Source: an uncultured Bacteroidales bacterium
GTDB lineage: Bacteria; Bacteroidota; Bacteroidia; Bacteroidales; VadinHA17
Assembly (NCBI GenBank): GCA_963831855.1
Contig: CAWHSA010000002.1
Location: 635,656-699,655, forward strand
DNA: 64,000 nucleotides
Direction: 5' to 3'
The notes below the pieces were generated by a model that was given only the letters and a program-made list of their open reading frames with translations, was not told the DNA's origin and searched no databases. Below, one piece after another: positions 1 through 64,000 of this stretch (within the stretch, counting starts at the first letter, position 1; every line of letters starts with the position of its first letter). The translations under genes were made by a program, and so were the position numbers.

Positions 1-1
1 A

Positions 2-166
2 ACAACTATGTCTTCGCCGGATATAAGAGCAGGAGTGGCGCTGCTGATTGCAGCAATGTCCGCTGAGGGTGAAAGTGTTATCCACAATATCGAACAAATC
101 GACAGGGGATACCAGAATATCGATTCAAGGCTCAATGCGCTGGGGGCAGATATAAGGAGGATATAA
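2..166 (+). CDS. murA: UDP-N-acetylglucosamine 1-carboxyvinyltransferase, C-terminal fragment (5' end outside window)
   Basis: Frame-2 translation ...[51 protein letters not shown] fits the conserved MurA C-terminus (..DLRA...L..A...AEG......I..IDRGY..I..KL..LGA.I.R). TAA stop at 164-166. Confidence 0.8.
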
Positions 167-255
167 GGCACAGCGGCTCAGTGGCACAGAGGCGCAGAAG
201 CCTTCGCTGGCGCGAGTTTGCAACTCGTGCCAGAAACAAAAGGCATGGTTTATAA

Positions 256-277
256 ATCCGCATCAGCGGGTTTTTTA
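256..277 (+). terminator. Possible intrinsic terminator after murA
   Basis: Short hairpin ATCCGC-ATCA-GCGGGT followed by TTTTTT. Confidence 0.45.
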
Positions 278-378
278 CCTTTGTGCGGCTGCGCCGCTGA
301 ACCCTTCTGTCAATTTGTCCACTAAATTTCTCTGGCAAAATATTTGTTCTGAAATTAGCTATAACCGAAAAAACATAA

Positions 379-1026
379 TTGATGGTAAAGAAGAAACCTG
401 CTGATCCTGATGAGATCGGTCGTAAAATACATAACGAAACTACTGATAATAAAGAAGATAACAATATTCGGAAAGCATCAGAACAGGGCTCTAAAGAGAG
501 TCCTGATGCCGATGGTCTGAAAATTGCAGATGGTGAATCATCTTCCCCGGATGCAACCGCTTCTGACAAAGTTATTCCTGAAGAAAAGAGTACCGAAGAA
601 AAACTGGCAGAGATGCAGGACAAGTATCTGCGCCTTTCTGCCGAATTCGATAATTACAGAAAAAGAACATTACGCGAGAAAATGGAGTTGTCAAAGTTTG
701 CAAGTGAAGAGCTGCTCCTTAGAATTCTGCCAGTAATGGATGATTTTGAAAGGGCACTTTCTCATATGAACTCGGCTTCTGATATTACTGCAATGAAAGA
801 GGGAATGGACCTGATTTATCAGAAATTTAACGACTTTCTGAAGCAGTCAGACATTAAGGAAATTGATTCACTGAATTGTCCGTTCAACGTCGATCTGCAT
901 GATGCGGTGGCAAAAATAACTGTTGAGGAAGAAGATAAAAAAGGTAAAATTGTTGATGTTATCCAAAAAGGGTACTATTTGATGGATAAGGTAATCAGGC
1001 ATTCAAAAGTCGTTGTCGGAGAATAA
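379..1026 (+). CDS. grpE: Nucleotide exchange factor GrpE
   Basis: 215-aa ORF with an acidic N-terminal tail, then LRLSAEFDNYRKR, ILPVMDDFERAL and GY.L.DKVIRHSKVVV blocks typical of GrpE. It lies directly upstream of dnaJ. Confidence 0.9.
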   Translation: MMVKKKPADPDEIGRKIHNETTDNKEDNNIRKASEQGSKESPDADGLKIADGESSSPDATASDKVIPEEKSTEEKLAEMQDKYLRLSAEFDNYRKRTLREKMELSKFASEELLLRILPVMDDFERALSHMNSASDITAMKEGMDLIYQKFNDFLKQSDIKEIDSLNCPFNVDLHDAVAKITVEEEDKKGKIVDVIQKGYYLMDKVIRHSKVVVGE

Positions 1027-1077
1027 TATATTTCAAACTATATGCCTTGCCTGGGAAATGCCTAAAAAATTTTAAGG

Positions 1078-2235
1078 ATGGGAAAAAGAGATTATTACGA
1101 GGTGCTTGGGGTATCGAAGGATGCAACAAAGGAAGAGATTAAAAAGGCTTACAGGAAACAGGCATTGAAATATCATCCCGATAAAAATCCCGGTGATAAA
1201 AAAGCTGAGGAGAACTTTAAGGAGGCTGCTGAAGCTTATGAAGTCCTCAGCAACGATGAGAAAAAAGCCAGGTATGATCGCTTCGGCCATGCCGGAATGA
1301 GTGGAGCAGGGAATGGATTCGGTGGCGGAGCAGGCATGACCATGGAGGATATTTTTTCTTCATTCGGTGATATTTTCGGTGATGCATTCGGAGGATTCGG
1401 GGCTTTCGGTGGCAGCAGGAGAAGCTCCGGAAGAACAAATAAAGGAACAAACCTGCGGGTTAAGGTTAAGTTAAACCTGCAGGAAATAGCAGCAGGTGCA
1501 GAGAAAAAGATCAAGGTAAGCAAATACGATACCTGTGACGCCTGCGGAGGTTCAGGCGCTGCGGACGCCCATAGCACAACAACCTGCTCCACATGCCGTG
1601 GCTCAGGACACATTACAAGGCTTACAAATACAATGCTCGGACAAATGCAGACAACCTCCGTTTGTCCGGTCTGCGGCGGAGCAGGCAAGACAATAACTAA
1701 AAAATGCCCTGTATGCTATGGTGAAGGAATTGTCCAGAAAGAAGATATAATAAAAATCAATATCCCTGCCGGAGTAGGAAAAGGAATGCAGATGACAGTA
1801 AGCGGAAAGGGCAATGCACCAAGAAGAGGGGGCGTTCATGGCGATCTGCTGGTAGTAATTGATGAGGAAGATCATCCGGATCTGATCCGGGAAGGTAACG
1901 ACCTCATTTATAATCTTTTCATCAGCATTCCGGATGCTGTTCTGGGTACCCATGTTGAGGTTCCTACAGTCGAAAATAGTGTAAAGATCAAGATAGAACC
2001 GGGTACTCAGCCCGGGAAAATACTCCGCCTCAGAGGAAAGGGATTGCCGGAAGTTAATGGATATGGACGCGGTGATCTGCTTGTCAATGTCAACGTCTGG
2101 ATACCTAAAAGCATTACCAGGGAAGAAGCAAAATTAATAGAAAAATTCAGGGACTCAGGCACTTTTGTTCCCAATCCTGATAAAAACGATAAAGGATTTT
2201 TCGAACGGATGAGAGGTTATTTTGAACAGGAATAA
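1078..2235 (+). CDS. dnaJ: Molecular chaperone DnaJ
   Basis: J-domain with HPDKNPGD, a G/F-rich linker and four CxxCxGxG zinc-finger repeats ([32 protein letters not shown]). Confidence 0.97.
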
Positions 2236-2351
2236 AACCTTTCAGTTTAATTCTGTGGTAGTACTGATTGCCTCTGCGTAATAAAAAAGAACCACTTAAT
2301 CAGAGTTTTTTTATCTTTACTCCTCATTTTCAAAACCGTTAACACATTAAT

Positions 2352-3260
2352 ATGCCACTTTTCGAAGCAAAAAACATCACTAAACAATTCGGCACTTTCA
2401 CAGCTCTCGATAATGTCAGCCTGTCTGTGCCTGAGCAATCAATCTACGGCCTTCTCGGACCAAACGGAGCCGGAAAGACAACCCTCATACGTATTATTAA
2501 CCAGATAACAGGACCCGATAAAGGTGAGCTGTTCCTTAACGGGCAGAAGCTCAGGCCAGATGATGTCCAGATGATCGGATACCTGCCTGAAGAGCGCGGA
2601 TTATACAAGAAAATGAAAATAGGCGAACAGGCTATTTATTTCGCGCAGCTTAAGGGGCTTACCAGAAATGAAGCCATTAAAAGGCTGAAATACTGGTTCA
2701 GAAAGCTTGAAATCGTCGACTGGTGGGGGAAAAAGGTTGAGGAACTCTCTAAAGGGATGCAGCAGAAAGTTCAGTTCATCACAACTATCCTCCATGAACC
2801 GAAACTCATAATTTTCGATGAACCGTTCACCGGCTTTGATCCGGTAAATGCCAATATCATAAAAAATGAAATTCTTTTTCTCAGGGAAAGAGGTGCAACT
2901 ATAATATTCTCAACCCACAACATGGGTTCAGTCGAGGAACTGTGTGATAATATAACTCTGATCGACAGAGCCAAAACAATACTCGAAGGGAGTGTCAATG
3001 AGATCAGAAGGACATGGGCTGCCAACGAATATGACCTGGTCTTCAGCGGACAAGTCAGGATCGAGGGAAATGATCACTACAAAGTGCTCAATCAGCAGAC
3101 CGAAAATGAACATAGCGTTATAAGACTGAAAACCTCAGATAATATTTCAACCAATGAAATAATTGGTAATGTAATGAAATCAGGCAGTCTGGTATCGTTC
3201 AATCCTGCCCTGCCATCCATGAATGAAATATTTATAAGGGTGGTTGAATCACGCAATTAA
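2352..3260 (+). CDS. ABC transporter ATP-binding protein (ABC-2 / NatA-like)
   Basis: Walker A GPNGAGKTT, ABC signature LSKGMQQK, Walker B LIIFDEP. Followed 25 bp later by an ABC-2 permease. Confidence 0.9.
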   Translation: MPLFEAKNITKQFGTFTALDNVSLSVPEQSIYGLLGPNGAGKTTLIRIINQITGPDKGELFLNGQKLRPDDVQMIGYLPEERGLYKKMKIGEQAIYFAQLKGLTRNEAIKRLKYWFRKLEIVDWWGKKVEELSKGMQQKVQFITTILHEPKLIIFDEPFTGFDPVNANIIKNEILFLRERGATIIFSTHNMGSVEELCDNITLIDRAKTILEGSVNEIRRTWAANEYDLVFSGQVRIEGNDHYKVLNQQTENEHSVIRLKTSDNISTNEIIGNVMKSGSLVSFNPALPSMNEIFIRVVESRN

Positions 3261-3285
3261 TATTATACACTGAAATATCCAGAAT

Positions 3286-4650
3286 ATGAATAAGATATCC
3301 GTTATTATAAGAAGAGAGTACCTAACAAGGGTCAGGAAAAAATCATTTATTATAATGACTCTCCTTACACCCCTCCTGATGGCAGCCTTATTTATACTGC
3401 CGGCCCTGGTAATGACTAACCAGGACCAGGAATTCAAAAAGATCGCCGTGGTAGAGATCGGACCCGGGATTTTCAAAAACGTGATTCCGGATACCAAGGA
3501 TGTGGATTACGTATACCTTGAAAATATCAATATTGAGGATCTGAAGAAAAATTTTACCCAGGCCGGGTACTATGGTATCCTAGTCATAAAAGATGATCTT
3601 GTTACCACGCCAAACGCTATCCAGCTATTATCCAAGAAACAACCGCCCATCGGACTTATCGATCATATTTCCAATTCACTCGAGAAGGAGGTAGAAAGAC
3701 AGAAGCTCCTGGGATATAATATTCAGAATCTTGATGAAATTCTTAAAAGCATAAGGACTAAAATATCTGTCACCACAATAAAAGTAGATGAATCGGGACA
3801 GTCTACAGAAACAAGCACCGGTATTGCAATGGCGCTTGCCTATCTTGGCGGATTCCTGATGTACATGCTGGTATTTATTTTCGGATCGCAGGTAATGAGA
3901 GGCGTTATAGAAGAGAAGACGAGCAGAGTTGTTGAGGTAATCGTCTCTTCAGTCAGGCCGGCGCAGCTTATGCTGGGTAAAATCCTGGGCGTGGCACTTG
4001 TCGGATTGACCCAGTTCATAGTCTGGATACTTCTTTTGGTTGCCACTGTAGGTGTTCTGAAAGCAACGGTCCTGAAAAAGACTGAAATAGCACAGATTAC
4101 CCAGAACATACCCCAGAACCTGATGAATCAGAATGAGGTTACAACCAGTATCGGCACGGACCAGGCTGCCCAGGTCTCACCTCAGCTCGCAGAATTCTCA
4201 AAATTGTTTGACAATGCCATGAATCAGGACTGGCTTTTAATAATAACAGCTTTCATATTTTATTTTATTACCGGGTACCTGCTTTATGCTTCAGTATTTG
4301 CAGCAATAGGTTCCGCAGTTGATAATGAAACTGAGACTCAGCAGTTCATGCTGCCGGTTACTATACCTATAATTATAGGCCTCATGGTGGCTATGGGAAC
4401 AATGCAGAATCCTGAGAGCTCGCTCTCCTTTTGGTTTTCAATGATTCCGCTTACATCACCAATTGTCATGATGGCACGGATCCCGTTCGGGGTCCCGGGA
4501 TGGCAGATCGCCCTGTCAATGGCTCTAATGGTGATCACATTCCTTGCTTTTGTATGGGGAGCTGCCAAAGTTTACCGCACAGGTATTCTGATGTATGGCA
4601 AAAAATCATCATGGAAGGAATTGTGGAAGTGGCTGAGATATACGGGATAA
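3286..4650 (+). CDS. ABC-2 type transporter permease (NatB-like)
   Basis: 454 aa with one N-terminal TM helix, a large soluble loop and a C-terminal bundle of hydrophobic helices. Paired with the upstream ATPase. Confidence 0.75.
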   Translation: MNKISVIIRREYLTRVRKKSFIIMTLLTPLLMAALFILPALVMTNQDQEFKKIAVVEIGPGIFKNVIPDTKDVDYVYLENINIEDLKKNFTQAGYYGILVIKDDLVTTPNAIQLLSKKQPPIGLIDHISNSLEKEVERQKLLGYNIQNLDEILKSIRTKISVTTIKVDESGQSTETSTGIAMALAYLGGFLMYMLVFIFGSQVMRGVIEEKTSRVVEVIVSSVRPAQLMLGKILGVALVGLTQFIVWILLLVATVGVLKATVLKKTEIAQITQNIPQNLMNQNEVTTSIGTDQAAQVSPQLAEFSKLFDNAMNQDWLLIITAFIFYFITGYLLYASVFAAIGSAVDNETETQQFMLPVTIPIIIGLMVAMGTMQNPESSLSFWFSMIPLTSPIVMMARIPFGVPGWQIALSMALMVITFLAFVWGAAKVYRTGILMYGKKSSWKELWKWLRYTG

Positions 4651-4745
4651 GCGGCAGCCGACGGGCTGCGGGTCACCGGCTACGTGCTACATATGGATCC
4701 TGGTGCCTGATTATATAAAAGAAATACAGGGACAAATATAATATT

Positions 4746-5924
4746 ATGTCAAAAATTCTTGTAATCGACGACGAAAAAGCGATCCGGAACACCCTGAAGG
4801 AAGTTCTGGAATATGAAAAACACGAAGTTGACCTGGCTGAGGACGGACCTACAGGAATTGATCTGTTCAATGCCAACTCATACGATATTGTTCTGTGCGA
4901 TATAAAGATGCAGAAAATGGATGGAATTGAGGTCCTGCAGAAAATCACGGAGATCTCCGCATTAACACCTGTGGTAATGATATCAGGGCATGGTAATATA
5001 GATACGGCAGTTGAAGCTATAAAAAAAGGGGCATTTGACTTTCTTGAAAAACCGCTTGACCTGAACAGGCTCCTGATAACTATCCGAAATGCTACTGATA
5101 AGTCAACTCTGATTACACAGACTCAGGTCCTTAAGAACAAAGTCAGCAAAATGTATGAAATTGTCGGGGAATCGGAAGCAATTAAGAAAGTCCAGGAAAT
5201 GATCGACAGGGTAGCTCCGACTGAAGCAAGGGTGCTGATAACAGGTGCAAATGGCACGGGAAAGGAACTTGTGGCTCATCAGATTCATGAGAAAAGCAAC
5301 AGGGCAAAGGCACCATTTGTTGAGGTAAATTGTGCGGCAATACCTTCAGAACTTATTGAAAGTGAATTGTTCGGCCATGAGAAAGGTTCATTTACTTCGG
5401 CAATAAAACAGCGGATTGGTAAATTTGAGCAGGCAAACGGAGGCACACTGTTCCTCGATGAAATAGGCGATATGAGCCTGTCGGCACAGGCAAAAGTCCT
5501 GAGGGCATTACAGGAAAACAAGATCACAAGGGTAGGTTCCGACAAGGATATCCAGGTGAATGTCAGGGTGGTGACTGCAACAAACAAGAACATAAGGAAA
5601 GAAATTGAAAATAATACTTTCAGGGAAGACCTCTATCACAGGTTAAGCGTTATACTTATCCATGTACCAACACTTAATGAACGTGAAGAAGATATCCCGC
5701 TCCTGGCTGAATATTTTAACTCACTGATCTGCAAGGAGTATGGTATGTGCAAAAAAGCATTAAAAAAGGATGCTGTCAAAGAACTCCAGAAAATTCAATG
5801 GACCGGCAATATCCGGGAATTCAGAAATGTGCTGGAAAGACTTATCATTCTGTGCAAAGATGAGATTACAGGTGCCGACGTGCTGGCTTATGCAAAACCT
5901 GTTTCCGGATTTAACATGATCTGA
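4746..5924 (+). CDS. Sigma-54-dependent response regulator (receiver + AAA+ domains, no C-terminal HTH)
   Basis: Receiver domain (ILVIDDE..., VLCDIKM). AAA+ enhancer-binding core with Walker A GANGTGKE, GAFTGA-position motif ELFGHEKGSFTSA, Walker B LFLDEIGD and R-finger region REDLYHRL. The protein ends about 20 aa after the AAA+ lid, so a Fis-type HTH does not fit. Confidence 0.85.
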   Translation: MSKILVIDDEKAIRNTLKEVLEYEKHEVDLAEDGPTGIDLFNANSYDIVLCDIKMQKMDGIEVLQKITEISALTPVVMISGHGNIDTAVEAIKKGAFDFLEKPLDLNRLLITIRNATDKSTLITQTQVLKNKVSKMYEIVGESEAIKKVQEMIDRVAPTEARVLITGANGTGKELVAHQIHEKSNRAKAPFVEVNCAAIPSELIESELFGHEKGSFTSAIKQRIGKFEQANGGTLFLDEIGDMSLSAQAKVLRALQENKITRVGSDKDIQVNVRVVTATNKNIRKEIENNTFREDLYHRLSVILIHVPTLNEREEDIPLLAEYFNSLICKEYGMCKKALKKDAVKELQKIQWTGNIREFRNVLERLIILCKDEITGADVLAYAKPVSGFNMI

Positions 5925-7360
5925 TGTTCAGAACTGAAAAAGATTCCCTTGGCGAGAAGCAAATTCCCTCAGATGCTCTTTACGGAATTCATGCCCTGAG
6001 GGCAAGGGAAAATTTCCCCGGTATTACATCTTTCCCTGCCGAATGGTACATGGCTGTCGGGCTCACCAAGCTTGCCTGCTATAAAACCTACAGGAAGTTC
6101 AGGGATGCTGCAACACATAAATACGGTAACAACCTTCACTTCAGGATCATAGATGATACAATTCTGGATGCGTTGTCGTCCTCGGCATCTGAAGTTGCAG
6201 ACGGAAAATACTTTGATAATTTCATCGTGCCTGCAGTTCAGGGTGGAGCAGGAACAAGTATCAATATGAATATCAATGAAATAATTGCGAATGCTGCCCT
6301 TCAGAAGACAGGTAATAAGTGTGGACATTACACTTATATTGATCCTACAGAACATGCAAATATTTACCAGTCTACCAATGATGTTATCCCGACAGCTCTG
6401 ACCCTGGCGGTAATGAAGCTTCTACAGTCACTTGAACAGGGAATAAATAACCTGAAGCAAAAAGTTGAGGAATCTGAAAGGCTGAACAGGGACAAGCTCC
6501 GTCCGGGATACACCCAGATGCAGGAGGCTGTTCCTTCATCCTTCGGATTGCTTTTCGGTGCTTACGGTGAGGCTCTCTCACGCGACTGGTGGAGAGTATC
6601 CAAATGCTTTGAAAGGATCAAGCAGGTAAATCTGGGCGGCGGAGCCACAGGGACCGGAATTTCCATTCCGCGTTACTTTATAATGGAGGTTATCCCTGAA
6701 CTGCGTAACCTCTCCGGACTGCAGGTGACCCAAAGCGAAAACCTTGCAGATGCCACATCAAACCTCGACAAATGGGTTGAGATACATGCGACTCTCAAGG
6801 CACATGCGGTAAATCTTGAAAAGATCTCTTCCGACCTCAGACTTCTTGCTTCAGACATTGCAGGCTCCGGAACAATATCAATACCCGGGAAACAGGTCGG
6901 AAGCTCAATAATGCCGGGGAAAATAAATCCTGTAATCCCTGAGTTTGTCATATCAGCAGCACATATCGTTTACGCAAATGACACTCTTATAAGCTCGCTG
7001 AGTGCACAGGGAGCTCTCGAACTTAACCCCTACCTGCCTTCAATAGGGTACTCTGTAATTCAAAGCATAAAGCTTCTCATTTCCTGCGATCTGACGCTCT
7101 TAAACAACCTGTTTACAGGGCTTATAGTACATGAATCAGCGGGTTATGAAGCACTTATGAAAAGTCCTTTGCTTACTACCGCTCTCCTCCCCTATATAGG
7201 TTATCATGCAGCTGCAGCACTCGCAGCGTTAATGAAGGAGAAGAAAACAGATATTTTTGAAGCAAACAGGATCTTGAACTCTGTTGATGACAAAAAGCTC
7301 AGGAATATCCTTCAGCCGGGCAACCTGCTTAAGCTCGGCTTCTCACTCGATGAACTTTAA
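5924..7360 (+). CDS. Aspartate ammonia-lyase / class II fumarase family lyase
   Basis: STNDVIPT block and the GSSIMPGKINP fumarate-lyase signature (GSxxMxxKxN). The N-terminus TEKDSLGEKQIPSDALYGIHALRA resembles AspA. The ATG overlaps the upstream TGA (ATCTGATG). Confidence 0.8.
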   Translation: MFRTEKDSLGEKQIPSDALYGIHALRARENFPGITSFPAEWYMAVGLTKLACYKTYRKFRDAATHKYGNNLHFRIIDDTILDALSSSASEVADGKYFDNFIVPAVQGGAGTSINMNINEIIANAALQKTGNKCGHYTYIDPTEHANIYQSTNDVIPTALTLAVMKLLQSLEQGINNLKQKVEESERLNRDKLRPGYTQMQEAVPSSFGLLFGAYGEALSRDWWRVSKCFERIKQVNLGGGATGTGISIPRYFIMEVIPELRNLSGLQVTQSENLADATSNLDKWVEIHATLKAHAVNLEKISSDLRLLASDIAGSGTISIPGKQVGSSIMPGKINPVIPEFVISAAHIVYANDTLISSLSAQGALELNPYLPSIGYSVIQSIKLLISCDLTLLNNLFTGLIVHESAGYEALMKSPLLTTALLPYIGYHAAAALAALMKEKKTDIFEANRILNSVDDKKLRNILQPGNLLKLGFSLDEL

Positions 7361-7393
7361 TTTTTGTAATTTTGCAGGATTATTTCTTAAAAA

Positions 7394-8623
7394 ATGACAA
7401 AGGGCAGGGAATCCAAACCTCATATCGGGATTTATGGCCGCCGCAATAATGGCAAGAGCAGCCTTATAAACTGCCTGGCAGGGCAGGATATTGCTATTGT
7501 CTCTGAGCAGGCCGGTACCACTACCGACCCTGTTAAAAAGTCTTTCGAAATAACTGGGTTCGGCCCCGTCATTCTGGTCGATACTGCCGGAATAGATGAT
7601 TCCGGGGATCTTGGCGGAAAAAGGGTTGACAGAACACTAAGAACCATTGATATAATTGACCTTGCCATTCTTGTCGTTGCCGGAAACTCCTGGGGCGATT
7701 CTGAGGATGGACTTTTAGCCAGGTTCAGAAATCAGGATATACCTTATATTATAGTACACAACAAATCGGATCTTGAAGAACCGACTGAGTCATACAGGAA
7801 TAAAGTTTTTGAAGTAAGCGGATCGGATCTCTTTGAATTCTCTTCAAAAGATAAAAGGAATTTTGAAATGCTGATCGGGCTTATCAAGACAACCATACCT
7901 GAATATTCATATAAAACCCCTGCCCTGCTTGGCGATCTGATCAGCTACGGGGATATTGTAATTCTTATTACACCGATAGATGTGGAGGCTCCTGCGGGCC
8001 GGCTTATCCTTCCGCAGGTACAGGCAATACGCGATATCCTTGACAATGATGCTGTTGCTATCGTGCTCAAGGAAAGGGAGGTAGATGCTTTTCTCAAAAA
8101 AACAAAGATAAAGCCAGCTCTGGCAATAACTGATTCACAGGTATTTGTAAAAGCCGATGCTTCAATTCCCCGTGATATTCCTCTGACCAGCTTCAGCATT
8201 ATGCTTGCAAGGTTCAAGGGAGATTTTGAGAATTATCTTAAGGGTACTCCCAAAATATCGTCACTTAAGGATGGCGACAGGGTCCTGTTGCTTGAGTCAT
8301 GCACCCATCATGTTGCATGTGACGATATAGGCAGGACAAAGATCCCAAGATGGATCTCGAACTTCACCGGGAAAAAAATTGAATATGATGTTGTTGCCGG
8401 CCTTGATGCTCTCCCCCGCCCAATAACCGGATATTCTCTTGTAATACAATGCGGCGGTTGCATGATTACCAGAAGACAGCTTCATAACAGGCTTCAGCCT
8501 GCAATAAAAGCCGGCATTCCGGTAACCAATTATGGAATGGCCATCGCTTATGTGCAGGGAATTTACAAAAGAGCAATAGCGCCGTTTGTGAAGGGGTTCG
8601 AAGATAGCCTCACGTACCTTTGA
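7394..8623 (+). CDS. hydF: [FeFe]-hydrogenase H-cluster maturation GTPase HydF (probable)
   Basis: N-terminal GTPase motifs G1 GRRNNGKSS, G3 DTAG and G4 NKSD. The C-terminal domain carries the CxH...CxxC cluster motif (ESCTHH ... QCGGCM) typical of HydF. Confidence 0.7.
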   Translation: MTKGRESKPHIGIYGRRNNGKSSLINCLAGQDIAIVSEQAGTTTDPVKKSFEITGFGPVILVDTAGIDDSGDLGGKRVDRTLRTIDIIDLAILVVAGNSWGDSEDGLLARFRNQDIPYIIVHNKSDLEEPTESYRNKVFEVSGSDLFEFSSKDKRNFEMLIGLIKTTIPEYSYKTPALLGDLISYGDIVILITPIDVEAPAGRLILPQVQAIRDILDNDAVAIVLKEREVDAFLKKTKIKPALAITDSQVFVKADASIPRDIPLTSFSIMLARFKGDFENYLKGTPKISSLKDGDRVLLLESCTHHVACDDIGRTKIPRWISNFTGKKIEYDVVAGLDALPRPITGYSLVIQCGGCMITRRQLHNRLQPAIKAGIPVTNYGMAIAYVQGIYKRAIAPFVKGFEDSLTYL

Positions 8624-8635
8624 AGCTGTTAATTA

Positions 8636-11614
8636 TCAGAACCTGAAGTATATGAACGGCATCAGATCGGTGGTCCTCATCTGAATTATTAATACAGCAA
8701 CAAGGAAAACTGCTGCCAGCTGTGCCGGCAGGGGAACCTGTATAAAAAGACCCCGGTATGCTTCCTTGACCTTTTCGGGAAGAAAATGAATAAGGTACCC
8801 TACAGCTATCAGTATGAAGACACTGCCATAGGCCGGAATCACTGTCATATACGAACCAGGAGAAAAGCTTCCGAAAATCTGCCTCAACATTATGGAAACC
8901 GAATTCATATCAGGGGCCCGGAAGAAGATCCAGCAGAAGCTTACAAAGTTAAAAGTTATAAAAACCGCAAGGGCACGTCCGAATTTATTCGATTTCAGGC
9001 GGTTACCAAAAACAGATTTCCATATTTTATTGAAAATCAGGCCAATGCCATGCAAACCACCCCAAATCACAAATCTTAGTGAAGCTCCGTGCCATAATCC
9101 GCCCAGCAGCATGGTGATTATAAGGTTCAATCCTGTCCTTATCTTTCCTTTCCTGTTGCCACCCAGCGAAATATAAAGATAATCCTTCAGCCACCTTGAA
9201 AGGGAAATATGCCATCGCTTCCAGAAATCAGCTATGCCTGAAGCCTTATATGGCGAATTGAAATTTATCGGAAGCCTGAAACCCATTATCAGGGCCAGCC
9301 CTATGGCAATGTCGGTATAGCCGGAGAAATCACAGTAAATCTGAAGGCCATACCCGTATACCGCCATCAGGTTCTCAAAACCCGAATAAACTGACGGGAG
9401 ATCAAAAACCCTGTCGACAAAATTCGTTGCAATAAAATCGGATATTATTATTTTCTTGATGAGACCTTTTGAGATCAGGAAAATCGAATGGCTGAATTCC
9501 CTTCTGGTCAGGCTGAAATCCCTGTAAAGTTGCGGAATGAACTCAGAAGCCCTTACAATGGGCCCTGCCACAAGCTGAGGGAAAAAAGAAACATAAAAGC
9601 CAAAATCGATAACATTTCTTACAGGCTCAAGCTTTCCCCTGTAGAGATCCAGAGTATAGCTGAGTGACTGGAAGGTAAAAAATGAAATCCCGACAGGAAG
9701 TATGATGTTGCTGATATCGAATGACGTTCCGAGATGAAGATTCGATAAAGAGGCAAGGAAGTCATATACAGGTATTGCTGTCCCAAAAACCTCATTAATT
9801 GTGTTTATGAAGAACCCTGTATATTTGAAATATGCCAGGAGGCTTAGGTTGGATATAAGGCTCAGAATTATGAAAAGCCTTTTAAATATCTTCTTCCTGG
9901 AATTGAATATTAAAATTCCACAAGTAAAATCTATAACTATGACCAGAATAAGAAGTGAGAGAAAAAGTCCGCCCGCCTTGTAGTAAAAGAAGAGACTTGC
10001 CAGAAGGAGGTAGAAATTCCTAAGAAAAAGCTTTCTGTAAACCAGGCTGTAACCTGCCATAATAATAAGGAAGAAAAGCCAGAAAGCCGGTGATGTAAAA
10101 ATAAATGGCTTCTGCGGGTCATATTTTAAAGTCCCGGTAATGGCAGTTTCAACCCACGCTTTTATTCCTGTTACTGCCCGGGCACTTTGATTCTGCCTAA
10201 TTAAAATTGTATCAGCCTTACCTTCATGATTTGCGGTAAGGGTCGTATCTTTTAGTACCAGCGTAAACATAGCCCTGGCTATCATTTTCGAAAGAGTATC
10301 TGCCCCCTGGTAAGTAAAATGCACATAATCTTTCTGTGCCAGGGGCGGCATTTTACGGGACCATGCTATAATTGCCGACTCTCCGCCCATTGCCCTGTAT
10401 GAGTCCCAGAATGCAGCTCCCGACTTTAAAGCTGCTTCTTTCTGTGATTCAATTATAGCCGGGATATTTTTATATGATCGAAGACTATCTCCCTCATTTG
10501 CAGCCATATCAGTGACTCCAATAATCAGGACGGGAGTCCCGGGAGCAACCTCTTTCAGTAGCAGGATCTGCCGTTCAAGCCCCTTCTGGTAATAGGAATA
10601 TTCTTCCCTCACGTTTTTAACAATATTCAACCCATAATGAATTATGATAAGATCAGGTGAAATGAGCCTGTAAGAATCCTTAAGATTTTTTTTATCCAGC
10701 AGAGTAAACTCCAGTCCCGCGCTTCCCCTCTGGGGTATGTTGTCGACAATAATCCCTGATTTGCTTTCTATGCTGATGCCATAAATATCGGGGCTTGTTG
10801 TGCCCTCAAATTCAATCTTTATGTCTCGTTCCCCGAGCAGATCGCAGGAGATCTCGTGCAAATCCTTACCGTCAGCAAGATAACCGTCAAATATTTCCCT
10901 GTCACCCCCTTTGACTGAAATTCTTACATGATTGGTGGAATTCGAATAAAATATTCTCAGGATATCATATTCCATAGATGCAGTATCTGCAGAAATGGAT
11001 GGAGTTATCCGGATGGTTGCTTTTTCAGGGACCGGTGAAACCGTGCCTTCCGGAAGATACCGGCAGATTGCCATGAAAGGACCAAGGGAATTCCGGCTTA
11101 TCTCTCCTTCCTTGTATGAAAGGTAGTTATATCGGGTCCAGTCAGGCGAAGACCTAAGCCACACAGACCTGGTGTACATTACAGGCATGACAGGCAGGAA
11201 TAATCCGGGACCCGTCCCTCCTCTGCCTTTTCTTAAAAGGTAGCGAAGATAGAAAGTTATCCTGTCACCCTCAACCTGGGAATCGCCATAATACATGATC
11301 CTGACCTGACCCTTTGAATAATTTAAAGAGTCGAGGAAAGGCTGAAGCGGATTAACTGGTATTATTTTTCTTACTGATGGTCCGACGCCATTATGATCAG
11401 CTGAAGATGTATCTTCAAGGACCAGCGCTTTGCTTATTTTCAGGGAATCAGGATAACCGGCAGAAATGAGTTTCTCACCTGTTCCTTCTGCCGTAAGGAA
11501 CGGTATAAACTCTTTCAATGATGGGAATAATCCGGCTGAAGGGAAAAGATAACAAAGACCGGTAAGGGCAGCCAGGAAGACAAGCAATAATAAAAACGAC
11601 CTGAAAGGGCGCAT
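8636..11614 (-). CDS. Fusion protein: N-terminal SGNH/GDSL-like domain + C-terminal MBOAT O-acyltransferase
   Basis: 992 aa with a signal/anchor helix. SGNH blocks are YYGDSQVEG (I), HYGLN (III) and DYVHF (V). About 11 TM helices follow, with MBOAT hallmarks (FWKRWHISLSRWLKDYLYISLGGNRKG, LGGLWHGAS). Confidence 0.8.
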   Translation of the reverse strand: MRPFRSFLLLLVFLAALTGLCYLFPSAGLFPSLKEFIPFLTAEGTGEKLISAGYPDSLKISKALVLEDTSSADHNGVGPSVRKIIPVNPLQPFLDSLNYSKGQVRIMYYGDSQVEGDRITFYLRYLLRKGRGGTGPGLFLPVMPVMYTRSVWLRSSPDWTRYNYLSYKEGEISRNSLGPFMAICRYLPEGTVSPVPEKATIRITPSISADTASMEYDILRIFYSNSTNHVRISVKGGDREIFDGYLADGKDLHEISCDLLGERDIKIEFEGTTSPDIYGISIESKSGIIVDNIPQRGSAGLEFTLLDKKNLKDSYRLISPDLIIIHYGLNIVKNVREEYSYYQKGLERQILLLKEVAPGTPVLIIGVTDMAANEGDSLRSYKNIPAIIESQKEAALKSGAAFWDSYRAMGGESAIIAWSRKMPPLAQKDYVHFTYQGADTLSKMIARAMFTLVLKDTTLTANHEGKADTILIRQNQSARAVTGIKAWVETAITGTLKYDPQKPFIFTSPAFWLFFLIIMAGYSLVYRKLFLRNFYLLLASLFFYYKAGGLFLSLLILVIVIDFTCGILIFNSRKKIFKRLFIILSLISNLSLLAYFKYTGFFINTINEVFGTAIPVYDFLASLSNLHLGTSFDISNIILPVGISFFTFQSLSYTLDLYRGKLEPVRNVIDFGFYVSFFPQLVAGPIVRASEFIPQLYRDFSLTRREFSHSIFLISKGLIKKIIISDFIATNFVDRVFDLPSVYSGFENLMAVYGYGLQIYCDFSGYTDIAIGLALIMGFRLPINFNSPYKASGIADFWKRWHISLSRWLKDYLYISLGGNRKGKIRTGLNLIITMLLGGLWHGASLRFVIWGGLHGIGLIFNKIWKSVFGNRLKSNKFGRALAVFITFNFVSFCWIFFRAPDMNSVSIMLRQIFGSFSPGSYMTVIPAYGSVFILIAVGYLIHFLPEKVKEAYRGLFIQVPLPAQLAAVFLVAVLIIQMRTTDLMPFIYFRF

Positions 11615-11621
11615 ATTTTAA

Positions 11622-13184
11622 TCAGGAATCACTCTTCCTCTTGATCTTAAGCTTTTGCCCAACCTGTATCTTCTGGGGATCCGAAATGTTGTTCAGTGAA
11701 AGTACCTCGCTTGTTGTTACATCTCCGTATAATTTTACAATATCCCATATTGTATCTCCGTAACGGACCGTATAAGTTATGTAATCGCCATCGGTCTCAT
11801 CCGGAAAGGGTATTGCAGAAGCCTGGATAGTGCTGTTTGCAGTCACGCTCTTTCCGATCATTGCCTGCTTATCGGCAAACGACATTGAATTAACATTTGA
11901 ATAATATTCTGATTTTGAAGGATCTATATAAACTACCAGCTTCTGGCCAACCCTTATGGTATTGCGGTAAATATTGTTCCAGTATCTCAGCTCGGATAGT
12001 CCCACCTTGTACCATTCTGAAATAAATCCCAGGTTGTCTCCATCCCTGACAGTATAGATCAGCTTAGTTTTCCCCTTTATATCAACCGGAGTAAAGCTTG
12101 TTCTGGAGGGATTATCAATGACTGTTGTCTTACTTAGATAGATCTCCGGTTTGAACCTTCTTATGGTATCGTTCAGGTCGATAAAATCACCCAGGTGGCT
12201 TATAGGCAAAGTCAGGGCAAGGGGTTTTGATGATCCCGGCACCAGCCCGGTGCGGTATTGGGGATTAAGTGCCCGGAGTTCTCCAAGAGGAATCTTCATC
12301 ACTTCTGAAATCTGGGCAAGATGAATATCCTTGTTTACCATTATTGTATCGAAGGCAACAGGAATATTTACTGCCAGTGGCCTGATATTGTGTTCACGGT
12401 AATAATTAACTCCATAAGCAGCAGCAATATACTGCGGCATATAGCCCCTTGTTTCGCGTGGTAACCTGTAATAGATCTCCCAGTAATCCTTCTTGTTTCC
12501 CGATCGCCTGATTGCTTTGTTAACATTGCCCGGACCGCAGTTGTAGGCTGCAATTACAAGGGTCCAGTCTTTATAGATACTATATAGATCTTTAATATAT
12601 CTGGCAGCAGCATGGGTTGATTTAACAGGATCTCTTCGTTCATCGACAATTGAATTTATGGTAAGCCCGTACATTCTTCCCGTACTGTACATGAATTGCC
12701 ATAATCCGGTTGCGCCCATCCTGGAAACTGCATTTACATTCAAAGCCGATTCGATGACAGCCATATACTTCAGCTCTGTTGGCAATCCATATGAATCAAA
12801 AATATCCTCGATCATCGGAAAATAGTAGCCCATGAGTCCGAGAACAGCGCTGAATTTATCTCTTTGCTTTATGGTATATACATGAATATGGTTCCTGATT
12901 ATGCTCATGTATGGAAGCTGAATTATTGAATTGATCCTCCGCAGCCTGCTGATATACACAGAGTCAGGATACTGGATCCCGCCGGTGTCATCGGAAAATG
13001 TACCCGGATTATTGAGCAGCGCCATTTTTACATACCAGCTGTTCACCAGGCTGTCGAGGTTGGCGGCGATTCTTATTGAATCATTATCGGACCGGATAAA
13101 AATTGTATCAGTAGGAGCAGATGTTCCGGCACTCACTAAAAAAGGAAGGATCACAAAGAGCAATAAGGTAAATGTCTTTTTCAT
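11622..13184 (-). CDS. mltD: Lytic murein transglycosylase with LysM domains (MltD-like)
   Basis: Signal peptide. SLT catalytic region AVIESALN..S..GATGLWQFM...AAYNCGPGNV. C-terminal LysM repeats (YTVRDGDNLGFISEWY..., YTVRYGDTIWDIVKLY...). Confidence 0.88.
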   Translation of the reverse strand: MKKTFTLLLFVILPFLVSAGTSAPTDTIFIRSDNDSIRIAANLDSLVNSWYVKMALLNNPGTFSDDTGGIQYPDSVYISRLRRINSIIQLPYMSIIRNHIHVYTIKQRDKFSAVLGLMGYYFPMIEDIFDSYGLPTELKYMAVIESALNVNAVSRMGATGLWQFMYSTGRMYGLTINSIVDERRDPVKSTHAAARYIKDLYSIYKDWTLVIAAYNCGPGNVNKAIRRSGNKKDYWEIYYRLPRETRGYMPQYIAAAYGVNYYREHNIRPLAVNIPVAFDTIMVNKDIHLAQISEVMKIPLGELRALNPQYRTGLVPGSSKPLALTLPISHLGDFIDLNDTIRRFKPEIYLSKTTVIDNPSRTSFTPVDIKGKTKLIYTVRDGDNLGFISEWYKVGLSELRYWNNIYRNTIRVGQKLVVYIDPSKSEYYSNVNSMSFADKQAMIGKSVTANSTIQASAIPFPDETDGDYITYTVRYGDTIWDIVKLYGDVTTSEVLSLNNISDPQKIQVGQKLKIKRKSDS

Positions 13185-13191
13185 TCTTTAA

Positions 13192-13860
13192 CTAAAAGGT
13201 TACTTTAAGACTTAAATTCACTACAGGATCTGCCTGTCCTCCAACACGTACAACAACGGGCTGAACCTTTAATTCAATATCATCCTTTACATCATAATTA
13301 AACAAACTGGCATCAACATTTGCATCAAGTACCGTGAAAAGATACCATGCCGCGATGCCAATATACGAAAGATCGCGATATCTTTTAAAATAATCTACCT
13401 GTGCTAACATTCTTTCCTTATACCATTCGGTAGTTGAAGAGACAGCCGTCTTTGGAAAAAGAACAGGGTCATAAGTGGAAGGATCCACATTTTTGATGAG
13501 ATCGAGGTAAGATTTTGTCTCCGGAATTTTATCGGTGAAATCCTGGTAAGCTTTCAGGAAGATATTGTATTCTTTTGAATTAAAGCTTATTGCATAAACG
13601 AGTCCGCCAAAACCTGCATAAACAAACGGGACCTTCCAGTACTTCCTGTTATAAATCTGACCTAGTCCCGGTAATGCAACCGCCAGCATAGTTGCCCTGA
13701 AGGGTTCTGCTTTAAAAACTTTTTTTACCGGTTCAGCTACGGACAAAGTGTCCTGGGCAAAAATGTTCTGCTGATTCCAGAACAGCTGCAAAAGTAGAAT
13801 TATCGTTATTTTATAATACGCCTTCAAAATAAATAAATACCAGGATTGCCCCGGAATCAA
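13192..13860 (-). CDS. DUF5683-family membrane protein
   Basis: LPGLGQIYNRKYWKVPFVYAGFGG motif, and the position between parB and mltD that is conserved in Bacteroidota. Confidence 0.65.
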   Translation of the reverse strand: MIPGQSWYLFILKAYYKITIILLLQLFWNQQNIFAQDTLSVAEPVKKVFKAEPFRATMLAVALPGLGQIYNRKYWKVPFVYAGFGGLVYAISFNSKEYNIFLKAYQDFTDKIPETKSYLDLIKNVDPSTYDPVLFPKTAVSSTTEWYKERMLAQVDYFKRYRDLSYIGIAAWYLFTVLDANVDASLFNYDVKDDIELKVQPVVVRVGGQADPVVNLSLKVTF

Positions 13861-13888
13861 TAAAACGGCGCGATAAAGATAATTATTT

Positions 13889-14776
13889 TCAGGAGTTCAG
13901 GCGATCAAAGATCCCTAAAATGCGCTCCATTTCCCCGGGATTTTCAAATGGGATCACTATTTTTCCTTTGCCAAGTTCGTTTATTCTGAAGCTAACTTTT
14001 GCAGAAAAAATCTTATTCAGATGGTCGGACAACTGGGCAAAATCCTGATTCAGCTTCTTTTTTCTTTCAATCTTTTCAGGGTCTTTTGACTGTTCGGACT
14101 GCAGCTGCCTGACAAGCTCTTCTGCCTGACGAACTGAAAGATCGCCATCTATTATCTTGTAGTAAACTGTGATTTGTTTCTTAGGATCTTCTATATTGAC
14201 CAGTGTGCGTGCATGGCCCATCATAAGGTTCTTATTCTTGATCCCCAGCTGGATCTCTGCAGGTAATTTAAGGAGTCTCAGGTAGTTAGCAACTGTGGAT
14301 CTCTGCTTCCCCACCCTTTCGCTCAGCTGTTCCTGAGTCAGTCTGCATTCCTCGATAAGACGCTGAAAACTGATAGCAACTTCAACAGCATCCAGATCTT
14401 CGCGCTGGATATTTTCAACAAGCGCAAGCTCAAGCATCGCCTGGTCATCTGCGGTACGGATGTATGCCGGCACATGTGTCAGCCCGGCCAGCCTTGCAGC
14501 TCTCAGGCGCCTTTCACCTGCAATAAGCTGGTATCTTCCGCCTCCCGTTTCCCTTACAGTAAGTGGCTGGACGATTCCCAGTTTTCTTATTGAAGCAGCA
14601 AGCTCTTCCAGAGCCTGTTCATCAAAACTGGTCCTCGGCTGAAAAGGATTACCGTCAATAGAATCAACAGAAATATCCTGATTGGCCTCAACTTTTTTCT
14701 CAAGAACCTCTTTTTCAACACCTTCTATCAGTGCTCCCAAACCTCTTCCCAGCGCATTCTTCTTTGTCATTTCCAT
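13889..14776 (-). CDS. parB: Chromosome partitioning protein ParB
   Basis: GRGLGALI N-terminus, ParB box LIAGERRLRAA, HTH region RSTVANYLRLLKLP. Confidence 0.95.
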   Translation of the reverse strand: MEMTKKNALGRGLGALIEGVEKEVLEKKVEANQDISVDSIDGNPFQPRTSFDEQALEELAASIRKLGIVQPLTVRETGGGRYQLIAGERRLRAARLAGLTHVPAYIRTADDQAMLELALVENIQREDLDAVEVAISFQRLIEECRLTQEQLSERVGKQRSTVANYLRLLKLPAEIQLGIKNKNLMMGHARTLVNIEDPKKQITVYYKIIDGDLSVRQAEELVRQLQSEQSKDPEKIERKKKLNQDFAQLSDHLNKIFSAKVSFRINELGKGKIVIPFENPGEMERILGIFDRLNS

Positions 14777-14804
14777 TGCGTTTAAATTTGAATCTTAAAA
14801 CGTT

Positions 14805-15587
14805 TCATGCGGTCTTTAATCTTGCTTCTTCCTTTTCGAGCATCTCCTTGGCAAGATTGAGATAATTAACTGTCCCTCTTGAATCAGCATCATAGAGTAT
14901 TGCCGGCTGGCCAAAGCTGGGTGCTTCGGAAAGTTTGACATTCCTCTGGATTATAGTTTTGAAGACCATCTGCTGGAAATGCTTATTTACCTCATCGGCT
15001 ACCTGGTTTGATAGCCTGAGCCTTGCATCATACATTGTCAGAAGGAATCCTTCAATTTCAAGTTCTGAATTCAGGTTATTCTGGATTATCTTGATGGTAT
15101 TCAGAAGTTTGCCAAGTCCTTCAAGGGCAAAATACTCGCACTGGACAGGAATTATCACAGAATTTGATGCAGTAAGTGCATTAACTGTCAGCAACCCCAG
15201 CGACGGGGAACAATCCACAAGCAGATAGTCATAATCATCCCTGATCTTATACAGCACATTTTTGAGGATCCTTTCCCTTTCAGGCCTGTCGAGCATTTCA
15301 ATTTCAGCACCAACGAGGTCAATATTGGATGGCATTAAAAAAAGATTCTCCACCTCACACTCCATAATCGATTCCCGGGGTTCCTTACCGTCAATCAGGC
15401 AATCATAAATCGTGCATTTAATCTGACGTGTATCAACTCCGATCCCTGAAGTTGCATTTGCCTGAGGATCGGCATCCACTATAAGCACTTTCCGTTCCAG
15501 TGCCGCCAGACTGGCTGCCAGATTGATCGCCGTAGTTGTCTTGCCCACCCCGCCTTTCTGATTTGCTATCGCTATTATCCTTCCCAT
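14805..15587 (-). CDS. parA: Chromosome partitioning ATPase ParA/Soj
   Basis: Deviant Walker A NQKGGVGKTTT, with VDADPQANAT and LVDCSPSLG motifs. Immediately upstream of parB. Confidence 0.95.
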   Translation of the reverse strand: MGRIIAIANQKGGVGKTTTAINLAASLAALERKVLIVDADPQANATSGIGVDTRQIKCTIYDCLIDGKEPRESIMECEVENLFLMPSNIDLVGAEIEMLDRPERERILKNVLYKIRDDYDYLLVDCSPSLGLLTVNALTASNSVIIPVQCEYFALEGLGKLLNTIKIIQNNLNSELEIEGFLLTMYDARLRLSNQVADEVNKHFQQMVFKTIIQRNVKLSEAPSFGQPAILYDADSRGTVNYLNLAKEMLEKEEARLKTA

Positions 15588-15854
15588 TTTTTCTGATCCC
15601 TGTTTAGTTTGTAATGAGCTTCAAATTTACTATTTAAAGCACCACTGCCTCCGGAGAAAAAAGATGTAATTGTAAACATTTTTTTGTGGTTTTCAACATG
15701 TTATTAACAATGACTGATTTCTCATCATCTTATAAAATACTGACCTGTTGCACTTTAGAGAGCCGGATGGATTTTGTTGAAAAATAAAAATATTATTCCC
15801 TGAAACAGTGATCCGCACTTTTATTTTAATCTTGTACATTACAACTTATAATAA

Positions 15855-16820
15855 ATGAATATGGCAGCAAATCCTGTTCTCAGCGAGTGGTTCACAGTAG
15901 TTAATCCAAACGCAGGCAATGGAAAGGGCAAGAAGGACTGGGAGCGGATCTCCGGGCTTCTCCGCAGGGCAGATATTCCTATCCGGCCAATGTTCACACG
16001 GGCAAAAGAGGATGCGATTGAATATACCAGGGAAGCGATCAGATCGGGGTTGAGGAAGATAATCATTGTCGGAGGCGACGGAACGCTGAATGAAGTGATT
16101 AACGGGATTTTTACCCAGGACATATGCCCTGCGGTGGAGATCGTTGTTTCAATGATACCTGTGGGAACAGGTAATGACTGGGGTCGCATGTTCGGTATAC
16201 CGCTGGTTTACGAGGGTGCTGTAAATGTCATTAAAGAGAATAAAACGCTCCTTCATGATATTGGAATTATAACTTATTATTCCGGCAGTGAAAAACAAAA
16301 AAGGTATTTTATAAATATAGCCGGAATAGGATTTGAGGCAATGGTTGTCAGGAAGACAAATAAACAGAAAGACAAGGGCAGAAGCAGTACACCGATATAC
16401 TTTTATAATCTTCTCACCAGTCTTGTCGCATTCAAAAAGACAAATGCCGAAATAATAATTGACGGCAAAAAGATAACCAGCAGAATATTCTCAATAAATG
16501 TGGGGAACGGGAGGTATTGCGGAGGAGGTATGAGGCAAACACCTGAAGCGCTGCCTGATGACGGCCTCCTGGATATTACAGTAATTAAAGAAATGGGACG
16601 GGTCGAGATTATAAAAAGTCTGAAAATACTTTATGACGGAACCATCCTCAGCCATCCGAAGGTTGATGGTTATCGTGCTAATAATATGATTGTTACCACG
16701 GAGTCTCTGCTTTATGCCGAAGCTGACGGGGAATCACTCGGCCATACGCCGGTTGAATTCAGCATTATCCCTGCTGCAATAAATGTGATTTACGGGACAA
16801 AGATCATTCAGTCACCCTGA
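15855..16820 (+). CDS. Diacylglycerol kinase-family lipid kinase (YegS/DagK-like)
   Basis: DAGK catalytic-domain motifs VVNPNAGNGKG and IIVGGDGTLNEV. Confidence 0.85.
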   Translation: MNMAANPVLSEWFTVVNPNAGNGKGKKDWERISGLLRRADIPIRPMFTRAKEDAIEYTREAIRSGLRKIIIVGGDGTLNEVINGIFTQDICPAVEIVVSMIPVGTGNDWGRMFGIPLVYEGAVNVIKENKTLLHDIGIITYYSGSEKQKRYFINIAGIGFEAMVVRKTNKQKDKGRSSTPIYFYNLLTSLVAFKKTNAEIIIDGKKITSRIFSINVGNGRYCGGGMRQTPEALPDDGLLDITVIKEMGRVEIIKSLKILYDGTILSHPKVDGYRANNMIVTTESLLYAEADGESLGHTPVEFSIIPAAINVIYGTKIIQSP

Positions 16821-17925
16821 TCTCAAAAAGTGAGGGCCAGTTTTTCCCTGTGACAAAGATCCTGCCTGAGGCCTTGTCCCAGGCAATTCCGTTTAATACC
16901 TTTACGCTTGTATCTGTATCCCGGTCATTAAGGATCCCCTTAAGATCAATATAGCCGAGAACCTTGCCTGAAACAGGGTCGATCCTTGCTATCAGGTCAG
17001 TCATCCATATATTGGCCCATATTTCCCCATTAATGTACTCAAGCTCATTAAGCTGGTCAACCTTTTTCCTGTTATCATATACTTCGAGCCTCGAAACAAC
17101 AGTAAACATTTCCGGTTCAAAGAAATACAGGATGTTTGTGCCATCGCTCATCACAATCATGTCATCCATTGTTGTAAGTCCCCACCCCTGCGTCTGATAA
17201 TAAATCTTGTTAATCTCCCTGAAGGTCGATTTTTCGTATACAAATCCAACTTTTGAGGTCCATGTTACCTGGTAGATCCGGTCCTTATATAATGTAATTC
17301 CCTCTCCGAACAATTCCGGACTGAGATTAAGCTGTCTCAGAACTTTTCCTGTTGTCAGCTCAACTTCCCTCAGGGTAGATCCTGCCTCCTGCCCCGTACC
17401 TTCATACAGAATTCCGTTATCATAAAAGAGGCCCTGGGTAAAAGCTTCCCTGTCATGCGGATAAGTATGAATGACTTTATATCCATATCTTCGGGGAACT
17501 ACATCAGAAAGAATTATCATGAACCTGGTGATAGTTGTTCTGGCTTTCCCCTCCCTGAAAGCAGTAACCTTCAGGGATTTTCTCCCTGTAGTTTTTGTCA
17601 TGGCTGCAGGAACAGAATATTCCCAGGGTGCATTCCGGAGTGTTAAAACCGGCTTACCGTCAAAAGAAATCGAAACTGAATCAGGCACCTGATTTTTACT
17701 TCCAGCTTCAAGGACAATCTTTATCGGATCGCCAAGCTTAAACTCAGAGTTTTCCGCCGGCGATCTCATTCTTATTAATACCAGGGATGCTTCAGGGGAA
17801 TTATTTACTGCAGTTCCTTTTTCCTCTGTGAATGTTTTTCCTGATCTCCCTGAGCATGAAATGGTCCAGGTGAAAAGAGTAAGACCCGAAAAAATCAGCA
17901 AATGCCTTATGCAATTACTTTTCAT
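16804..17925 (-). CDS. Glutaminyl-peptide cyclotransferase (beta-propeller type) with N-terminal Ig-like domain, lipoprotein
   Basis: C-terminal region YPHDREAFTQGLFYDNGILYEGTGQ...STLREV...TGKVL... fits the plant/bacterial-type glutamine cyclotransferase propeller. Start set at MKSNCIRHLLIFSGLTLFTWTISC (lipobox). The longer track ORF to 18117 would overlap the upstream gene. Confidence 0.75.
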   Translation of the reverse strand: MKSNCIRHLLIFSGLTLFTWTISCSGRSGKTFTEEKGTAVNNSPEASLVLIRMRSPAENSEFKLGDPIKIVLEAGSKNQVPDSVSISFDGKPVLTLRNAPWEYSVPAAMTKTTGRKSLKVTAFREGKARTTITRFMIILSDVVPRRYGYKVIHTYPHDREAFTQGLFYDNGILYEGTGQEAGSTLREVELTTGKVLRQLNLSPELFGEGITLYKDRIYQVTWTSKVGFVYEKSTFREINKIYYQTQGWGLTTMDDMIVMSDGTNILYFFEPEMFTVVSRLEVYDNRKKVDQLNELEYINGEIWANIWMTDLIARIDPVSGKVLGYIDLKGILNDRDTDTSVKVLNGIAWDKASGRIFVTGKNWPSLFEIRVTE

Positions 17926-18367
17926 CTTGTTTCTTTTTCTTAAAGAATAAACGTTTAAGGATATTTCTTCCGTACGCTGCAATTTTCTTCTCTGCCTCTT
18001 TTTGCTGCAGTTCAAAAGGAAAGAGCATTTGCCATACTTCGCCCCAGCCCGGAAATCCTCCGATATTTTTGTCATCAATGTAAATGTCAGCATCAATCTT
18101 GCGGCTGACCGAATCATCCTCTATCTCTTCCGGATAATTTTTATTTACAGCATAGAATTCTATTCCGTTTTTCCTGCAGAACGCAACCGCTTCTTCAAGC
18201 TCCTTACCTGTTCTGAAAGTCCATAAAATCAGCCTTGCTCCTTTTTTCTCAAGCTCTTTAAGTGTCTGAAAAGCAAATAGCTTCTCTTTACCTATCTGCG
18301 GGTACTGATGTTCAACGATTGTTCCGTCAAAATCAACCGCTATTTTTATATTGTCTATGTCGTTCAT
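17915..18367 (-). CDS. Small HAD-superfamily phosphatase-like protein
   Basis: DxDGT nucleophile motif (IAVDFDGTIV) and a distal DD (IYIDDKN). Start taken at MNDIDNIK; the track ORF extends to 18439. Confidence 0.55.
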   Translation of the reverse strand: MNDIDNIKIAVDFDGTIVEHQYPQIGKEKLFAFQTLKELEKKGARLILWTFRTGKELEEAVAFCRKNGIEFYAVNKNYPEEIEDDSVSRKIDADIYIDDKNIGGFPGWGEVWQMLFPFELQQKEAEKKIAAYGRNILKRLFFKKKKQDEK

Positions 18368-18457
18368 AAGAGCATTCACTGCGAAGCCAAAATTAACCAA
18401 ATTGCCTTTATTACTGAAATTTATCTTAATTTTGCTCACCCTCCCAAGAATAATTTA

Positions 18458-19180
18458 ATGAAGAAGCATATCCCCAACCTCATTACTTCCCTTAACCTTG
18501 CAGCCGGATTTATTTCAGTTATATATGCTTTAAGCGGGAATTTGCTTACCGCATCATGGCTTATACTTACCGCTATGGTTTTCGATTTTCTTGACGGATT
18601 TTCTGCCAGATCCCTTAAAGCCTACTCGGATATAGGCAAAGAACTTGATTCACTTGCTGATGTGGTAAGTTTTGGAGTTGCCCCGGCAGTGATAATATAC
18701 CAGCTCCTGGGCATATCACTTTCACTTGACAGCCCTGCCATACTGAATACAATAAATCCATTGCAGCGGCTCATATTGTGCTCGCCAGTTATAATGGCCG
18801 TATGTGCCGGATTGCGCCTTGCCATATTCAATACTGATGAGACCCAGATGACTTCCTTCAGAGGATTACCGACACCGGCTAACGCACTCGCCGTTATTTC
18901 CATTGTAATCGCACATCATTATTCCGACAACAGGTTATTATCCTTTATTTCCGGATCTGCTCCTGCGATAATTGTCTTTATGGCAACCGTTTCCATTCTT
19001 ATGGTTACAAGGATCCCGCTTCTATCGCTGAAATTCAGGAATGTGAGGCTGAAAGGAAACGAAGGAAGATATCTGCTTGTGATCCTGGCTGTTATATTCC
19101 TTGCGATTTTCGGAATCGGTGCAGTAACATTGCTTATACCGCTTTATATTGTTTCATCCCTTATCTCACTTGCGTTCTGA
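18458..19180 (+). CDS. pssA: CDP-diacylglycerol--serine O-phosphatidyltransferase (CDP-alcohol phosphatidyltransferase family)
   Basis: Motif DFLDGFSARSLKAYSDIGKELDSLADVVSFGVAP = D(x2)DG(x2)AR(x8)G(x3)D(x3)D, and multiple TM helices. Start taken at MKKHIPNLITS (18458) rather than the track start at 18308. Confidence 0.85.
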   Translation: MKKHIPNLITSLNLAAGFISVIYALSGNLLTASWLILTAMVFDFLDGFSARSLKAYSDIGKELDSLADVVSFGVAPAVIIYQLLGISLSLDSPAILNTINPLQRLILCSPVIMAVCAGLRLAIFNTDETQMTSFRGLPTPANALAVISIVIAHHYSDNRLLSFISGSAPAIIVFMATVSILMVTRIPLLSLKFRNVRLKGNEGRYLLVILAVIFLAIFGIGAVTLLIPLYIVSSLISLAF

Positions 19181-19209
19181 AAAGGTCTGAATACCATATC
19201 TTTTACAAT

Positions 19210-19338
19210 TTATTCTGTCCGGTCTTCCTCCCCCGGAAACTTCTTCTCAAACCATCTGAGTGTAAACCAGACAGCCAGCCAGCTCACCAGTATCATTGCC
19301 GGCCATAAAAGAAAGTGTATTATCTGTGAAGTATACAT
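19210..19338 (-). CDS. Unannotated 42-aa single-TM ORF after cydB (CydX-like candidate)
   Basis: Own translation of the minus strand gives MYTSQIIHFLLWPAMILVSWLAVWFTLRWFEKKFPGEEDRTE*. It starts 23 nt after the cydB stop on the same strand, has one hydrophobic helix and a charged tail, and is below the ORF-track size cut-off. Confidence 0.45.
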   Translation of the reverse strand: MYTSQIIHFLLWPAMILVSWLAVWFTLRWFEKKFPGEEDRTE

Positions 19339-19361
19339 GATTGCATATCTTTTTTTGACCT

Positions 19362-20492
19362 TTAATATAAATGCCCCTCTCCTTTCAACTCCTCAGCAGT
19401 AATCTGCTTTCGGTTTATCGCTCTCCAGGTATACCAGATATATGCTGCAACAAATGGGATGATGAAAGAAACATACATCATAACCTTAAGAGTAAAAAAG
19501 CTTGATGAGGCATTCCTTACAGTAAGTGAACTTCCCGGATCGCTGATGGAGGGGTAAAAACTGGTCAGGTTAAATCCGGCAATTATAAATAATGCAAATA
19601 CGGTGAGAATTGTCCCGGTACCGCTGAACCAGATCCCTTTACGGCTTCCCTTCCATAATGTTATGACAATGCTGTAAAGAACCCCTGTAACCCCGGCCAG
19701 GAAGAACAGCAGAATAGCCGGCATGGTGATTAAATTATTGAGGTACTTATATTTTTCCGGTACAATCTGGCCAGTCTCCATATTTAAAGCAAATCCGGGA
19801 GACAAAAGCAGTGTTATTATGAAAAAAAGGAAGAAAACGAGAAAAGAGACTGAATTAATCGTCAGCTTCGTTAAGGACCTGTTCAGAAGGTCCTCATCAT
19901 CAACTGAATTTATAATGTACATTAAACCATTGGTTCTTGCCAGGAACAGCACTGCAAGGCCCAGTGCAACATTTCTGCCATTAATAAGGGCTTCCAGGCC
20001 GTGCCAGGGTGTTGCCCATTGGACCTTGTTCATAAGATCGATACTGAAGGATGATCCGGTGAAAAAAGTAGCCACGGCTGTTCCGAGAAGAAAAGGTCCA
20101 AGTGATCCGTTCAGGAAAAGGAAAATATCAAATGTCTTTTTCCCCAGCATGTTTGACGGCTTCGACCTGTATTCGTAGGAGATCGCCTGTATTATAAAAC
20201 TGAATAAAATTGCCATCCAAACCCAGTATGCTCCCCCGAAGCTCGTGGAATAAAATAAAGGAAATGATGCAAAAAATGCTCCTCCAAAAGTCACAAGAGT
20301 GGTAAAAGTAAATTCCCATTTTCTTCCTAAAGCATTAACTATCATTGATTTCTGGGTGTCATTGACCGGCAGGGAGAATATCATGGATTGTCCGCCCTGG
20401 ACAAAGAGGAGAAATACCAGCAGAGATGCAAGGAGGGATATAATTACCCACCAGTAATGCTGTAAAAACAGATATGATATCATTGTTGTCAT
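19362..20492 (-). CDS. cydB: Cytochrome bd ubiquinol/menaquinol oxidase subunit II
   Basis: 376-aa polytopic membrane protein 12 bp downstream of cydA, with typical CydB length and hydrophobicity pattern. Confidence 0.9.
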   Translation of the reverse strand: MTTMISYLFLQHYWWVIISLLASLLVFLLFVQGGQSMIFSLPVNDTQKSMIVNALGRKWEFTFTTLVTFGGAFFASFPLFYSTSFGGAYWVWMAILFSFIIQAISYEYRSKPSNMLGKKTFDIFLFLNGSLGPFLLGTAVATFFTGSSFSIDLMNKVQWATPWHGLEALINGRNVALGLAVLFLARTNGLMYIINSVDDEDLLNRSLTKLTINSVSFLVFFLFFIITLLLSPGFALNMETGQIVPEKYKYLNNLITMPAILLFFLAGVTGVLYSIVITLWKGSRKGIWFSGTGTILTVFALFIIAGFNLTSFYPSISDPGSSLTVRNASSSFFTLKVMMYVSFIIPFVAAYIWYTWRAINRKQITAEELKGEGHLY

Positions 20493-20504
20493 AATTTTCT
20501 GCTT

Positions 20505-22091
20505 CTATTTCGGACCAGTTCTGATCTGCTTTAACATTATAGATACTTCTGCAATAAAAAGGGCGGTAAACAGAATCGCGAAAAGAATAAAGGTGGTTAT
20601 AACTGCTCCTGTTCCTAACCTTGAAACACCAACAGAAACAGGCATAAGATCCTGAATTATCCAGGGCTGGCGTCCCATCTCGGCAAGGACCCAGCCAAGC
20701 TCGCTTGTGATGTAAACCAGAGGTACCGAAAGTATCATAACCCGGAGGAACCACCTGTTTTTCGATAGTTTATCTTTTAACAGGAATATCACGCTCAGGA
20801 TACAGACAAGTGTCAGAAAGAATCCAAACAGGACCATGAGGTGAAACGAATAAAATGAGATGCTGACATTAGGAATGGCATCTTCCGGTGAATCAAGAAA
20901 GGCATAACCAAAATACCTGAATTGCTCATTAATAAAAACCGGGTCATTGAAAAGACGTTTAATTTTTTCAATCTGCTCTTTATCGTTAGTCTGCTTAGCC
21001 CTCTTAAAATCTGAAAGAACATCTCTGGCAAACCGGCCTCTTTCCATTTTCTGAACTACCGATAATGTGCTGGTCCGGTCAGGATCTCCATTTACCAGGT
21101 CCTCTATCCCTGAGACGAATGCAAAACGGTGGCCACCTGCAAGAATGGAAAGGAACCGCGGCACTTTTATCCTGAAAACGAAATCCTTTATTTTATGATC
21201 GCCAATTGTTCTGCCGCTGTTTTTCAGTATTCCGAAGGCTGTCAGTTCCGCATCAGTTTTACCGACATAATGAACTTCAAAAGCTGCAAATTTCAGAGGC
21301 TGGACCGTTGCCATCCTTCTGGCGGAACCATCGCCGGTGTAAATAACCATGAGTGAAGCTACCAGCCCGAATATTGAGGATATCAGAATGCTCCTTTTAG
21401 CAAGCCACTCTTCCCTTTTCTTAATCATAAACCAGGCACTTACGCCCATCACAAATACTGATGCAAGTAAAAATCCCGAAGAGATAGTGTGAAGGAATTT
21501 TTCAACGGCCACCGGGTTAAAAAGAACAGCCAGGAAATTGACCATCTCATTCCTGGCGGTTTCAGGATTGAAAGTCATACCGACCGGATTTTGCATCCAG
21601 GCATTTGCAACAAGTATCCATAAGGCTGACAGGCTTGCACCTATTGCAACCAGCCATGTAGAAGCCAGGTGGAACTTTCTGCTTACCTTATTCCATCCGA
21701 AGAACATCACCGCGACAAATGTCGATTCAAGGAAAAAAGCCAGAATACCTTCGATGGCAAGAGGGGCGCCGAAAATATCCCCGACGAACCAGGAATAGGC
21801 TGACCAGTTTGTTCCAAACTCAAATTCAAGTATTATACCGGTTGCAATTCCAATGGCAAAATTAATTCCAAAAAGGGTCATCCAGAATTTAGTGAGCCTC
21901 TTCCATTCCTCTTTCCCTGTTCTGACATATATAGTCTCCATCATTGCTATCACGAATGAGAGGCCAAGAGTAAGAGGTACAAAGATCCAGTGGTAGATTG
22001 CAGTCAGGGCAAACTGCGCCCTTGACCAGTCTACAAGGGACATGCCTGCATTTTCAATCATCGTGTTGGTCAGTATTTGTAAGTTGTTCAA
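20505..22091 (-). CDS. cydA: Cytochrome bd oxidase subunit I
   Basis: N-terminal ..SRAQFALTAIYHWIFVPLTLGL.., Q-loop region, and the C-terminal GWVLAEMGRQPWIIQDLM motif typical of CydA. Confidence 0.95.
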   Translation of the reverse strand: MNNLQILTNTMIENAGMSLVDWSRAQFALTAIYHWIFVPLTLGLSFVIAMMETIYVRTGKEEWKRLTKFWMTLFGINFAIGIATGIILEFEFGTNWSAYSWFVGDIFGAPLAIEGILAFFLESTFVAVMFFGWNKVSRKFHLASTWLVAIGASLSALWILVANAWMQNPVGMTFNPETARNEMVNFLAVLFNPVAVEKFLHTISSGFLLASVFVMGVSAWFMIKKREEWLAKRSILISSIFGLVASLMVIYTGDGSARRMATVQPLKFAAFEVHYVGKTDAELTAFGILKNSGRTIGDHKIKDFVFRIKVPRFLSILAGGHRFAFVSGIEDLVNGDPDRTSTLSVVQKMERGRFARDVLSDFKRAKQTNDKEQIEKIKRLFNDPVFINEQFRYFGYAFLDSPEDAIPNVSISFYSFHLMVLFGFFLTLVCILSVIFLLKDKLSKNRWFLRVMILSVPLVYITSELGWVLAEMGRQPWIIQDLMPVSVGVSRLGTGAVITTFILFAILFTALFIAEVSIMLKQIRTGPK

Positions 22092-22314
22092 TCAGATATT
22101 CACTTCTTTGTATGTCGGTGGCGTAGTTCTTCTTCAGGAAATCAGGGAAGAAAAAGAGCTTCAGAACAATCAAGATCACGAACAGCTTAATAATAATTAT
22201 TATCCAGACTTTCCTGCCCCATAAGGGCATATTCCTGAATCCGTCCAAATAAAAATATAATACTTTTCCTCCAAAAGACAATTTAGATTTCATTATATGC
22301 GGGAAATTTGACAC
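22054..22314 (-). CDS. DUF4492-like small membrane protein preceding cydA
   Basis: 86-aa ORF with one TM helix (VWIIIIIKLFVILIVLKLFFF). It overlaps the cydA start by 38 bp, a position typical of DUF4492 in Bacteroidota cyd operons. Confidence 0.55.
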   Translation of the reverse strand: MSNFPHIMKSKLSFGGKVLYFYLDGFRNMPLWGRKVWIIIIIKLFVILIVLKLFFFPDFLKKNYATDIQRSEYLIEQLTNTDQHDD

Positions 22315-22356
22315 AAGATATTAATGACCTGATCAGCAAGATAATGGCTAAAATTA

Positions 22357-23550
22357 TTATTTGGACTTCCTGGTTTTTTTGATTTTAATTCCAGCAGCGG
22401 CATCTTCATCATTTGATGCAGCAATGGCTGTCCCCAGATTTTCCGTGGAAAGCCCGGAAGTAATCTTCTGGACCGCTTTAAAATTGTAGAAAAACTCCCT
22501 GGCAAAAACCCTGATTACAGTATAAGTCGGGATACCCAGGATCATCCCGGGGATCCCAGCTGCAAATCCGGCAGCCAGAACAACTATAAAAATTTCAAGA
22601 GGATGAGCCCTTACACTGTTTGAAAAAATAACCGGCTGAAACAGGACATTGTCAATTGTGTGTGTTATGGCCTCAACGATTATCATGTAGAAAACAAGCG
22701 GTACAACAACTGTTTCAAAATCCATATTAATATGTGATGCAACGCCCATAATAACCGCAATGAAGAGTCCCAGCCATGGACCAACATAAGGTATCACATT
22801 TAATATTCCCAGGAGAAGTCCCATAACCAGCGCCTGCTGAAATTCGATCCCGGCAATGGTCATACCTATATCAATCAGGATCATGATACAGGTACTCTGT
22901 ATCATGATGCCGATAAAATACCGGGTAAGAAGTTTCTTTATTGAATAGAGCGCCCTGGATACATTTTCAGTATACTTGTCGGGAATCCACATCAGGATGG
23001 ACTCAAAAAACAAATGCTGATCTTTAAGGAAGAAAAAAGTGATGAAGGATATCGAAAAGATTGCCACCAGGAGGTTTCCCAGTGTTCCTATCACAGATCC
23101 CAGGAAATTTTGTATCATATTGATATTCAATACCTCAGATACTTTTTTTGTAAAATATGCCTGAAGTGACAAGTCATTCCCGAAATCCTTATTCAAAGCC
23201 CTGAAAAGATTCTCAATATTGGTCAATGGCTTTTCTACAATCTGGACAATCTTTTCACTTGGTATTGCAGAGAAATAATTTATCTGTTTGGTTACAAGCG
23301 GAATGAAAGTCACAAAAAACAGGACTATGGCACCCCAGATAATCAGAAGCGTAAAAAGCGCACCCAGAGAGCGGGGCAAGGTCCAGTTTTTAATCTTTAT
23401 CCTGCAGAAAAGATCCACAAGAGGACGCCCCATTATTGAGAGTACCCCCGAAACAAGAATATAAACCACAATGCTCCGGAAGTACCAGACACCTACAAGA
23501 AGAAGGGCAACGCCAAGAATAATCAGAACGCTCCTTAATGAGGTTTTCAT
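22357..23550 (-). CDS. AI-2E family transporter (PerM/UPF0118)
   Basis: 397 aa with about 8 TM helices and the conserved late segment NVIPYVGPWLG... Confidence 0.8.
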   Translation of the reverse strand: MKTSLRSVLIILGVALLLVGVWYFRSIVVYILVSGVLSIMGRPLVDLFCRIKIKNWTLPRSLGALFTLLIIWGAIVLFFVTFIPLVTKQINYFSAIPSEKIVQIVEKPLTNIENLFRALNKDFGNDLSLQAYFTKKVSEVLNINMIQNFLGSVIGTLGNLLVAIFSISFITFFFLKDQHLFFESILMWIPDKYTENVSRALYSIKKLLTRYFIGIMIQSTCIMILIDIGMTIAGIEFQQALVMGLLLGILNVIPYVGPWLGLFIAVIMGVASHINMDFETVVVPLVFYMIIVEAITHTIDNVLFQPVIFSNSVRAHPLEIFIVVLAAGFAAGIPGMILGIPTYTVIRVFAREFFYNFKAVQKITSGLSTENLGTAIAASNDEDAAAGIKIKKTRKSK

Positions 23551-23886
23551 GTCCGTTTTGTTTCTTATTTACAAACCTACTTTAAATTTTCGAAATTCCC
23601 CAATTACAGTAATAACATATAATATTAAACAAAAACAACCTTCGGGGCCAACCGCGTGTGATAATAAAAACAGAAAATCAAGGGCGATGCTTTGCAATGC
23701 TGAGAGGTGTAAAGACGGGGGTGAATTTATATAATTCCACTACATAATTCCACATATATTAACTATACTACACTGCCATATTGTCTTGTGAATTTTGAAC
23801 AAATCGGCCATTATGTCACGTAATTGATTTTGGAACAGAAATTGACATTACAGAATTGAAAAACTCAAAAATTTTTAACTAAAATA

Positions 23887-24324
23887 ATGGAGGACAAAGC
23901 TATGTTACCAATGATTACAAGAAGAACTATCAGCCCGTTTCTGTCGAATTTCTTTGACGATGATTTTTTCCCGGTGCTGTCCGGCGGAACAAATTCGTTA
24001 CCGGCAGTAAACATTAAAGAAGATGAAAAGACCTATACTCTTGAACTTGCTGTTCCGGGAATGGATAAGAAAGATATGAAGATTGACATCAATGAAGATG
24101 TCCTGACAGTATCGTCTGAGACAAAGAATGAGAGTGAAACTGAAAAGGATGGTTACAAAAGAAAAGAATTCAGCTATTCCTCATTTGTAAGGAGCTTTTA
24201 CGTTCCTGAAAATGTCAACAGGGAAAAAATAGGTGCTTCCTACAAGGATGGGATACTGAGTGTTGAGCTTCCCAAGATGGAAGAAGAAAAGAACAGGATC
24301 AGCAAACAGATAAAGATCTCATAA
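23887..24324 (+). CDS. Hsp20/alpha-crystallin small heat-shock protein
   Basis: Alpha-crystallin domain PAVNIKEDEKTYTLELAVPGMDKKDMKIDINEDVLTVS...F.RSF.VPENV....I.ASYKDGILSVELPK. Confidence 0.92.
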   Translation: MEDKAMLPMITRRTISPFLSNFFDDDFFPVLSGGTNSLPAVNIKEDEKTYTLELAVPGMDKKDMKIDINEDVLTVSSETKNESETEKDGYKRKEFSYSSFVRSFYVPENVNREKIGASYKDGILSVELPKMEEEKNRISKQIKIS

Positions 24325-24347
24325 TCAGATTCTATTACTGATCATTG

Positions 24348-24386
24348 AAAGAAGGAGGGTGTCTCAAAAGGCACCTCCTTCTTTTT
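24348..24386. terminator. Bidirectional terminator hairpin between hsp20 and the flavodiiron gene
   Basis: AAAGAAGGAGGGTG-TCTCAAAAG-GCACCTCCTTCTTTTT forms a 12-bp stem with one bulge, an A-run on the left and a T-run on the right. The right arm encodes the last residues of the minus-strand gene. Confidence 0.7.
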
Positions 24387-25614
24387 GTGCACATTCCTGT
24401 TCAAATTTTAATGCGAATGTCCTTCCGTATTCCCTGAGGGCATCAACTTTTGATCCCGAGGGCAGGAATTTGAACGATGCCGTTTCTTCCACCACTTTCA
24501 GTTTCAGGTTCCGCAGGGTATCAAGAATGATCTTCGGGGCTTCCCCGCTCCAGCCATATGATCCGAACACACCTGCCAGCTTGCCTTTATCCCTTATCGG
24601 ATTAATTACCGCAAATAATTTGTAAACCTGTAAAAGTGTATTCTGATTTATGGTTGGCGAACCGACAAGGATCGCATCATTTGAGATAACCAGATTCTCA
24701 AGTTCCCGGAGATCTATATTTTCAATATCTGCAATGTCAATTTTAAAATCAGCAATTTCCCGGATACCGGAAGCTATCTGCCCGGCTGCCATTCCTGTAT
24801 ATCCATAGGCTGAAACGTATACTATAAGTATGTGCCTCCTGGCTTTATTGGTTACAGTATCAATGTAATCATTTGAATATTTTTCAGTCAGACTGACAAT
24901 TTTTTCACGGTTATCACTTAAGATCGGACCATGCCCCGGACATATACAGGATATTTCAAGCGGCCTGATCTTTTCAATAGCCTTTATCATAAACCTGCTG
25001 AAGGGTCTGAGGATAACATCAAAATAATATTTGAATGAATCAAGGTACTCATCAGTCAGCGTATCCTTCATTTCATAGCTGCAATAGTGAGCTCCGAATG
25101 AGTCGCAGGTAAAGAGTATCCTGTCCTGTTCAAGATATGTATAGATGGAATCGGGCCAGTGCAGGTTTGGAGCTGCAATGAACCGGAGGGTCTTATTTCC
25201 CAGATCGAGAGTATCTCCATCTTTGACCACCAGGGATTTGAACGGAACATTAACAATATCGCTGAGGTATCTTATTGCATTTCCGCTTCCCACCACAGTG
25301 GCCGAAGGAGCTATCCCGAGGATTTTTTTCAGGCTGCCTGAATGATCCGGTTCCGTATGATCAAGTATAATATAGCTGATCTCTCCCGGGTCGGTTACCG
25401 ATCCAAGCTTACTGATATATTTGTCGGTGAATTTTTCCTTGGCTACTTCGATAAGCGCCTTTTTATCTGCATTTATAAAGTAAGAATTGTATGTAGTTCC
25501 GTTCTTCGTTGACATTACAATATCAAATGTTCTGATATCATAATCCAGAATACCAATCCATTTGACATCACCGGTAACATCTATAATCCTGTCGTCAATT
25601 TTATCCATTTCCAA
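24364..25614 (-). CDS. FprA-family A-type flavoprotein (flavodiiron protein, O2/NO reductase)
   Basis: Metallo-beta-lactamase-like di-iron domain with ILDHTEPDHSGS (HxExDH), plus a C-terminal flavodoxin-like domain (ILIVYVSAYGYTG...GSPTINQN). Confidence 0.88.
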   Translation of the reverse strand: MEMDKIDDRIIDVTGDVKWIGILDYDIRTFDIVMSTKNGTTYNSYFINADKKALIEVAKEKFTDKYISKLGSVTDPGEISYIILDHTEPDHSGSLKKILGIAPSATVVGSGNAIRYLSDIVNVPFKSLVVKDGDTLDLGNKTLRFIAAPNLHWPDSIYTYLEQDRILFTCDSFGAHYCSYEMKDTLTDEYLDSFKYYFDVILRPFSRFMIKAIEKIRPLEISCICPGHGPILSDNREKIVSLTEKYSNDYIDTVTNKARRHILIVYVSAYGYTGMAAGQIASGIREIADFKIDIADIENIDLRELENLVISNDAILVGSPTINQNTLLQVYKLFAVINPIRDKGKLAGVFGSYGWSGEAPKIILDTLRNLKLKVVEETASFKFLPSGSKVDALREYGRTFALKFEQECAQKEGGAF

Positions 25615-25620
25615 TAATAG

Positions 25621-26283
25621 TCAAAGTTTTGCAATAATACTTTTGTTTGCCTTTACCTGCTGAAGGATAGGTACCTCAACCTCGGTCCCGACAGGCAGAA
25701 AAATATCTACCCTGGATCCGAATTTTATAAAGCCCAGCTCATCTCCCTGGTTAACTTCCTGGTTTACTTTAGCATACGTCACAATTCTCCTGGCTACGGC
25801 CCCTGCTATCTGCCTGACGAGTATCTCTATTCCTGACCTTGTTTCTATGACTACGGAGCTCCTTTCATTAAGTTCGGATGATTTTGGGTGCCAGGCGACC
25901 ATATAATTGCCCGGATGATAACCCACATATTTTATCCGGCCGGAAACCGGATACCTGTTACTGTGCATGTTGAAGGGCGACATGAAAATAGAGACCTGGA
26001 GACGCTGATCCTTAAAATATTCCTTTTCTTCCGCCTCTTCAATGACCACCACCTTGCCATCAGCAGGTGCATAAATGAGATCGGGATCCGGATCAAGCTG
26101 CCGTGCAGGGAGCCTGAAGAAAAAGAGAAGAAAGATGTAAAGCACAAATGAGCCGATACCGAATATCCATTTGAATAACATCCTGTCGGCGACGAAAATG
26201 CCAAGAACTATATTAACAAGTACCAGGCTGATGAAACCAAATGCTAATATCTTGTATCCTTCCTTGTGAATATGAATGGTCAT
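25621..26283 (-). CDS. psd: Phosphatidylserine decarboxylase proenzyme
   Basis: 220-aa short-type Psd with N-terminal TM helices and the self-cleavage region GFIKFGSRVDIF. Confidence 0.88.
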   Translation of the reverse strand: MTIHIHKEGYKILAFGFISLVLVNIVLGIFVADRMLFKWIFGIGSFVLYIFLLFFFRLPARQLDPDPDLIYAPADGKVVVIEEAEEKEYFKDQRLQVSIFMSPFNMHSNRYPVSGRIKYVGYHPGNYMVAWHPKSSELNERSSVVIETRSGIEILVRQIAGAVARRIVTYAKVNQEVNQGDELGFIKFGSRVDIFLPVGTEVEVPILQQVKANKSIIAKL

Positions 26284-26322
26284 GCTTTATAAATTTGCAC
26301 AAAACTAATCATGTCCGGTTAA

Positions 26323-27165
26323 TCATCCAAAAAGTAAAATAAACAGGAACACCAGGGGAAATGAGATGACCGCACTGTCAAAACGATCAAGAAAGCCACC
26401 GTGGCCGGGCATTATTGTGCCTGAATCTTTTACACCAATGCTTCTTTTAAGCATCGATTCAACAAGGTCACCGTAAGTTCCTGAAATTGAGATAATAACT
26501 GATACTATCATCCATCCCGTCCTGTCAATTACCCCAAGCCAGCCGGAAAGAAGCCATGAAGTTATCAGGGCAAGTCCGGCTCCTCCGAAAAAGCCCTCCC
26601 AAGATTTCTTCGGCGAGATCCTTTCCATAAGCCGGTGCCTGCCAAAAGCAGTTCCTGCAAGGTATGCTCCTGAGTCATTTATCCATATAAGAATAAAAAA
26701 TCCTATTAAAATGCCCGGCGAAAAAATGATCTTGCCGTCAGGTAAAAGCGAATTCAGTCCTTCATGTGAATACGATGCAAAGGGGAACATCGAAACAGGG
26801 ACTGCAATATAAATAATGGCAAAAACCGTCTGGGCAAGTGAATCAAATGGTCTCTCCTCCTTCCTGTAAAGTTCGGTTATCATTATTGCAAGTACCATGG
26901 GTACCAGGATAAGAAAATACTTCATTTCCAGGAGTCCTGCAGCTACAAGTGTAGCTATAATATAAGCAGTGATTCCAGTGATCATCCCGGGCACCATCTG
27001 TGGTCTCACTCCCGAGTCCCTCATCATGAGATAATATTCGTACTGCATCCCGGCCAGTATAATGAATCCGGTCAGAAAGAAAGAAACCGGGTGAAGCCAT
27101 AATCCTCCCAATATGAAAATGACAATCCACACCCCGGTTAAAGTCCGTCTGAAAAAATTATTCAA
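26323..27165 (-). CDS. cdsA: Phosphatidate cytidylyltransferase
   Basis: CTP-transferase signature SMLKRSIGVKDSGTIMPGHGGFLDRFDS in a polytopic membrane protein. Confidence 0.92.
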   Translation of the reverse strand: MNNFFRRTLTGVWIVIFILGGLWLHPVSFFLTGFIILAGMQYEYYLMMRDSGVRPQMVPGMITGITAYIIATLVAAGLLEMKYFLILVPMVLAIMITELYRKEERPFDSLAQTVFAIIYIAVPVSMFPFASYSHEGLNSLLPDGKIIFSPGILIGFFILIWINDSGAYLAGTAFGRHRLMERISPKKSWEGFFGGAGLALITSWLLSGWLGVIDRTGWMIVSVIISISGTYGDLVESMLKRSIGVKDSGTIMPGHGGFLDRFDSAVISFPLVFLFILLFG

Positions 27166-27177
27166 CCTTTAATGGAT

Positions 27178-29295
27178 TTATTTCTTATGTTTTGATTTTT
27201 TTTCGGATTTTACCGGTTCATCTGCCCCTGAAGATATCTGATCCTCCTTTATTTCATTTTTTTTCTTCTTTTCTGGTTTGACCTTGCCATTATCTTCAAC
27301 GGGAGCACCATTAATTTTACCGTTATTTGAAGCGGCCTCTCTGGCCTCTTTCTTTATGTCGGCGATCCTTTTTCCGAATATCCTTTCAAGGTCCTCGCTG
27401 AAAATGACTTCTTTCTCAAGAAGCAATTCAGCAAGTTCAGTCAAACCTTTCATGTGGCCATTCAGAACCTCTTTGGCTCTCACATATGATTCCTCAATTA
27501 TCTGCTTGACTTCCTTGTCAATGATTTCGGCTGTCTTTTCACTGTATGGTTTTGTAAAGCCGAAATCAGACTGTCCTGAAGAATCATAAAAACTGACATT
27601 CCCGACTTTATCGCTCATACCGAAGAATGCCACCATTGCGTATGCCTGTTTTGTAATCTTCTCCAGGTCGCTAAGTGCTCCTGTTGATATCTTTCCGAAT
27701 ACAAGCTCTTCTGAAGCTCGTCCGCCAAGAGCATAAGCCATTTCATCAAGCAATTGCTCGCGGGTAGTGATCTGTCTCTCTTCAGGAAGGTACCATGCAG
27801 CACCAAGAGCTCTTCCACGTGGAATGATCGTCACTTTAAGAAGCGGGCTCGCATACTCAAGAAGCCAGCTCACGGTCGCATGGCCAGCCTCATGGTATGC
27901 AATTGTTTTTTTCTCCTCAATAGAAATAATCTTATTCTTTCGTTCAAGGCCGCCCACTATCCTGTCTACTGCATCCAGGAAATCCTGCTTTTCCACTACT
28001 ACTTTATTATTTCTGGCGGCAATCAGAGCTGCCTCGTTACAGACATTGGCGATATCGGCGCCTGAAAAACCCGGAGTGTTTTTTGCAAGAAAGGAGACAT
28101 TAAAATCTTTTTCAAGCTTTATTGGCCGGAGATGTACTTTAAAAATAGCTTCCCTTTCAACAATATCAGGCAGTTCGACGTGTATCTGGCGGTCAAAACG
28201 ACCCGCCCTCAGCAATGCCCTGTCGAGAATGTCGGCCCGGTTGGTTGCAGCAAGGATGATCACTCCCATATTTGTTCCAAATCCGTCCATCTCTGTAAGA
28301 AGCTGATTCAATGTATTTTCACGTTCATCATTTGAACCAAAATTAACATTCCTTCCCCTGGCTCTTCCCACAGCATCTATCTCGTCAATAAAAACGATAC
28401 AGGGAGCTTTCTCCTTTGCCTGCTTGAAAAGATCCCTTACCCTGGAAGCTCCGACACCAACGAACATTTCAACAAAATCAGATCCCGAGATGGAAAAGAA
28501 GGGTACGTTTGCCTCGCCGGCAACAGCTTTTGCCAGCATGGTCTTTCCCGTTCCGGGAGGACCGATAAGCAAAGCTCCCTTAGGTATCTTGCCTCCCAGC
28601 TGAGTGTACTTTTTAGGATTCTTAAGAAAATCGACTATTTCCATCACTTCTGTCTTGGCTTCTTCAAGACCGGCAACATCGTTGAAGTTTAGTTTTATAT
28701 TGGTATCCTTATCGAAGATCTGGGCTTTTGATTTTCCCACACTGAATATTCCGCCAGCGCCACCAGCACCGCCTCCCGCCATCCGCCGCATGAGAAATAT
28801 CCATGCAATTATAAGGATTGCCGGCAGCAACAGCCAGGAAAGTATTTCTGTAAAATAGTTCGTTCTCTTTTCATGATCAGGATAGATCATCTCTTTCTCG
28901 GTATAGCCTGAATTCTTCTGAACATCTTCAAGGAATGTCTCAAAATTGCTTATATCCCCGATGTTGTATGTAAAATTAGGAGGTGGCATTTTCAATCCCA
29001 GACCGCCGCCCGGCTTTGGAAGGTTGGGATATCTGCCTGATCCGACAGCATCTTTTGTAAGATAGATCTCGGCTACCTCTTTATTTATAACCACTATTTT
29101 TTCTATATCATGGTTGGCAATCATATCCTTTATCATGCTGGTGGTTGCTTTCTGGGTGGGCTTATTGGTGAAAACCACCTCAAAAAGGATGACCGACAGC
29201 GCCAGAATCGCAAAAATCCAGTTACTGTTAAACCGCGGTTTGGTATTTTTCCCATTCTTCTTTTCGGAAGATGTATTATTTAAATTGTCTGCCAT
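27178..29295 (-). CDS. ftsH: ATP-dependent zinc metalloprotease FtsH
   Basis: Two N-terminal TM helices, AAA+ Walker A GPPGTGKT, Walker [13 protein letters not shown] region, zinc motif HEAGHA. Confidence 0.98.
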
Positions 29296-29305
29296 AAATA
29301 ATCAC

Positions 29306-29683
29306 TTACTTAATTTTATCTTTCATTACCTCAATAGCTGCGTCAGCCCATAATGATTCAAGACTGTAGAAATTCCTGTATTCCTCGAGGAAAATATGAA
29401 CCACAACATTGCCATAATCGAGCAACACCCAGAATTTATTTTCAAGACCCTCAATATGGGAGGGCTTCTCTCCGGATTCTTTCCTTACAATGTCTTCAAC
29501 CGAGTCGCATAAAGAATCAACCTGTGTTATCGAAGTGCCATGACATATAACAAAATAATCTGCAATCCTGTTTTCCAGGTTCCGTAAATCGACTTTCAGG
29601 ACATTATGCCCTTTCTTTTCAAATATTCCCCTGGCAATGTTATTTAAAAGAATTTCAGCACCGTCAGATCTTTTCTTCATCAA
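29306..29683 (-). CDS. rsfS: Ribosome silencing factor RsfS
   Basis: 125 aa with the ADYFVICHGTS...V and WVLLDYGNVVVHIF motifs of the RsfS/YbeB family. Located upstream of ftsH. Confidence 0.88.
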   Translation of the reverse strand: MMKKRSDGAEILLNNIARGIFEKKGHNVLKVDLRNLENRIADYFVICHGTSITQVDSLCDSVEDIVRKESGEKPSHIEGLENKFWVLLDYGNVVVHIFLEEYRNFYSLESLWADAAIEVMKDKIK

Positions 29684-29833
29684 TAATTATCAATTTGATA
29701 TCGACCCGCAAAAGTACAACTTTTATCTGTATTTTTGGCACAGAATACCATTTTTACTGATAAGGGCTAATTTATTGATCCCACGCATTTTAAGTTAAAT
29801 GGCCGGACCTTAAATGGCTGAAATGAAAATTAT

Positions 29834-30574
29834 ATGATCATAGGATCTGACATTCTTTATTATACAAACCTGCCATCGACAAATACAGAGGCCTCCCTGC
29901 TTCTTAAGAAAGGTGATCCGGCAGAGGGTACAGTTATTTACACTGATTTTCAGACAGCCGGTAAAGGCCAGCCAGGCAACAGGTGGGAGAGTGAAAAAGG
30001 CAAAAACCTGCTGCTGAGCATAATACTATATCCCATATCAGTGCTTCCTGAAGAGCAGTTTGTGATTTCAATGATGGTTTCACTGGGGCTTTGCGACCTT
30101 CTTGATTATTATATAAATGAAAGTAAAATTAAGTGGCCCAACGATATTTACTCCGGCTCCGGAAAGATAGCCGGTATCCTTATTGAGAATACCATTACCG
30201 GCGGGAATATAGGAAGTACCATCGTCGGAACAGGATTGAATGTCAACCAGACAGATTTTCCGGATAATATCCCGAATCCGGTATCTGTTAAAATGATAAC
30301 CGGAATAGACACCGACAGGGATAAACTAAGGCAACAGCTTCTTGCCGCCCTTGATAAAAGATACAAACAGCTTCTTTATGGCGACAGGGAGAATCTCAGG
30401 GATGAGTATATTTCACGTCTCTACAGGGTTGGCGAGTGGCATAACTTCAAATCCGGTAATGATACTTTCTCCGGAAAGATAGCCGGTGTTACCGGTTCCG
30501 GAAAATTAAGGATTGAGAAAAGAAACGGGAACATCCTGGATTTTGCTTTCAGGGAAATTGATTACCTGATTTAG
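29834..30574 (+). CDS. birA: Biotin--[acetyl-CoA-carboxylase] ligase (group I, no HTH)
   Basis: QTAGKGQPGNRWES (GRGRxGRxW-type biotin loop) and KWPNDIY...KIAGILIE. At 246 aa there is no room for an N-terminal repressor domain. Confidence 0.88.
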   Translation: MIIGSDILYYTNLPSTNTEASLLLKKGDPAEGTVIYTDFQTAGKGQPGNRWESEKGKNLLLSIILYPISVLPEEQFVISMMVSLGLCDLLDYYINESKIKWPNDIYSGSGKIAGILIENTITGGNIGSTIVGTGLNVNQTDFPDNIPNPVSVKMITGIDTDRDKLRQQLLAALDKRYKQLLYGDRENLRDEYISRLYRVGEWHNFKSGNDTFSGKIAGVTGSGKLRIEKRNGNILDFAFREIDYLI

Positions 30575-30578
30575 TTTT

Positions 30579-30995
30579 TTACCAGTCTCTGAAATTTTCC
30601 ATTTCAGAAATCAGCGTATCAAGAAATTTCCTGGCCGGTTCAGCAGCAACCATTTTAAGCATTGGATTCAATCTGGCCGCAAGTGTTACCTTTACTTCAC
30701 TCTCAGAGTTTCCCTTATCGCCAATATTAAGAGTCAGGGAATATTCATTACTCCCAAAGACATTACCTGAATAAAGAACCTGGCTGAGGGGTGTCTTTTG
30801 GGTTATTCTTGCCGTCACAGTCCCGAGCATTCCTGCCTGAAAACTACCTGAATCGGATCCGAGATCAATTTTATTTATGGTATTGCCGGAAATAAAACGT
30901 TTGAAATTTCTGAGATCCGTGACAAAATTATAAACTTTCTCAGCGCTGAATCCGAGCTTTCCTGTCCGGCTTTCAAAATGCGTTAAATCATCCAT
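30579..30995 (-). CDS. Hypothetical protein (SRPBCC/START-like fold suspected)
   Basis: 138-aa ORF with no clear motif. The size and the pattern ..AEKVYNFVTDLRNFKRF.. resemble the SRPBCC superfamily, but the assignment is weak. Confidence 0.35.
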   Translation of the reverse strand: MDDLTHFESRTGKLGFSAEKVYNFVTDLRNFKRFISGNTINKIDLGSDSGSFQAGMLGTVTARITQKTPLSQVLYSGNVFGSNEYSLTLNIGDKGNSESEVKVTLAARLNPMLKMVAAEPARKFLDTLISEMENFRDW

Positions 30996-31022
30996 AGACG
31001 TGTCAGATAAAACTAAATTGTT

Positions 31023-31670
31023 TTAAAGTTGACCGTTACCCCCTACCCAACCTGCCGGATCACTTCTCCATTTCTTCAGTGTCTCCACATCTGTTTTAGT
31101 TACATAACCAGAATTTACTGCAGTTTCTATAAGCGTAGTATAATTGCACAGCGTATCGAGCCTGCATTTTTCCGATGCGAATCCATCGGAAGCTTTTTTG
31201 AACTCATAGGTAAAGATCGCAACCATCCCGAGAACCTCGCATCCCGCCTCCTTCAGGGCTTTTACTGCGTTCAGGCTGCTTCCGCCGGTGGATATAAGAT
31301 CCTCAATAACAACCACTTTCTGACCTTTCTCATAATAACCTTCAATCTGGTTTCCCAGACCATGTTCCTTGGAGCCCGATCTTACATAAATAAATGGTAG
31401 TTCCAGCTTATCTGCTACAAGGGCTCCGTGTGATATTGCTCCGGTTGCCACTCCTGCAATCAGCCGGGCTTCGGGGTAAAGCTGCTTTATAAGCAATACG
31501 AATGAGTCCCGGATAAAAGATCTTACTTCCGGAAAAGACAGGGTTTTGCGGTTATCACAATAGATGGGCGATTTCCAGCCTGAAGCCCAGGTAAAAGGAT
31601 TTGACGGTTGCAATTTTATTGCTTTAATTTGTAAAAGATATTCTGCGATTTTTTTTGCGTTATTCTCCAT
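31023..31670 (-). CDS. pyrE: Orotate phosphoribosyltransferase
   Basis: PRPP-binding motif KVVVIEDLISTGGSS and the N-terminal ..LL.IKAIKLQPSNPFTWASGWKSPIYCDNR. Start taken at MENNAKK. Confidence 0.92.
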   Translation of the reverse strand: MENNAKKIAEYLLQIKAIKLQPSNPFTWASGWKSPIYCDNRKTLSFPEVRSFIRDSFVLLIKQLYPEARLIAGVATGAISHGALVADKLELPFIYVRSGSKEHGLGNQIEGYYEKGQKVVVIEDLISTGGSSLNAVKALKEAGCEVLGMVAIFTYEFKKASDGFASEKCRLDTLCNYTTLIETAVNSGYVTKTDVETLKKWRSDPAGWVGGNGQL

Positions 31671-31676
31671 TGCAAA

Positions 31677-32288
31677 ATGTATAAAGTTCATTTCGAAAAC
31701 AGATTCATCCTGATAAGCCCTGAACCCGACCGGTTACAAAAATACGGGTTATTTCATAAGTTTTACGATACTAAAGAACTTTACAGGATTATTGCTGATT
31801 TCCAGGCTGATCCTAAGATTTCCTCCATTAATATTTACGGACCCGATATAAAACATATCTGGAAGATATTCAGAATTTATTTCACAGAGGTAGGTGCTGC
31901 CGGCGGCCTGGTGAAACATCATTCAGGCAGATTCCTTTTTATCGAAAAGAAAGGGAAGCTCGATCTTCCGAAAGGTCACATCGAAGCCGGAGAAGAACCT
32001 GAAACCTGCGCACTGAGGGAGGTGCATGAAGAATGCGGGATAAGCGGGCACAAAATCGTCTATGCTCTTGAGCCAAGCTTCCATACCTATACCTGGGAAG
32101 GAATCTCCTATCTTAAAAAGACGAGCTGGTTCCTGATGAGCTATGACGGGGTCATGGTAACTGAACCACAGGTTAAGGAAGGTATTACAAAGGTGGAATG
32201 GCTTCTCCCTGACGACATTTGCAAAATTAAAAGCTCCGCATGGCTTTCACTCATGGATCTTATTAACCTTTCTATCTGCAGGACTTAA
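31677..32288 (+). CDS. NUDIX hydrolase
   Basis: Nudix box GHIEAGEEPETCALREVHEECGI (Gx5Ex7REUxEExGU). Confidence 0.85.
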   Translation: MYKVHFENRFILISPEPDRLQKYGLFHKFYDTKELYRIIADFQADPKISSINIYGPDIKHIWKIFRIYFTEVGAAGGLVKHHSGRFLFIEKKGKLDLPKGHIEAGEEPETCALREVHEECGISGHKIVYALEPSFHTYTWEGISYLKKTSWFLMSYDGVMVTEPQVKEGITKVEWLLPDDICKIKSSAWLSLMDLINLSICRT

Positions 32289-32767
32289 TCTTCATCCCCT
32301 TTATAATCCTTAAGATTTACTGCTGACGGGACAAACTTTGATGCATCACCTCCGCTTCGTATAATATCGCGGACTATAGTGGAGTTAATGGGGGTGTGTT
32401 CAGGAACCGTCAGAAGAAAGACAGAATCAATATCAGGAACCATTGCCCTGTTTACCTGTGCGATTGCCCTCTCAAACTCAAAGTCGGCTGCCGTCCGGAG
32501 ACCCCTGAGAATGTACCTTGCATTTTTATTCCTGCAGTAATCCACCGTAAGACCTTCATAATGATCAATTTTCACACGCGGTTCATCCCTGAAGACTTTC
32601 GAGATCATCTCCTTCCTGATATCAAGTGAATAGTAGCTTTTCTTCAGGGCATTTGCCCCGACCGCAATAATAATCTCGTCAAAGAGACTGAGTGCACGTC
32701 TGACAATTGCTTCGTGTCCGATAGTGAATGGATCGAATGATCCGGGGAAAACGGCTATTTTCTTCAT
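32285..32767 (-). CDS. coaD: Pantetheine-phosphate adenylyltransferase
   Basis: AVFPGSFDPFTIGH (HxGH-type nucleotidyltransferase motif) and ISSTIVR-like NSTIVRDI. The start overlaps the lon stop (ATGA). Confidence 0.93.
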   Translation of the reverse strand: MKKIAVFPGSFDPFTIGHEAIVRRALSLFDEIIIAVGANALKKSYYSLDIRKEMISKVFRDEPRVKIDHYEGLTVDYCRNKNARYILRGLRTAADFEFERAIAQVNRAMVPDIDSVFLLTVPEHTPINSTIVRDIIRSGGDASKFVPSAVNLKDYKGDED

Positions 32768-35250
32768 TCAAAAGATATTTGTTTTGGATTGGCGACTTTT
32801 TGTTTCAGCAGGGCGAGATCCAGCACACTCATGATCGTATCAACATAGTGGAATTTTAAACCGCTGATATAAATTTCCTTAATATCTTCCACATCCTTTT
32901 TATTTTCTTCCGATACAATGATCTCTTTAATTTTTGCCCGTTTTGCTGCAAGTATCTTTTCCTTAATGCCTCCTACAGGCAGGACTTTCCCCCTCAGCGT
33001 AATTTCACCTGTCATTGCCATATATTTTCTGACCTTTCTCTGGGTAAATGCAGAGGCAACAGAGGTTGCCATAGTAACTCCTGCAGAAGGGCCATCCTTA
33101 GGTATCGCTCCTTCAGGAACATGAATATGTATGTTCCATTTCTCCGAAAAATTGTCAGGCAGGTTCAGGACCGATGCATTTGCCTTCAGATATTCAAGCG
33201 CTATGACAGCTGATTCCTTCATGACTTCTCCCAGACTTCCGGTAAGGGTCAGCTTGCCGGTTCCGCGACTCAGGCTTGTTTCTACAAAAAGGATCTCTCC
33301 TCCGGAAGGAGTCCATGCGAGTCCTGTGACCACTCCGGCCTGATCGTTACCTGAGTAAATATCCCTGGTATATTTCGGCGGACCGAGGATTTCTCCAAGT
33401 AACTTCTCTGAAAGGACCGGATTATATTTTGTTTCTGAAGCAATGTTTTTTGCTGTTACTCTTACGATCTTGGCGAGCTTTTTATCAAGCTCCCTGACTC
33501 CGGACTCCCTTGTATACAGCTCAATCAGCTTTTCCATTATGTTGTTCCCGATGATCAGCTGTTTAGCGCTGACACCGTGATTTTCGAGCTGCTTGGGCAG
33601 AAGATGATATTTTGCAATTTCAATTTTTTCCTCAACAAGGTACCCGGTGATTTCGATTGTTTCCATCCTGTCGCGCAGGGCCGGACTGACTGTTGAAAGA
33701 GTATTTGCTGTGGCAATAAATAACACCTTTGAAAGATCATATTCCATTTCCAGGAAATTATCAAAAAAGGTGCTGTTCTGTTCCGGATCAAGTACTTCCA
33801 GAAGCGCAGATGACGGATCTCCCCTGAAATCCTGACCTACCTTATCGATCTCATCAAGGATGAAAACCGGATTTGAAGAACCTGCTCTTTTAATATTCTG
33901 AACTATGCGTCCGGGCATAGCGCCGATATAAGTTTTCCTGTGCCCTCTGATCTCTGCTTCATCATGAAGGCCTCCCAATGACATTCTGATATATTTTCTC
34001 CCGAGAGCCTTGGCGACTGATTTGCCAAGTGATGTTTTTCCCACGCCCGGAGGACCATAAAGGCATAGAATCGGGGATTTAAGGTCTCCTTTGAGTTTCA
34101 GGACAGCAAGGTGTTCCAGTATCCTTTCCTTGACATCCTCAAGGCCAAAATGATCATTATCAAGCACCTGCCTGGCATTCAGCAGGTCAAGGTTATCCTG
34201 GGTATATTCATTCCATGGCAGATCAAGCAGCGTCTGGATGTAATTTACCTGTACAGAATATTCGGCAGCGGCAGGATTAAGGCGACGGAGCTTCTCAAGC
34301 TCCCTGTCGAAAGTCTTTTTGACCTCTGCCGTCCATTTTTTTAAATCAGCCTTCTTCTGGTACTCCTCAATTTCTTTTTCAAGAGGATTACCCCCAAGCT
34401 CGTTCTGGATAGTTTTCATCTGCTGATGAAGAAGAAACTCCCGCTGCTGCTGATCGAGGTCGCTTTTGACTTTTGACTGCAATTCGTTTTTCAGCTCAAG
34501 AACCTGTATCTCCTGTACAAGAAATTCCAGAAGCATAAATCCCCGGTCACGTACACTGTTGATCTCCAATAGTTTCTGCTTGTCCTGAACCTTTATATCG
34601 GTGTTGGAGCAGATAAAGTTTATAAGGTAGGTGTTATTCTCAATATTCTTAATTGCAAATGATGCTTCGGGACTTATGTTGGGATTGATCTTTATGATCT
34701 TAAGGGACAGGTCCTTCAGCGAACCGACAATTGCATCGAAATCCTTGCTTCTGGCTTCCGGTTTTCTTTCAGGGATAGGTTTTACCTTTGCAATAAAATA
34801 CGGATCATCTGATACCAGTTCGCTAAGTATCATCCTTTTACGGCCCTGGATAATCGCAGTTGTCGAACCATCCGGCATTTCCAGAAGCTTTACTATCTGA
34901 CCGATTGTGCCTACGGAGTGAAGATCTCCATATCCGGGATTTTCGATTTCCGGATCTTTCTGTGCGACGGTCCCGACAATTTTGTCATTCCTGTAGGCAT
35001 CTTTGATCAGCTGTATGGAACGGGGTCTTCCTATCGAGATAGGCAGAACTACCCCCGGAAAAAGAACAGTGTTCCTGAGAGAAAGTATGGGAATTGCATC
35101 GGGGATATCAACATCCTCAAGCTCACCATCATCACCATCGGCAATGATTGGAATTATGTCACCTTCCCCGTTTACCACATCCGGGAATAATATCTCTTTA
35201 ACGGCCCTTCTGAATTTTTTTTCCATCGCATTCCATGTTTCCCTCACCAT
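32764..35250 (-). CDS. lon: ATP-dependent Lon protease
   Basis: LON N-domain, AAA+ Walker [10 protein letters not shown], Walker B FILDEIDK, and a proteolytic domain with [10 protein letters not shown] (catalytic Ser). Confidence 0.98.
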
Positions 35251-35486
35251 ATGACCTCATCCACTGAACCTTCCATACTCATGCCGGGTTAATCTGATCC
35301 CGGCTTCATAAAAAGGCGGAAAATTGTACCTGTCGTTCTTCTTTATCACTGGCAGGAAAGTGTCAAAATTACAGATAATTTTTATAATTTATATTGGATG
35401 CAGATGCTGCAATCATTGTGCCAGAGAAAAATCCCGGGAAGAGTTCAGCAATATAATCACCCCGGAGCTGATAAATAATAAAAATT

Positions 35487-37430
35487 TTACCTGAGAATAA
35501 ATTTAGCATTTGTATCCCCGCCTGTATTCTCCATCAGGTATGCAATATGTGCCTTCCCTTTCCATCCTTCAGGAGATAATTCCTTCAGATTCATATCAAA
35601 CCCTGAAAAGTCATTCACGGCTACAGACATATCCGGATTCTTTTTTGTACCCCATGGGAAAATTGATACCCGTTTTTTCCCGTTCAGGTCGATCCCGTTC
35701 ACCGGCCCATGAAACAGAACTGATTTAACAAATGAGCCATTGACTTCATAGTCGATCCTGATCCCCAGAAGCGAGTTCTTATCAACTTTTTTCAGCGTAC
35801 CACCTGTAACGACTTTTACTTTAATTACGTCCGGAAGCCTGTCAGCAACTACTCCAACCTCCTGGTCGGCAAGAGTTTCGCCGTTCATGCCCAGTCGAGC
35901 TATCCAGGTCTTGCGGTCAAAATCCGAATAAGAAGCAGTCCCTCTCTGAGGGTAATAATGGTTGACTTTAAGCACTTCTGCTACCTTAACAGGAAAAAGT
36001 TCTGAGAGACCTGACCTGTCTTTGGCTTCAATGTATATCACCCCCATTTCGGGTATGATATGGTCAAGCCAGGCCCAGTCCTTCATTACAACGTTTTCTA
36101 TAGTCTCAACAGGGATCAGGTTTTCCTCTCCTCCGTCACCGAAACTTGCATGGAGTGTGTCGATCCTGAAAATACTTATATCGCCGCGTTCAAACGGAAC
36201 ATTCTGAAAATGTACATCTATTCTTCTGCGGTATGGATCATGGTTCCAGATGACCATAGCAGCATTATGTTCGTCAGAGGAAGCCATAGCTTCAATCGGG
36301 CCTATACTTGTTACCATCTTCCTGTCGACAGGCATGTTCCCGTAGATCTTCCAGGCATTGAATACAGCTTTGCGATGCCCGTCCCTGTCGATGAGTCCCA
36401 TGCATGTTGCCCTTGACCGGGCCGGATCCATATACCAGGCCCAGCTTACTGCAGTAAGTTCCGGTCTCGAAAGGAGGATTCTGAAGTCGTGAAGTATCTG
36501 CGCAGCTCCCGCATAGGTGCTCCTGACGTCGTCATTCCTGCACCATGGTTCAATCAGGTCGGCTGAATGCCATTCGTCCATTACCATTGCTGTAGTGTTG
36601 AAATGAGGAAAGCGGTTCAGGCTGGCGGCAACCTTATCAATTGAATTAAGGGCAAGCTCACCACTTCCATAATGATGGAATGTAAAGAGGTCCATCGGAA
36701 GATTTTCCTTCGCAACATATTCAGGGAATGAACGATGCCATACCAGCTCAGGTGCCGAAGCTGGTCCTGCGATTGTCGCATCAGGATTTACCGAAAGAAT
36801 AGCCTCAACAGCATTTTTATAGATCTGCTGGTATTCTTCAGGTGTTCCGGAATAGAACGAGTAAAGACCATCAGCTTCATTCCATATTTCATCCACCCCG
36901 AATGGTATTCCCAGGTCATAGTAATGCTTTGCTACGTTGGTGATTATCTCCTTCCATTTTGGCATGGAATTGGGAGCTTTTGAATCCCGGTTTCTGGTAA
37001 TGGCGGGATCCTGAAGCGGGAGCGGGCAATAGCTGTAGGCTCCGTGCAGGAGGACATCACACCGTTTAAGCTCAGTTACCATATGATCAAGATTATCATA
37101 ATTATAGACTATGCTATCGGTAGTCCCCGATATCATATTATGAAGGCCGAAGCCGCTGAACCGTCTTCCCCACCCGAGCTCTATCCGGTATGTCTCAATG
37201 TTAAGCTCGCGGATCAGGTCGATATTTTTATCGAACTGGGCCATAGTAGGGCCAACCGGATCGTAAACATTAAATTTGGTCTTAACAAGCGGACACCCGT
37301 AGTCAACTGAAAAATCTGCATACACCTCATTCAGTATCAGCCGCGGCAACTGCGCGGCTGCCTGATTATTGAATAGGATCATTCCTGAAATCATCAGGAA
37401 CATACAACCAACGCAAGAGTGGATTTTCAT
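35487..37430 (-). CDS. Secreted glycoside hydrolase, clan GH-A-like TIM barrel with C-terminal beta-sandwich
   Basis: Signal peptide (..NNQAAA|QLP). Candidate acid/base motif DEIWNEADG and candidate nucleophile VMDEWHS. The family cannot be assigned by eye. Confidence 0.5.
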   Translation of the reverse strand: MKIHSCVGCMFLMISGMILFNNQAAAQLPRLILNEVYADFSVDYGCPLVKTKFNVYDPVGPTMAQFDKNIDLIRELNIETYRIELGWGRRFSGFGLHNMISGTTDSIVYNYDNLDHMVTELKRCDVLLHGAYSYCPLPLQDPAITRNRDSKAPNSMPKWKEIITNVAKHYYDLGIPFGVDEIWNEADGLYSFYSGTPEEYQQIYKNAVEAILSVNPDATIAGPASAPELVWHRSFPEYVAKENLPMDLFTFHHYGSGELALNSIDKVAASLNRFPHFNTTAMVMDEWHSADLIEPWCRNDDVRSTYAGAAQILHDFRILLSRPELTAVSWAWYMDPARSRATCMGLIDRDGHRKAVFNAWKIYGNMPVDRKMVTSIGPIEAMASSDEHNAAMVIWNHDPYRRRIDVHFQNVPFERGDISIFRIDTLHASFGDGGEENLIPVETIENVVMKDWAWLDHIIPEMGVIYIEAKDRSGLSELFPVKVAEVLKVNHYYPQRGTASYSDFDRKTWIARLGMNGETLADQEVGVVADRLPDVIKVKVVTGGTLKKVDKNSLLGIRIDYEVNGSFVKSVLFHGPVNGIDLNGKKRVSIFPWGTKKNPDMSVAVNDFSGFDMNLKELSPEGWKGKAHIAYLMENTGGDTNAKFILR

Positions 37431-37583
37431 AATTCTTTAAATGTATTTTTTACACTTATTTTTACAGTCCGGCATCCGGTTCAGATTCAGTTCAGAAGAT
37501 AACCGGATGTTCAAATGTATGTTTTAATCCTGATATTCCAAAAAAAAAGAGCACTTATGCGCCCTTTCAGAATACCAAAGATA

Positions 37584-37847
37584 TTATTTTTTCTTTCCTA
37601 AATGATCCTTGTACCGGTTCATGAATTTATCAACCCTGCCGGCGGTATCCACGAGCTTCATCTTGCCGGTGTAGAAAGGGTGTGACGTATTGGATATTTC
37701 GAGTTTTATCAGCGGATATTCCTTACCATCCTCCCACTTGATATTTTCTTTCGACGGAGCGGTTGACTTACCCAGGAAAGCATAGCCATTTGACATATCC
37801 TGAAAGACAACAAACCTGTAATTCTCCGGATGTATTCCCTGTTTCAT
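37584..37847 (-). CDS. rpmE2: 50S ribosomal protein L31 type B
   Basis: [10 protein letters not shown]... N-terminus, 87 aa, no CxxC zinc motif, HPFYTGK block. Confidence 0.93.
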
Positions 37848-37945
37848 CTTTGCAATATTTTAATTTCTTTCTGTAAGTAAAAAGCCCCTTTTCAGGGAAT
37901 GCAAAGGTAATGAACAATATTAAATGTACAAAAAGAATTTAAAAT

Positions 37946-39172
37946 TTATTGATTTCGTCCTGCTGATTCTTCCTTAATTTTCTGTTTTTCAGCCATTTCA
38001 TCTTTAAACCTGGTAAATTTCAGTTTATCATTAATCAGGTATCTGAAGGTAATATGAGTTTTAACTCTGACCGCGCCGAGGGATTCATATGTTGCAATCA
38101 TTTTAGGATTATAGTCGCCCACCCATCCTATCTCAAGTTCTTTAAACCATGGTTTCCTTTCGAATGCCTGATAGAACTTGTAGAACATAGCAGCTTCGAC
38201 ACCTGTATTCTGATGGGAATGAAGGACCCCTCCTACAATGGATCTTACTCTGGTCATTTCATGGGTGATCCTGTAGTAAAAGAACCTGATTGCATTCAAA
38301 AAATGCAGGTTCCCGTTAAAATGTCTTAGTATCTGGTTAAGGTCAGGGATCAGAATAAAGAATCCTATTGGTTTATCATTATAATAAGCAAACCAGATAA
38401 GCTCTTCATCGAGCACTGATTTAAGTTTCTTAAGCGCTTCATGAAGAATTTCCGGCCGGAGCGGAGTAAAATCCTCTTTAAGGTATGTCCATGTAACATT
38501 ATATATCGTACAGATGTCATTAATAAATCCGGACCTGTTCCTGTATTCAAAATGACGGAATGCATATCCAGGTCTTTTTGTCAGCCATTCCGATACCTTC
38601 ATAACCCTTTCAGGGAAATTCACAATCCTGTTAGCGGAATCCCTTATAGCCCTGTGACATGTATATTGTTCAAAATAATTCCGGAACCCATAAGATTCAA
38701 AGAATTTCCTGTAATACATTTTATTATAAGGCATACCAAAACCCTGGGTCATAAATCCATCCACCAGCAGACCCCAGTCGTTATAGTTTTCTCCAAAGTT
38801 TACTGGGCCGTCCATAGCTTCCATACCCCGGGAAGCAAGCCAGGATTTAGCAGTGTCGAAAAGTGTAAATGCAGCATCCTGATCCTCAATTACTTCAAAA
38901 AAACCCAGACCTCCGGTGGGTTGCCGGCTGGCTGATGATCTGATACGGTCAATAAAGGCAGCAACCCTTCCTATTGTCACATTCTTGTCATTCCGCAGGA
39001 TCCAGCGAATTGCTTCACCGTTTCTGAAATTATGGTTCCTTAAAGGGTTAAATACATCTTCAACAGCTGAATCAATGGGGCAAACCCAATAAGGATCTGA
39101 TTTATACAACCTTTTTGGAAAATTGTGGAATTCTTTTCTTTCGGCAGAAGATATGACCTCGATTATATTCAT
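37946..39172 (-). CDS. Conserved hypothetical protein (GNAT-like acyltransferase fold suspected)
   Basis: About 408 aa starting MNIIEV..ERKEFHNFPKRLYKSDPYWVCP. I cannot verify a catalytic motif, so the function is unassigned. Confidence 0.3.
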   Translation of the reverse strand: MNIIEVISSAERKEFHNFPKRLYKSDPYWVCPIDSAVEDVFNPLRNHNFRNGEAIRWILRNDKNVTIGRVAAFIDRIRSSASRQPTGGLGFFEVIEDQDAAFTLFDTAKSWLASRGMEAMDGPVNFGENYNDWGLLVDGFMTQGFGMPYNKMYYRKFFESYGFRNYFEQYTCHRAIRDSANRIVNFPERVMKVSEWLTKRPGYAFRHFEYRNRSGFINDICTIYNVTWTYLKEDFTPLRPEILHEALKKLKSVLDEELIWFAYYNDKPIGFFILIPDLNQILRHFNGNLHFLNAIRFFYYRITHEMTRVRSIVGGVLHSHQNTGVEAAMFYKFYQAFERKPWFKELEIGWVGDYNPKMIATYESLGAVRVKTHITFRYLINDKLKFTRFKDEMAEKQKIKEESAGRNQ

Positions 39173-39293
39173 GAAAATCAACTGGTGAAAATCAATTAAT
39201 TATCAATTAGTTAATAAACTTCCTTTGAGACAAATATAAACAGATTTTTGGAATCTGATCCTGGCTTTAACATACCTGCTGCCGGTAACCTGA

Positions 39294-40712
39294 TCAGTGA
39301 ATATCGATAATTCTGTGGTCAATCAGGATGAACAACACTGTAAGCAAAGTACAATAAACTGCGTAGACTTTTACAGGAATGTATTCTGTTGGCTTTATCT
39401 TCATTGCAACCCACAGATAACCGATCAGGAAAATTCTTCCCAAAGTAAAAGCAATAAATGTTGAAAGAACGACACCTACAATATTATATCCCCATTTTAT
39501 CATGAACAGGCTTAAGGGAATATTGATTGCGAGTTCAAGCAGCGCGGCAATCATTGTGACAGTTGTCTTTTTTCTTCCGACGAGGATTGTCGTGGGAAAA
39601 ACAAGTCGGGGAATAATGAGTGCCGCATATACAAGAAAGACATCAGCACTTCTTGTAAAATCGGCATTAAAGACCCTCGGGTAGAACCATCTTGCAAAAA
39701 GCATTATAAGCATTGTCAGCGGGAAGAGCAGGTGCATTAATCTTTTTGATTTGGCCTTTATTTTTGCCAGTGACTCTCTCATTCTTGAGCGGGTCGAAAA
39801 TTCCGGCAGCATAGCATTGCTGAGGCCGGTTGCAAGCATCAGTGTAAGAGGAAACTCCTTGGCGCCATACCTGAACCAGGCAAAATAGCCCGGATCATGA
39901 TAAACTGCAGATACTATAATACCATCAATATACTGGCCCGAGCCGCTTATGAGGGTTGTAAGTATCAGGGGAGCAGCCAGGTAAATATGTTCCTTCATGA
40001 ATTCGGGAGATATTTTCATCTCGGTGTACCGTCTCAGGAGAATAATCAGCCATATCCACCGGATCCCCGTTATTGCCAGTAATCCGTAAATAGCCCATAT
40101 AATGTCTTTCCCCAAAATTACCGGGACCAGTACGAAGAAAAGTTGCGCAAGGAAAGTATAGAGTCCGTACTGGAAGATCCTGTAGGCCCTGTTATTGAGA
40201 AGATAAATGTATTCAATCAGGCAAACGGGGCTGCTTAGCAGGATATATAACAGTAAAAGGTTAAGGAACGGAACATTGCCGGTAAAATGGAAGACTGAAA
40301 AGCTGTTCTTGATTGATTGTCCGAAAATGTATATCAGAAGGCTGAACAAACAGAGCAGGATGAACGCATTGAAGATCTCAGGAGATTTTCCGGTTCCGTT
40401 ATCGCCAAGCTTTCTGTATGTTCTGTTACGGTGGTAGAGAGGCAATAAAGACTGGATTATTCCTGTGACCCAGAAGAAAGTAAGGAATCCGGCTATGAAC
40501 ATAAACATCTCAAAGGAGCCAATATCGGCGCGGGTCAGGTGACTTTTCGTAAAAACGATGCTGATAACCAGGAAGATAAAAAACTTCAATAATTGAAAGA
40601 TCTGAAGTCCTGAGATATTGTCTATAAATTTTATTCTTTTCAAAATGTCCAGGCTGATAAAGTATTCTTCTGAGAACAGCTTTTTGAATGAAAAATTGCA
40701 AAAACAGTTCAT
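39294..40712 (-). CDS. Polytopic membrane protein, oligosaccharide/polysaccharide flippase-like (MOP superfamily)
   Basis: 472 aa with about 12-14 predicted TM helices and no soluble domain. The assignment rests on architecture only. Confidence 0.45.
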   Translation of the reverse strand: MNCFCNFSFKKLFSEEYFISLDILKRIKFIDNISGLQIFQLLKFFIFLVISIVFTKSHLTRADIGSFEMFMFIAGFLTFFWVTGIIQSLLPLYHRNRTYRKLGDNGTGKSPEIFNAFILLCLFSLLIYIFGQSIKNSFSVFHFTGNVPFLNLLLLYILLSSPVCLIEYIYLLNNRAYRIFQYGLYTFLAQLFFVLVPVILGKDIIWAIYGLLAITGIRWIWLIILLRRYTEMKISPEFMKEHIYLAAPLILTTLISGSGQYIDGIIVSAVYHDPGYFAWFRYGAKEFPLTLMLATGLSNAMLPEFSTRSRMRESLAKIKAKSKRLMHLLFPLTMLIMLFARWFYPRVFNADFTRSADVFLVYAALIIPRLVFPTTILVGRKKTTVTMIAALLELAINIPLSLFMIKWGYNIVGVVLSTFIAFTLGRIFLIGYLWVAMKIKPTEYIPVKVYAVYCTLLTVLFILIDHRIIDIH

Positions 40713-40816
40713 TTAATTATGAACCGCTCAAAGATAGCAAATGGACCATACCTGAAGAAAATAAATTATAAATTTTGTGAATCATAATTTTGGGATTATT
40801 TTTGCCTTCCTGAAAC

Positions 40817-40891
40817 GGTGGATGTAGTTCAGCTGGTTAGAACGTCGGATTGTGGTTCCGAAAGTCGTGGGTTCGAATCCCATCTTCCACC
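40817..40891 (+). tRNA. tRNA-His (anticodon GTG) with encoded G-1
   Basis: Hand-folded cloverleaf: G-1, acceptor GTGGATG/CTTCCAC (one T:T mismatch), D arm GTTC-AGCTGGTTA-GAAC, anticodon arm TCGGA-TTGTGGT-TCCGA (GTG at 40852-40854), variable AAGTC, T arm GTGGG-TTCGAAT-CCCAT, discriminator C. CCA is not encoded. Confidence 0.9.
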
Positions 40892-40893
40892 CC

Positions 40894-41019
40894 CAAAACA
40901 TAAAAAGCTGCCGCGGAGCGACAGCTTTATTTTTTTATTAGCGACAAAAGCCTGCTTTTGGAAGCGTGATAAAAAAATAAAGCTGGCCCCGGCTTGCCGG
41001 GGCAGCTTTTTATGTTTTG
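40894..41019. repeat. 126-nt compound palindrome (two mirrored terminator-like hairpins) directly 3' of tRNA-His
   Basis: Perfect 19-nt inverted repeat CAAAACATAAAAAGCTGCC (40894-40912) / GGCAGCTTTTTATGTTTTG (41001-41019). Perfect 17-nt inner inverted repeat CAGCTTTATTTTTTTAT (40922-40938) / ATAAAAAAATAAAGCTG (40969-40985). Central hairpin CAAAAGC-CT-GCTTTTG. The first half (AAAGCTG..CAGCTTT + T-run) probably terminates the tRNA transcript. Confidence 0.8.
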
Positions 41020-41951
41020 AAATCCTTCTCACGGGATCGCCGGAGGAGCAAAGCGACGAAGGCAATCCCTCAAAAACAGGTCGTATAAATAATGTCTATT
41101 TCGCCCCCGGTTTCGCCGGGGGCTATTATATTGCGCCCCTTCCGGGGCTTGGAAAACCCTTCTATTCTATATACCCCGCGGGTATCCGGGGGCTATTTTA
41201 TTGCGCCCCTTACGGGGCTTGGAAAACCCTTCTATTATATACACCCCGCGGGTATCCGGGGGCTATTATTATTGCGCCCCTAACGGGGCTTGGAAAACCC
41301 TTCTATTATATACACCCCGCGGGTATCCGGGGCTATTTTATTGGGCCCCTAACGGGGCTTGGAAAACCCTTCTATTATATACGCCTCCGAGTATCCGGGG
41401 CTATTTTATTACGTCTTGGAAAATCTTTCTACCCGGTTTCACCGGGGGCATATATTGGGCTACGGGGCTTGGAAAACCCTTCTATCATATACACCCCGCG
41501 GGTATCCGGGGGCTATTTTATTACGCCCCTACAGGGCTTGGTAATTATTTATTCTGTCAACCCCCGGTTTCGCCGGGGCAGCTTTTTATGTTTTGAAATC
41601 CTTCTCACGGGATCGCCGGAGGAGCAAAGCGACGAAGGCAATCCCTCAAAAACAGGTCGTATAAATAATGTCTATTTCGCCCCCGGTTTCGCCGGGGGCT
41701 ATTATATTGCGCCCCTTCCGGGGCTTGGAAAACCCTTCTATTATATACGCCCCGCGGGTATCCGGGGCTATTATATTGGGCCCCTAACGGGGCTTGGAAA
41801 ACCCTTCTATTATATACGCCTCGGTATCCGGGGGCTATTTTATTACGCCCCTACAGGGCTTGGTAATTATTTATTCTGTCTACCCCCGGTTTCGCCGGGG
41901 CAGCTTTTTATGTTTTGAAATCCTTCTCACGGGATCGCCGGAGGAGCAAAG
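40986..41951. repeat. Nested non-coding repeat region: about 135-bp leader unit in three copies, flanking two arrays of about 70-bp GC-hairpin tandem repeats
   Basis: The leader (..CCGGGGCAGCTTTTTATGTTTTGAAATCCTTCTCACGGGATCGCCGGAGGAGCAAAGCGACGAAGG...CCCCCGGTTTCGCCGGGGG) occurs at about 40986-41120 and 41561-41696, identical by eye over about 120 nt. A truncated copy lies at 41883-41951. Tandem units occupy 41121-41560 (about 6 units, period 69-71 bp) and 41697-41882 (about 2.7 units). Confidence 0.9.
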
Positions 41952-42120
41952 CAAATACCTTGTTTGGTCATTGAAATGGCCTGTAGATGTCAATATGGGC
42001 AATATCAAAATAACGGGATCCACGATTTTTTAAATAATTTATTTTCGCTTTCGCTTAACATTTTAAAAAAAATCATTAACTTAATGGCGTTAACTAATGA
42101 CCTAATTAATACTAAATCTG

Positions 42121-45100
42121 ATGAAGAAACTATCTCTATTGATTATTTTGTTTGTGTTTACAGGGACATTCCTCTGGGCGCAGACGAAGATCATTACTGG
42201 CACAGTATCCTCTTCTGTCGAAGGGGAAGGTACTCTTCCAGGGGTGACTATCACTGTTCCGGGCACTACCCTTGGCACCGTTACAGATGCTAACGGAAAA
42301 TATACATTGACGGTGCCGGCCGCCACAACTAAGCTGAGCTTTTCTTTTGTAGGGATGAAACCAATGGAAGTTGACATCACAGGCCGTACCGTAATTGATG
42401 TACAAATGGAATCAACTCTCGTCGGTCTGAGCGAGGTAGTCGTAACAGCAGTCGGCATTTCGCGTGAAAGAAGGGAGCTTGGGTACAACGTCCAAAGTGT
42501 AAGTACCGATGTTATCAGCAGTGCACCAAATGCCGATATTGTAAATTCCCTGGCTGGACGCGCTTCCGGAATTTCAGTTATAAGTTCTGCCGGTGATGCA
42601 GGTGCTTCAACCTTCTTTACAATCCGTGGTGCACATTCTATTACAGGTAATAATGAGCCCCTTTTCGTAGTGAATGGCATGCCGATCATTTCGGGGAGTG
42701 ATATAGCTGCTCCCGGACAAGCTGTTGACGGTGTTATCACCTCAAGCCGTTCCATCGACCTGAATCCTGAGGACATCGAATCAATCTCTGTTCTTAAAGG
42801 TGGTGCAGCTACAGCGCTTTATGGGGTCCGGGCTGCAAACGGTGCTCTGATTATAACCACCAAAAGCGGTAAGAACCTCAGCAACAGAAAAATCGAATTC
42901 CACACTTCAGCTGGTTTTGACCAGGTCTCACAATTACCCAAGCTTCAGAGCATCTTTGCTCAGGGTACCAACGGAGTATGGACAGGCGGTGATGCCAATT
43001 CCTACGGACCTAAAATTGCTGACCTGGAATATGATGGAGATCAAACCTACAAATGGGATCCATTTGGCAAGCTTGTGCCGAAAGGGACGGGAAACGGGGT
43101 GCCTGCCAGGGCTTATAATCCTTATGATTTTTTCCAGAAAGGTCTCATCCTGAATAACCGGTTGAGCATGAGCAACGGGAATGATCAGGGAAGCTATTAC
43201 TTCTCCTTTTCAAACCTTGAGCAGAACGGGATAGTGCCGAATAATAAGTTTGGAAGGACAACTTTCCGTCTGAATGCAACCTCTAAATTATCCAAGGCAA
43301 TTACAGTTGGCGGTGATTTTGCCTACACTAATTCCAAGGCCCGTCAGATACAAAAGGGCTCAAACGTATCCGGAATCATGTTAGGACTTGTAAGAACCGC
43401 CAGGACTTTTGACAATAGCGCCGGATATATATTTCCTGATGGAACACAGCGCAACTACCGCAATGGTGGCGGCTATGATAATCCCTACTGGGTGGCAAAT
43501 ATGATATCATATGATGAAAATGTCAATCGTTTCACCGGAAGTGCAAATGTGAATATTGTATTTTCCAAATCGCTTAACCTGGCATATACCGGAGGAGTTG
43601 ACTGGTTCAACAGAAGATATACCGATAAGTTCGCTATAAATTCAAGGGCATATCCTGCAGGTTTTATGGATGAATATATGAATTATAATGGAATCATTAA
43701 TTCCGACCTTTTACTGAACTTCCAGCATGATTTAACCAGTGACATTAACCTAAAGGTCACTCTTGGTAATAACCTGTATTCAACATTTGGCAAGTATGTT
43801 TTTGGCGATGCAACCGGACTTGAGATTCCGGATTTCTATCAGTTGTCAAATTCAGCAACCAATACAGTCAGTACCAGTACAACCAGCTACCGTACTGCGG
43901 CGTTTTTCGGTGATATAAGTCTGGCATATAAAAACATTTTATATTTAGGACTTACCGGTCGGAACGACTGGTCAACCACAATGCCGAAAGCTAACCTATC
44001 TGCCTTTTATCCCTCGGTAAGCTTAGGCTTTATATTTACTGAACTGGGAATGTTAAAGGATAACAATATATTATCCTATGGAAAACTGCGAGCATCCGCT
44101 GCCAGGACAGCAAACATTGCCGGTCCTTATAATACATCAAACTATTACTATCAGGCAATTTCAAGTGATGGCTGGACAAACGGCGTTGTATTTCCCTATA
44201 TGGGTCAAACCGGATTTTCTCTCGGAACCGGATTGGGTAACCCGGATCTGAAGCACGAAACTATGGATTCATGGGAGGTTGGAACGGAATTAAAATTCCT
44301 TAAGAACAGGATAAGTCTGGACGCCAGTTATTTTCATAATTTAAATTCAGGATTGTTAATGCCTGTTCCAATTGCCGCTTCATCCGGATTTACATCCATC
44401 TACCTGAATGCTGCAAAAATGGAAGCAAAAGGCGTCGAATTAAGTCTGAATGCAACAATTATTAAAACACCTGGTTTCAGCTGGGATATAATAACCAATT
44501 TTACCCAGTTCACCAATATTGTAAAGGAGCTTGCACCTGGTGTTGATAACCTGTTCTTAGGCGGGTTTACAGTTCCTCAGGTTCGTGCAGTTGCAGGTCA
44601 GGAATACGGAAGTATTTTTGGACTGGACTGGTGGAGGGATGCAGATGGAAATATATTAATCAATGATGATCCTACCGATAATTTCCGTGACGGATATCCC
44701 TGGACTCATACCGGTCCCATGGTTCCTATTGGGAACACCAGTCCTGACTGGACTGCAAACGTTACCAACACATTTACTTATAAGGGTATTTCGTTATCAT
44801 TCATGTGGGACATTAAAAAGGGTGGCATGATGTACAATGGAACCATGCATGCCATGAATTATTTCGGAACACCTGAACGTACCGGATTCCGTGAAGTATA
44901 CTATACTCCTGAAGGAACCATAGATTTTGATAAAACACCTGCCGGAAATATAGTTGTATTCGATGGCGTTTACGGACACCTTGATGCTGATGGCAATCCG
45001 GTAAGCTCCGGAAAGGTAAATGTAACACCCGTTGTTCAGGACCAGGCATGGTTTCGCGGGAACGGAAGTAACTTCGGAGGAGGACCTGATGTGGCCGCTA

Positions 45101-45342
45101 TGGAAGATGCCAGCTGGTTAAGATTAAGAGATGTTTCCCTGAGTTATATTATTCCTGTGAAAAATACTTTCATAAGGGATTTGGAGGTATACTTTACCGG
45201 AAGGAATTTATTATTATTCACTCCTTACCAGGGTATTGATCCTGAAACTAACCTTGAGGGAGCTATTAACGGCCAAGGCATGGATTACTTTAACAATCCG
45301 GGATCCAAAACCTATACAGTTGGCTTGAAAGCGACCTTTTAA
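42121..45342 (+). CDS. SusC/RagA-family TonB-dependent outer-membrane transporter
   Basis: Signal peptide ..FLWA|QT, CarboxypepD_reg-like N-domain (ITGTVSS..G..LPGVTITV.GT..GTVTDANGKYTL), plug domain (..SVLKGGAATALYGVRAANGALIITTK) and a long barrel ending ..YTVGLKATF. No STN domain. Confidence 0.95.
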   Translation: MKKLSLLIILFVFTGTFLWAQTKIITGTVSSSVEGEGTLPGVTITVPGTTLGTVTDANGKYTLTVPAATTKLSFSFVGMKPMEVDITGRTVIDVQMESTLVGLSEVVVTAVGISRERRELGYNVQSVSTDVISSAPNADIVNSLAGRASGISVISSAGDAGASTFFTIRGAHSITGNNEPLFVVNGMPIISGSDIAAPGQAVDGVITSSRSIDLNPEDIESISVLKGGAATALYGVRAANGALIITTKSGKNLSNRKIEFHTSAGFDQVSQLPKLQSIFAQGTNGVWTGGDANSYGPKIADLEYDGDQTYKWDPFGKLVPKGTGNGVPARAYNPYDFFQKGLILNNRLSMSNGNDQGSYYFSFSNLEQNGIVPNNKFGRTTFRLNATSKLSKAITVGGDFAYTNSKARQIQKGSNVSGIMLGLVRTARTFDNSAGYIFPDGTQRNYRNGGGYDNPYWVANMISYDENVNRFTGSANVNIVFSKSLNLAYTGGVDWFNRRYTDKFAINSRAYPAGFMDEYMNYNGIINSDLLLNFQHDLTSDINLKVTLGNNLYSTFGKYVFGDATGLEIPDFYQLSNSATNTVSTSTTSYRTAAFFGDISLAYKNILYLGLTGRNDWSTTMPKANLSAFYPSVSLGFIFTELGMLKDNNILSYGKLRASAARTANIAGPYNTSNYYYQAISSDGWTNGVVFPYMGQTGFSLGTGLGNPDLKHETMDSWEVGTELKFLKNRISLDASYFHNLNSGLLMPVPIAASSGFTSIYLNAAKMEAKGVELSLNATIIKTPGFSWDIITNFTQFTNIVKELAPGVDNLFLGGFTVPQVRAVAGQEYGSIFGLDWWRDADGNILINDDPTDNFRDGYPWTHTGPMVPIGNTSPDWTANVTNTFTYKGISLSFMWDIKKGGMMYNGTMHAMNYFGTPERTGFREVYYTPEGTIDFDKTPAGNIVVFDGVYGHLDADGNPVSSGKVNVTPVVQDQAWFRGNGSNFGGGPDVAAMEDASWLRLRDVSLSYIIPVKNTFIRDLEVYFTGRNLLLFTPYQGIDPETNLEGAINGQGMDYFNNPGSKTYTVGLKATF

Positions 45343-45366
45343 TTAACCTCTAATTAGTAAAGAATC

Positions 45367-46755
45367 ATGAAAAAGTACATTAATAATATTATAAAAACAG
45401 CCGGAGTATCATTGGTTTTTATCATTTTTCTTTCCTCATGTGAAAAATGGATTGATACCAATATTAACATAAATCCCGATGCTCCTGCTGACGTGCCATT
45501 GAAACTGATGCTGCCGCCAATTGAGCAGGCACTCGGTTATAATATGTCCGGAAATGATCTTGTACGTACTACAAATATCTGGATGCAGCAATTTGATGGA
45601 ATTGAACGTCAGTCCTATACTGAGGCGCGTTATCAGCTTTTACCCGGGGATGTAAATAACATCTGGAACTCTTTCTATACCTCAATATTTATGAACGGAA
45701 AGGCGATGGTTGAAAAAGCTGAAAATACACCGGGAAAAGTATCACCATATAATGCTGGTGTAGCAAGGGTATTAATTGCCACCACGTTAGGAATAACTAC
45801 GGATCTCTTCGGCGATATGCCTTTCAGTGATGCATTTAAAGGTAATGAAAATATCCTGACACCTAAATTTGACACCCAGCAGGAGATTTACGACACGTTG
45901 AAAACAATCCTCGATAAGGCAATAAGTGACCTGGGCAGTACAACAAATGCCATAGCCGTCGGAGGTGATGTAATTTATGGTGGTGATAAAACAAAATGGT
46001 TAAAAGCTGCTTATTCGATTAAAGCACGGCATGCTCTCCAGCTGTCCGGTGTAAATGGTTCTGCTGCCTATACGGAAGCCCTTACTGCTGCGGCTAATGG
46101 ATTTGCTTCAAATGCAGATGATTATATGGTTCCATGGAATAGCGACAACCATAATCCCATCTTCCAGTTCATGGAGCAACGGACAGATATTCGTATGGGT
46201 GCGACTCTGGTCAATATACTGAAGGTAAATTCGGATCCCCGTCTTCCCTTTTATGTAGCACAAGATGATAATGGTGAATATACAGGAAGTATCAGCGGTT
46301 CGGAAAACAACCTGGCCTCAAAACCCGGAGATTACGTTGCCGCAGCTACTGCTCCTTCACAAATTATGTCTTATGCAGAGCTTAAGTTTATTCAGGCAGA
46401 GGCCAATCTGGCTCTTGGACAAACAGCTGCTGCCCAGGCTGCATATGAAGCCGGCGTGGCAGCGTCAGTTCTTAAAGTTACAGGTGATGCCAATACAGCC
46501 TGGCTCGCTGCCAATATAAACGGAGTCACTGTAACCAAAGATCTGATCATGACCCAAAAGTATATTGCCACCTTCGGGACGAACCAGGCATACGCAGATT
46601 ACAGGAGGACAGGTTTACCTGTAATTCCGTTACCTATCGGGGCTGTAATACCTGCAATGCCGACAAGGTATCCATATCCTCAGGATGAGATTACTTACAA
46701 CGGTAAAAATGTCCCAAATGTAACTATAAGTGATAAATTGTGGTGGGATAAATAG
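45367..46755 (+). CDS. SusD/RagB-family nutrient-binding outer-membrane lipoprotein
   Basis: Lipobox (FLSSC), 24 bp downstream of SusC, TPR-like helical content, and C-terminal ..QKYIATFGTNQAYADYRRTGLP typical of SusD-like proteins. Confidence 0.88.
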   Translation: MKKYINNIIKTAGVSLVFIIFLSSCEKWIDTNININPDAPADVPLKLMLPPIEQALGYNMSGNDLVRTTNIWMQQFDGIERQSYTEARYQLLPGDVNNIWNSFYTSIFMNGKAMVEKAENTPGKVSPYNAGVARVLIATTLGITTDLFGDMPFSDAFKGNENILTPKFDTQQEIYDTLKTILDKAISDLGSTTNAIAVGGDVIYGGDKTKWLKAAYSIKARHALQLSGVNGSAAYTEALTAAANGFASNADDYMVPWNSDNHNPIFQFMEQRTDIRMGATLVNILKVNSDPRLPFYVAQDDNGEYTGSISGSENNLASKPGDYVAAATAPSQIMSYAELKFIQAEANLALGQTAAAQAAYEAGVAASVLKVTGDANTAWLAANINGVTVTKDLIMTQKYIATFGTNQAYADYRRTGLPVIPLPIGAVIPAMPTRYPYPQDEITYNGKNVPNVTISDKLWWDK

Positions 46756-46790
46756 ACCATTCCTGCAAAAACTATTAAAGCAAGTAAATC

Positions 46791-47753
46791 ATGAAAAAAA
46801 TATTTAAGATTTTATTCGTTTTTATCACAGCCGGAGCATTGTTTCATTCGTGCTCCAAAGTTGAATCAAATTTTGATAAGCTGACCAAGGCACCTGATCC
46901 GAATGCGACATATTACCTGCAGTTTATTAATGCTGCACAATCCTTCGAAACGGGGGTAACAGAAATAGGTGGGCTGGTCGAAATATCAACAAATGTTGCT
47001 GTGGTATTGATGGGAATGCCCCAAAGCCAGGCTATCACTGTAAATCTGGCTGTTGATCCTGCTTCAACGGTTACATCAAGTATGTATACCCTCTCCTCTA
47101 CCAGTATTACGATTCCTGCCGGTAAGACATCAGGTTCCGTTTCACTTGTATCCAAGGCTACAAATATGCCTGTAGGTGTAACCAATAAGCTGGTGCTTAC
47201 AATGGATGCCGGAGATCATAATTCTCCCAATCCGGTTGGTACTAAATTACAGTATAATCTGAAACGCATCGAATTTTGCCCGCTTGCCAGTGGCGTAGCA
47301 AGCCTGGTTGGATCGTGGTCCGGCGATGATGCCGGATATACAGCTTCCGTAACAACTGTTGTCGACGGTACTAAACTAAAAGTATCAGGTATAGGTGAAC
47401 CGTTTATTGCAGATTTCTGGGGTGAAACTGTAATCTCCGGAGGAAGCTTTCTGATGACAGTTCAGGGTAATGGATTAGTGGATATTCCCAGACAATATAT
47501 TTTCACAACAACCTATGCGGGATCTCCCTATGACTATGAAATCAAAGGTTCAGGAAAGTGGGAAAACTGTGGCGCTAAACCAAGGCTATTATTTACCTAT
47601 GATATTTATTACCCTGGTGACACAGACGGACTGGCAAAACAGTATGCAAGCTATCTTGGAGGCATACCCTACCTGACTGCTGACATTACATTAGGCGCTA
47701 AGGGTTCGGGAGTTGTTTTTTATCCGAAATATTTAAAACCACCGAGGAATTAA
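46791..47753 (+). CDS. PUL-associated surface lipoprotein of unknown function
   Basis: Lipobox (LFHSC) and a beta-rich sequence (ITIPAGKTSGSVSL..). Third gene of the SusC/SusD locus. Confidence 0.6.
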   Translation: MKKIFKILFVFITAGALFHSCSKVESNFDKLTKAPDPNATYYLQFINAAQSFETGVTEIGGLVEISTNVAVVLMGMPQSQAITVNLAVDPASTVTSSMYTLSSTSITIPAGKTSGSVSLVSKATNMPVGVTNKLVLTMDAGDHNSPNPVGTKLQYNLKRIEFCPLASGVASLVGSWSGDDAGYTASVTTVVDGTKLKVSGIGEPFIADFWGETVISGGSFLMTVQGNGLVDIPRQYIFTTTYAGSPYDYEIKGSGKWENCGAKPRLLFTYDIYYPGDTDGLAKQYASYLGGIPYLTADITLGAKGSGVVFYPKYLKPPRN

Positions 47754-47775
47754 AAGTACTGGCATAAAGCTTTTT

Positions 47776-47812
47776 AAAAAAGGGTGTTTCTGATCAGTGA
47801 AACACCCTTTTC
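47776..47812. terminator. Bidirectional terminator between the PUL and ccsA
   Basis: AAAAAAGGGTGTTTC-TGATCAG-TGAAACACCCTTTT is a GC-containing stem flanked by an A-run and a T-run, between convergent genes. Confidence 0.75.
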
Positions 47813-47815
47813 ATT

Positions 47816-48856
47816 TCATACTTTCTTTTCCCATTTCCGGTAGTTAAGATACCCGGTGACTGATAACGCAACGAGTACAATTACCGCAATATAAACAAAT
47901 GATGGCACAGGAACCGGATCACCTGCAGCATATGAATGAAGCCCTGACAGGTAATAATTAACTCCGAAATATGTCATCAATACCGATGAGAACGCAAACA
48001 GTGACAGAAGGTTAAAGGTGAAAACATTCTTCATTCCGGGGATCATCCGGGAGTGAGTGACAAAAGCATAGACAATAATTGTAATAAGTGACCAGGTCTC
48101 CTTCGGATCCCATCCCCAGTACCTGCCCCAGGATTCGTTGGCCCAGACAGCTCCCAGGAATGTTCCTATTGTCAGAAAATAGAGTCCGAGTGTCAGTGTT
48201 TTAAAATTTATCACAGTAAGTTCATCAATAGTATTTGATATCCTTTCCTTATTCCGGTTATTTGAAAGTGAAAGAAGGATCATGGTAATAATTCCAAGGA
48301 TTGCACCCAGGCCCAGAAAACCGTAACTGCCTGTTATAACGGAAACATGGAGAGTCAGCCAGTAGGATTTCAGCACCGGAACAAGGTTTGTAATTTCAGG
48401 ATCCATAAAGCTCAGATGAGCGACCATCAGAGTCATCCCTGCAAGTACAGCTGTTGCTGACAGGGCAAATGCAGATTTACGGCTGAAAATCAGGCCTGCA
48501 AGAAGAGTCACCCATGAAATAAAGATCAGTGATTCATATCCATTGCTAAGCGGCGTGTGCCCTGCAATATACCATCGCATGGCAAGTCCGGCTGTATGAA
48601 AAATAAATCCTGCAATAAGAACCCAGCCAAGGATCCTGACAAAAAAGGAGGTTTCCTTTTTACCTTTAATCACCATTACAATCAGCCCTATTATCATTAT
48701 CAGACCTATTGTGGCATAAAAAGGAAACAGTTTTTCAAAGATCGCCAGCCTGTAATAGAGTATTTCAATCTTCGTCTTTGATTCCGGAGGAAGAGTATAT
48801 TTCGAAAATCGCTGCTGATAAGCGGTTACAGATTCTGATATCTGCCTGGCAGTCAT
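47816..48856 (-). CDS. ccsA: Cytochrome c biogenesis protein CcsA (system II haem lyase subunit)
   Basis: WWD-type haem-handling motif WANESWGRYWGWDPKETWSL and multiple TM helices. The ATG overlaps the ccsB stop (ATGA). Confidence 0.9.
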   Translation of the reverse strand: MTARQISESVTAYQQRFSKYTLPPESKTKIEILYYRLAIFEKLFPFYATIGLIMIIGLIVMVIKGKKETSFFVRILGWVLIAGFIFHTAGLAMRWYIAGHTPLSNGYESLIFISWVTLLAGLIFSRKSAFALSATAVLAGMTLMVAHLSFMDPEITNLVPVLKSYWLTLHVSVITGSYGFLGLGAILGIITMILLSLSNNRNKERISNTIDELTVINFKTLTLGLYFLTIGTFLGAVWANESWGRYWGWDPKETWSLITIIVYAFVTHSRMIPGMKNVFTFNLLSLFAFSSVLMTYFGVNYYLSGLHSYAAGDPVPVPSFVYIAVIVLVALSVTGYLNYRKWEKKV

Positions 48857-50892
48857 TGTATTGTTTGTCTCAGAGTGTTGTATTGAGAAGAGGAATGACC
48901 GTTTCGAGATAGGTGGAATCTTCCTTGCTTATTGCTCTTTTTCATTGCTTCTTCGGCTGGTCCCCAGGTGTCGGTCCCGTCTTTCAGCGGAAATATTTTA
49001 GTAAAATCCCCTTTATAGATCATATACACAATATTCACCCTTTCATCGACTTTCATAACCTCCTTGTCGAACTTATTCCTTTGTGCGGGTGATTTAGAGT
49101 AAGCTGTATTTACTTTCTCAGAGAGTTTGTACGCCCCGTCACCACCTATATTGACCAGGTCCGAAAATGAAGCAAGTTTACCACTGATCCCTACCTCTCT
49201 CTGAAGGTCCTTATTTGAGACTTTTATCAGAGGGACATCTTTCCAGTCGTTGAAATCGAGATATATTCCCAGGAAAACCTGCATAGGAGTGAAACCATTG
49301 AGCTTATTTTCTCCTGATACCTTTCTTAATATATCGCTGCTTAATGTAAAAAGTGGTTTTGTTCTTCCCTTCTGATCCTGAACCAGTACTTTTCCAAACT
49401 CCTCAGAACTCTCCTTTCCCGGAATGAATTTCTGGGCATTTGCGTTATTCAGACCAGAAAGCATAAATATTAAAGCAATTGCTGTTACAATCTTCCGGAG
49501 GGAAGATGACCATGCACCTGCGGTTATACTCCTGAATTGGGAGCTTTTGATTATCAGGGAAAGGATTATGAAGAGGAATAAACACAGGTATCCGGAATAA
49601 GAAACCAGCATTCCGGCCATATCATGATTGACTGAAAGTATTGTTCCTTTTTCATCACCGTCATAAGATGACTGGTAAAAACGGTATCCCCTGTATTTTA
49701 GAATATTGTTCATATAAACGCTGAAAGGCTTCTCGACACCTTTAGGAGTGTCAAGGAGAACGACGTCGCTTTTATAGCCCGACGGACTGTTTGAACCCGG
49801 ATATCTTTCAAGGATAAAATCATTCAGCCTGAGACTGAAGGGAAGTTTAGTGACTTTTGATCCGTAGGTCACCTCAAAGTTCAGTCCGTCAACCGAACAT
49901 GATGCAGCGGCAACAGGTTCAGCATCACTTGTCCAGAGGTAAAAGGATTGTGACCGTGTTGCTCCGAAAATATGAAAAACCAGTGCATTCTGACCCGTTT
50001 CCTGTTCAGCCGGGTCGAATGAAACTGCTTTTACCGTACCGGCGACTGACATTTTCTGGGGAACGATCCTGAGATCATTGACAGTAAGCAACTGCATGGT
50101 TTTCAAAGGAATTCTGATGCCCGGTAATGTTGTATCGGTCTCCTGTGTCATCATGCTCATTCTTCCAATCGGGTATTTTGAGCTGATATAAAAAGCAGCG
50201 GAATCAAGAGTTATTTTCACATCGGTTTCCACCTCAGCATCAAATCCTATGGAAATCCCCTGGACAGTTTTAGATTCTCCTTTTGAAATTGTCACAGTTT
50301 CCCTTCTCATCATATCCCTCGTTACCAGCAGGGATGCTACCGGAACTCCTGACGGATCATCGGTAACTGATTCTCCGGCATTGGGTATTACCCTTGCAAG
50401 CGCCAGCTGATATGTCTTATTGCCGGCATTGATATCTTTTTTGAAATTAGCAGGTGATCCGGAAGATATCGTAAACTTTTTTGAGAATCCGGCGATTGAA
50501 TTCCCTGCTTCATTTTTAACTGTAAGTCCGATATACTTATCTCCGGAGTAACAAATATCCGATACCTGTCCTTCCCGTATATGAATTGTCCCCTCCCATC
50601 CGGTGTATCTTGTGATCCCTGCCCCTGTTATCATCAGGATAAATGCAAGGTGGAAAAGAGCTACAGGAAGTTTGGCCTTCCTGAACATTTTGAAGATAAC
50701 AAGCTGGCCGATCAGATTAGCAACAAGAAGGAGCAGAATCAGCTCAAACCATTTTGTATTATATACCTTAGCATAAGCGGCTCCGGCGCCAAAATCGTTT
50801 TCGATGAAAGTAGCGACCGCCATTGAAACAGCAAAAAATGCAAATAATCCACCCATAAATACCGGGGTGAAAAGGAACTTGAGATACTTCAT
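48853..50892 (-). CDS. ccsB: Cytochrome c biogenesis protein ResB/CcsB (system II)
   Basis: 679 aa with N-terminal TM helices, a large periplasmic domain and a late TM. It sits directly upstream of ccsA and is translationally coupled to it. Confidence 0.8.
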   Translation of the reverse strand: MKYLKFLFTPVFMGGLFAFFAVSMAVATFIENDFGAGAAYAKVYNTKWFELILLLLVANLIGQLVIFKMFRKAKLPVALFHLAFILMITGAGITRYTGWEGTIHIREGQVSDICYSGDKYIGLTVKNEAGNSIAGFSKKFTISSGSPANFKKDINAGNKTYQLALARVIPNAGESVTDDPSGVPVASLLVTRDMMRRETVTISKGESKTVQGISIGFDAEVETDVKITLDSAAFYISSKYPIGRMSMMTQETDTTLPGIRIPLKTMQLLTVNDLRIVPQKMSVAGTVKAVSFDPAEQETGQNALVFHIFGATRSQSFYLWTSDAEPVAAASCSVDGLNFEVTYGSKVTKLPFSLRLNDFILERYPGSNSPSGYKSDVVLLDTPKGVEKPFSVYMNNILKYRGYRFYQSSYDGDEKGTILSVNHDMAGMLVSYSGYLCLFLFIILSLIIKSSQFRSITAGAWSSSLRKIVTAIALIFMLSGLNNANAQKFIPGKESSEEFGKVLVQDQKGRTKPLFTLSSDILRKVSGENKLNGFTPMQVFLGIYLDFNDWKDVPLIKVSNKDLQREVGISGKLASFSDLVNIGGDGAYKLSEKVNTAYSKSPAQRNKFDKEVMKVDERVNIVYMIYKGDFTKIFPLKDGTDTWGPAEEAMKKSNKQGRFHLSRNGHSSSQYNTLRQTIQ

Positions 50893-50927
50893 CTAAAAAA
50901 TAAGTTTGATTTATAATTAATTGACTT

Positions 50928-51623
50928 TTAACCTTTTTCTGAAATTTCAGCAAGTTTATCCCTGTCAAGGATTTTTATTCTTGATGATTCAGAGTAAATA
51001 ACGCCTGAATCTTCAAAATCTTTCATGATCCTTACAACGCTCTCTTTTGCCATATTTGTATAATCACCTATTTCCTGGCGGGAAAGTATTAAATCAAATT
51101 CATCTGCACCAAATATTTCATCAGCAAAATAAAGAAACGCTTCGGCCAGTCGTCCGGGCATTTTCTTCTGGGCGAGGTTAACCATCCTGTAATGTGTTCT
51201 CAGCGATTTAGCACTGATATCTATCAGCATGCCTTCTGCAAATTTGCCGTTTACTTTTACCAGATAGCGGAAAACCTCAAAACCGATAAAGCATGCCTGG
51301 ACTGGTGTAAGTGCCGAGGCTGAATAGGTATGCCTGGAATTGACATAAGCACCGGGTCCGATAATCAATCTGCCGGGTTTTGCAATGCTCATTATAAAAT
51401 TCTTTCCGCTAATGCCTTCAATATAAATTTTAGCCATTCCTGAAGAGAGGAACAGTGCGTTTGAGGAAGGGGAACCCTGTTTCATAATCATCTCACCTGC
51501 CTTAAAGCTGGCCTCATACCTGTGTTCATTTACGTACTGTAATTCGCTGTTTGTCAGATATTGAAAATTTTTCCACCTCCTGGTACAGGTTTCGCAGCTA
51601 CCGATTGTATTTTTATCCGGCAT
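50928..51623 (-). CDS. Crp/Fnr-family transcriptional regulator
   Basis: cNMP-binding-like beta-barrel (..FKAGEMIMKQGSP...LFLSSGMAKIY..) and a C-terminal HTH (SRQEIGDYTNMAKESVVRIMKDFE). N-terminal CETC cysteine pair. Confidence 0.85.
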   Translation of the reverse strand: MPDKNTIGSCETCTRRWKNFQYLTNSELQYVNEHRYEASFKAGEMIMKQGSPSSNALFLSSGMAKIYIEGISGKNFIMSIAKPGRLIIGPGAYVNSRHTYSASALTPVQACFIGFEVFRYLVKVNGKFAEGMLIDISAKSLRTHYRMVNLAQKKMPGRLAEAFLYFADEIFGADEFDLILSRQEIGDYTNMAKESVVRIMKDFEDSGVIYSESSRIKILDRDKLAEISEKG

Positions 51624-51699
51624 TTTTATTGGTTGAGAGGTTAAAAATGTTCATTAAATTCGCAAATTACCTCAAAACTAATAAATATCATATTATTAA

Positions 51700-51713
51700 T
51701 TGATATATATCAC
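51700..51713. promoter_or_regulatory. Candidate Crp/Fnr box TTGATATATATCAC in the divergent regulator/cytochrome intergenic region
   Basis: 9/10 match to the FNR-type consensus TTGAT-N4-ATCAA. It lies 77 bp upstream of the crp/fnr start and 121 bp upstream of the six-haem cytochrome ATG. A second TTGAT..ATCAA-like sequence follows at about 51723-51738. Confidence 0.4.
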
Positions 51714-51833
51714 CAGAGGTTGATCTATCAATCAATGCTTAATATTGCATTTAGCATGTCGGCTGTTAATTAATTAACACCTGCATTTTGTAGCTTGCTG
51801 TCCTAAAGAATCAAAAAAATAAAAGATCATACC

Positions 51834-53153
51834 ATGAAACCTGATTTAAAATTATTAACTGCTTTAATTCTTGCCGGCTTCATACTTGCGTCATGTGAAG
51901 GTCCCCGGGGACTAACTGGTGATTCGGGGCAAGACGGAATAGACGCCAATGAGACCTGCAAAGCCTGCCATAATCCAACCGTTGTTGATGCAAAGGCAAC
52001 CCAATATGAGTTATCGAAACACTCTTATGGTGAAGCTGCCTTTGAAGAAGCAGGAAGTACTTCATGTGGTCCATGCCACGAATCTGAGGCATTTAAATAT
52101 GTCAGTAAGAATAATACTCCGGCAACATTTACTCTTGCATCAGGTAAATACTCAAATGATTACATGGTCCCTATAGATAAAGCCTATGGTGAAATTAACT
52201 GTTTCACCTGCCATAGCAGTTTGCATACCACATATGAGGAATCAGATTTTTTCCCGCTTACCACAACTGCGGCAGTTTCAATGACAATGTGGAAAGGCCT
52301 TAAAAGCATAAATATTACCCAGGATGACGGCAAATCAAATTTATGTATCAAATGCCATCAGCCACGTCCGTTGACAACCAGTACAACACTTTCAAATGGT
52401 GATGTTGTTGATTATGCTTCATTAGCCAGCAGTCCCACTACAGTGTTTTACGATAACGCAGCAGGAAATGCCGCACCAAACAAAGTTGTTCCTTCATACA
52501 GATTTCATGTCCATTATGGAACTGTCGGTGCAATTTTTGCCGGTAAAGGTGGGATTGAATTTACCGGATCTCAGACCTATTCAAACTCAGCTCATACAAC
52601 TGTAGCTTCCTGCGGTGATTGCCATATGGCTTCAATGTCAGGCAACGCCGGAGGGCACTCGTTCAAGGCAAAGGGAAATTTTACCAGCTGCAATACGATC
52701 GGATGTCATTCATCGCCTATAACTTCGTCATCCACAACATTCTGGAAGACCACAAGGGATGAGGTAAAATTGTTACTTGACAATCTATCTACAAAAATAA
52801 ATGCAGTAGGTGCGCCAACAGCGAGTATTCTTCATTCAGATTCCAATTCCGAGAGTAACCTCTGGGCAGGTCTTACAACAGGTAACTGGGATGGTTACCT
52901 TGATATTTATGATCCTTCATCAAATCCTGCAGGAGTATGGAAAAATCCTGCACCATCAAACAGCTGGACTGCCGCACAGAAAGCTGCAAACAATCTTCTT
53001 CCCACCTTCCCAAGCTTAAAGAATGGCGTCCTGGGTGCTATGATAAACTTCCAGATGTGCCTGCGGGAATACAGCCTTGGAATTCATAATTACAAGTATA
53101 CTAAGGCATTATTGCAGAACAGCATTGAAGCATTGACTGCGCTTGGGTACTAA
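51834..53153 (+). CDS. Multihaem c-type cytochrome lipoprotein (5 CxxCH + 1 CX4CH)
   Basis: Lipobox LILASC followed by five Gly-X-Y triplets (GPRGLTGDSGQDGID). Haem motifs CKACH, CGPCH, CFTCH, CIKCH, CGDCH and CNTIGCH. Confidence 0.85.
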   Translation: MKPDLKLLTALILAGFILASCEGPRGLTGDSGQDGIDANETCKACHNPTVVDAKATQYELSKHSYGEAAFEEAGSTSCGPCHESEAFKYVSKNNTPATFTLASGKYSNDYMVPIDKAYGEINCFTCHSSLHTTYEESDFFPLTTTAAVSMTMWKGLKSINITQDDGKSNLCIKCHQPRPLTTSTTLSNGDVVDYASLASSPTTVFYDNAAGNAAPNKVVPSYRFHVHYGTVGAIFAGKGGIEFTGSQTYSNSAHTTVASCGDCHMASMSGNAGGHSFKAKGNFTSCNTIGCHSSPITSSSTTFWKTTRDEVKLLLDNLSTKINAVGAPTASILHSDSNSESNLWAGLTTGNWDGYLDIYDPSSNPAGVWKNPAPSNSWTAAQKAANNLLPTFPSLKNGVLGAMINFQMCLREYSLGIHNYKYTKALLQNSIEALTALGY

Positions 53154-53172
53154 CTGAAAATATTTGTGTAAT

Positions 53173-53310
53173 AAAGAGGATGTCTCAAAAGTCTGTTCTT
53201 TACCCCCAAACCCCCCGAGGGGGGCTTAGTAAATATCTGTAAATCAATAAGTCCCCCCTGGGGGATTTAGGGGTGGTGGATCAGGAAATGCCTTTTGAGA
53301 CATCCTCTTT
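53173..53310. mobile_element. 138-bp MITE-like palindromic element (19-bp perfect terminal inverted repeats)
   Basis: AAAGAGGATGTCTCAAAAG (53173-53191) and CTTTTGAGACATCCTCTTT (53292-53310) flank 100 bp containing homopolymer hairpins CCCCCCGAGGGGGG and TCCCCCCTGGGGGA. No ORF. Confidence 0.45.
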
Positions 53311-53385
53311 TTATTATCAGGGGACGTGCAATAATAAAGGAGCTTTTGAGATTATCCGCTTCTTTATTAATCTTCCTTCTGAAAT

Positions 53386-53781
53386 TTATTTTTTGAGACT
53401 CCTCATATAGTTGATAAGATTCCAGATATCCTCATCGGGGATTTTACCCTCATATTTAGGCATTTCGCCATTCCCGAATTTTGTTTCATAGAAATGTTCG
53501 CCATCGGACTGATTCTGGAATTCGGCTTTTGAAAAGTCACCCGGGAATTCCTTCAGTGCCCTTGCCTTAACACCATCACCAAGCCCTGCTTTGCCGTGGC
53601 ATGATGCGCAGTTCTTCGTCCAGAGTGCTGCCCCTGCCTTTGTACTTGCGTCGCTCAAAGCAACAGGATTTTTCTTTGTTTTATATTCAGCAGGGACATT
53701 AAAGGGTTTTTTCTGTGCAACCACTGCAACGCTCAGGACTACCATCACAGAGCTGACCAAAAAGAGTTTCATTGTTTTCAT
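53386..53781 (-). CDS. Secreted monohaem class-I c-type cytochrome
   Basis: Signal peptide MKTMKLFLVSSVMVVLSVAVVA|QKK, haem motif CASCHG, distal Met region (GEMPKY). Start set at MKTMK; the track ORF starts at 53814. Confidence 0.85.
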   Translation of the reverse strand: MKTMKLFLVSSVMVVLSVAVVAQKKPFNVPAEYKTKKNPVALSDASTKAGAALWTKNCASCHGKAGLGDGVKARALKEFPGDFSKAEFQNQSDGEHFYETKFGNGEMPKYEGKIPDEDIWNLINYMRSLKK

Positions 53782-53830
53782 AATAAATATGGTTTTAGTA
53801 AGACATAAATGCAATTATCGTGCAAATCTT

Positions 53831-54745
53831 TCAATTGAGTAAGTTTTCTTTTTTTGGTTTTTTAGGCTTTGCATCAATTTTTATGAGTATCAGGCTTATA
53901 ATAGCAAAAAGGTAATGTCCCCATACTCCTGCAAGGAGAATAGAGAGAGTGACAATCATCCAGGTTGGCGGCGTCTTGGTCCAGAGCGCCCTGTGCGTTT
54001 TGGGAACTGAGTAAGAAGTAGGAACACCCCATTTCCGGTTAACACTTTTTTCAACAGTTCCATAAGTCGGATTATCTTCAAAACGTGCAATTATTTTAAG
54101 GTTCCCTTCATTATCACCCGGCAGGTCCGACGGGAACTCAACCGAAACGGTACCATTATCATCAAGGGTGACTTCGGCAACCGGAAGAAGGCTGAACATT
54201 CTTGGAACATAAATCATTACTGATTCACCTGCAGCAGGAATATTCCTCTTTCCCATCAAGGCATATGCTTTCAGGGTGATAGTTTTAACACTGTCCATCT
54301 CCTCGAGAGTCATTTCAAGCTGAACATCCTTAACCTGTAATTCGGAAGTTGAGGCTTCAATTGTATCATTTCCTTTGTATTCAGAAACAAAAAACAATTG
54401 CCCTTCACTGTTAACAGGCAGTTTACTGATATTGTTTACCGGAATGTTTGCGATTCCTTTTTCATCGGTACGGACAGAAGCCAGGAGATCTTTCTTTACT
54501 CCATCAGAATAGAAATTTATTTCCATCCCCGGTAGAGGTAATTCCATTCTGTTCTCCGAATAGGTAAGAGTAGCTTTCAAAGAAGACTGATTATCGTTAT
54601 CTTTAAAGTACTGGAGCTGAAAATAAGGACTTATTTTACCGGTTTCCTGAGAAAATGAGGAAACAGACAGAGGCGATGCAAGGAACAGGAGGAAAAGTAA
54701 TTTAATAATTTTTTTTATCCGGAATCTCATAGTCTTACCTGTCAT
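53831..54745 (-). CDS. Secreted beta-sandwich-repeat protein with C-terminal TM anchor (unknown function)
   Basis: Signal peptide ..SVSSFS|QE, then two CarboxypepD_reg/Ig-like-looking segments (..DEKGIANIPV.., ..DDNGTVSVEFP..) and a TM helix WMIVTLSILLAGVWGHYLFAIISLILI. The start overlaps the NrfD-like stop by 4 nt. Confidence 0.55.
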   Translation of the reverse strand: MTGKTMRFRIKKIIKLLFLLFLASPLSVSSFSQETGKISPYFQLQYFKDNDNQSSLKATLTYSENRMELPLPGMEINFYSDGVKKDLLASVRTDEKGIANIPVNNISKLPVNSEGQLFFVSEYKGNDTIEASTSELQVKDVQLEMTLEEMDSVKTITLKAYALMGKRNIPAAGESVMIYVPRMFSLLPVAEVTLDDNGTVSVEFPSDLPGDNEGNLKIIARFEDNPTYGTVEKSVNRKWGVPTSYSVPKTHRALWTKTPPTWMIVTLSILLAGVWGHYLFAIISLILIKIDAKPKKPKKENLLN

Positions 54746-56049
54746 TTTAGAATTTCAACGTTATCCTTTTCATGCATTTCCGATATAGAAATAATCGGTG
54801 CAATTTTTGAGACAAGCATAAAAAGCATAGCAAATATTGATACACCTGCCATAGTAAGGGCCCACTCAATCCATGTCGGAGTATATTTTATCCAGTCGGG
54901 CCTGATATCCTGAATCGGAAGAAATGGAGTCTCAAGTGTTGGAATAACAATTATATAGCGGTTTACCCACAGGGCCAGAAGTGCAATAATTGCAGCAATT
55001 GTTATGTTTGGAATAGTCCTGAATTTAGGAACAGCAATTATTATTCCCGGCAAAAGGATCCCTATATAATTAGCAAAAATAAAGAGCCCGTAGTAATCAC
55101 TGAAAAGCTTATCAATAAGAATGGAGTCCATCTTTATTGATCCGTACCATTTTGTCAGGTAATCGCTGAAGGTGAAATATCCATAGAAAGCTGCTATTAC
55201 TGTCAGAAGTACGCCAACATTTACAAAATGGCGTTTGGTGATATACTCTTCAAGATGGTAGACCTTCCGGAATATCCACATCAGAATTATAAGTAGTCCT
55301 GTACCTGAAAAAACTGCTGCAATAACAAAGTACGGACCAAAAATCGTTGAATGCCATCCTGGCTGGAGTGTAACTCCAAAAATCCATGCCAGCACAGAAT
55401 AAACGATAATTGCAATTGCGATAATCATTGATGCCATAATCGTTCTGGCATTTGACAACAGCTTATGCTGCTTTTCCGTTCCGGTATAACCGAGCGACAG
55501 GATCTTATAAAGTTTCTTTTTCCAGGGCGCTACATTTAGTGCGGCATAATCACGGAGTATTGCAAAATCTTCAATGAATGAAAGATAAAGGTAAATAAAA
55601 CATCCTACGAGGTCAGTAGATATTGCAATTACGTCCCAGGTAATAGGTGATTGAATTCTTGGATGAATGAACAGAAAATAAAGTCTGTCAAGCCTTCCGA
55701 TGCAAAAGAAAATAAAAAATGGTCCGATTACCAGGGAGATGACTGTTATAAGTTCTGCCATTCTTATTACCGGCTTTCTCCAGCCCGTATGGAACAGATG
55801 CAACACCCCGGAAATAAGTGCTCCCGAATAACTCAGTCCCATAAAGAAAATGAAGTTTACGATATAAAAACCCCAAACGACATTATCTCGCATCCCCGTT
55901 ACAATATGACCTTTATCGATCTGGAGAATTAATCCGTATACTCCCAGTACAAAAAAAGCAAAAAAGATAAAGAAAGTTACCCACCATTTAGTGGATGTCT
56001 TCTCCAGCTCCGGAGTCAGGTCCTTTATAATTTTATCATCAATCTGCAT
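54742..56049 (-). CDS. NrfD/PsrC-family polytopic membrane quinol-interacting subunit
   Basis: 435 aa with about 10 TM helices. Its position immediately after a Tat-dependent 4-cluster ferredoxin fits the NrfCD/PsrBC/ActBC arrangement. Confidence 0.75.
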   Translation of the reverse strand: MQIDDKIIKDLTPELEKTSTKWWVTFFIFFAFFVLGVYGLILQIDKGHIVTGMRDNVVWGFYIVNFIFFMGLSYSGALISGVLHLFHTGWRKPVIRMAELITVISLVIGPFFIFFCIGRLDRLYFLFIHPRIQSPITWDVIAISTDLVGCFIYLYLSFIEDFAILRDYAALNVAPWKKKLYKILSLGYTGTEKQHKLLSNARTIMASMIIAIAIIVYSVLAWIFGVTLQPGWHSTIFGPYFVIAAVFSGTGLLIILMWIFRKVYHLEEYITKRHFVNVGVLLTVIAAFYGYFTFSDYLTKWYGSIKMDSILIDKLFSDYYGLFIFANYIGILLPGIIIAVPKFRTIPNITIAAIIALLALWVNRYIIVIPTLETPFLPIQDIRPDWIKYTPTWIEWALTMAGVSIFAMLFMLVSKIAPIISISEMHEKDNVEILK

Positions 56050-56074
56050 TTCCCCTGGATTTTATCAGTTCACA

Positions 56075-57040
56075 TCATCGTGGACCCGTATTATTATATC
56101 TCTTTTTAATGGATTCGTCATTATCTTCCAGTCCGCTTTCAACAGGAAACTGCCTTTGGACGGGAGGAAGGTAGTATACACTTGGAAGTGTTCCAAGCTC
56201 TTCCCTGTATCTGTATCCGGCCCTGTCAGTCATCAGTTTGCTGAACCTGACTGTTTCATCACCGTTTGTTATTGTATCTTCAAGAATATCACCAAAATAC
56301 AGCACGCCCATTGGACAAGCGGTTACGCATCTGGGCAATTCATTATTCCTGAGCTTATCGGCACAAAAAACACATTTGCCCACTGTTCCTTCAACCTGAG
56401 GAATATTAGTTTCGGGATCATAAACATGGCCGGGAGGTACTTTGACTTCCGGGTCTTTCCAGTTGAAGACCCTTGCAGAATAGGGACAGCCGGTCATACA
56501 AAACTTGCAACCGATACATCTCTGGTTATCGACCAGTACAATACCATCATCTCTTTTGAAAGTTGCTCCTACCGGGCAAACGCTGACGCACATCGGCTTG
56601 TCGCAATGGAAGCATGGACGAGGGAACCAGTATTTAGCTGTGTCTTTGTCATCCTGAAGGAGGAATAATTTCATCCATTCCTGGTCTTTTGGAAGAAGGT
56701 GACCTTCCTGGCAAGCATCGATACATTTCCGTGCATTTTTACATTTTGCCAGGTCGATAACCATTACAAACTTCCGGCCGGGGATTCCTTTTTTTGCCTC
56801 TGCCTTAAGCTCAGCAACACTTTTCTTTCCAGGCAGAATATCGTCCCTGTCAACTTCAACCAGCTTGCCTTCCGGGGAAAGCAGCTTCACCGTCTTACCT
56901 GATTTTGATTTTCCGGAATTACCATTAGTTACAGTACCAGAGAGTCCGGCAAGGGTAACACCTCCAATCCCGCCACCAACCCTCCTGATGAAATTACGCC
57001 TGGAAGATTTCCCCTGATTATCCTGATTTTTCTCTTTCAT
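56075..57040 (-). CDS. Tat-exported 4x[4Fe-4S] ferredoxin-type subunit (NrfC/DmsB/PsrB family)
   Basis: Twin-arginine signal SRRNFIRRVGGG. Cys clusters CKNARKCIDAC, CFHCDKPMCVSVCP, CIGCKFCMTGCP and CVFCADK...CVTACP. Confidence 0.88.
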   Translation of the reverse strand: MKEKNQDNQGKSSRRNFIRRVGGGIGGVTLAGLSGTVTNGNSGKSKSGKTVKLLSPEGKLVEVDRDDILPGKKSVAELKAEAKKGIPGRKFVMVIDLAKCKNARKCIDACQEGHLLPKDQEWMKLFLLQDDKDTAKYWFPRPCFHCDKPMCVSVCPVGATFKRDDGIVLVDNQRCIGCKFCMTGCPYSARVFNWKDPEVKVPPGHVYDPETNIPQVEGTVGKCVFCADKLRNNELPRCVTACPMGVLYFGDILEDTITNGDETVRFSKLMTDRAGYRYREELGTLPSVYYLPPVQRQFPVESGLEDNDESIKKRYNNTGPR

Positions 57041-57053
57041 TCCTTTCCTTCAA

Positions 57054-57671
57054 TTAATGATCTTCTGATTCATGGTAACCAGTTATGATACCCCTGAAAA
57101 GAGAAGAAGCTCTTGATCCCAGTGTGCACGTATAGATATGGATTACTAAAAAGACCGAAACAAAGAATCCGAGTGTTATGTGCAATATATCTGTCAGTAT
57201 CAGCCCGCTTACTCCGAATATCCTGTCAATTATGGTTTCGGGGAACATCAGTCCAAGTCCTGAAATAATAAGTAAAGGAAGGGCTACATACATTGCAAGG
57301 ACATATGAAAATTTCTGAAGCGGATTGAATTTCCGTTCCAATGTTACAGGAAACGGGTGTTTTTCTCCCCTGAACATGCCCCAGGCATAATATCTGAATT
57401 GCTTCCCAAGATCTGATATGAAATCTTTTTTACTGATCCTGTAATATTTACCATTGCCGGTAAAAAGATTCGCAACTACAAAAACTATATAATTAATTGT
57501 AATAATGGTCGCTGCTATATTATGCCACTTGACAGCTCTTGAAAATCCCACGAGAAGTGTATATTCCTGCTTATCGGTATACTGCATGCTGATCCCGGTA
57601 ATAATAAGAACTATTACCAGCAAAGCATTTAACAAATGCCACAATCTGACCCAAACCGGATATAGATACAT
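57054..57671 (-). CDS. Dihaem b-type cytochrome membrane subunit (HyaC/FdnI/PhsC-like cytochrome b561 family)
   Basis: 205 aa with 4-5 TM helices and conserved His residues in helices (RLWHLLNA, VKWHNIAA, DILHITLG, VIHIYTC). Confidence 0.7.
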   Translation of the reverse strand: MYLYPVWVRLWHLLNALLVIVLIITGISMQYTDKQEYTLLVGFSRAVKWHNIAATIITINYIVFVVANLFTGNGKYYRISKKDFISDLGKQFRYYAWGMFRGEKHPFPVTLERKFNPLQKFSYVLAMYVALPLLIISGLGLMFPETIIDRIFGVSGLILTDILHITLGFFVSVFLVIHIYTCTLGSRASSLFRGIITGYHESEDH

Positions 57672-57683
57672 TTTGCCAAAAAT

Positions 57684-58661
57684 TTATTTCCTGATCACCC
57701 TTATAAATATATGTATGCCAATAATCAGAACCAGCAATACAAAAATTCCCATGCTGATATAATTAAGATACTCATTGCGGTTCGCCCCGATAACAAAAGA
57801 CTCATTAAGAATAATGCTGTTCAAGAATCCGTTCCTGCGCTGCTCTTTTGACCTGAATTTGTACAGCGATGACATCAGCAATGAGTTCTGTGAATGGCAT
57901 TCGTTGCATTTTTTGACCGCCTTCTCCTTTGGATTGATCAGGTGTGAAACCAGGATGTCATTATTGACTTCCGAGTGACATTCAATGCATCTGACATTTT
58001 TAAAATGTGCCGCCTGATTCGGCAGCCATTCATGCTTCTCAAGAATATTGATCTCATCACGATCAGACAGAAGCTTGAAATGATTGTAGTTGGAATGACA
58101 ATTAAGACAAATATTGTTGTCGTATAAGATTGTCTCCTTGAGGTTGGTACTGTTCCTGATACTGATCCGGTAATCATGTGGTCCATGACATTTCCAGCAT
58201 GAAAATCCGACATCTTCCAGCTTGAAATGTATGCTCTTCTGATATTCAGCCTCAATTTCCTCAAACTTGAACCTGGCAAATTTTTCATCACCGCCATGAC
58301 AATCAATGCAGTTATACTGCTGTTCCATCCTTAGCTCTCCGGCATGAGGAAATTTTACATATTCCTCAGAGTGACAATCTGTACAGCTGAAGCTTTTGTG
58401 ATTGGACCGGTAAAAATCGTTCCTGATGACTATCTGTTCCGGAAACATCAATGCTCTAACCTTTTTACCCTGGCTCTCATTCGTGTATTCGTAGGTGTTT
58501 TGTCCATGGCATTTAAAGCACCTTTCATTAGCTTCTGTATACGGAGAAATGAAGTGTACAGTATCCGCCTGGCCCGGGTCTTGAGCATCCAGATTGTAAA
58601 AAGCGGTCTCAGCAGAAATCAGTGCAGACAGGATTAGAAACGGGCGGTTCAGAAATTTCAT
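57684..58661 (-). CDS. Seven-haem c-type cytochrome with C-terminal membrane anchor
   Basis: Signal peptide. Seven CxxCH motifs (CFKCH, CTDCH, CIDCH, CWKCH, CLNCH, CIECH, CNECH). C-terminal TM helix ISMGIFVLLVLIIGIHIFI. Confidence 0.88.
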   Translation of the reverse strand: MKFLNRPFLILSALISAETAFYNLDAQDPGQADTVHFISPYTEANERCFKCHGQNTYEYTNESQGKKVRALMFPEQIVIRNDFYRSNHKSFSCTDCHSEEYVKFPHAGELRMEQQYNCIDCHGGDEKFARFKFEEIEAEYQKSIHFKLEDVGFSCWKCHGPHDYRISIRNSTNLKETILYDNNICLNCHSNYNHFKLLSDRDEINILEKHEWLPNQAAHFKNVRCIECHSEVNNDILVSHLINPKEKAVKKCNECHSQNSLLMSSLYKFRSKEQRRNGFLNSIILNESFVIGANRNEYLNYISMGIFVLLVLIIGIHIFIRVIRK

Positions 58662-58678
58662 TCTTTCTTTTCCTGTTA

Positions 58679-59542
58679 CTAAAATCTTACAGTAATATTA
58701 AATCCAACAAGGAAATCACCTTTAGTAAAGTCATTTGTATTGAAAAGCAGATTTGTCTGATTAATTATCTGCGAATAATTGGCAACAAATACCTGGAACG
58801 TATGGGTTGCAGTTCCTATTTCCCACCCAAGAGATACATTTGGCATTGGCTGAACAGCCAGATTCTGCCTTGTAAGGAGCTGGTCATATTCAAGGATCAG
58901 GGAGTGATTGCCAAAAAGGTTTGCGCGGGCACCCGCAGAAATAGCGAAATTCAGGTTTTCATACCCTGATGAATCCGAATATACGGGAACAGAATTGAAA
59001 TATGCAACCGAAGGAGCCACCTGGAGTGATAACTTCTCAGTGATCTTGCGTGCGAGAATAAGCTGGTTAAAATAAGATAACCTGTGAATTTCACTGAATG
59101 ATTCTGACGGTCCGAAAGCGCTTGCAGGTCTCAGGTCAGCAACCATATTGCCATAATAGGAAAGTGAAACCGGCATGCTGTTGTTCTCTGTCTGCTGAAG
59201 TATCAATACTTTCCACTGAATATCCTGGAGCTTATAGTCTTTAGTGGTACCGATACCGAGCATTATCCTGTCAGTTATCCCGTAATTGAGACCAAGCCTT
59301 GTATTTGCAGCCCCATAAATTCCGAAAAGATTATGGTAGTTCTGGATAAGGCTGAACCTGTGATGGATCTCAAGTTCAAGTCCCCCCTTATATGGTGTTG
59401 CAACAGTATGATTATCAATAAGTATAGAGGTTCCAAATGTAAACCTTACCGGTTTTGAGCTTTTTTCTGTCTGGGTCTCTTCCTGCGAAAAAGCCGGTAC
59501 TAAAAAGAATGCTGTCAATAATAGAAGAAATGCCTTTTTCAT
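58679..59542 (-). CDS. Outer-membrane beta-barrel protein (family unassigned)
   Basis: Signal peptide ..LVPAFS|QEE, alternating hydrophobic beta-strand pattern throughout, and the C-terminal ..FLVGFNITVRF with a terminal Phe typical of OMPs. Confidence 0.7.
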   Translation of the reverse strand: MKKAFLLLLTAFFLVPAFSQEETQTEKSSKPVRFTFGTSILIDNHTVATPYKGGLELEIHHRFSLIQNYHNLFGIYGAANTRLGLNYGITDRIMLGIGTTKDYKLQDIQWKVLILQQTENNSMPVSLSYYGNMVADLRPASAFGPSESFSEIHRLSYFNQLILARKITEKLSLQVAPSVAYFNSVPVYSDSSGYENLNFAISAGARANLFGNHSLILEYDQLLTRQNLAVQPMPNVSLGWEIGTATHTFQVFVANYSQIINQTNLLFNTNDFTKGDFLVGFNITVRF

Positions 59543-59572
59543 TGTATCTGGTTTTTTAGTGATTATCCTGAA

Positions 59573-59953
59573 TTAGTTATTTTTTGCACCCTGTTTTATC
59601 CAGGTAAGCACTTTAAGCTTATCGGTATCAGTTGACCTGGAAATATGGCTCCCTGAAGTCATCTTAACATAAAGTAAGCTCGATTCGGCCGCGTTGGTAT
59701 TTAAATAACTTCCGCCTGTAAGAGAAGCATATGATTTTCCGGCACGGAGATCAGGTTGTTGAGATCCTCCGTGACATCCGCTGCAATTTGTGGTAAAAAT
59801 TGGCTGGATATCTGTTGCAAAAAATAAAATTGTATTTTGATCGATAACAGGCGGGGTATACTGATATTTCTCACAGGATGACAATACAGCAATGGAAGCA
59901 GGCAGAATAACTGCATAAATAAAGTTGCATAGTTTTTTTCTTTTCAGGCTCAT
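59573..59953 (-). CDS. Small haem-binding lipoprotein (PSCyt-like CxxCH domain)
   Basis: Lipobox AVLSSC. IQPIFTTNCSGCHGGSQQPDLRAG resembles the planctomycete-type cytochrome c domain. First gene of the eight-gene operon. Confidence 0.65.
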   Translation of the reverse strand: MSLKRKKLCNFIYAVILPASIAVLSSCEKYQYTPPVIDQNTILFFATDIQPIFTTNCSGCHGGSQQPDLRAGKSYASLTGGSYLNTNAAESSLLYVKMTSGSHISRSTDTDKLKVLTWIKQGAKNN

Positions 59954-60060
59954 TTCTATTAGTTTTAAATAATGCCCAAATATACCGGATTAAGCGATGG
60001 ATTTCTTTCGTAACCAGCCCAAAAACACAATGTTATACATGCTTTTTAGCATATCAATTA

Positions 60061-60074
60061 TTGATTTTTGTCAC
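60061..60074. promoter_or_regulatory. Candidate Crp/Fnr-type box TTGATTTTTGTCAC upstream of the cytochrome operon
   Basis: Shares TTGAT-N4-RTCAC(C) with the box at 51700-51713. It lies 108 bp upstream of the first ATG (59953, minus strand) and overlaps the palindrome ATCAATTATTGAT (60053-60065). Confidence 0.3.
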
Positions 60075-60171
60075 CCCTTCAAATGATATTTGTTAAACAG
60101 CATCCTGTATCAACGCCTATTTATATTCCGGTCCGGATAATTATTCAGAATGAGACTATATCATACACAGG

Positions 60172-61950
60172 TCAGAACTTATAACTATTATCCTCTATAA
60201 GCTTATCAGCAATCCTGCGTCTGGCTTCCTTCACATTTACTCCTTTTACTCCGGAAAGATTGTCAATTGCGGTTGATAAAACTTCTGCCTCCGTACAGGA
60301 CCCAAATGAGTTGACCGCATCATACCCCGACTTCCTGATAATATTAGCAGTGTCATAAATATTGACATCAAGGATATCCCTGTAAACCAGTCTGCTACCG
60401 TTTAGCATTTCCAATTTACTGACTCTAAGGAGAAGAGATTCTGACACATAGGTTTCCATCATCATGTCGGCAATATTGTTCAGGACTTCTTGTTCATTAA
60501 CAATCTTCTTTTCAAAATGTTTAACCGCACCATTAACACAAAGGAGTATAGCATTTTTAAAATTCCGTATATACCTGATTTTTTCGTCAAAGTAATCTTC
60601 ACCTTTAACTGCCCCTGATGTTACCTTATCGGCTTCATTGTAAAGCTTTTCAGCTTTCCCGAAAAGGTCAAAATCGCCCTTCATTGCCCGTTTCATTGCA
60701 GTATCGACTACCAGAAGGCGGTTAATTTCATTTGTTCCCTCGAAAATTCTGTTAATTCTGGAATCGCGGTAACCTCTCTCCACGTCCAGTTCGGCGGAGT
60801 ACCCCATACCACCATGGATCTGGACAGCTTCATCTGAAACAAAATCGAGCATTTCTGATCCAAAAACTTTGAGTATCGCAGCTTCAACTGCATAATGACT
60901 TATTGCTTCAATAGAGGCTCGTCCCGTATCGCCGCAATCAACCTTCAGCAACTCCATCATGTCATCAACATCCCTGCTTACCCTGTAAACGGCTGATTCT
61001 GAGGCGAAAAGTCTGATCACCTGGCTGGCAAGCTTATATTTTATTGCCCCGAATGTTGAAATGAAAACGCCAAACTGTTTTCTTTCGTTTGCATATCTGA
61101 CCGAATCTGTTACTGCCTTTTTTGCGGCACCAAGAACATTTGCACCAAGCTTCAGCCTTCCCATATGAAGTATGCTTAAGGCTACTCTGAATCCCTCGCC
61201 CCTTTTCGCCAGGAGGTTTCCGACCGGTACTTTCACATCAGTGTAGTAGATCTGTGCAGTTGACGAACCCTTTATTCCCATCTTATGTTCATCAGGACCC
61301 ACAACTACTCCCGGCATGGTCCGTTCAACTATAAATGCACTGAGGACCCTGTCGTTATCTATTTTTGCAAAGACAACCTGGGTGTCAGCGAAACCGGCAT
61401 TTGTAATCCACATTTTCTGGCCGTTGAGGATATAGTGTTTCCCGTCTTCAGATAACCTGGCATTTGTTTTCCCTGAGTTTGCATCGCTTCCGGCACCGGG
61501 TTCAGTCAGACAGTATGCTCCTATCAGTTCGCCGGTCGCCAGTTTTGTTACATAACGCTCCCGCTGGTCCTTGGTTCCATAATACATTATTGGCAAGGTC
61601 CCGATACCGCAATGAGCCATATAAGCTACTGAAAAAGAATAACCTGCCCCGGTAGTTTCAGCAACAAGCATCTGTGTAACGAATGATTGCCCGAATCCGC
61701 CGAATTCTTCAGGAATTGAAATCCCCATCATGCCAAGTTCACCGCATTTTTTCAGGATGCTTTTCATCAGGTCCCTGTCGCCTTGCTCAATTTCTGTCAT
61801 TTTCGGATAAACCTCTGTTTCCAGGAAATCACGGCATGTCTGGGCGATCATACGCTGTTCCTCGTTAAACTCTTCGGGGATAAAAACATCTTTTGATTCA
61901 ACTTCGGCTACAAGAAATTCACCGCTTTTCAGGAGTTTTCTGCTTTCCAT
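60172..61950 (-). CDS. Long-form acyl-CoA dehydrogenase family protein
   Basis: 592 aa with ACAD N/M/C domains (..YCLTEPGAGSDA.., ..GGMGYS..) plus a C-terminal extension of about 180 aa. Confidence 0.88.
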   Translation of the reverse strand: MESRKLLKSGEFLVAEVESKDVFIPEEFNEEQRMIAQTCRDFLETEVYPKMTEIEQGDRDLMKSILKKCGELGMMGISIPEEFGGFGQSFVTQMLVAETTGAGYSFSVAYMAHCGIGTLPIMYYGTKDQRERYVTKLATGELIGAYCLTEPGAGSDANSGKTNARLSEDGKHYILNGQKMWITNAGFADTQVVFAKIDNDRVLSAFIVERTMPGVVVGPDEHKMGIKGSSTAQIYYTDVKVPVGNLLAKRGEGFRVALSILHMGRLKLGANVLGAAKKAVTDSVRYANERKQFGVFISTFGAIKYKLASQVIRLFASESAVYRVSRDVDDMMELLKVDCGDTGRASIEAISHYAVEAAILKVFGSEMLDFVSDEAVQIHGGMGYSAELDVERGYRDSRINRIFEGTNEINRLLVVDTAMKRAMKGDFDLFGKAEKLYNEADKVTSGAVKGEDYFDEKIRYIRNFKNAILLCVNGAVKHFEKKIVNEQEVLNNIADMMMETYVSESLLLRVSKLEMLNGSRLVYRDILDVNIYDTANIIRKSGYDAVNSFGSCTEAEVLSTAIDNLSGVKGVNVKEARRRIADKLIEDNSYKF

Positions 61951-61984
61951 TATTATTAACTATTTGGTTTACATTATTATAAAA

Positions 61985-62139
61985 GGTGTTCCTGGTTCCT
62001 GGTTCCTGGTTCCTGGTTCCTGGTTCCTGGTTCCTGGTTCCTGGTTCCTGGTTCCTGGTTCCTGGTTCCTGGTTCCTGGTTCCTGGGGTTCCTGGTTCCT
62101 GGTTCCTGGGTTCCTGGTTCCTGGTTCCGGGTTCCGGGT
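61985..62139. repeat. Heptanucleotide microsatellite (GGTTCCT)n, about 21 units, 13 perfectly tandem
   Basis: Perfect 7-mers run from 61994 to 62084. Further units are interrupted by GG and G insertions, and two GGTTCCG variants close the tract. It lies between the Fe-S oxidoreductase stop (62189) and the acyl-CoA dehydrogenase ATG (61950), ending 35 bp upstream of that ATG. Confidence 0.97.
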
Positions 62140-62188
62140 TAAAACAATTAGCAACTGGTAACCAGTAACAAGAAACATTAACTCAGAT

Positions 62189-64000
62189 TTACAATCCCAT
62201 CGCTGAAACTATTAATTCTGCAATATCCATATTCTTTACATCTCCTTCCCTGTTTTTGTATTTAAGGCCATCTGTCATCATTGTCATGCAGAACGGACAG
62301 GCTGTTGCGATTACGGAGGCTCCTGATTTCAGCGCTTCTTCAGTCCTTTCGATGAATATTTCCTTCTCTCCTTTTTCTGCCTCCTTAAACATCTGGCCTC
62401 CACCCGCACCACAGCATAATGCAAAGCTTTTGTTCCTTTGCATCTCAACAAAATTACCGGATATCTTATTAATTATTGAGCGGGGTTCATCATAAATATC
62501 ATTAGCTCTGCCAAGATAACACGGATCATGATAGGTTACAGATATGTTTTTCATGGAAGCATTATCAATGTTCAGCTTCCCTTCCCTGATCATCTTATCA
62601 AGGAACTCTAAATAATTGATAACCTCAAAATTGCCATCAAGGTCGGGGTATTCATTTTTAAATACATTGTAGCAATGCGGGCAGACAGTTATTATTTTCT
62701 CTACTGAATATGCTTTAAGTGTAGAGATTACCTGCATTGCCTGCATCTGATACAGCATCTCGTTGCCTGCACGCCGTGCGGGATCGCCGGTGCAGGTTTC
62801 TTCTTTTCCAAGCACCGCATAGCTCACCTTAAGATGATTTAGTATTTTCGAGAATGCTTTTACCACTTTTTTATACCGGTCGTCAAAAGCGCCAGCACAG
62901 CCTGCCCAGAAAAGGTATTCAGGCTTTTCACCCTTTGCAAAAAGATCTGACATAACAGGGACTCCCTCAGCCCAGTTCAGCCGGTCTTCTGCAGAATACT
63001 GCCATGGGGCTCCATTATTCTCAATATTGTTAAAAACAGCTTTAAGCCCGCCGGGAGCTGAAGCCTCTTCGAGGACGAGGTACCTGCGGATATCAACAAT
63101 GAGTGAAGGATGATTGATATTTACAGGGCATTCTTTTGCACACGCATTGCATGTTGTGCAGGCCCAAAGCTCTTCTTCTGAAATGTAATCTCTTAATAAT
63201 GAACGATTATCAGAATAATCCCTTCCATTTTTTACCATCAAGGGACCTTTTTCCTTCATCCTTTCACGAAGATCCATCATTATCTTTCTGGGTGATAACT
63301 TTTTCCCTGTGATGTTTGCCGGGCACACTGATGTGCACCTTCCACATTGTGTGCAGGAAAGGGAATCGAAATAATTCTTCCACGACGAGTCTTCGACATC
63401 CCTGACCCCGAATCTCTCAACCGGCATGTCAGCTGGCTGTGCAGCAAAAGCAGTATCCGGATCGAGCATTAACTTTACTTCCCTTGTTATGCTTTCCATA
63501 TTTGTCAGCTTGCCAAGGGGCCCGAGCCTTGAAAGAAAAACATTAGGCACGGATAAAAAAACATGAAAATGCTTTGAATAGGGCAGGTAATTAGCAAAGA
63601 AGAAGATGAGGAGGATATGGCTCCACCAGGAAATTTCATACATCACCCTGAAATTTTCTGCATCATAATCCGGGAAAAGGTTAATCAGCATCCCTGCCAC
63701 AGGATATATCTTTTTTACCGGTAATCCTTCAGAAAGGTTATAACCAAGATACCCGGTATTCATTGCCATCAGGGATATCATCAGTAAAAGAATAAGAGAC
63801 AATGCAATATTAGCATCGATATGCGTCATCTTTTTCATCTCAATTCCTTCAAAGCGCCTGACATGGAAAAAAAGTCTCCGCGAAAGGAATATTATTATGG
63901 AAAGAGAGACAAGCAATGCAAATATGTCACCTGAAGCCATAAGGAGATCATAAACCGGACCCAGGAATCTCAGTACTTTGTCTGTACCTGCCAGGCCGTC
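62189..64000 (-). CDS. Membrane-anchored (Fe-S)-binding oxidoreductase, HdrD/GlpC/DsrK-like with CCG domains (probably 5'-truncated by window edge)
   Basis: N-terminal TM helices, two ferredoxin motifs (CTQCGRCTSVCP, CTTCNACAKECP) and two cysteine-rich CCG-type regions (..VCPHCY.., ..LCCGAGGG.., ..ACPFCM..). The reading frame stays open upstream of the listed Met (63940) to position 64000. Confidence 0.75.
   Translation of the reverse strand, partial: DGLAGTDKVLRFLGPVYDLLMASGDIFALLVSLSIIIFLSRRLFFHVRRFEGIEMKKMTHIDANIALSLILLLMISLMAMNTGYLGYNLSEGLPVKKIYPVAGMLINLFPDYDAENFRVMYEISWWSHILLIFFFANYLPYSKHFHVFLSVPNVFLSRLGPLGKLTNMESITREVKLMLDPDTAFAAQPADMPVERFGVRDVEDSSWKNYFDSLSCTQCGRCTSVCPANITGKKLSPRKIMMDLRERMKEKGPLMVKNGRDYSDNRSLLRDYISEEELWACTTCNACAKECPVNINHPSLIVDIRRYLVLEEASAPGGLKAVFNNIENNGAPWQYSAEDRLNWAEGVPVMSDLFAKGEKPEYLFWAGCAGAFDDRYKKVVKAFSKILNHLKVSYAVLGKEETCTGDPARRAGNEMLYQMQAMQVISTLKAYSVEKIITVCPHCYNVFKNEYPDLDGNFEVINYLEFLDKMIREGKLNIDNASMKNISVTYHDPCYLGRANDIYDEPRSIINKISGNFVEMQRNKSFALCCGAGGGQMFKEAEKGEKEIFIERTEEALKSGASVIATACPFCMTMMTDGLKYKNREGDVKNMDIAELIVSAMGL

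What the first reader, a model, noticed from the sequence alone, without database searches (positions are those of the whole stretch)
53386..59953. Eight-gene multihaem cytochrome / cytochrome b / NrfCD-type operon with an embedded outer-membrane barrel and no catalytic subunit
Eight minus-strand ORFs are packed with gaps of -4 to 30 bp. In order they are:
- a CSGCH lipoprotein;
- a 287-aa OM beta-barrel;
- a seven-CxxCH cytochrome with a C-terminal anchor;
- a four-His cytochrome b;
- a Tat-exported four-cluster NrfC/DmsB-type protein;
- an NrfD/PsrC-type membrane protein;
- an anchored beta-sandwich protein of unknown function;
- a CASCH monohaem cytochrome.

No molybdopterin, sirohaem or other catalytic subunit is present. 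The haem c + cytochrome b + FeS + NrfD core recalls the Hmc/Nhc/Ohc/Qrc transmembrane redox complexes of sulfate reducers. It is related to alternative complex III but differs from it: there is no ActB1-like domain, only one NrfD-type subunit, and an extra cytochrome b.

Adding an OM barrel and lipoprotein/secreted cytochromes suggests an electron route from the quinone pool across the periplasm to the outer membrane or an external acceptor. One caveat applies: a 287-aa barrel is too small to sheathe a cytochrome in the MtrB manner, so it may instead be a substrate channel or an anchor. I do not recognise this gene order as a described system.
Basis: partly seen in the sequence, partly recalled or inferred. 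Interest (0 to 1): 0.8.

Follow-up and report, generated by a model that had tools for sequence, protein, structure and literature searches.

The report
Bacteroidales cytochrome operon reaching the outer membrane
This is a real eight-gene operon, conserved in uncultured anaerobic Bacteroidales, that joins two inner-membrane quinol-oxidising modules to small cytochromes and an uncharacterised outer-membrane barrel, so it probably carries respiratory electrons to or across the outer membrane in bacteria usually regarded as fermenters.

Summary
All eight minus-strand genes exist, with the stated motifs and gaps of -4 to 30 bp.

The order A-H recurs in 40 of 56 fully covered loci from about 80 Bacteroidales MAG species. 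No molybdopterin or other catalytic subunit appears in the window or in any related locus.

The interpretation needs revision. The 'core' is not one Hmc/Qrc-like complex. It is made of separable modules:
- **C+D** are a seven-haem cytochrome with an anchor helix plus a PhsC-like dihaem b. They match the Geobacter CbcBA quinol oxidase in every architectural feature tested. The CbcBA paper already noted such homologues in Bacteroidetes.
- **E+F+G** are a 3+4+4+4-Cys FeS protein, an NrfD whose best solved relative is ActC of alternative complex III, and a new double-Ig anchored subunit.
- **A+B(+H)** are a haem lipoprotein, the DUF5777 barrel and a class-I cytochrome c.

The new finding concerns A+B:
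- An A-type haem lipoprotein accompanies DUF5777 in nine further, distant gene clusters, eight of them outside this operon type.
- One DUF5777 protein is naturally fused to an H-like cytochrome c, which is the Cyc2 'fused cytochrome-porin' architecture.
- Several distant clusters sit beside T9SS-secreted redox proteins.

Best reading: a quinol-to-outer-membrane electron route. Acceptor and direction are unknown.

The parts
59977..59984 (-). Candidate Bacteroidota-type -7 promoter box, TATATTTG (fits TAnnTTTG), 23 nt upstream of the ATG of gene A. The 218-bp intergenic region also holds the inverted repeat ATCAAT-A-ATTGAT.
   Evidence: Read directly from the sequence. The consensus comes from general knowledge of Bacteroidota promoters. 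Function was not tested.
59573..59953 (-). A: a 126-aa monohaem lipoprotein. It has the lipobox LSSC|EK, one CSGCH, a PSCyt1-like motif DIQPIF..C..CH, and a C-terminal W..GA.NN motif. It is the partner of the DUF5777 barrel.
   Evidence: the lipobox Cys, C57 and C60 are invariant and H61 is 98% conserved in 62 orthologues. The family HMM finds CxxCH-bearing relatives in 8 of 9 distant DUF5777 clusters, most of them directly adjacent to the barrel gene.
58679..59542 (-). B: a 287-aa outer-membrane beta-barrel of family DUF5777, with a signal peptide.
   Evidence: Pfam PF19089 at 5e-69. The AF2 model shows 13 strands at pLDDT 66. Foldseek finds only generic OM barrels. The family has 1420 clusters at 50% identity.
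57684..58661 (-). C: a 325-aa CbcA-like cytochrome. It has seven CxxCH, seven invariant distal His (bis-His haems), and a C-terminal TM helix carrying invariant His317.
   Evidence: The features match the description of CbcA.
57054..57671 (-). D: a 205-aa, four-helix dihaem cytochrome b (PF01292, PhsC-like). It is CbcB-like and is the menaquinol-oxidising partner of C.
   Evidence: His12, His50, His164 and His178 are 97-100% conserved.
56075..57040 (-). E: a 321-aa Tat-exported FeS protein with 15 invariant Cys grouped 3+4+4+4. It is DsrO/ActB2/PsrB-like.
54742..56049 (-). F: a 435-aa, ten-helix NrfD-family quinol-interacting subunit, closest to ActC of alternative complex III.
   Evidence: 6f0k_C 1.9e-57, 6btm_C 3.3e-52; ActC D169 is kept, H139 becomes Cys116, D253 becomes Ile223.
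53831..54745 (-). G: a 299-304-aa protein with no named family. It has a signal peptide, two Ig-like beta-sandwich domains, and a highly conserved C-terminal TM helix (W275, H277 and Y278 at least 95% conserved in 71 orthologues). It is an obligate companion of E-F.
   Evidence: E-F-G stay together in 75 of 80 loci and are duplicated as a unit in L073.
53386..53814 (-). H: a secreted class-I monohaem cytochrome c of about 131-142 aa (CASCH, invariant Met118). It is the likely periplasmic link to A+B.
   Evidence: Relatives place an H-like cytochrome with the barrel in three ways:
- Fused to DUF5777 in P0454 (38% identity, 4e-24).
- Directly upstream of DUF5777 in L095.
- Directly downstream of B in L074, L075, L078 and L080.
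53208..53265 (-). Two G+C hairpins (TCCCCCAGGGGGGA and GCCCCCCTCGGGGGG followed by TTT) lie between the convergent genes H and I. They are a likely terminator region.
   Evidence: This is a pattern match only.
51834..53153 (+). I: a 439-aa lipoprotein cytochrome with five CxxCH plus one Cx4CH. Four collagen-like G-X-Y triplets follow the lipid-anchor Cys. It is a conserved neighbour and a candidate distal electron carrier.
   Evidence: It is present in 53 of 80 loci. Its function is inferred.
50928..51623 (-). J: a Crp/Fnr-family regulator, a conserved neighbour and the candidate regulator of the cluster.
   Evidence: It is present in 59 of 80 loci. TTGAT/ATCAA-type half-sites occur in the J-I spacer, but they are not statistically enriched.
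47816..50892 (-). K and L: ResB (679 aa) and CcsA (346 aa), the system II cytochrome c haem-attachment machinery. They are a conserved neighbour. In most related loci they form a single fused protein of about 1025 aa.

Best explanation
The operon encodes a modular respiratory electron route from the menaquinol pool to the outer membrane.

**Inner-membrane entry points.** Two independent modules oxidise quinol.
1. D, a four-helix dihaem cytochrome b, sits with C, a seven bis-His haem cytochrome held by a C-terminal helix bearing an invariant His. This is the CbcBA type of quinol:cytochrome c oxidoreductase, known from Geobacter extracellular respiration.
2. F, an ActC-like NrfD subunit with no cofactors, holds the quinol site and possibly a proton path. 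It sits with E, a Tat-exported protein with one 3-Cys and three 4-Cys cluster motifs, and G, a double-Ig protein whose conserved TM helix packs against F. This resembles a stripped-down ACIII/NrfCD core.

**Periplasm.** Both modules reduce periplasmic cytochromes, chiefly the class-I monohaem H.

**Outer membrane.** H hands electrons to an outer-membrane module made of the haem lipoprotein A and the small DUF5777 barrel B. This works like a split version of the Cyc2 fused cytochrome-porin. A single haem at or in the barrel exchanges electrons with a soluble species that enters the pore, or with a surface cytochrome such as the collagen-stalked lipoprotein I.

**Support functions.** Haem attachment is provided by the adjacent ResB/CcsA. 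Control probably comes from the adjacent Crp/Fnr regulator.

**What is shown:** gene content, cofactor ligands, modularity, the A-B pairing and the H-DUF5777 fusion.

**What is inferred:** the physical contacts, the outward direction of flow and the identity of the acceptor.
For: **Conservation.** A-H in this order occurs in 40 of 56 fully covered loci from Bacteroidales MAG species, with NrfD identity of 62-92%.

**C and D.**
- Seven CxxCH, seven distal His and the helix His317 are invariant in C.
- Four His are invariant in D.
- These match the published CbcBA description: seven haems, a C-terminal anchor helix bearing a His, and a 'thiosulfate-reductase-like' four-helix b. That paper also states that homologues exist in Bacteroidetes.

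**E, F and G.**
- The best solved relatives of F are ActC chains.
- E has 15 invariant Cys and a conserved Tat motif.
- E-F-G travel and duplicate as a unit.

**A, B and H.**
- An A-family member with a CxxCH or Cx4-5CH motif accompanies DUF5777 in nine distant gene clusters: L081, L083 (two), L085, L088, L090, L092, L094 and L095. In L094 it is recognised by motif only. Eight of the nine lack C-G entirely.
- P0454, and a second copy on an independent contig, is an H-like cytochrome c fused to DUF5777.
- H sits directly next to B in the most divergent operons and in L095.
- Distant DUF5777/A clusters lie beside T9SS-tailed proteins: a cupredoxin in L083, a Reeler-domain protein with CALCH in L081, and a DUF3836-like protein with no redox motif in L092.
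- In L083 a second A-type lipoprotein follows a Porin_O_P gene. Keffer et al. model the Cyc2 barrel on that porin family.

**Host.** The same window carries cytochrome bd, a flavodiiron protein and HydF, which points to an anaerobe.
Against:
- The barrel model has low confidence (pLDDT 66) and shows only 13 strands. One or two haems cannot span an outer membrane by themselves.
- The fusion is rare: 1 of the 150 best DUF5777 cluster representatives.
- H is a His/Met class-I cytochrome. That type usually feeds periplasmic oxidases or reductases.
- The lipoprotein export signal of A (C-E-K-Y) is not the acidic run typical of surface lipoproteins, so A may face the periplasm.
- Half of the distant DUF5777 clusters carry YceI, a lipid/isoprenoid-binding protein, which hints at a different chemistry.
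- Direct sequence comparison with Geobacter CbcA and CbcB could not be made.
- D keeps all four b-haem His ligands, whereas the CbcBA paper reports three in CbcB.
- The regulator is Crp/Fnr, not the sigma-54 BccR of Geobacter.
Confidence: 0.5

Rival explanations
1. This is a purely periplasmic chain. C-D and E-F-G are quinol:cytochrome c oxidoreductases acting as ACIII substitutes. They reduce H, and H then feeds a periplasmic terminal enzyme encoded elsewhere, such as a cbb3 oxidase, NosZ, a cytochrome c peroxidase or a nitrite reductase. A+B is an accessory, either a substrate or product channel or a lipoprotein anchor, and not an electron conduit.
For: - F is closest to ActC.
- H belongs to the Cytochrome_CBB3 / class-I family, with an invariant Met ligand.
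- A Crp/Fnr regulator is the conserved neighbour.
- The barrel is small.
- A lacks an obvious surface-export signal.
Against: - No such terminal enzyme lies within 10 kb in any of 80 loci or in the 64-kb window, which shows only cytochrome bd.
- This reading does not explain why A and B stay paired with each other and with c-type cytochromes in unrelated clusters, or why an H-like domain is fused to the barrel.
- CbcBA in Geobacter serves extracellular acceptors.
Confidence: 0.25
2. The route runs inwards. A+B(+H) is a Cyc2-like oxidase for soluble Fe(II) or another external donor. The ACIII-like and CbcBA-like modules push those electrons uphill into the menaquinone pool or pass them to an oxidant.
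For: - The architecture of a monohaem cytochrome plus a small barrel, including one true fusion, is that of Cyc2, a demonstrated Fe(II) oxidase.
- A shows a P-x-F element before CxxCH and a conserved P-x-L after it, loosely like the Cyc2 cytochrome domain.
- MAG names point to sites such as Lac Pavin, an aquifer and a fen.
Against: - The host looks like a fermentative anaerobe, with [FeFe]-hydrogenase maturase and only a bd oxidase in the window.
- The Cyc2 signature AxPxFAR[Q/K][T/Y] is absent from A.
- In about half of the loci, ETF, acyl-CoA dehydrogenase and a membrane FeS-CCG protein lie just upstream. These feed electrons into the quinone pool.
Confidence: 0.12
3. C, D, E and F(+G) form one Hmc/Nhc/Qrc-type transmembrane redox complex.
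For: - The genes are adjacent and tightly spaced.
- The cofactor inventory of haem c + cytochrome b + FeS + NrfD is that of Hmc-type complexes.
- E and F score against DsrO/DsrP and QrcC/QrcD models, although below their cut-offs.
Against: - C-D and E-F-G occur without each other and on opposite strands in relatives.
- No cytoplasmic HdrD/HmcF-type subunit is in the operon.
- C-D alone is a functional unit in Geobacter.
Confidence: 0.08
4. A+B (often together with YceI elsewhere) handles a lipophilic redox molecule at the outer membrane rather than transferring electrons directly to external acceptors. Candidates are an isoprenoid quinone or a shuttle.
For: YceI sits between the A-like gene and DUF5777, or next to DUF5777, in L083, L085, L088, L094 and the P0373 contig.
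Against: - There is no YceI gene in this operon or in its 80 relatives.
- The ligand of these YceI proteins is unknown.
Confidence: 0.05

Closest known systems
Geobacter sulfurreducens CbcBA (GSU0593-0594, part of the Cbc5 cluster), an inner-membrane quinol:cytochrome c oxidoreductase needed for extracellular acceptors below about -0.21 V
   Same: - The cytochrome has seven haems and a C-terminal anchor helix containing a His.
- The gene that follows encodes a four-helix, 'thiosulfate-reductase-like' b-type cytochrome.
- The gene order is c then b.
- Homologues in Bacteroidetes are reported by the authors.
   Different: - D keeps four His ligands, whereas three are reported for CbcB.
- The regulator is Crp/Fnr, not the sigma-54 BccR.
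- There is no dodecahaem CbcC.
- The pair is embedded between an outer-membrane module and an NrfCD-type module.
- Sequence identity to the Geobacter proteins was not measured here.
Alternative complex III (ActABCDEF; PDB 6F0K, 6BTM)
   Same: - F is most similar to ActC over its whole length (1.9e-57).
- E aligns to the ActB2 FeS domain and has a 3-Cys first motif.
- A monohaem cytochrome c is encoded alongside.
   Different: - There is no ActB1 molybdopterin-like domain.
- There is no second NrfD (ActF), no pentahaem ActA and no ActD.
- The ActC quinol residues H139 and D253 are replaced by Cys and Ile.
- G has no ACIII counterpart.
- H is not a lipoprotein.
Cyc2, the fused monohaem cytochrome-porin Fe(II) oxidase of neutrophilic and acidophilic iron oxidisers
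   Same: - It combines a single-haem c-type cytochrome with a small outer-membrane barrel.
- One DUF5777 protein (P0454) has exactly this fused layout.
   Different: - In this operon the cytochromes (A, H) and the barrel (B) are separate genes.
- The barrel is DUF5777, modelled with 13 strands, not a 16-strand OprO/P-like porin.
- The Cyc2 motif AxPxFAR[Q/K][T/Y] is absent.
- The fused cytochrome in P0454 is a class-I domain of about 100 aa.
NrfCD / SirCD / Geobacter CbcTU (Cbc4), quinol dehydrogenases built from an FeS protein and an NrfD subunit
   Same: - A Tat-exported poly-FeS protein plus a cofactor-less NrfD membrane subunit hands electrons to periplasmic cytochromes c.
- A separate small-cytochrome/FeS/NrfD trio of this kind is inserted in L023 and replaces E-F-G in L092.
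   Different: - F belongs to the ten-helix ActC-like branch.
- An extra obligate subunit, G, is present.
- No dedicated multihaem partner is encoded next to E.
MtrCAB / PioAB / Geobacter porin-cytochrome complexes
   Same: The concept is the same: periplasmic and lipoprotein cytochromes are encoded next to an outer-membrane barrel, downstream of inner-membrane quinol oxidases.
   Different: - Those barrels have 20-26 strands and enclose an 8-10 haem cytochrome.
- This barrel is 287 aa and its partners carry one haem each.

Membership tests
CbcBA-type quinol:cytochrome c oxidoreductase | A c-type subunit with seven CxxCH haem sites | tested here: met
   There are seven CxxCH in C. Seven are present in 58 of 65 orthologues, and all seven plus seven distal His are invariant in the 60 near-full-length orthologues aligned.
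CbcBA-type quinol:cytochrome c oxidoreductase | A C-terminal transmembrane anchor on the c subunit that carries a conserved His | tested here: met
   The TM segment spans residues 302-320 and His317 is invariant. The feature is described for CbcA.
CbcBA-type quinol:cytochrome c oxidoreductase | An adjacent four-helix dihaem b subunit of the PhsC/HydC type | tested here: met
   PF01292 at 7e-25. NF011582 (PhsC) scores 171 bits, below its cut-off of 204. There are four TM helices and four conserved His.
CbcBA-type quinol:cytochrome c oxidoreductase | Sequence homology to GSU0593 and GSU0594 | not testable with these tools
The only support is the authors' statement that Bacteroidetes have homologues.
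CbcBA-type quinol:cytochrome c oxidoreductase | A divergent sigma-54 regulator, BccR | tested here: not met
   The conserved regulator is of the Crp/Fnr family.
Alternative complex III | An ActC-type ten-helix NrfD subunit | tested here: met
   The best PDB hits are ActC chains, 1.9e-57 to 1.9e-43, covering residues 16-425.
Alternative complex III | ActB with an N-terminal molybdopterin-like B1 domain fused to the FeS B2 domain | tested here: not met
   E is 321 aa and aligns only to residues of about 780-960 of the ActB chains. There is no Mo-family Pfam hit.
Alternative complex III | A second NrfD subunit (ActF), the pentahaem ActA and ActD | tested here: not met
   There is one NrfD gene in the operon, no five-haem N-terminally anchored cytochrome, and G is unrelated.
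Alternative complex III | The ActC quinol-site residues His139, Asp169 and Asp253 (R. marinus numbering) | tested here: not met
   The alignment gives H139 to Cys116 (invariant), D169 to Asp139 (kept) and D253 to Ile223.
Cyc2 fused cytochrome-porin | A single polypeptide of at least 365 aa with an N-terminal CxxCH domain and a porin | tested here: not met
   A (126 aa), H (142 aa) and B (287 aa) are separate genes. The layout is met only by the relative P0454, which is 407 aa.
Cyc2 fused cytochrome-porin | The AxPxFAR[Q/K][T/Y] motif upstream of CxxCH | tested here: not met
   A reads DIQPIFTTN-CSGCH and H reads ALWTKN-CASCH.
Cyc2 fused cytochrome-porin | A 16-strand OprO/P-like barrel | tested here: inconclusive
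   The AF2 model of B shows 13 strands at pLDDT 66 with a disordered stretch at 257-273. Foldseek gives only weak generic barrel matches. No profile comparison with Cyc2 was possible.
MtrAB / porin-cytochrome complexes | A 20-26-strand barrel enclosing a periplasmic cytochrome of eight or more haems | tested here: not met
   B is 287 aa and about 13 strands. The adjacent cytochromes A and H have one haem each.
Complex iron-sulfur molybdoenzymes (Psr/Phs/Ttr/Dms) and NrfABCD | A catalytic subunit (Mo-bisPGD or NrfA) encoded with the FeS and NrfD subunits | tested here: not met
   No such gene is in the window region or among the recurrent gene families of 80 loci.
Hmc/Tmc/Dsr-type transmembrane complexes | A cytoplasmic HdrD/DsrK-like CCG subunit encoded in the same operon | tested here: not met
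   There is none among A-H. The FeS-CCG protein at 62189-63940 belongs to a separate ETF/acyl-CoA dehydrogenase cluster and is absent from the more distant loci.

The most novel reading that the evidence does not exclude
The A-family haem lipoprotein and the DUF5777 barrel, with a class-I cytochrome c as docking partner, form a previously unrecognised minimal outer-membrane electron conduit that is widespread in Bacteroidota. It is a split analogue of Cyc2 that wires periplasmic cytochromes to soluble external redox species or to surface and T9SS-secreted redox proteins. In these Bacteroidales it is coupled to CbcBA-like and ACIII-core-like quinol oxidases. If so, abundant 'fermentative' sediment and soil Bacteroidales would have a respiratory outlet to iron, humics or partner cells.
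Probability: 0.35. Interest if true: 0.85.

Novelty: new variant of a known kind. Interest (0 to 1): 0.7.

Why it matters
Bacteroidales of anoxic soils, sediments, aquifers and digesters are usually modelled as polymer-degrading fermenters.

This operon is conserved in about 80 species-level genomes. Highly similar copies appear in thousands of metagenome proteins. If it gives these bacteria a quinol-to-outer-membrane electron outlet, several things would change:
- Carbon and iron or humic cycling budgets in these habitats.
- The list of marker genes used to call extracellular electron transfer in metagenomes.
- The known ways for electrons to cross an outer membrane, which would gain a fourth architecture (small barrel plus monohaem lipoprotein) beside Mtr-type, Geobacter Pcc-type and Cyc2.

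It also gives testable functions to two families without any:
- DUF5777 (1420 clusters at 50% identity) together with its haem-lipoprotein partner.
- The Ig-like subunit G of an ACIII-like core.

Tried and rejected
- **DUF5777 literature.** A full-text search for 'DUF5777' found no paper.
- **Descriptions of the whole cluster.** Searches gave only the CbcBA remark about Bacteroidetes.
- **Metagenome scans for distant DUF5777 loci.** All failed. The two alignments were too diverse to seed a search, and the single-protein scan with P0454 found nothing.
- **G against solved structures.** The sequence search found nothing, and Foldseek gave only generic Ig-domain proteins such as factor XIII and intimin. 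No function could be transferred.
- **B against solved structures.** Foldseek gave no match better than E=1e-3.
- **I against solved structures.** Nothing significant was found.
- **PDB 28pb_A.** A profile of the C family hit this 278-aa chain, named only 'Cytochrome c', at 1.4e-6. I could not establish what that entry is, so I did not use it.
- **FNR-box search.** TTGAT-N4-ATCAA with one mismatch gave 5 hits against 6.4 expected. The half-sites seen upstream of A and between J and I are only a lead.
- **Sigma-70 promoter and terminator scans.** Counts were at chance level.
- **A hidden catalytic gene.** I considered that one sits in the insertions between G and H in some relatives. In L023 the insert is a second cytochrome/FeS/NrfD module plus a second H copy.
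- **ETF/ACAD/FeS-CCG genes as part of the system.** I rejected strict membership, because they are missing from the more divergent loci.

Full report

Yes. The ORF list returns eight consecutive minus-strand ORFs at exactly the coordinates given.

| Gene | Coordinates |
|---|---|
| A | 59573-59953 |
| B | 58679-59542 |
| C | 57684-58661 |
| D | 57054-57671 |
| E | 56075-57040 |
| F | 54742-56049 |
| G | 53831-54745 |
| H | 53386-53814 |

The gaps between them are 30, 17, 12, 13, 25, -4 and 16 bp.

A motif and hydropathy script confirms the described features:
- A has a lipobox (LSSC) and one CSGCH.
- B has a signal peptide.
- C has seven CxxCH and a C-terminal hydrophobic helix.
- D has four helices.
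- E has a twin-arginine motif.
- F has ten hydrophobic segments.
- G has a signal peptide and a C-terminal helix.
- H has one CASCH.

Pfam and NCBIfam give these assignments:
- B is DUF5777 (5e-69).
- D is Ni_hydr_CYTB and PhsC-like.
- E is Fer4_11 and DsrO-like.
- F is NrfD and weakly DsrP/QrcD-like.
- H is class-I cytochrome c.
- G has only sub-threshold Ig-domain hits.

The operon looks bounded. A Bacteroidota-type -7 box, TATATTTG, lies 23 nt before the ATG of A. G+C hairpins lie after H. Transcription was not tested.

The flanks place the organism among anaerobic Bacteroidota. They hold SusC/SusD, GH39, cytochrome bd, a flavodiiron protein and HydF.

**2. Conservation**

The NrfD protein has 4405 database relatives at E<=1e-10. 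The best 120 are 86-92% identical, and all that carry names come from Bacteroidales or Bacteroidota MAGs.

A scan of one genome per species returned 80 loci, all from Bacteroidales-type MAGs, with NrfD identity of 62-92%. Record names point to soils, lakes, an aquifer, a fen and permafrost.

Synteny by tblastn gave the following. Of 56 loci with enough flank:
- 35 have A-H contiguous in this order.
- 5 have the same order with an insertion.
- The rest are informative variants, described in section 3.

Conserved neighbours are:
- A divergently oriented 5-6-haem lipoprotein cytochrome (I, 53 loci).
- A Crp/Fnr regulator (J, 59 loci).
- ResB/CcsA system II haem attachment (K and L, 42-44 loci).

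In the closer relatives, EtfAB, an acyl-CoA dehydrogenase and a membrane FeS-CCG protein lie upstream.

Cofactor ligands are invariant:
- Seven CxxCH plus seven distal His in C.
- Four His in D.
- 15 Cys in E.
- CxxCH plus Met118 in H.
- The lipobox Cys, C57 and C60 in A, with H61 98% conserved.

No molybdopterin, sirohaem, NrfA-type or oxidase gene appears among the recurrent families of these loci.

**3. The 'core' is modular, not one complex**

The variants separate the parts:
- L073 and L077 have A, B, E-F-G and H but no C or D. In L073, E-F-G and H are each present twice.
- L054 and L057 put E-F-G on one strand and the H-D-C-B(-A) block on the other.
- L023 and its relatives insert a second, opposite-strand tetrahaem-c/FeS/NrfD trio between two copies of H.
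- L092 keeps I, A, B, C and D but replaces E-F-G with a small cytochrome/FeS/NrfD trio.
- In the most divergent group (L074, L075, L078, L080), H moves to directly follow B.

The units of inheritance are therefore [A-B], [C-D], [E-F-G] and H.

**4. C-D**

The properties of C and D are these:
- C has seven bis-His haems.
- C has a C-terminal anchor helix with invariant His317.
- The gene after C encodes a four-helix PhsC-like dihaem b.

This is the published description of Geobacter CbcA/CbcB. That description gives seven haems, a C-terminal TM domain supplying a His, and a b subunit usually annotated 'thiosulfate reductase-like'. CbcBA is required for extracellular acceptors near the thermodynamic limit.

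The same paper states that homologous cbcBA clusters occur in Bacteroidetes (Prolixibacter, Marinilabiliales, Labilibaculum). It proposes them as a marker for extracellular electron transfer.

I could not fetch GSU0593 or GSU0594, so orthology rests on architecture plus that statement.

The differences are:
- D keeps all four FdnI-type His ligands.
- The regulator is Crp/Fnr rather than BccR.
- There is no CbcC.

**5. E-F-G**

The best solved relatives of F are the ActC subunits of alternative complex III (6f0k_C 1.9e-57, 6btm_C 3.3e-52). The match to ActF is far weaker.

Of the three ActC quinol-site residues named in the NrfD review, only Asp169 is kept. His139 is an invariant Cys and Asp253 is Ile.

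E aligns to PsrB/NrfC and to the B2 part of ActB. Its 3+4+4+4 Cys pattern suggests one [3Fe-4S] plus three [4Fe-4S]. This is inferred from what is known of ActB and QrcC.

G has 830 relatives, none carrying a functional name. It has no solved sequence relative. Its confident model (pLDDT 87) shows two Ig-like sandwiches followed by a long helix, with only generic Ig matches.

The TM helix of G is the most conserved part of the protein. W262, M263, W275, H277 and Y278 are among its best-conserved residues (at least 95%). That argues for tight packing in the membrane, most simply against F.

E-F-G is best described as a reduced ACIII/NrfCD-type quinol dehydrogenase with a new accessory subunit.

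**6. A-B(-H): the new part**

DUF5777 has no literature in the searched library.

A profile search of 1.8 billion cluster representatives found 1420 DUF5777 clusters. Nearly all are about 290 aa and single-domain.

One representative, P0454 (407 aa), is different. A second 407-aa member lies on an independent contig. P0454 has an N-terminal class-I cytochrome c that is 38% identical to H (4e-24), fused to DUF5777 (2e-61). It is the only CxxCH-bearing representative among the best 150.

I then looked at the gene neighbourhoods of ten distant DUF5777 representatives. I scanned them with HMMs built from the operon's families.

In eight of the nine DUF5777 gene clusters with usable flanks, the HMM finds an A-family protein with a CxxCH or Cx4-5CH site. 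In most of them it lies directly beside the barrel gene. HMM E-values run from 1e-31 to 1e-7. These clusters are L081, L083 (two), L085, L088, L090, L092 and L095.

In the ninth, L094, the upstream 135-aa protein resembles A by motif only. It has a Cx5CH site and a C-terminal ...MWLDQG, and it gave no HMM hit at 1e-3. A short tenth contig, carrying P0373, shows only YceI beside the barrel.

The A-family members share a lipoprotein signal, F..I.PI...C..CH and a C-terminal W..GA.NN. Eight of the nine clusters contain none of C-G.

An H-like cytochrome is fused in L081 and adjacent in L095.

Companions elsewhere include:
- YceI, in five clusters.
- A T9SS-tailed cupredoxin, in L083.
- A T9SS-tailed Reeler-domain protein with a CALCH site, in L081.
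- A T9SS-tailed DUF3836-like protein, in L092.

In L083 a further A-type lipoprotein follows a Porin_O_P gene. Keffer et al. model the Cyc2 barrel on that porin family.

It is one half of a conserved haem-lipoprotein/barrel pair that keeps company with redox proteins.

**7. Mechanism proposed**

Shown:
- Two quinol-interacting inner-membrane modules.
- Secreted monohaem cytochromes.
- A conserved haem-lipoprotein/barrel pair.
- A natural cytochrome-barrel fusion.
- Adjacent haem-attachment genes and a regulator.

Inferred:
- Menaquinol is oxidised by C-D and by E-F-G.
- H is the periplasmic carrier.
- A-B takes electrons to the outer membrane.

Because only one or two haems are available at the outer membrane, the partner must be one of two things:
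- A soluble species entering the pore, the logic proposed for Cyc2.
- A surface protein, such as the lipoprotein cytochrome I.

The outward direction is favoured by three points:
- The role of CbcBA in Geobacter.
- The anaerobic host.
- In closer relatives, the upstream ETF/ACAD/FeS-CCG genes, which load the quinone pool.

I put this reading at about 0.5. The rivals are:

| Rival | Confidence |
|---|---|
| Purely periplasmic chain feeding an enzyme encoded elsewhere | 0.25 |
| Inward, Cyc2-like Fe(II) oxidation | 0.12 |
| A lipid or quinone-handling role hinted at by YceI | 0.05 |

**8. Comparison with known systems and novelty**

- The system works like a porin-cytochrome route fed by Cbc-type quinol oxidases.
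- It is not a member of ACIII. It has no ActB1, ActF, ActA or ActD, and two of three quinol residues differ.
- It is not a Mo-enzyme or Nrf system, because there is no catalytic subunit.
- It is not Mtr/Pcc, because the barrel is too small and the cytochromes are monohaem.
- It is not Cyc2. The genes are separate, the signature motif is absent, and the strand count is unresolved.
- C-D meets every architectural criterion for CbcBA that could be tested, except the regulator.

I file the operon as a new variant of a known kind. The A-B pair and subunit G are uncharacterised families. If A-B proves to be a conduit, it would be a new architecture.

**9. Limits**

- Nothing here shows transcription, localisation, haem content, interaction or phenotype.
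- The barrel model is weak.
- The fusion is rare.
- The sample of distant DUF5777 contexts is small: nine gene clusters.
- The source organism is known only as an uncultured Bacteroidales.

Noticed in passing
window 51834-53153 (+), residues 21-35; orthologues in L001-L080: The lipoprotein multihaem cytochrome I starts, right after its lipid-anchor Cys, with collagen-like G-X-Y triplets (CE-GPR-GLT-GDS-GQD here). Of 54 family members (this window's protein plus 53 orthologues), 46 have 3-12 such triplets. This suggests a trimeric stalk holding a 5-6-haem cytochrome away from the membrane.
   Followed up: partly
window 60172-63940 (-), and upstream in about 30-40 of the related loci: Directly upstream of the operon lie an acyl-CoA dehydrogenase and a 583-aa membrane FeS protein with two CCG domains. 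In relatives they are preceded by EtfA/EtfB. This looks like an ETF:menaquinone input module placed next to the quinol-oxidising operon. It is absent from the more divergent loci.
   Followed up: partly
window 47816-50892 (-): ResB (679 aa) and CcsA (346 aa) are separate ORFs here, overlapping by 4 bp. In most related loci they form one fused ORF of about 1025 aa. This is either a genuine split or a frameshift in this assembly.
   Followed up: no
L083 100-2026; L083 5516-6136; L081 5457-6245: Three features in distant DUF5777 loci:
- A Porin_O_P gene is followed by a 230-aa lipoprotein ending in an A-type haem domain.
- A T9SS-tailed cupredoxin is present.
- A T9SS-tailed Reeler-domain protein with a CALCH site is present.

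Together they suggest that Bacteroidota place redox proteins on the cell surface through the T9SS, next to cytochrome/barrel pairs.
   Followed up: partly
L085 5430-5981, L088 5384-5935, L083 6330-6923, L094 2272-2844, P0373 contig: YceI-family (lipid/isoprenoid-binding) genes sit immediately before DUF5777 in five distant clusters. In four of them an A-like gene lies in the same cluster (L094 by motif only). In the fifth, the short P0373 contig, no A-like gene is visible. No YceI gene occurs in the operon studied here.
   Followed up: no
L085 5029-5403; L088 3830-4474; L094 1779-2186: Some A-family members have widened haem motifs (C-ALSG-CH, C-ALAD-CH, C-ATSSA-CH) instead of CxxCH.
   Followed up: no
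window 59954-60171 and 51624-51833: Palindromes built from TTGAT/ATCAA half-sites occur upstream of A (ATCAAT-A-ATTGAT) and between J and I (TTGATATATATCAC, TTGATCTATCAA). They may be sites for the adjacent Crp/Fnr regulator. A window-wide count is no higher than chance.
   Followed up: partly
window 19362-22091 (-), 24364-25614 (-), 7394-8623 (+): Cytochrome bd oxidase (CydA, with the adjacent 376-aa ORF presumed to be CydB), a flavodiiron protein and the [FeFe]-hydrogenase maturase HydF lie in the same window. This fits an oxygen-tolerant fermentative anaerobe with a quinone pool.
   Followed up: partly
L023 12672-15479 (-); L092 8029-10434 (+): A second kind of quinol module, made of a tetrahaem cytochrome c, a Tat FeS protein and an NrfD of about 400-430 aa, with no G, is inserted into or substituted in some versions of the cluster.
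   Followed up: partly
PDB entry 28pb chain A: A 278-aa chain named only 'Cytochrome c' is the best solved match to a profile of the C family (1.4e-6, covering haem sites 2-6). It could be a CbcA-like structure, but I could not identify it.
   Followed up: no

Follow-up and report, generated by a model that had tools for sequence, protein, structure and literature searches.

Does a long heptanucleotide array wedged between two co-oriented genes control the gene that follows it, or is it a repeat of a widespread class whose effect on that gene is incidental? The question is raised by a tract of GGTTCCT units in the genome of an uncultured Bacteroidales bacterium. The tract lies within a stretch of 64,000 nucleotides (hereafter the window), where it fills most of the spacer between genes for a membrane Fe-S oxidoreductase (FeS) and an acyl-CoA dehydrogenase (ACAD). 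A sequence-only reading of this DNA had proposed a contingency locus, in which slippage of the tract switches or tunes expression of the dehydrogenase. We find that a dedicated contingency switch for ACAD is possible but not supported. The tract is probably a lineage-specific heptanucleotide long SSR (STRR-like), one of an intergenic kind in Bacteroidales, that would have grown by slippage and would affect ACAD only incidentally.

Organization of the array, its spacer and the flanking genes

The locus contains the following features, in order of window coordinate.

60172..61950, minus strand: ACAD gene, 592 aa, last of the cluster (Pfam Acyl-CoA_dh_N, _M, _1 and Acyl-CoA-dh_C)
61951..61987, minus strand: AU-rich 37-nt leader (ACCUUUUAUAAUAAUGUAAACCAAAUAGUUAAUAAUA) directly 5' of the ACAD start codon (from the sequence)
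61988..62081, minus strand: pure part of the array, in which AACCAGG (plus strand, GGTTCCT) is repeated 13 times without change, and a partial AAC (TRF, unit decomposition)
62082..62140, minus strand: degenerate part of the array next to the loop, 8 units (unit decomposition)
62141..62148, minus strand: AT-rich loop ATTGTTTT between inverted arm and array (from the sequence)
62149..62169, minus strand: short 5' arm of three degenerate inverted units, GTTACTG GTTACCA GTTGCTA, partly complementary to the array (inverted match)
62170..62188, minus strand: 19 nt from the TAA stop codon to the first inverted heptamer unit (from the sequence)
62189..64000, minus strand: membrane Fe-S/CCG-domain oxidoreductase gene, 3' part, third of the cluster (Pfam CCG, 2.2e-31, and 4Fe-4S dicluster)

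Pfam domains bear out the co-oriented Fe-S oxidoreductase and ACAD genes that the sequence-only reading had placed on either side of the tract. The FeS product contains two CCG domains and one 4Fe-4S dicluster domain; its full gene encodes 690 aa and extends beyond the window (G000:C2:697844-699916, where G000 is the label of the host genome and C2, like similar labels below, one of its contigs). The FeS stop codon (TAA) occupies 62189-62191 and the ACAD ATG lies at 61950, both genes being read from the minus strand. Upstream of FeS and on the same strand, Pfam assigns ETF alpha and beta genes (etfA and etfB), with spacers of 137 and 26 nt. Within the 313-nt divergent region upstream of etfB is a motif, TTTG...TATATTTG, which we take to be the Bacteroidetes -33/-7 promoter pattern. 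The simplest reading of the gene order etfB-etfA-FeS-ACAD is a four-gene operon whose last two cistrons are separated by the tract, which would then probably be untranslated, and synteny, spacer lengths and promoter motifs together point to co-transcription of the cluster.

The array, at 61988-62140, is the single strong short-period array of the window (TRF; period 7, 21.4 copies, 95% matches, score 265) and accounts for 64% of the 238-nt FeS-ACAD spacer (61951-62188). On the gene (minus) strand it comprises 21 complete units and then a partial AAC. The tally is 17 AACCAGG, two AACCCGG and one each of AACCCAGG and AACCCCAGG, arranged as two AACCCGG, two AACCAGG, AACCCAGG, two AACCAGG, AACCCCAGG, thirteen AACCAGG and AAC. 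The 13 ACAD-proximal units (window positions 61991-62081) are perfect and contiguous, and perfect 7-nt periodicity spans 61988-62086; three units are irregular, and the number of C or G in a run is all that sets them apart. A 14-mer of two units, GGTTCCTGGTTCCT, has 17 matches at the tract with at most one mismatch allowed, compared with 0.03 expected from 100 shuffles. From the end of the array to the ACAD ATG we count 37 nt, or 35 nt by the coordinates of the sequence-only reading. That reading had the copy number, position and spacer length (238 nt) right, as well as the uninterrupted run of 13 perfect units and the distance of roughly 35 nt to the ATG.

As sense RNA, the array is repetitive and contains no U (A 41%, C 31%, G 27%). 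The tract is the longest heptamer array of the genome. An exact 21-mer of the array occurs at one locus only in the whole genome, and the tract is therefore not a multi-copy element in the strict sense.

Two other interpretations of the repeat were considered and set aside. Three ORFs of 60-69 aa span the tract and would encode PGSWFLV- or QEPGTRN-type repeats; these frames exist only because the unit carries no stop codon in them, and they are interrupted by indel units. A G-quadruplex of the GGGNATC type involves a run of at least three G in every unit, and the GGTTCCT unit carries a GG run only.

The inverted arm that precedes the array lies 8 nt from it and shows 3 mismatches in 14 nt when compared with the array unit. 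The predicted RNA fold of arm, loop and first units is weak (-19.9 kcal/mol, z = -1.2), no better than that of shuffled sequence, and the fold of the whole spacer RNA is no more stable than its shuffles (z = -0.05) and places the GG dinucleotides in 2-bp stems, not in loops. The sole fold that stands out at the locus is that of the DNA tract alone, which folds through GG/CC pairs (-23.8 kcal/mol, z = -4.65). At the other end of the array, the minus strand continues from the partial AAC through ACCTTTTATAATAATGTAAACCAAATAGTTAATAATA to the ATG. This 37-nt leader resembles, in length and composition, the whole spacer of most relatives. The degenerate, loop-proximal part of the array is presumably older than the pure part.

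The tract in relatives and heptamer arrays in the genome

The nearest relatives of the host are MAGs from fen, soil and sediment. We found no sequence from the same species, and the exact ACAD protein is absent from the contig records searched; the closest ACAD is 84% identical among GTDB genomes and 83% identical among metagenome contigs. Orthologues that are 74-84% identical keep the same upstream neighbor. The FeS to ACAD order is conserved at 68 loci. The spacers there measure 27 nt at the median (IQR 24-60), short enough to suggest co-transcription of the two genes. GGTTCCT units are absent from all 68 of these orthologous spacers, all of which belong to other species. The short, tract-free spacers at these loci indicate that the tract is a lineage-specific insertion or expansion and not a conserved regulatory feature of ACAD. 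The idea that the tract provides conserved regulation of this gene accordingly finds no support among the 68 orthologous spacers. One other species carries (CAGTTGG)5.7 in the orthologous spacer, and several relatives have small hairpin elements of the GCCCCCTTCAGGGGGTTGGGGGCAAA type there. To judge from these sequences, the FeS-ACAD gap has been hit independently by other repeats and hairpin elements in other lineages.

Heptamer arrays are common in the host genome. Counting arrays of four or more copies across all 3.94 Mb, TRF detected 59 with period 7, compared with 4 of period 6, 16 of period 8 and 16 of period 9. The other heptamer units are diverse and include GTTCAAG (19 copies), GAGTGGT (20), ATTTCGG (20), AGTTCAA (14), GACTTCC (14) and GTTTCAG (13). 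In the relatives, we drew on an unbiased sample of 186 loci (826 kb) that had been chosen for the ACAD gene, not for repeats; period 7 accounts for 20 of its arrays and period 8 for five, and periods 6, 9 and 10 are unrepresented. The sequence-only reading's view that tracts of this length are rare in bacteria finds no support in these counts; in the host genome and its clade they are not rare. Several of the period-7 arrays in the relatives' sample abut the start or stop of ACAD.

The period-7 arrays of the host are concentrated outside genes. By crude ORF-based gene calls that assign 89% of the genome as coding, 51 of the 59 are non-coding, compared with 10.6% non-coding DNA overall (p = 1e-41). 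Of the 50 intergenic arrays, 41 have co-oriented genes on both sides (p = 0.002 relative to the fraction of intergenic bases; p = 0.03 relative to the fraction of spacers), with a median gap of 19 nt from the upstream stop codon and 35 nt to the next start. At the FeS-ACAD locus the inverted arm likewise begins 19 nt past the stop codon. The sense strand contains more A than T in 29 of these 41 arrays (p = 0.012).

The arrangement of arm, loop and array also recurs. We searched the 91 arrays of period 7-9 for an inverted partner, defined as at least two complementary units within 100 nt, using reversed or complemented units as controls; 12 of the 91 arrays have such a partner, as against 2 of 91 controls (Fisher p = 0.01). 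By eye, seven loci of the host genome (C2:100760, C2:362433, C4:759545, C5:215899, C7:134150, C6:517342 and the FeS-ACAD locus) follow one layout: stop codon, G/T-rich arm, AT-rich loop, A/C-rich arm and A-rich leader. Several of the seven share the unit family of the tract, which can be written (GGTTNCT)k - loop - (AGNAACM)n. At nine non-coding loci in the host genome GGTTNC[TA] is found in tandem, compared with two matches to the control, and the genome has three arrays of the AACCNGG type, all in sense orientation. Loops and flanks differ between the unit-family loci, and no shared core was seen by eye.

The unit family reaches beyond the host. Of 100 congeneric species other than the host, 10 contain (GGTTCCT)3 with at most one mismatch, at loci that have no relation to ACAD, compared with one genome for the reversed control pattern. 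An array in one relative (G073) repeats the layout of the tract: 11 units of AGGAACC type are preceded by a loop of 9 nt and, before that, by four inverted units. Its predicted fold is stable relative to shuffles (-41.3 kcal/mol, z = -3.4). In another relative (G094), 12 units face 17 complementary units; this inverted arrangement is evident from the sequence, but the fold is no better than shuffles (z = -0.76). Neither the recurrence of the unit family across species nor the A-rich bias would be expected from purely neutral slippage; they may point to some seeding mechanism or to selection acting on orientation.

Comparison with described heptamer repeats

Among prokaryotic long SSRs with units of 5-11 nt, heptamers are the most abundant, with slippage of the polymerase as their proposed source (Mrazek 2007, as relayed in PMC4679880 and PMC4692102). 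As described in these accounts, prokaryotic long SSRs, including the cyanobacterial STRR, resemble the tract in their 7-nt unit, excess of period 7, intergenic position, variety of different units within one genome and proposed slippage. The tract fits the heptanucleotide long-SSR class in its tandem length, in the period-7 excess of its genome and in its intergenic placement between co-oriented genes. Unlike the STRR-type SSRs described, it is found in an uncultured environmental Bacteroidales and inside what we predict to be a tight catabolic operon. The unit GGTTCCT/AGGAACC was not found in the accounts of heptamer SSRs given in PMC4679880 and PMC4692102.

A parallel in genomic placement comes from the GGGAATC arrays of Xanthomonas campestris and X. 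axonopodis and the GGGGAYT arrays of Nostoc/Anabaena, about 90% of which are intergenic (Rehm et al. 2015, PMC4692102). These arrays lie nearer the end of the upstream ORF than the next start, are mostly flanked by co-oriented ORFs, often form convergent inverted pairs capable of stem-loop formation and vary in length between related species; one array of 26 GGGGATT units lies within an operon, between pecE and pecF (PMC4692102). The arrays of the Bacteroidales host are similarly intergenic, close to the upstream ORF end and flanked by co-oriented neighbors, and some have inverted pairs. Several distinctions are evident. The Xanthomonas and Nostoc units contain GGG runs and form G-quadruplexes in vitro, whereas GGTTCCT has GG only. 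One unit dominates the Xanthomonas genome, whereas dozens of units coexist in the host genome. Finally, 83% of Xcc arrays are conserved in Xac, whereas the tract has no counterpart in any relative, all of them much more distant.

Direct repeats of TAACTGA have been reported from marine Beggiatoaceae, cyanobacteria and five Bacteroidetes (MacGregor 2015, PMC4679880). Like the tract, they are intergenic and lie in 'forward' orientation upstream of start codons, and the genes downstream of them share no common function. Moreover, in Gramella forsetii and Aequorivita sublithincola, long heptamer arrays occupy positions at which close relatives have short spacers free of repeats (PMC4679880), much as at the FeS-ACAD locus. 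The unit differs from that of the tract, however, and the Beggiatoaceae sets mostly consist of 2-6 copies within a few nucleotides of the start, whereas the tract has 21 copies that end 37 nt upstream. In addition, CsrA, a candidate proposed for the TAACTGA repeats, is absent from the host.

Alternative explanations and proposed origin

The alternative that fares best is a tunable element like that of Haemophilus influenzae hmw1A and hmw2A, where (ATCTTTC)n forms a hairpin in the transcribed 5'-UTR that RNase III cleaves, and expression changes in inverse proportion to the number of repeats (PMC12721329). By analogy, the array and its inverted arm would pair as an intercistronic RNA hairpin, subject to processing by RNase III or other activities, and unit number would set the output of ACAD relative to Etf and FeS. 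The two are alike in several respects: the heptamer SSR is upstream of a gene, the predicted transcript contains a possible partner arm for hairpin formation, the 13 perfect units would allow unit number to change, and RNase III is encoded in the host genome. However, copy-number variation, transcription, hairpin and cleavage are experimental results for hmw, whereas the tract is known from sequence, with a hairpin no more stable than shuffles. The hmw genes also encode a surface adhesin of a host-adapted pathogen; the gene next to the tract specifies a metabolic dehydrogenase of a free-living anaerobe, a housekeeping redox enzyme and not a surface or restriction-modification function. The lack of the tract in all 68 orthologous spacers and the positions of some 59 similar arrays beside unrelated genes likewise weigh against tuning of ACAD, and we consider such a role unlikely. 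A related proposal is that arm-bearing heptamer arrays constitute an actively propagated, functional class in Bacteroidales, with a dedicated seeding mechanism or binding factor behind the recurrence of the unit family and its layout in about 10% of the species of the genus, and that here an hmw-like hairpin would tune ACAD against Etf/Etf-quinone oxidoreductase. To this we assign a low probability.

Equally doubtful is an origin from a small mobile palindrome of REP or MITE type whose arms consist of heptads; its insertion behind the stop codon would have been followed by expansion of one arm, and the tract would be its footprint. REP/BIME elements share with the tract small size, a potential for hairpin formation and an intergenic position after stop codons, often inside operons. 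The GGTTNCT/AGNAACC arms and the order of stop, arm, loop and arm at several loci of the host and in other species are consistent with such an element, as are the repeated gains of other small hairpin elements, such as GCCCCCTTCAGGGGGTTGGGGGCAAA, in the FeS-ACAD spacer of relatives. REP elements, however, have a conserved sequence of about 35 nt and an associated RAYT transposase, whereas the tract has tandem heptamer arms of variable number and sequence. Neither terminal inverted repeats nor a target duplication nor any conserved core outside the repeats could be recognized, and loops and flanks differ between loci. This explanation concerns origin only, and it is compatible with the role that we favor for the tract at present.

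A further possibility is that the transcribed array serves as a multivalent RNA platform, in which about 21 GGA/AGGAACC motifs would titrate ribosomes or an RNA-binding protein such as a CsrA-like, cold-shock, S1 or RRM protein. The U-free, repetitive sense RNA and the uniform sense orientation of the three AACCNGG-type arrays would suit such a platform, and, according to the review in PMC4679880, CspB has been reported to bind heptamer repeats at one protein per unit. The search for CsrA (PF02599) returned no match at E <= 0.01 in the 98.7%-complete host genome, with E. coli, B. subtilis and T. maritima all positive as controls; this absence argues against a GGA sponge. No Rfam family matched at E <= 1 except a chance lncRNA match outside the tract (E = 0.95). 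The GGA sponge advanced by the sequence-only reading thus lacks both a CsrA partner and an Rfam match, and the predicted 2-bp stems would hold its GG dinucleotides out of loops. Translation initiation in Bacteroidales is not Shine-Dalgarno-based, and the anti-Shine-Dalgarno sequence of Bacteroidetes ribosomes is sequestered, making AGGA unlikely to recruit 30S subunits. Moreover, the confinement of the exact unit to a single genomic locus leaves the platform without a regulon, and the wide variation of units between arrays argues against one sequence-specific binder. We regard this explanation as very improbable.

Still less credible is a promoter-geometry switch, in which the tract would separate an activator or UP site from an ACAD-specific promoter, such that 7-bp steps alter both spacing and helical phase. 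Each step corresponds to about 240 degrees of helix rotation, and repeats upstream of the Neisseria nadA promoter act through spacing and helical phase. Nevertheless, sequence scans of the FeS-ACAD spacer detected no sigma-70-like promoter and, on either strand, no Bacteroidetes TAnnTTTG motif; just 37 nt separate the tract from the ATG, and the DNA preceding the tract belongs to the end of a gene in the same orientation. Together with the gap of about 27 nt in relatives and the operon motif upstream of etfB, these results speak against the promoter-spacing effect that had been suggested from the sequence. The scan for intrinsic terminators returned 0 terminator-like sites in 61700-62500; a CCUUUUAUAAU stretch is present 3' of the array, but no compact stem precedes it.

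Finally, the irregular units carry an extra C or G in a homopolymer run, the usual error type of long reads, and could be consensus errors of a 7-contig MAG that was itself probably assembled from long reads, but an assembly or consensus artefact that collapsed or inflated the copy number or introduced false indels is extremely improbable as an account of the tract, which is set 70 kb in from the end of its contig (768 kb), has both flanks syntenic with relatives and is matched by comparable arrays in many independently assembled genomes.

The explanation that we favor remains a lineage-specific long SSR. In this model, replication slippage of one arm would have expanded the array, with slipped, GG/CC-paired hairpins perhaps assisting, and the youngest, still perfect units would be those at the ACAD-proximal end. 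It is plausible that the 13 perfect units are prone to slippage, and copy number probably drifts between strains; the evidence that points to slippage and drift is the purity of the repeat. The array would be transcribed within the operon mRNA and would leave intact the AU-rich leader used for translation initiation. The tract could affect the coupling between the FeS and ACAD cistrons, and any such effect on ACAD expression would be incidental: the untranslated gap would be lengthened and would contain a weak hairpin of slippery register, as opposed to a selected on/off switch.

On its own, the tract is a typical though unusually long representative of a kind of repeat that has been on record since the 1990s and still lacks an explanation. 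It nonetheless provides a clean natural test case: the ancestral spacer of about 27 nt is known, the flanking genes are conserved, and the predicted four-gene operon encodes products that have to work together. These properties make it a good locus at which to measure copy-number change and cistron ratios. Beyond this locus, the recurrence of the unit family across species and the shared hairpin layout add to the evidence against heptamer arrays of this kind being simple products of random slippage.

Inverted heptamer pairs and spacer hairpins

Hairpins armed with heptamers, that is, with period-7 arrays, also occur at other loci of the source genome, whose contigs are numbered C1, C2 and so on. 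At C6:517000-517430, two tRNA genes are flanked by such hairpins, and a 16S rRNA gene lies just downstream:
Hairpin 1, within C6:517000-517430: (AGTTCAA)3...(TTGAACY)3
Hairpin 2, within C6:517000-517430: (GATTTYG)5-loop-(AATCCGG)3.6
Stable-RNA operons are therefore also hosts of heptamer-armed hairpin elements.

Among the loci of relatives around the acyl-CoA dehydrogenase (ACAD) gene (L numbers), L042 has, at 1438-1661 (contig C20 of relative G094), a large pair of inverted heptamer arrays that takes up the gap between two co-oriented ORFs: (GGTTGCT/GGTTCCT)12 - 21 nt - (AGCAACA)17. Similar inverted pairs in L133 and L172 stand immediately 3' of the ACAD stop codon. In several related species, the intercistronic gap from the FeS oxidoreductase gene to ACAD contains a dispersed hairpin element, GCCCCCTTCAGGGGGTTGGGGGCAAA, also found there as CCCCC...GGGGG variants (L051, L132, L014, L013 and L133); one species has a duplicated copy in this gap.

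Other repeats of the window and genome

The strongest tandem repeats in the genome are arrays of 31-36-nt units with a common core, GGGGTTGGGGTGAGGTC, repeated as many as 15 times with 96-99% identity (C1:93100-93902, C5:566810-567894, C2:29041-29487 and about 15 other loci). These arrays are a class distinct from the heptamers. The longest short-period array is the octamer GGCACAGA, with 27.8 copies at C4:35799-36021; a two-copy relative, GGCACAGAGGCGCAGT, is present at the window's start (167-197).

We also found Shine-Dalgarno-like arrays, (AAAGGAG)n and (AAAGGG)n, at C4:258708-258773, C1:110725-110775, C5:822212-822242 and C6:335826-335870. The purine strand is the sense strand at all four loci, and start codons follow 5-63 nt downstream of each. 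Such arrays are odd because Shine-Dalgarno initiation is largely unused in the host's phylum.

Within the window, positions 41050-41900 hold tandem units of about 70 nt in two blocks:
41116-41410: block 1, 4.2 copies
41692-41863: block 2, 2.5 copies
Small GC hairpins are dense in both, for example GCCCC-TTCC-GGGGC and CCCCCGGTTTCGCCGGGGG. An identical 45-nt flank precedes each block, at 41050 and 41625, and because of this common flank the entire segment looks duplicated.

Gene cluster downstream of the dehydrogenase gene

Downstream of ACAD, a same-strand cluster spans window positions 54742-59953 (C2:690397-695608) and encodes six products:
small CxxCH protein
DUF5777 beta-barrel
multihaem cytochrome c (325 aa)
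cytochrome b-like membrane protein
4Fe-4S protein
large polytopic membrane protein
Of the three proteins, out of six, that were run against Pfam, the DUF5777 protein and the cytochrome c gave matches, whereas no family was hit by the small CxxCH protein. The cluster resembles a module for respiration or extracellular electron transfer.
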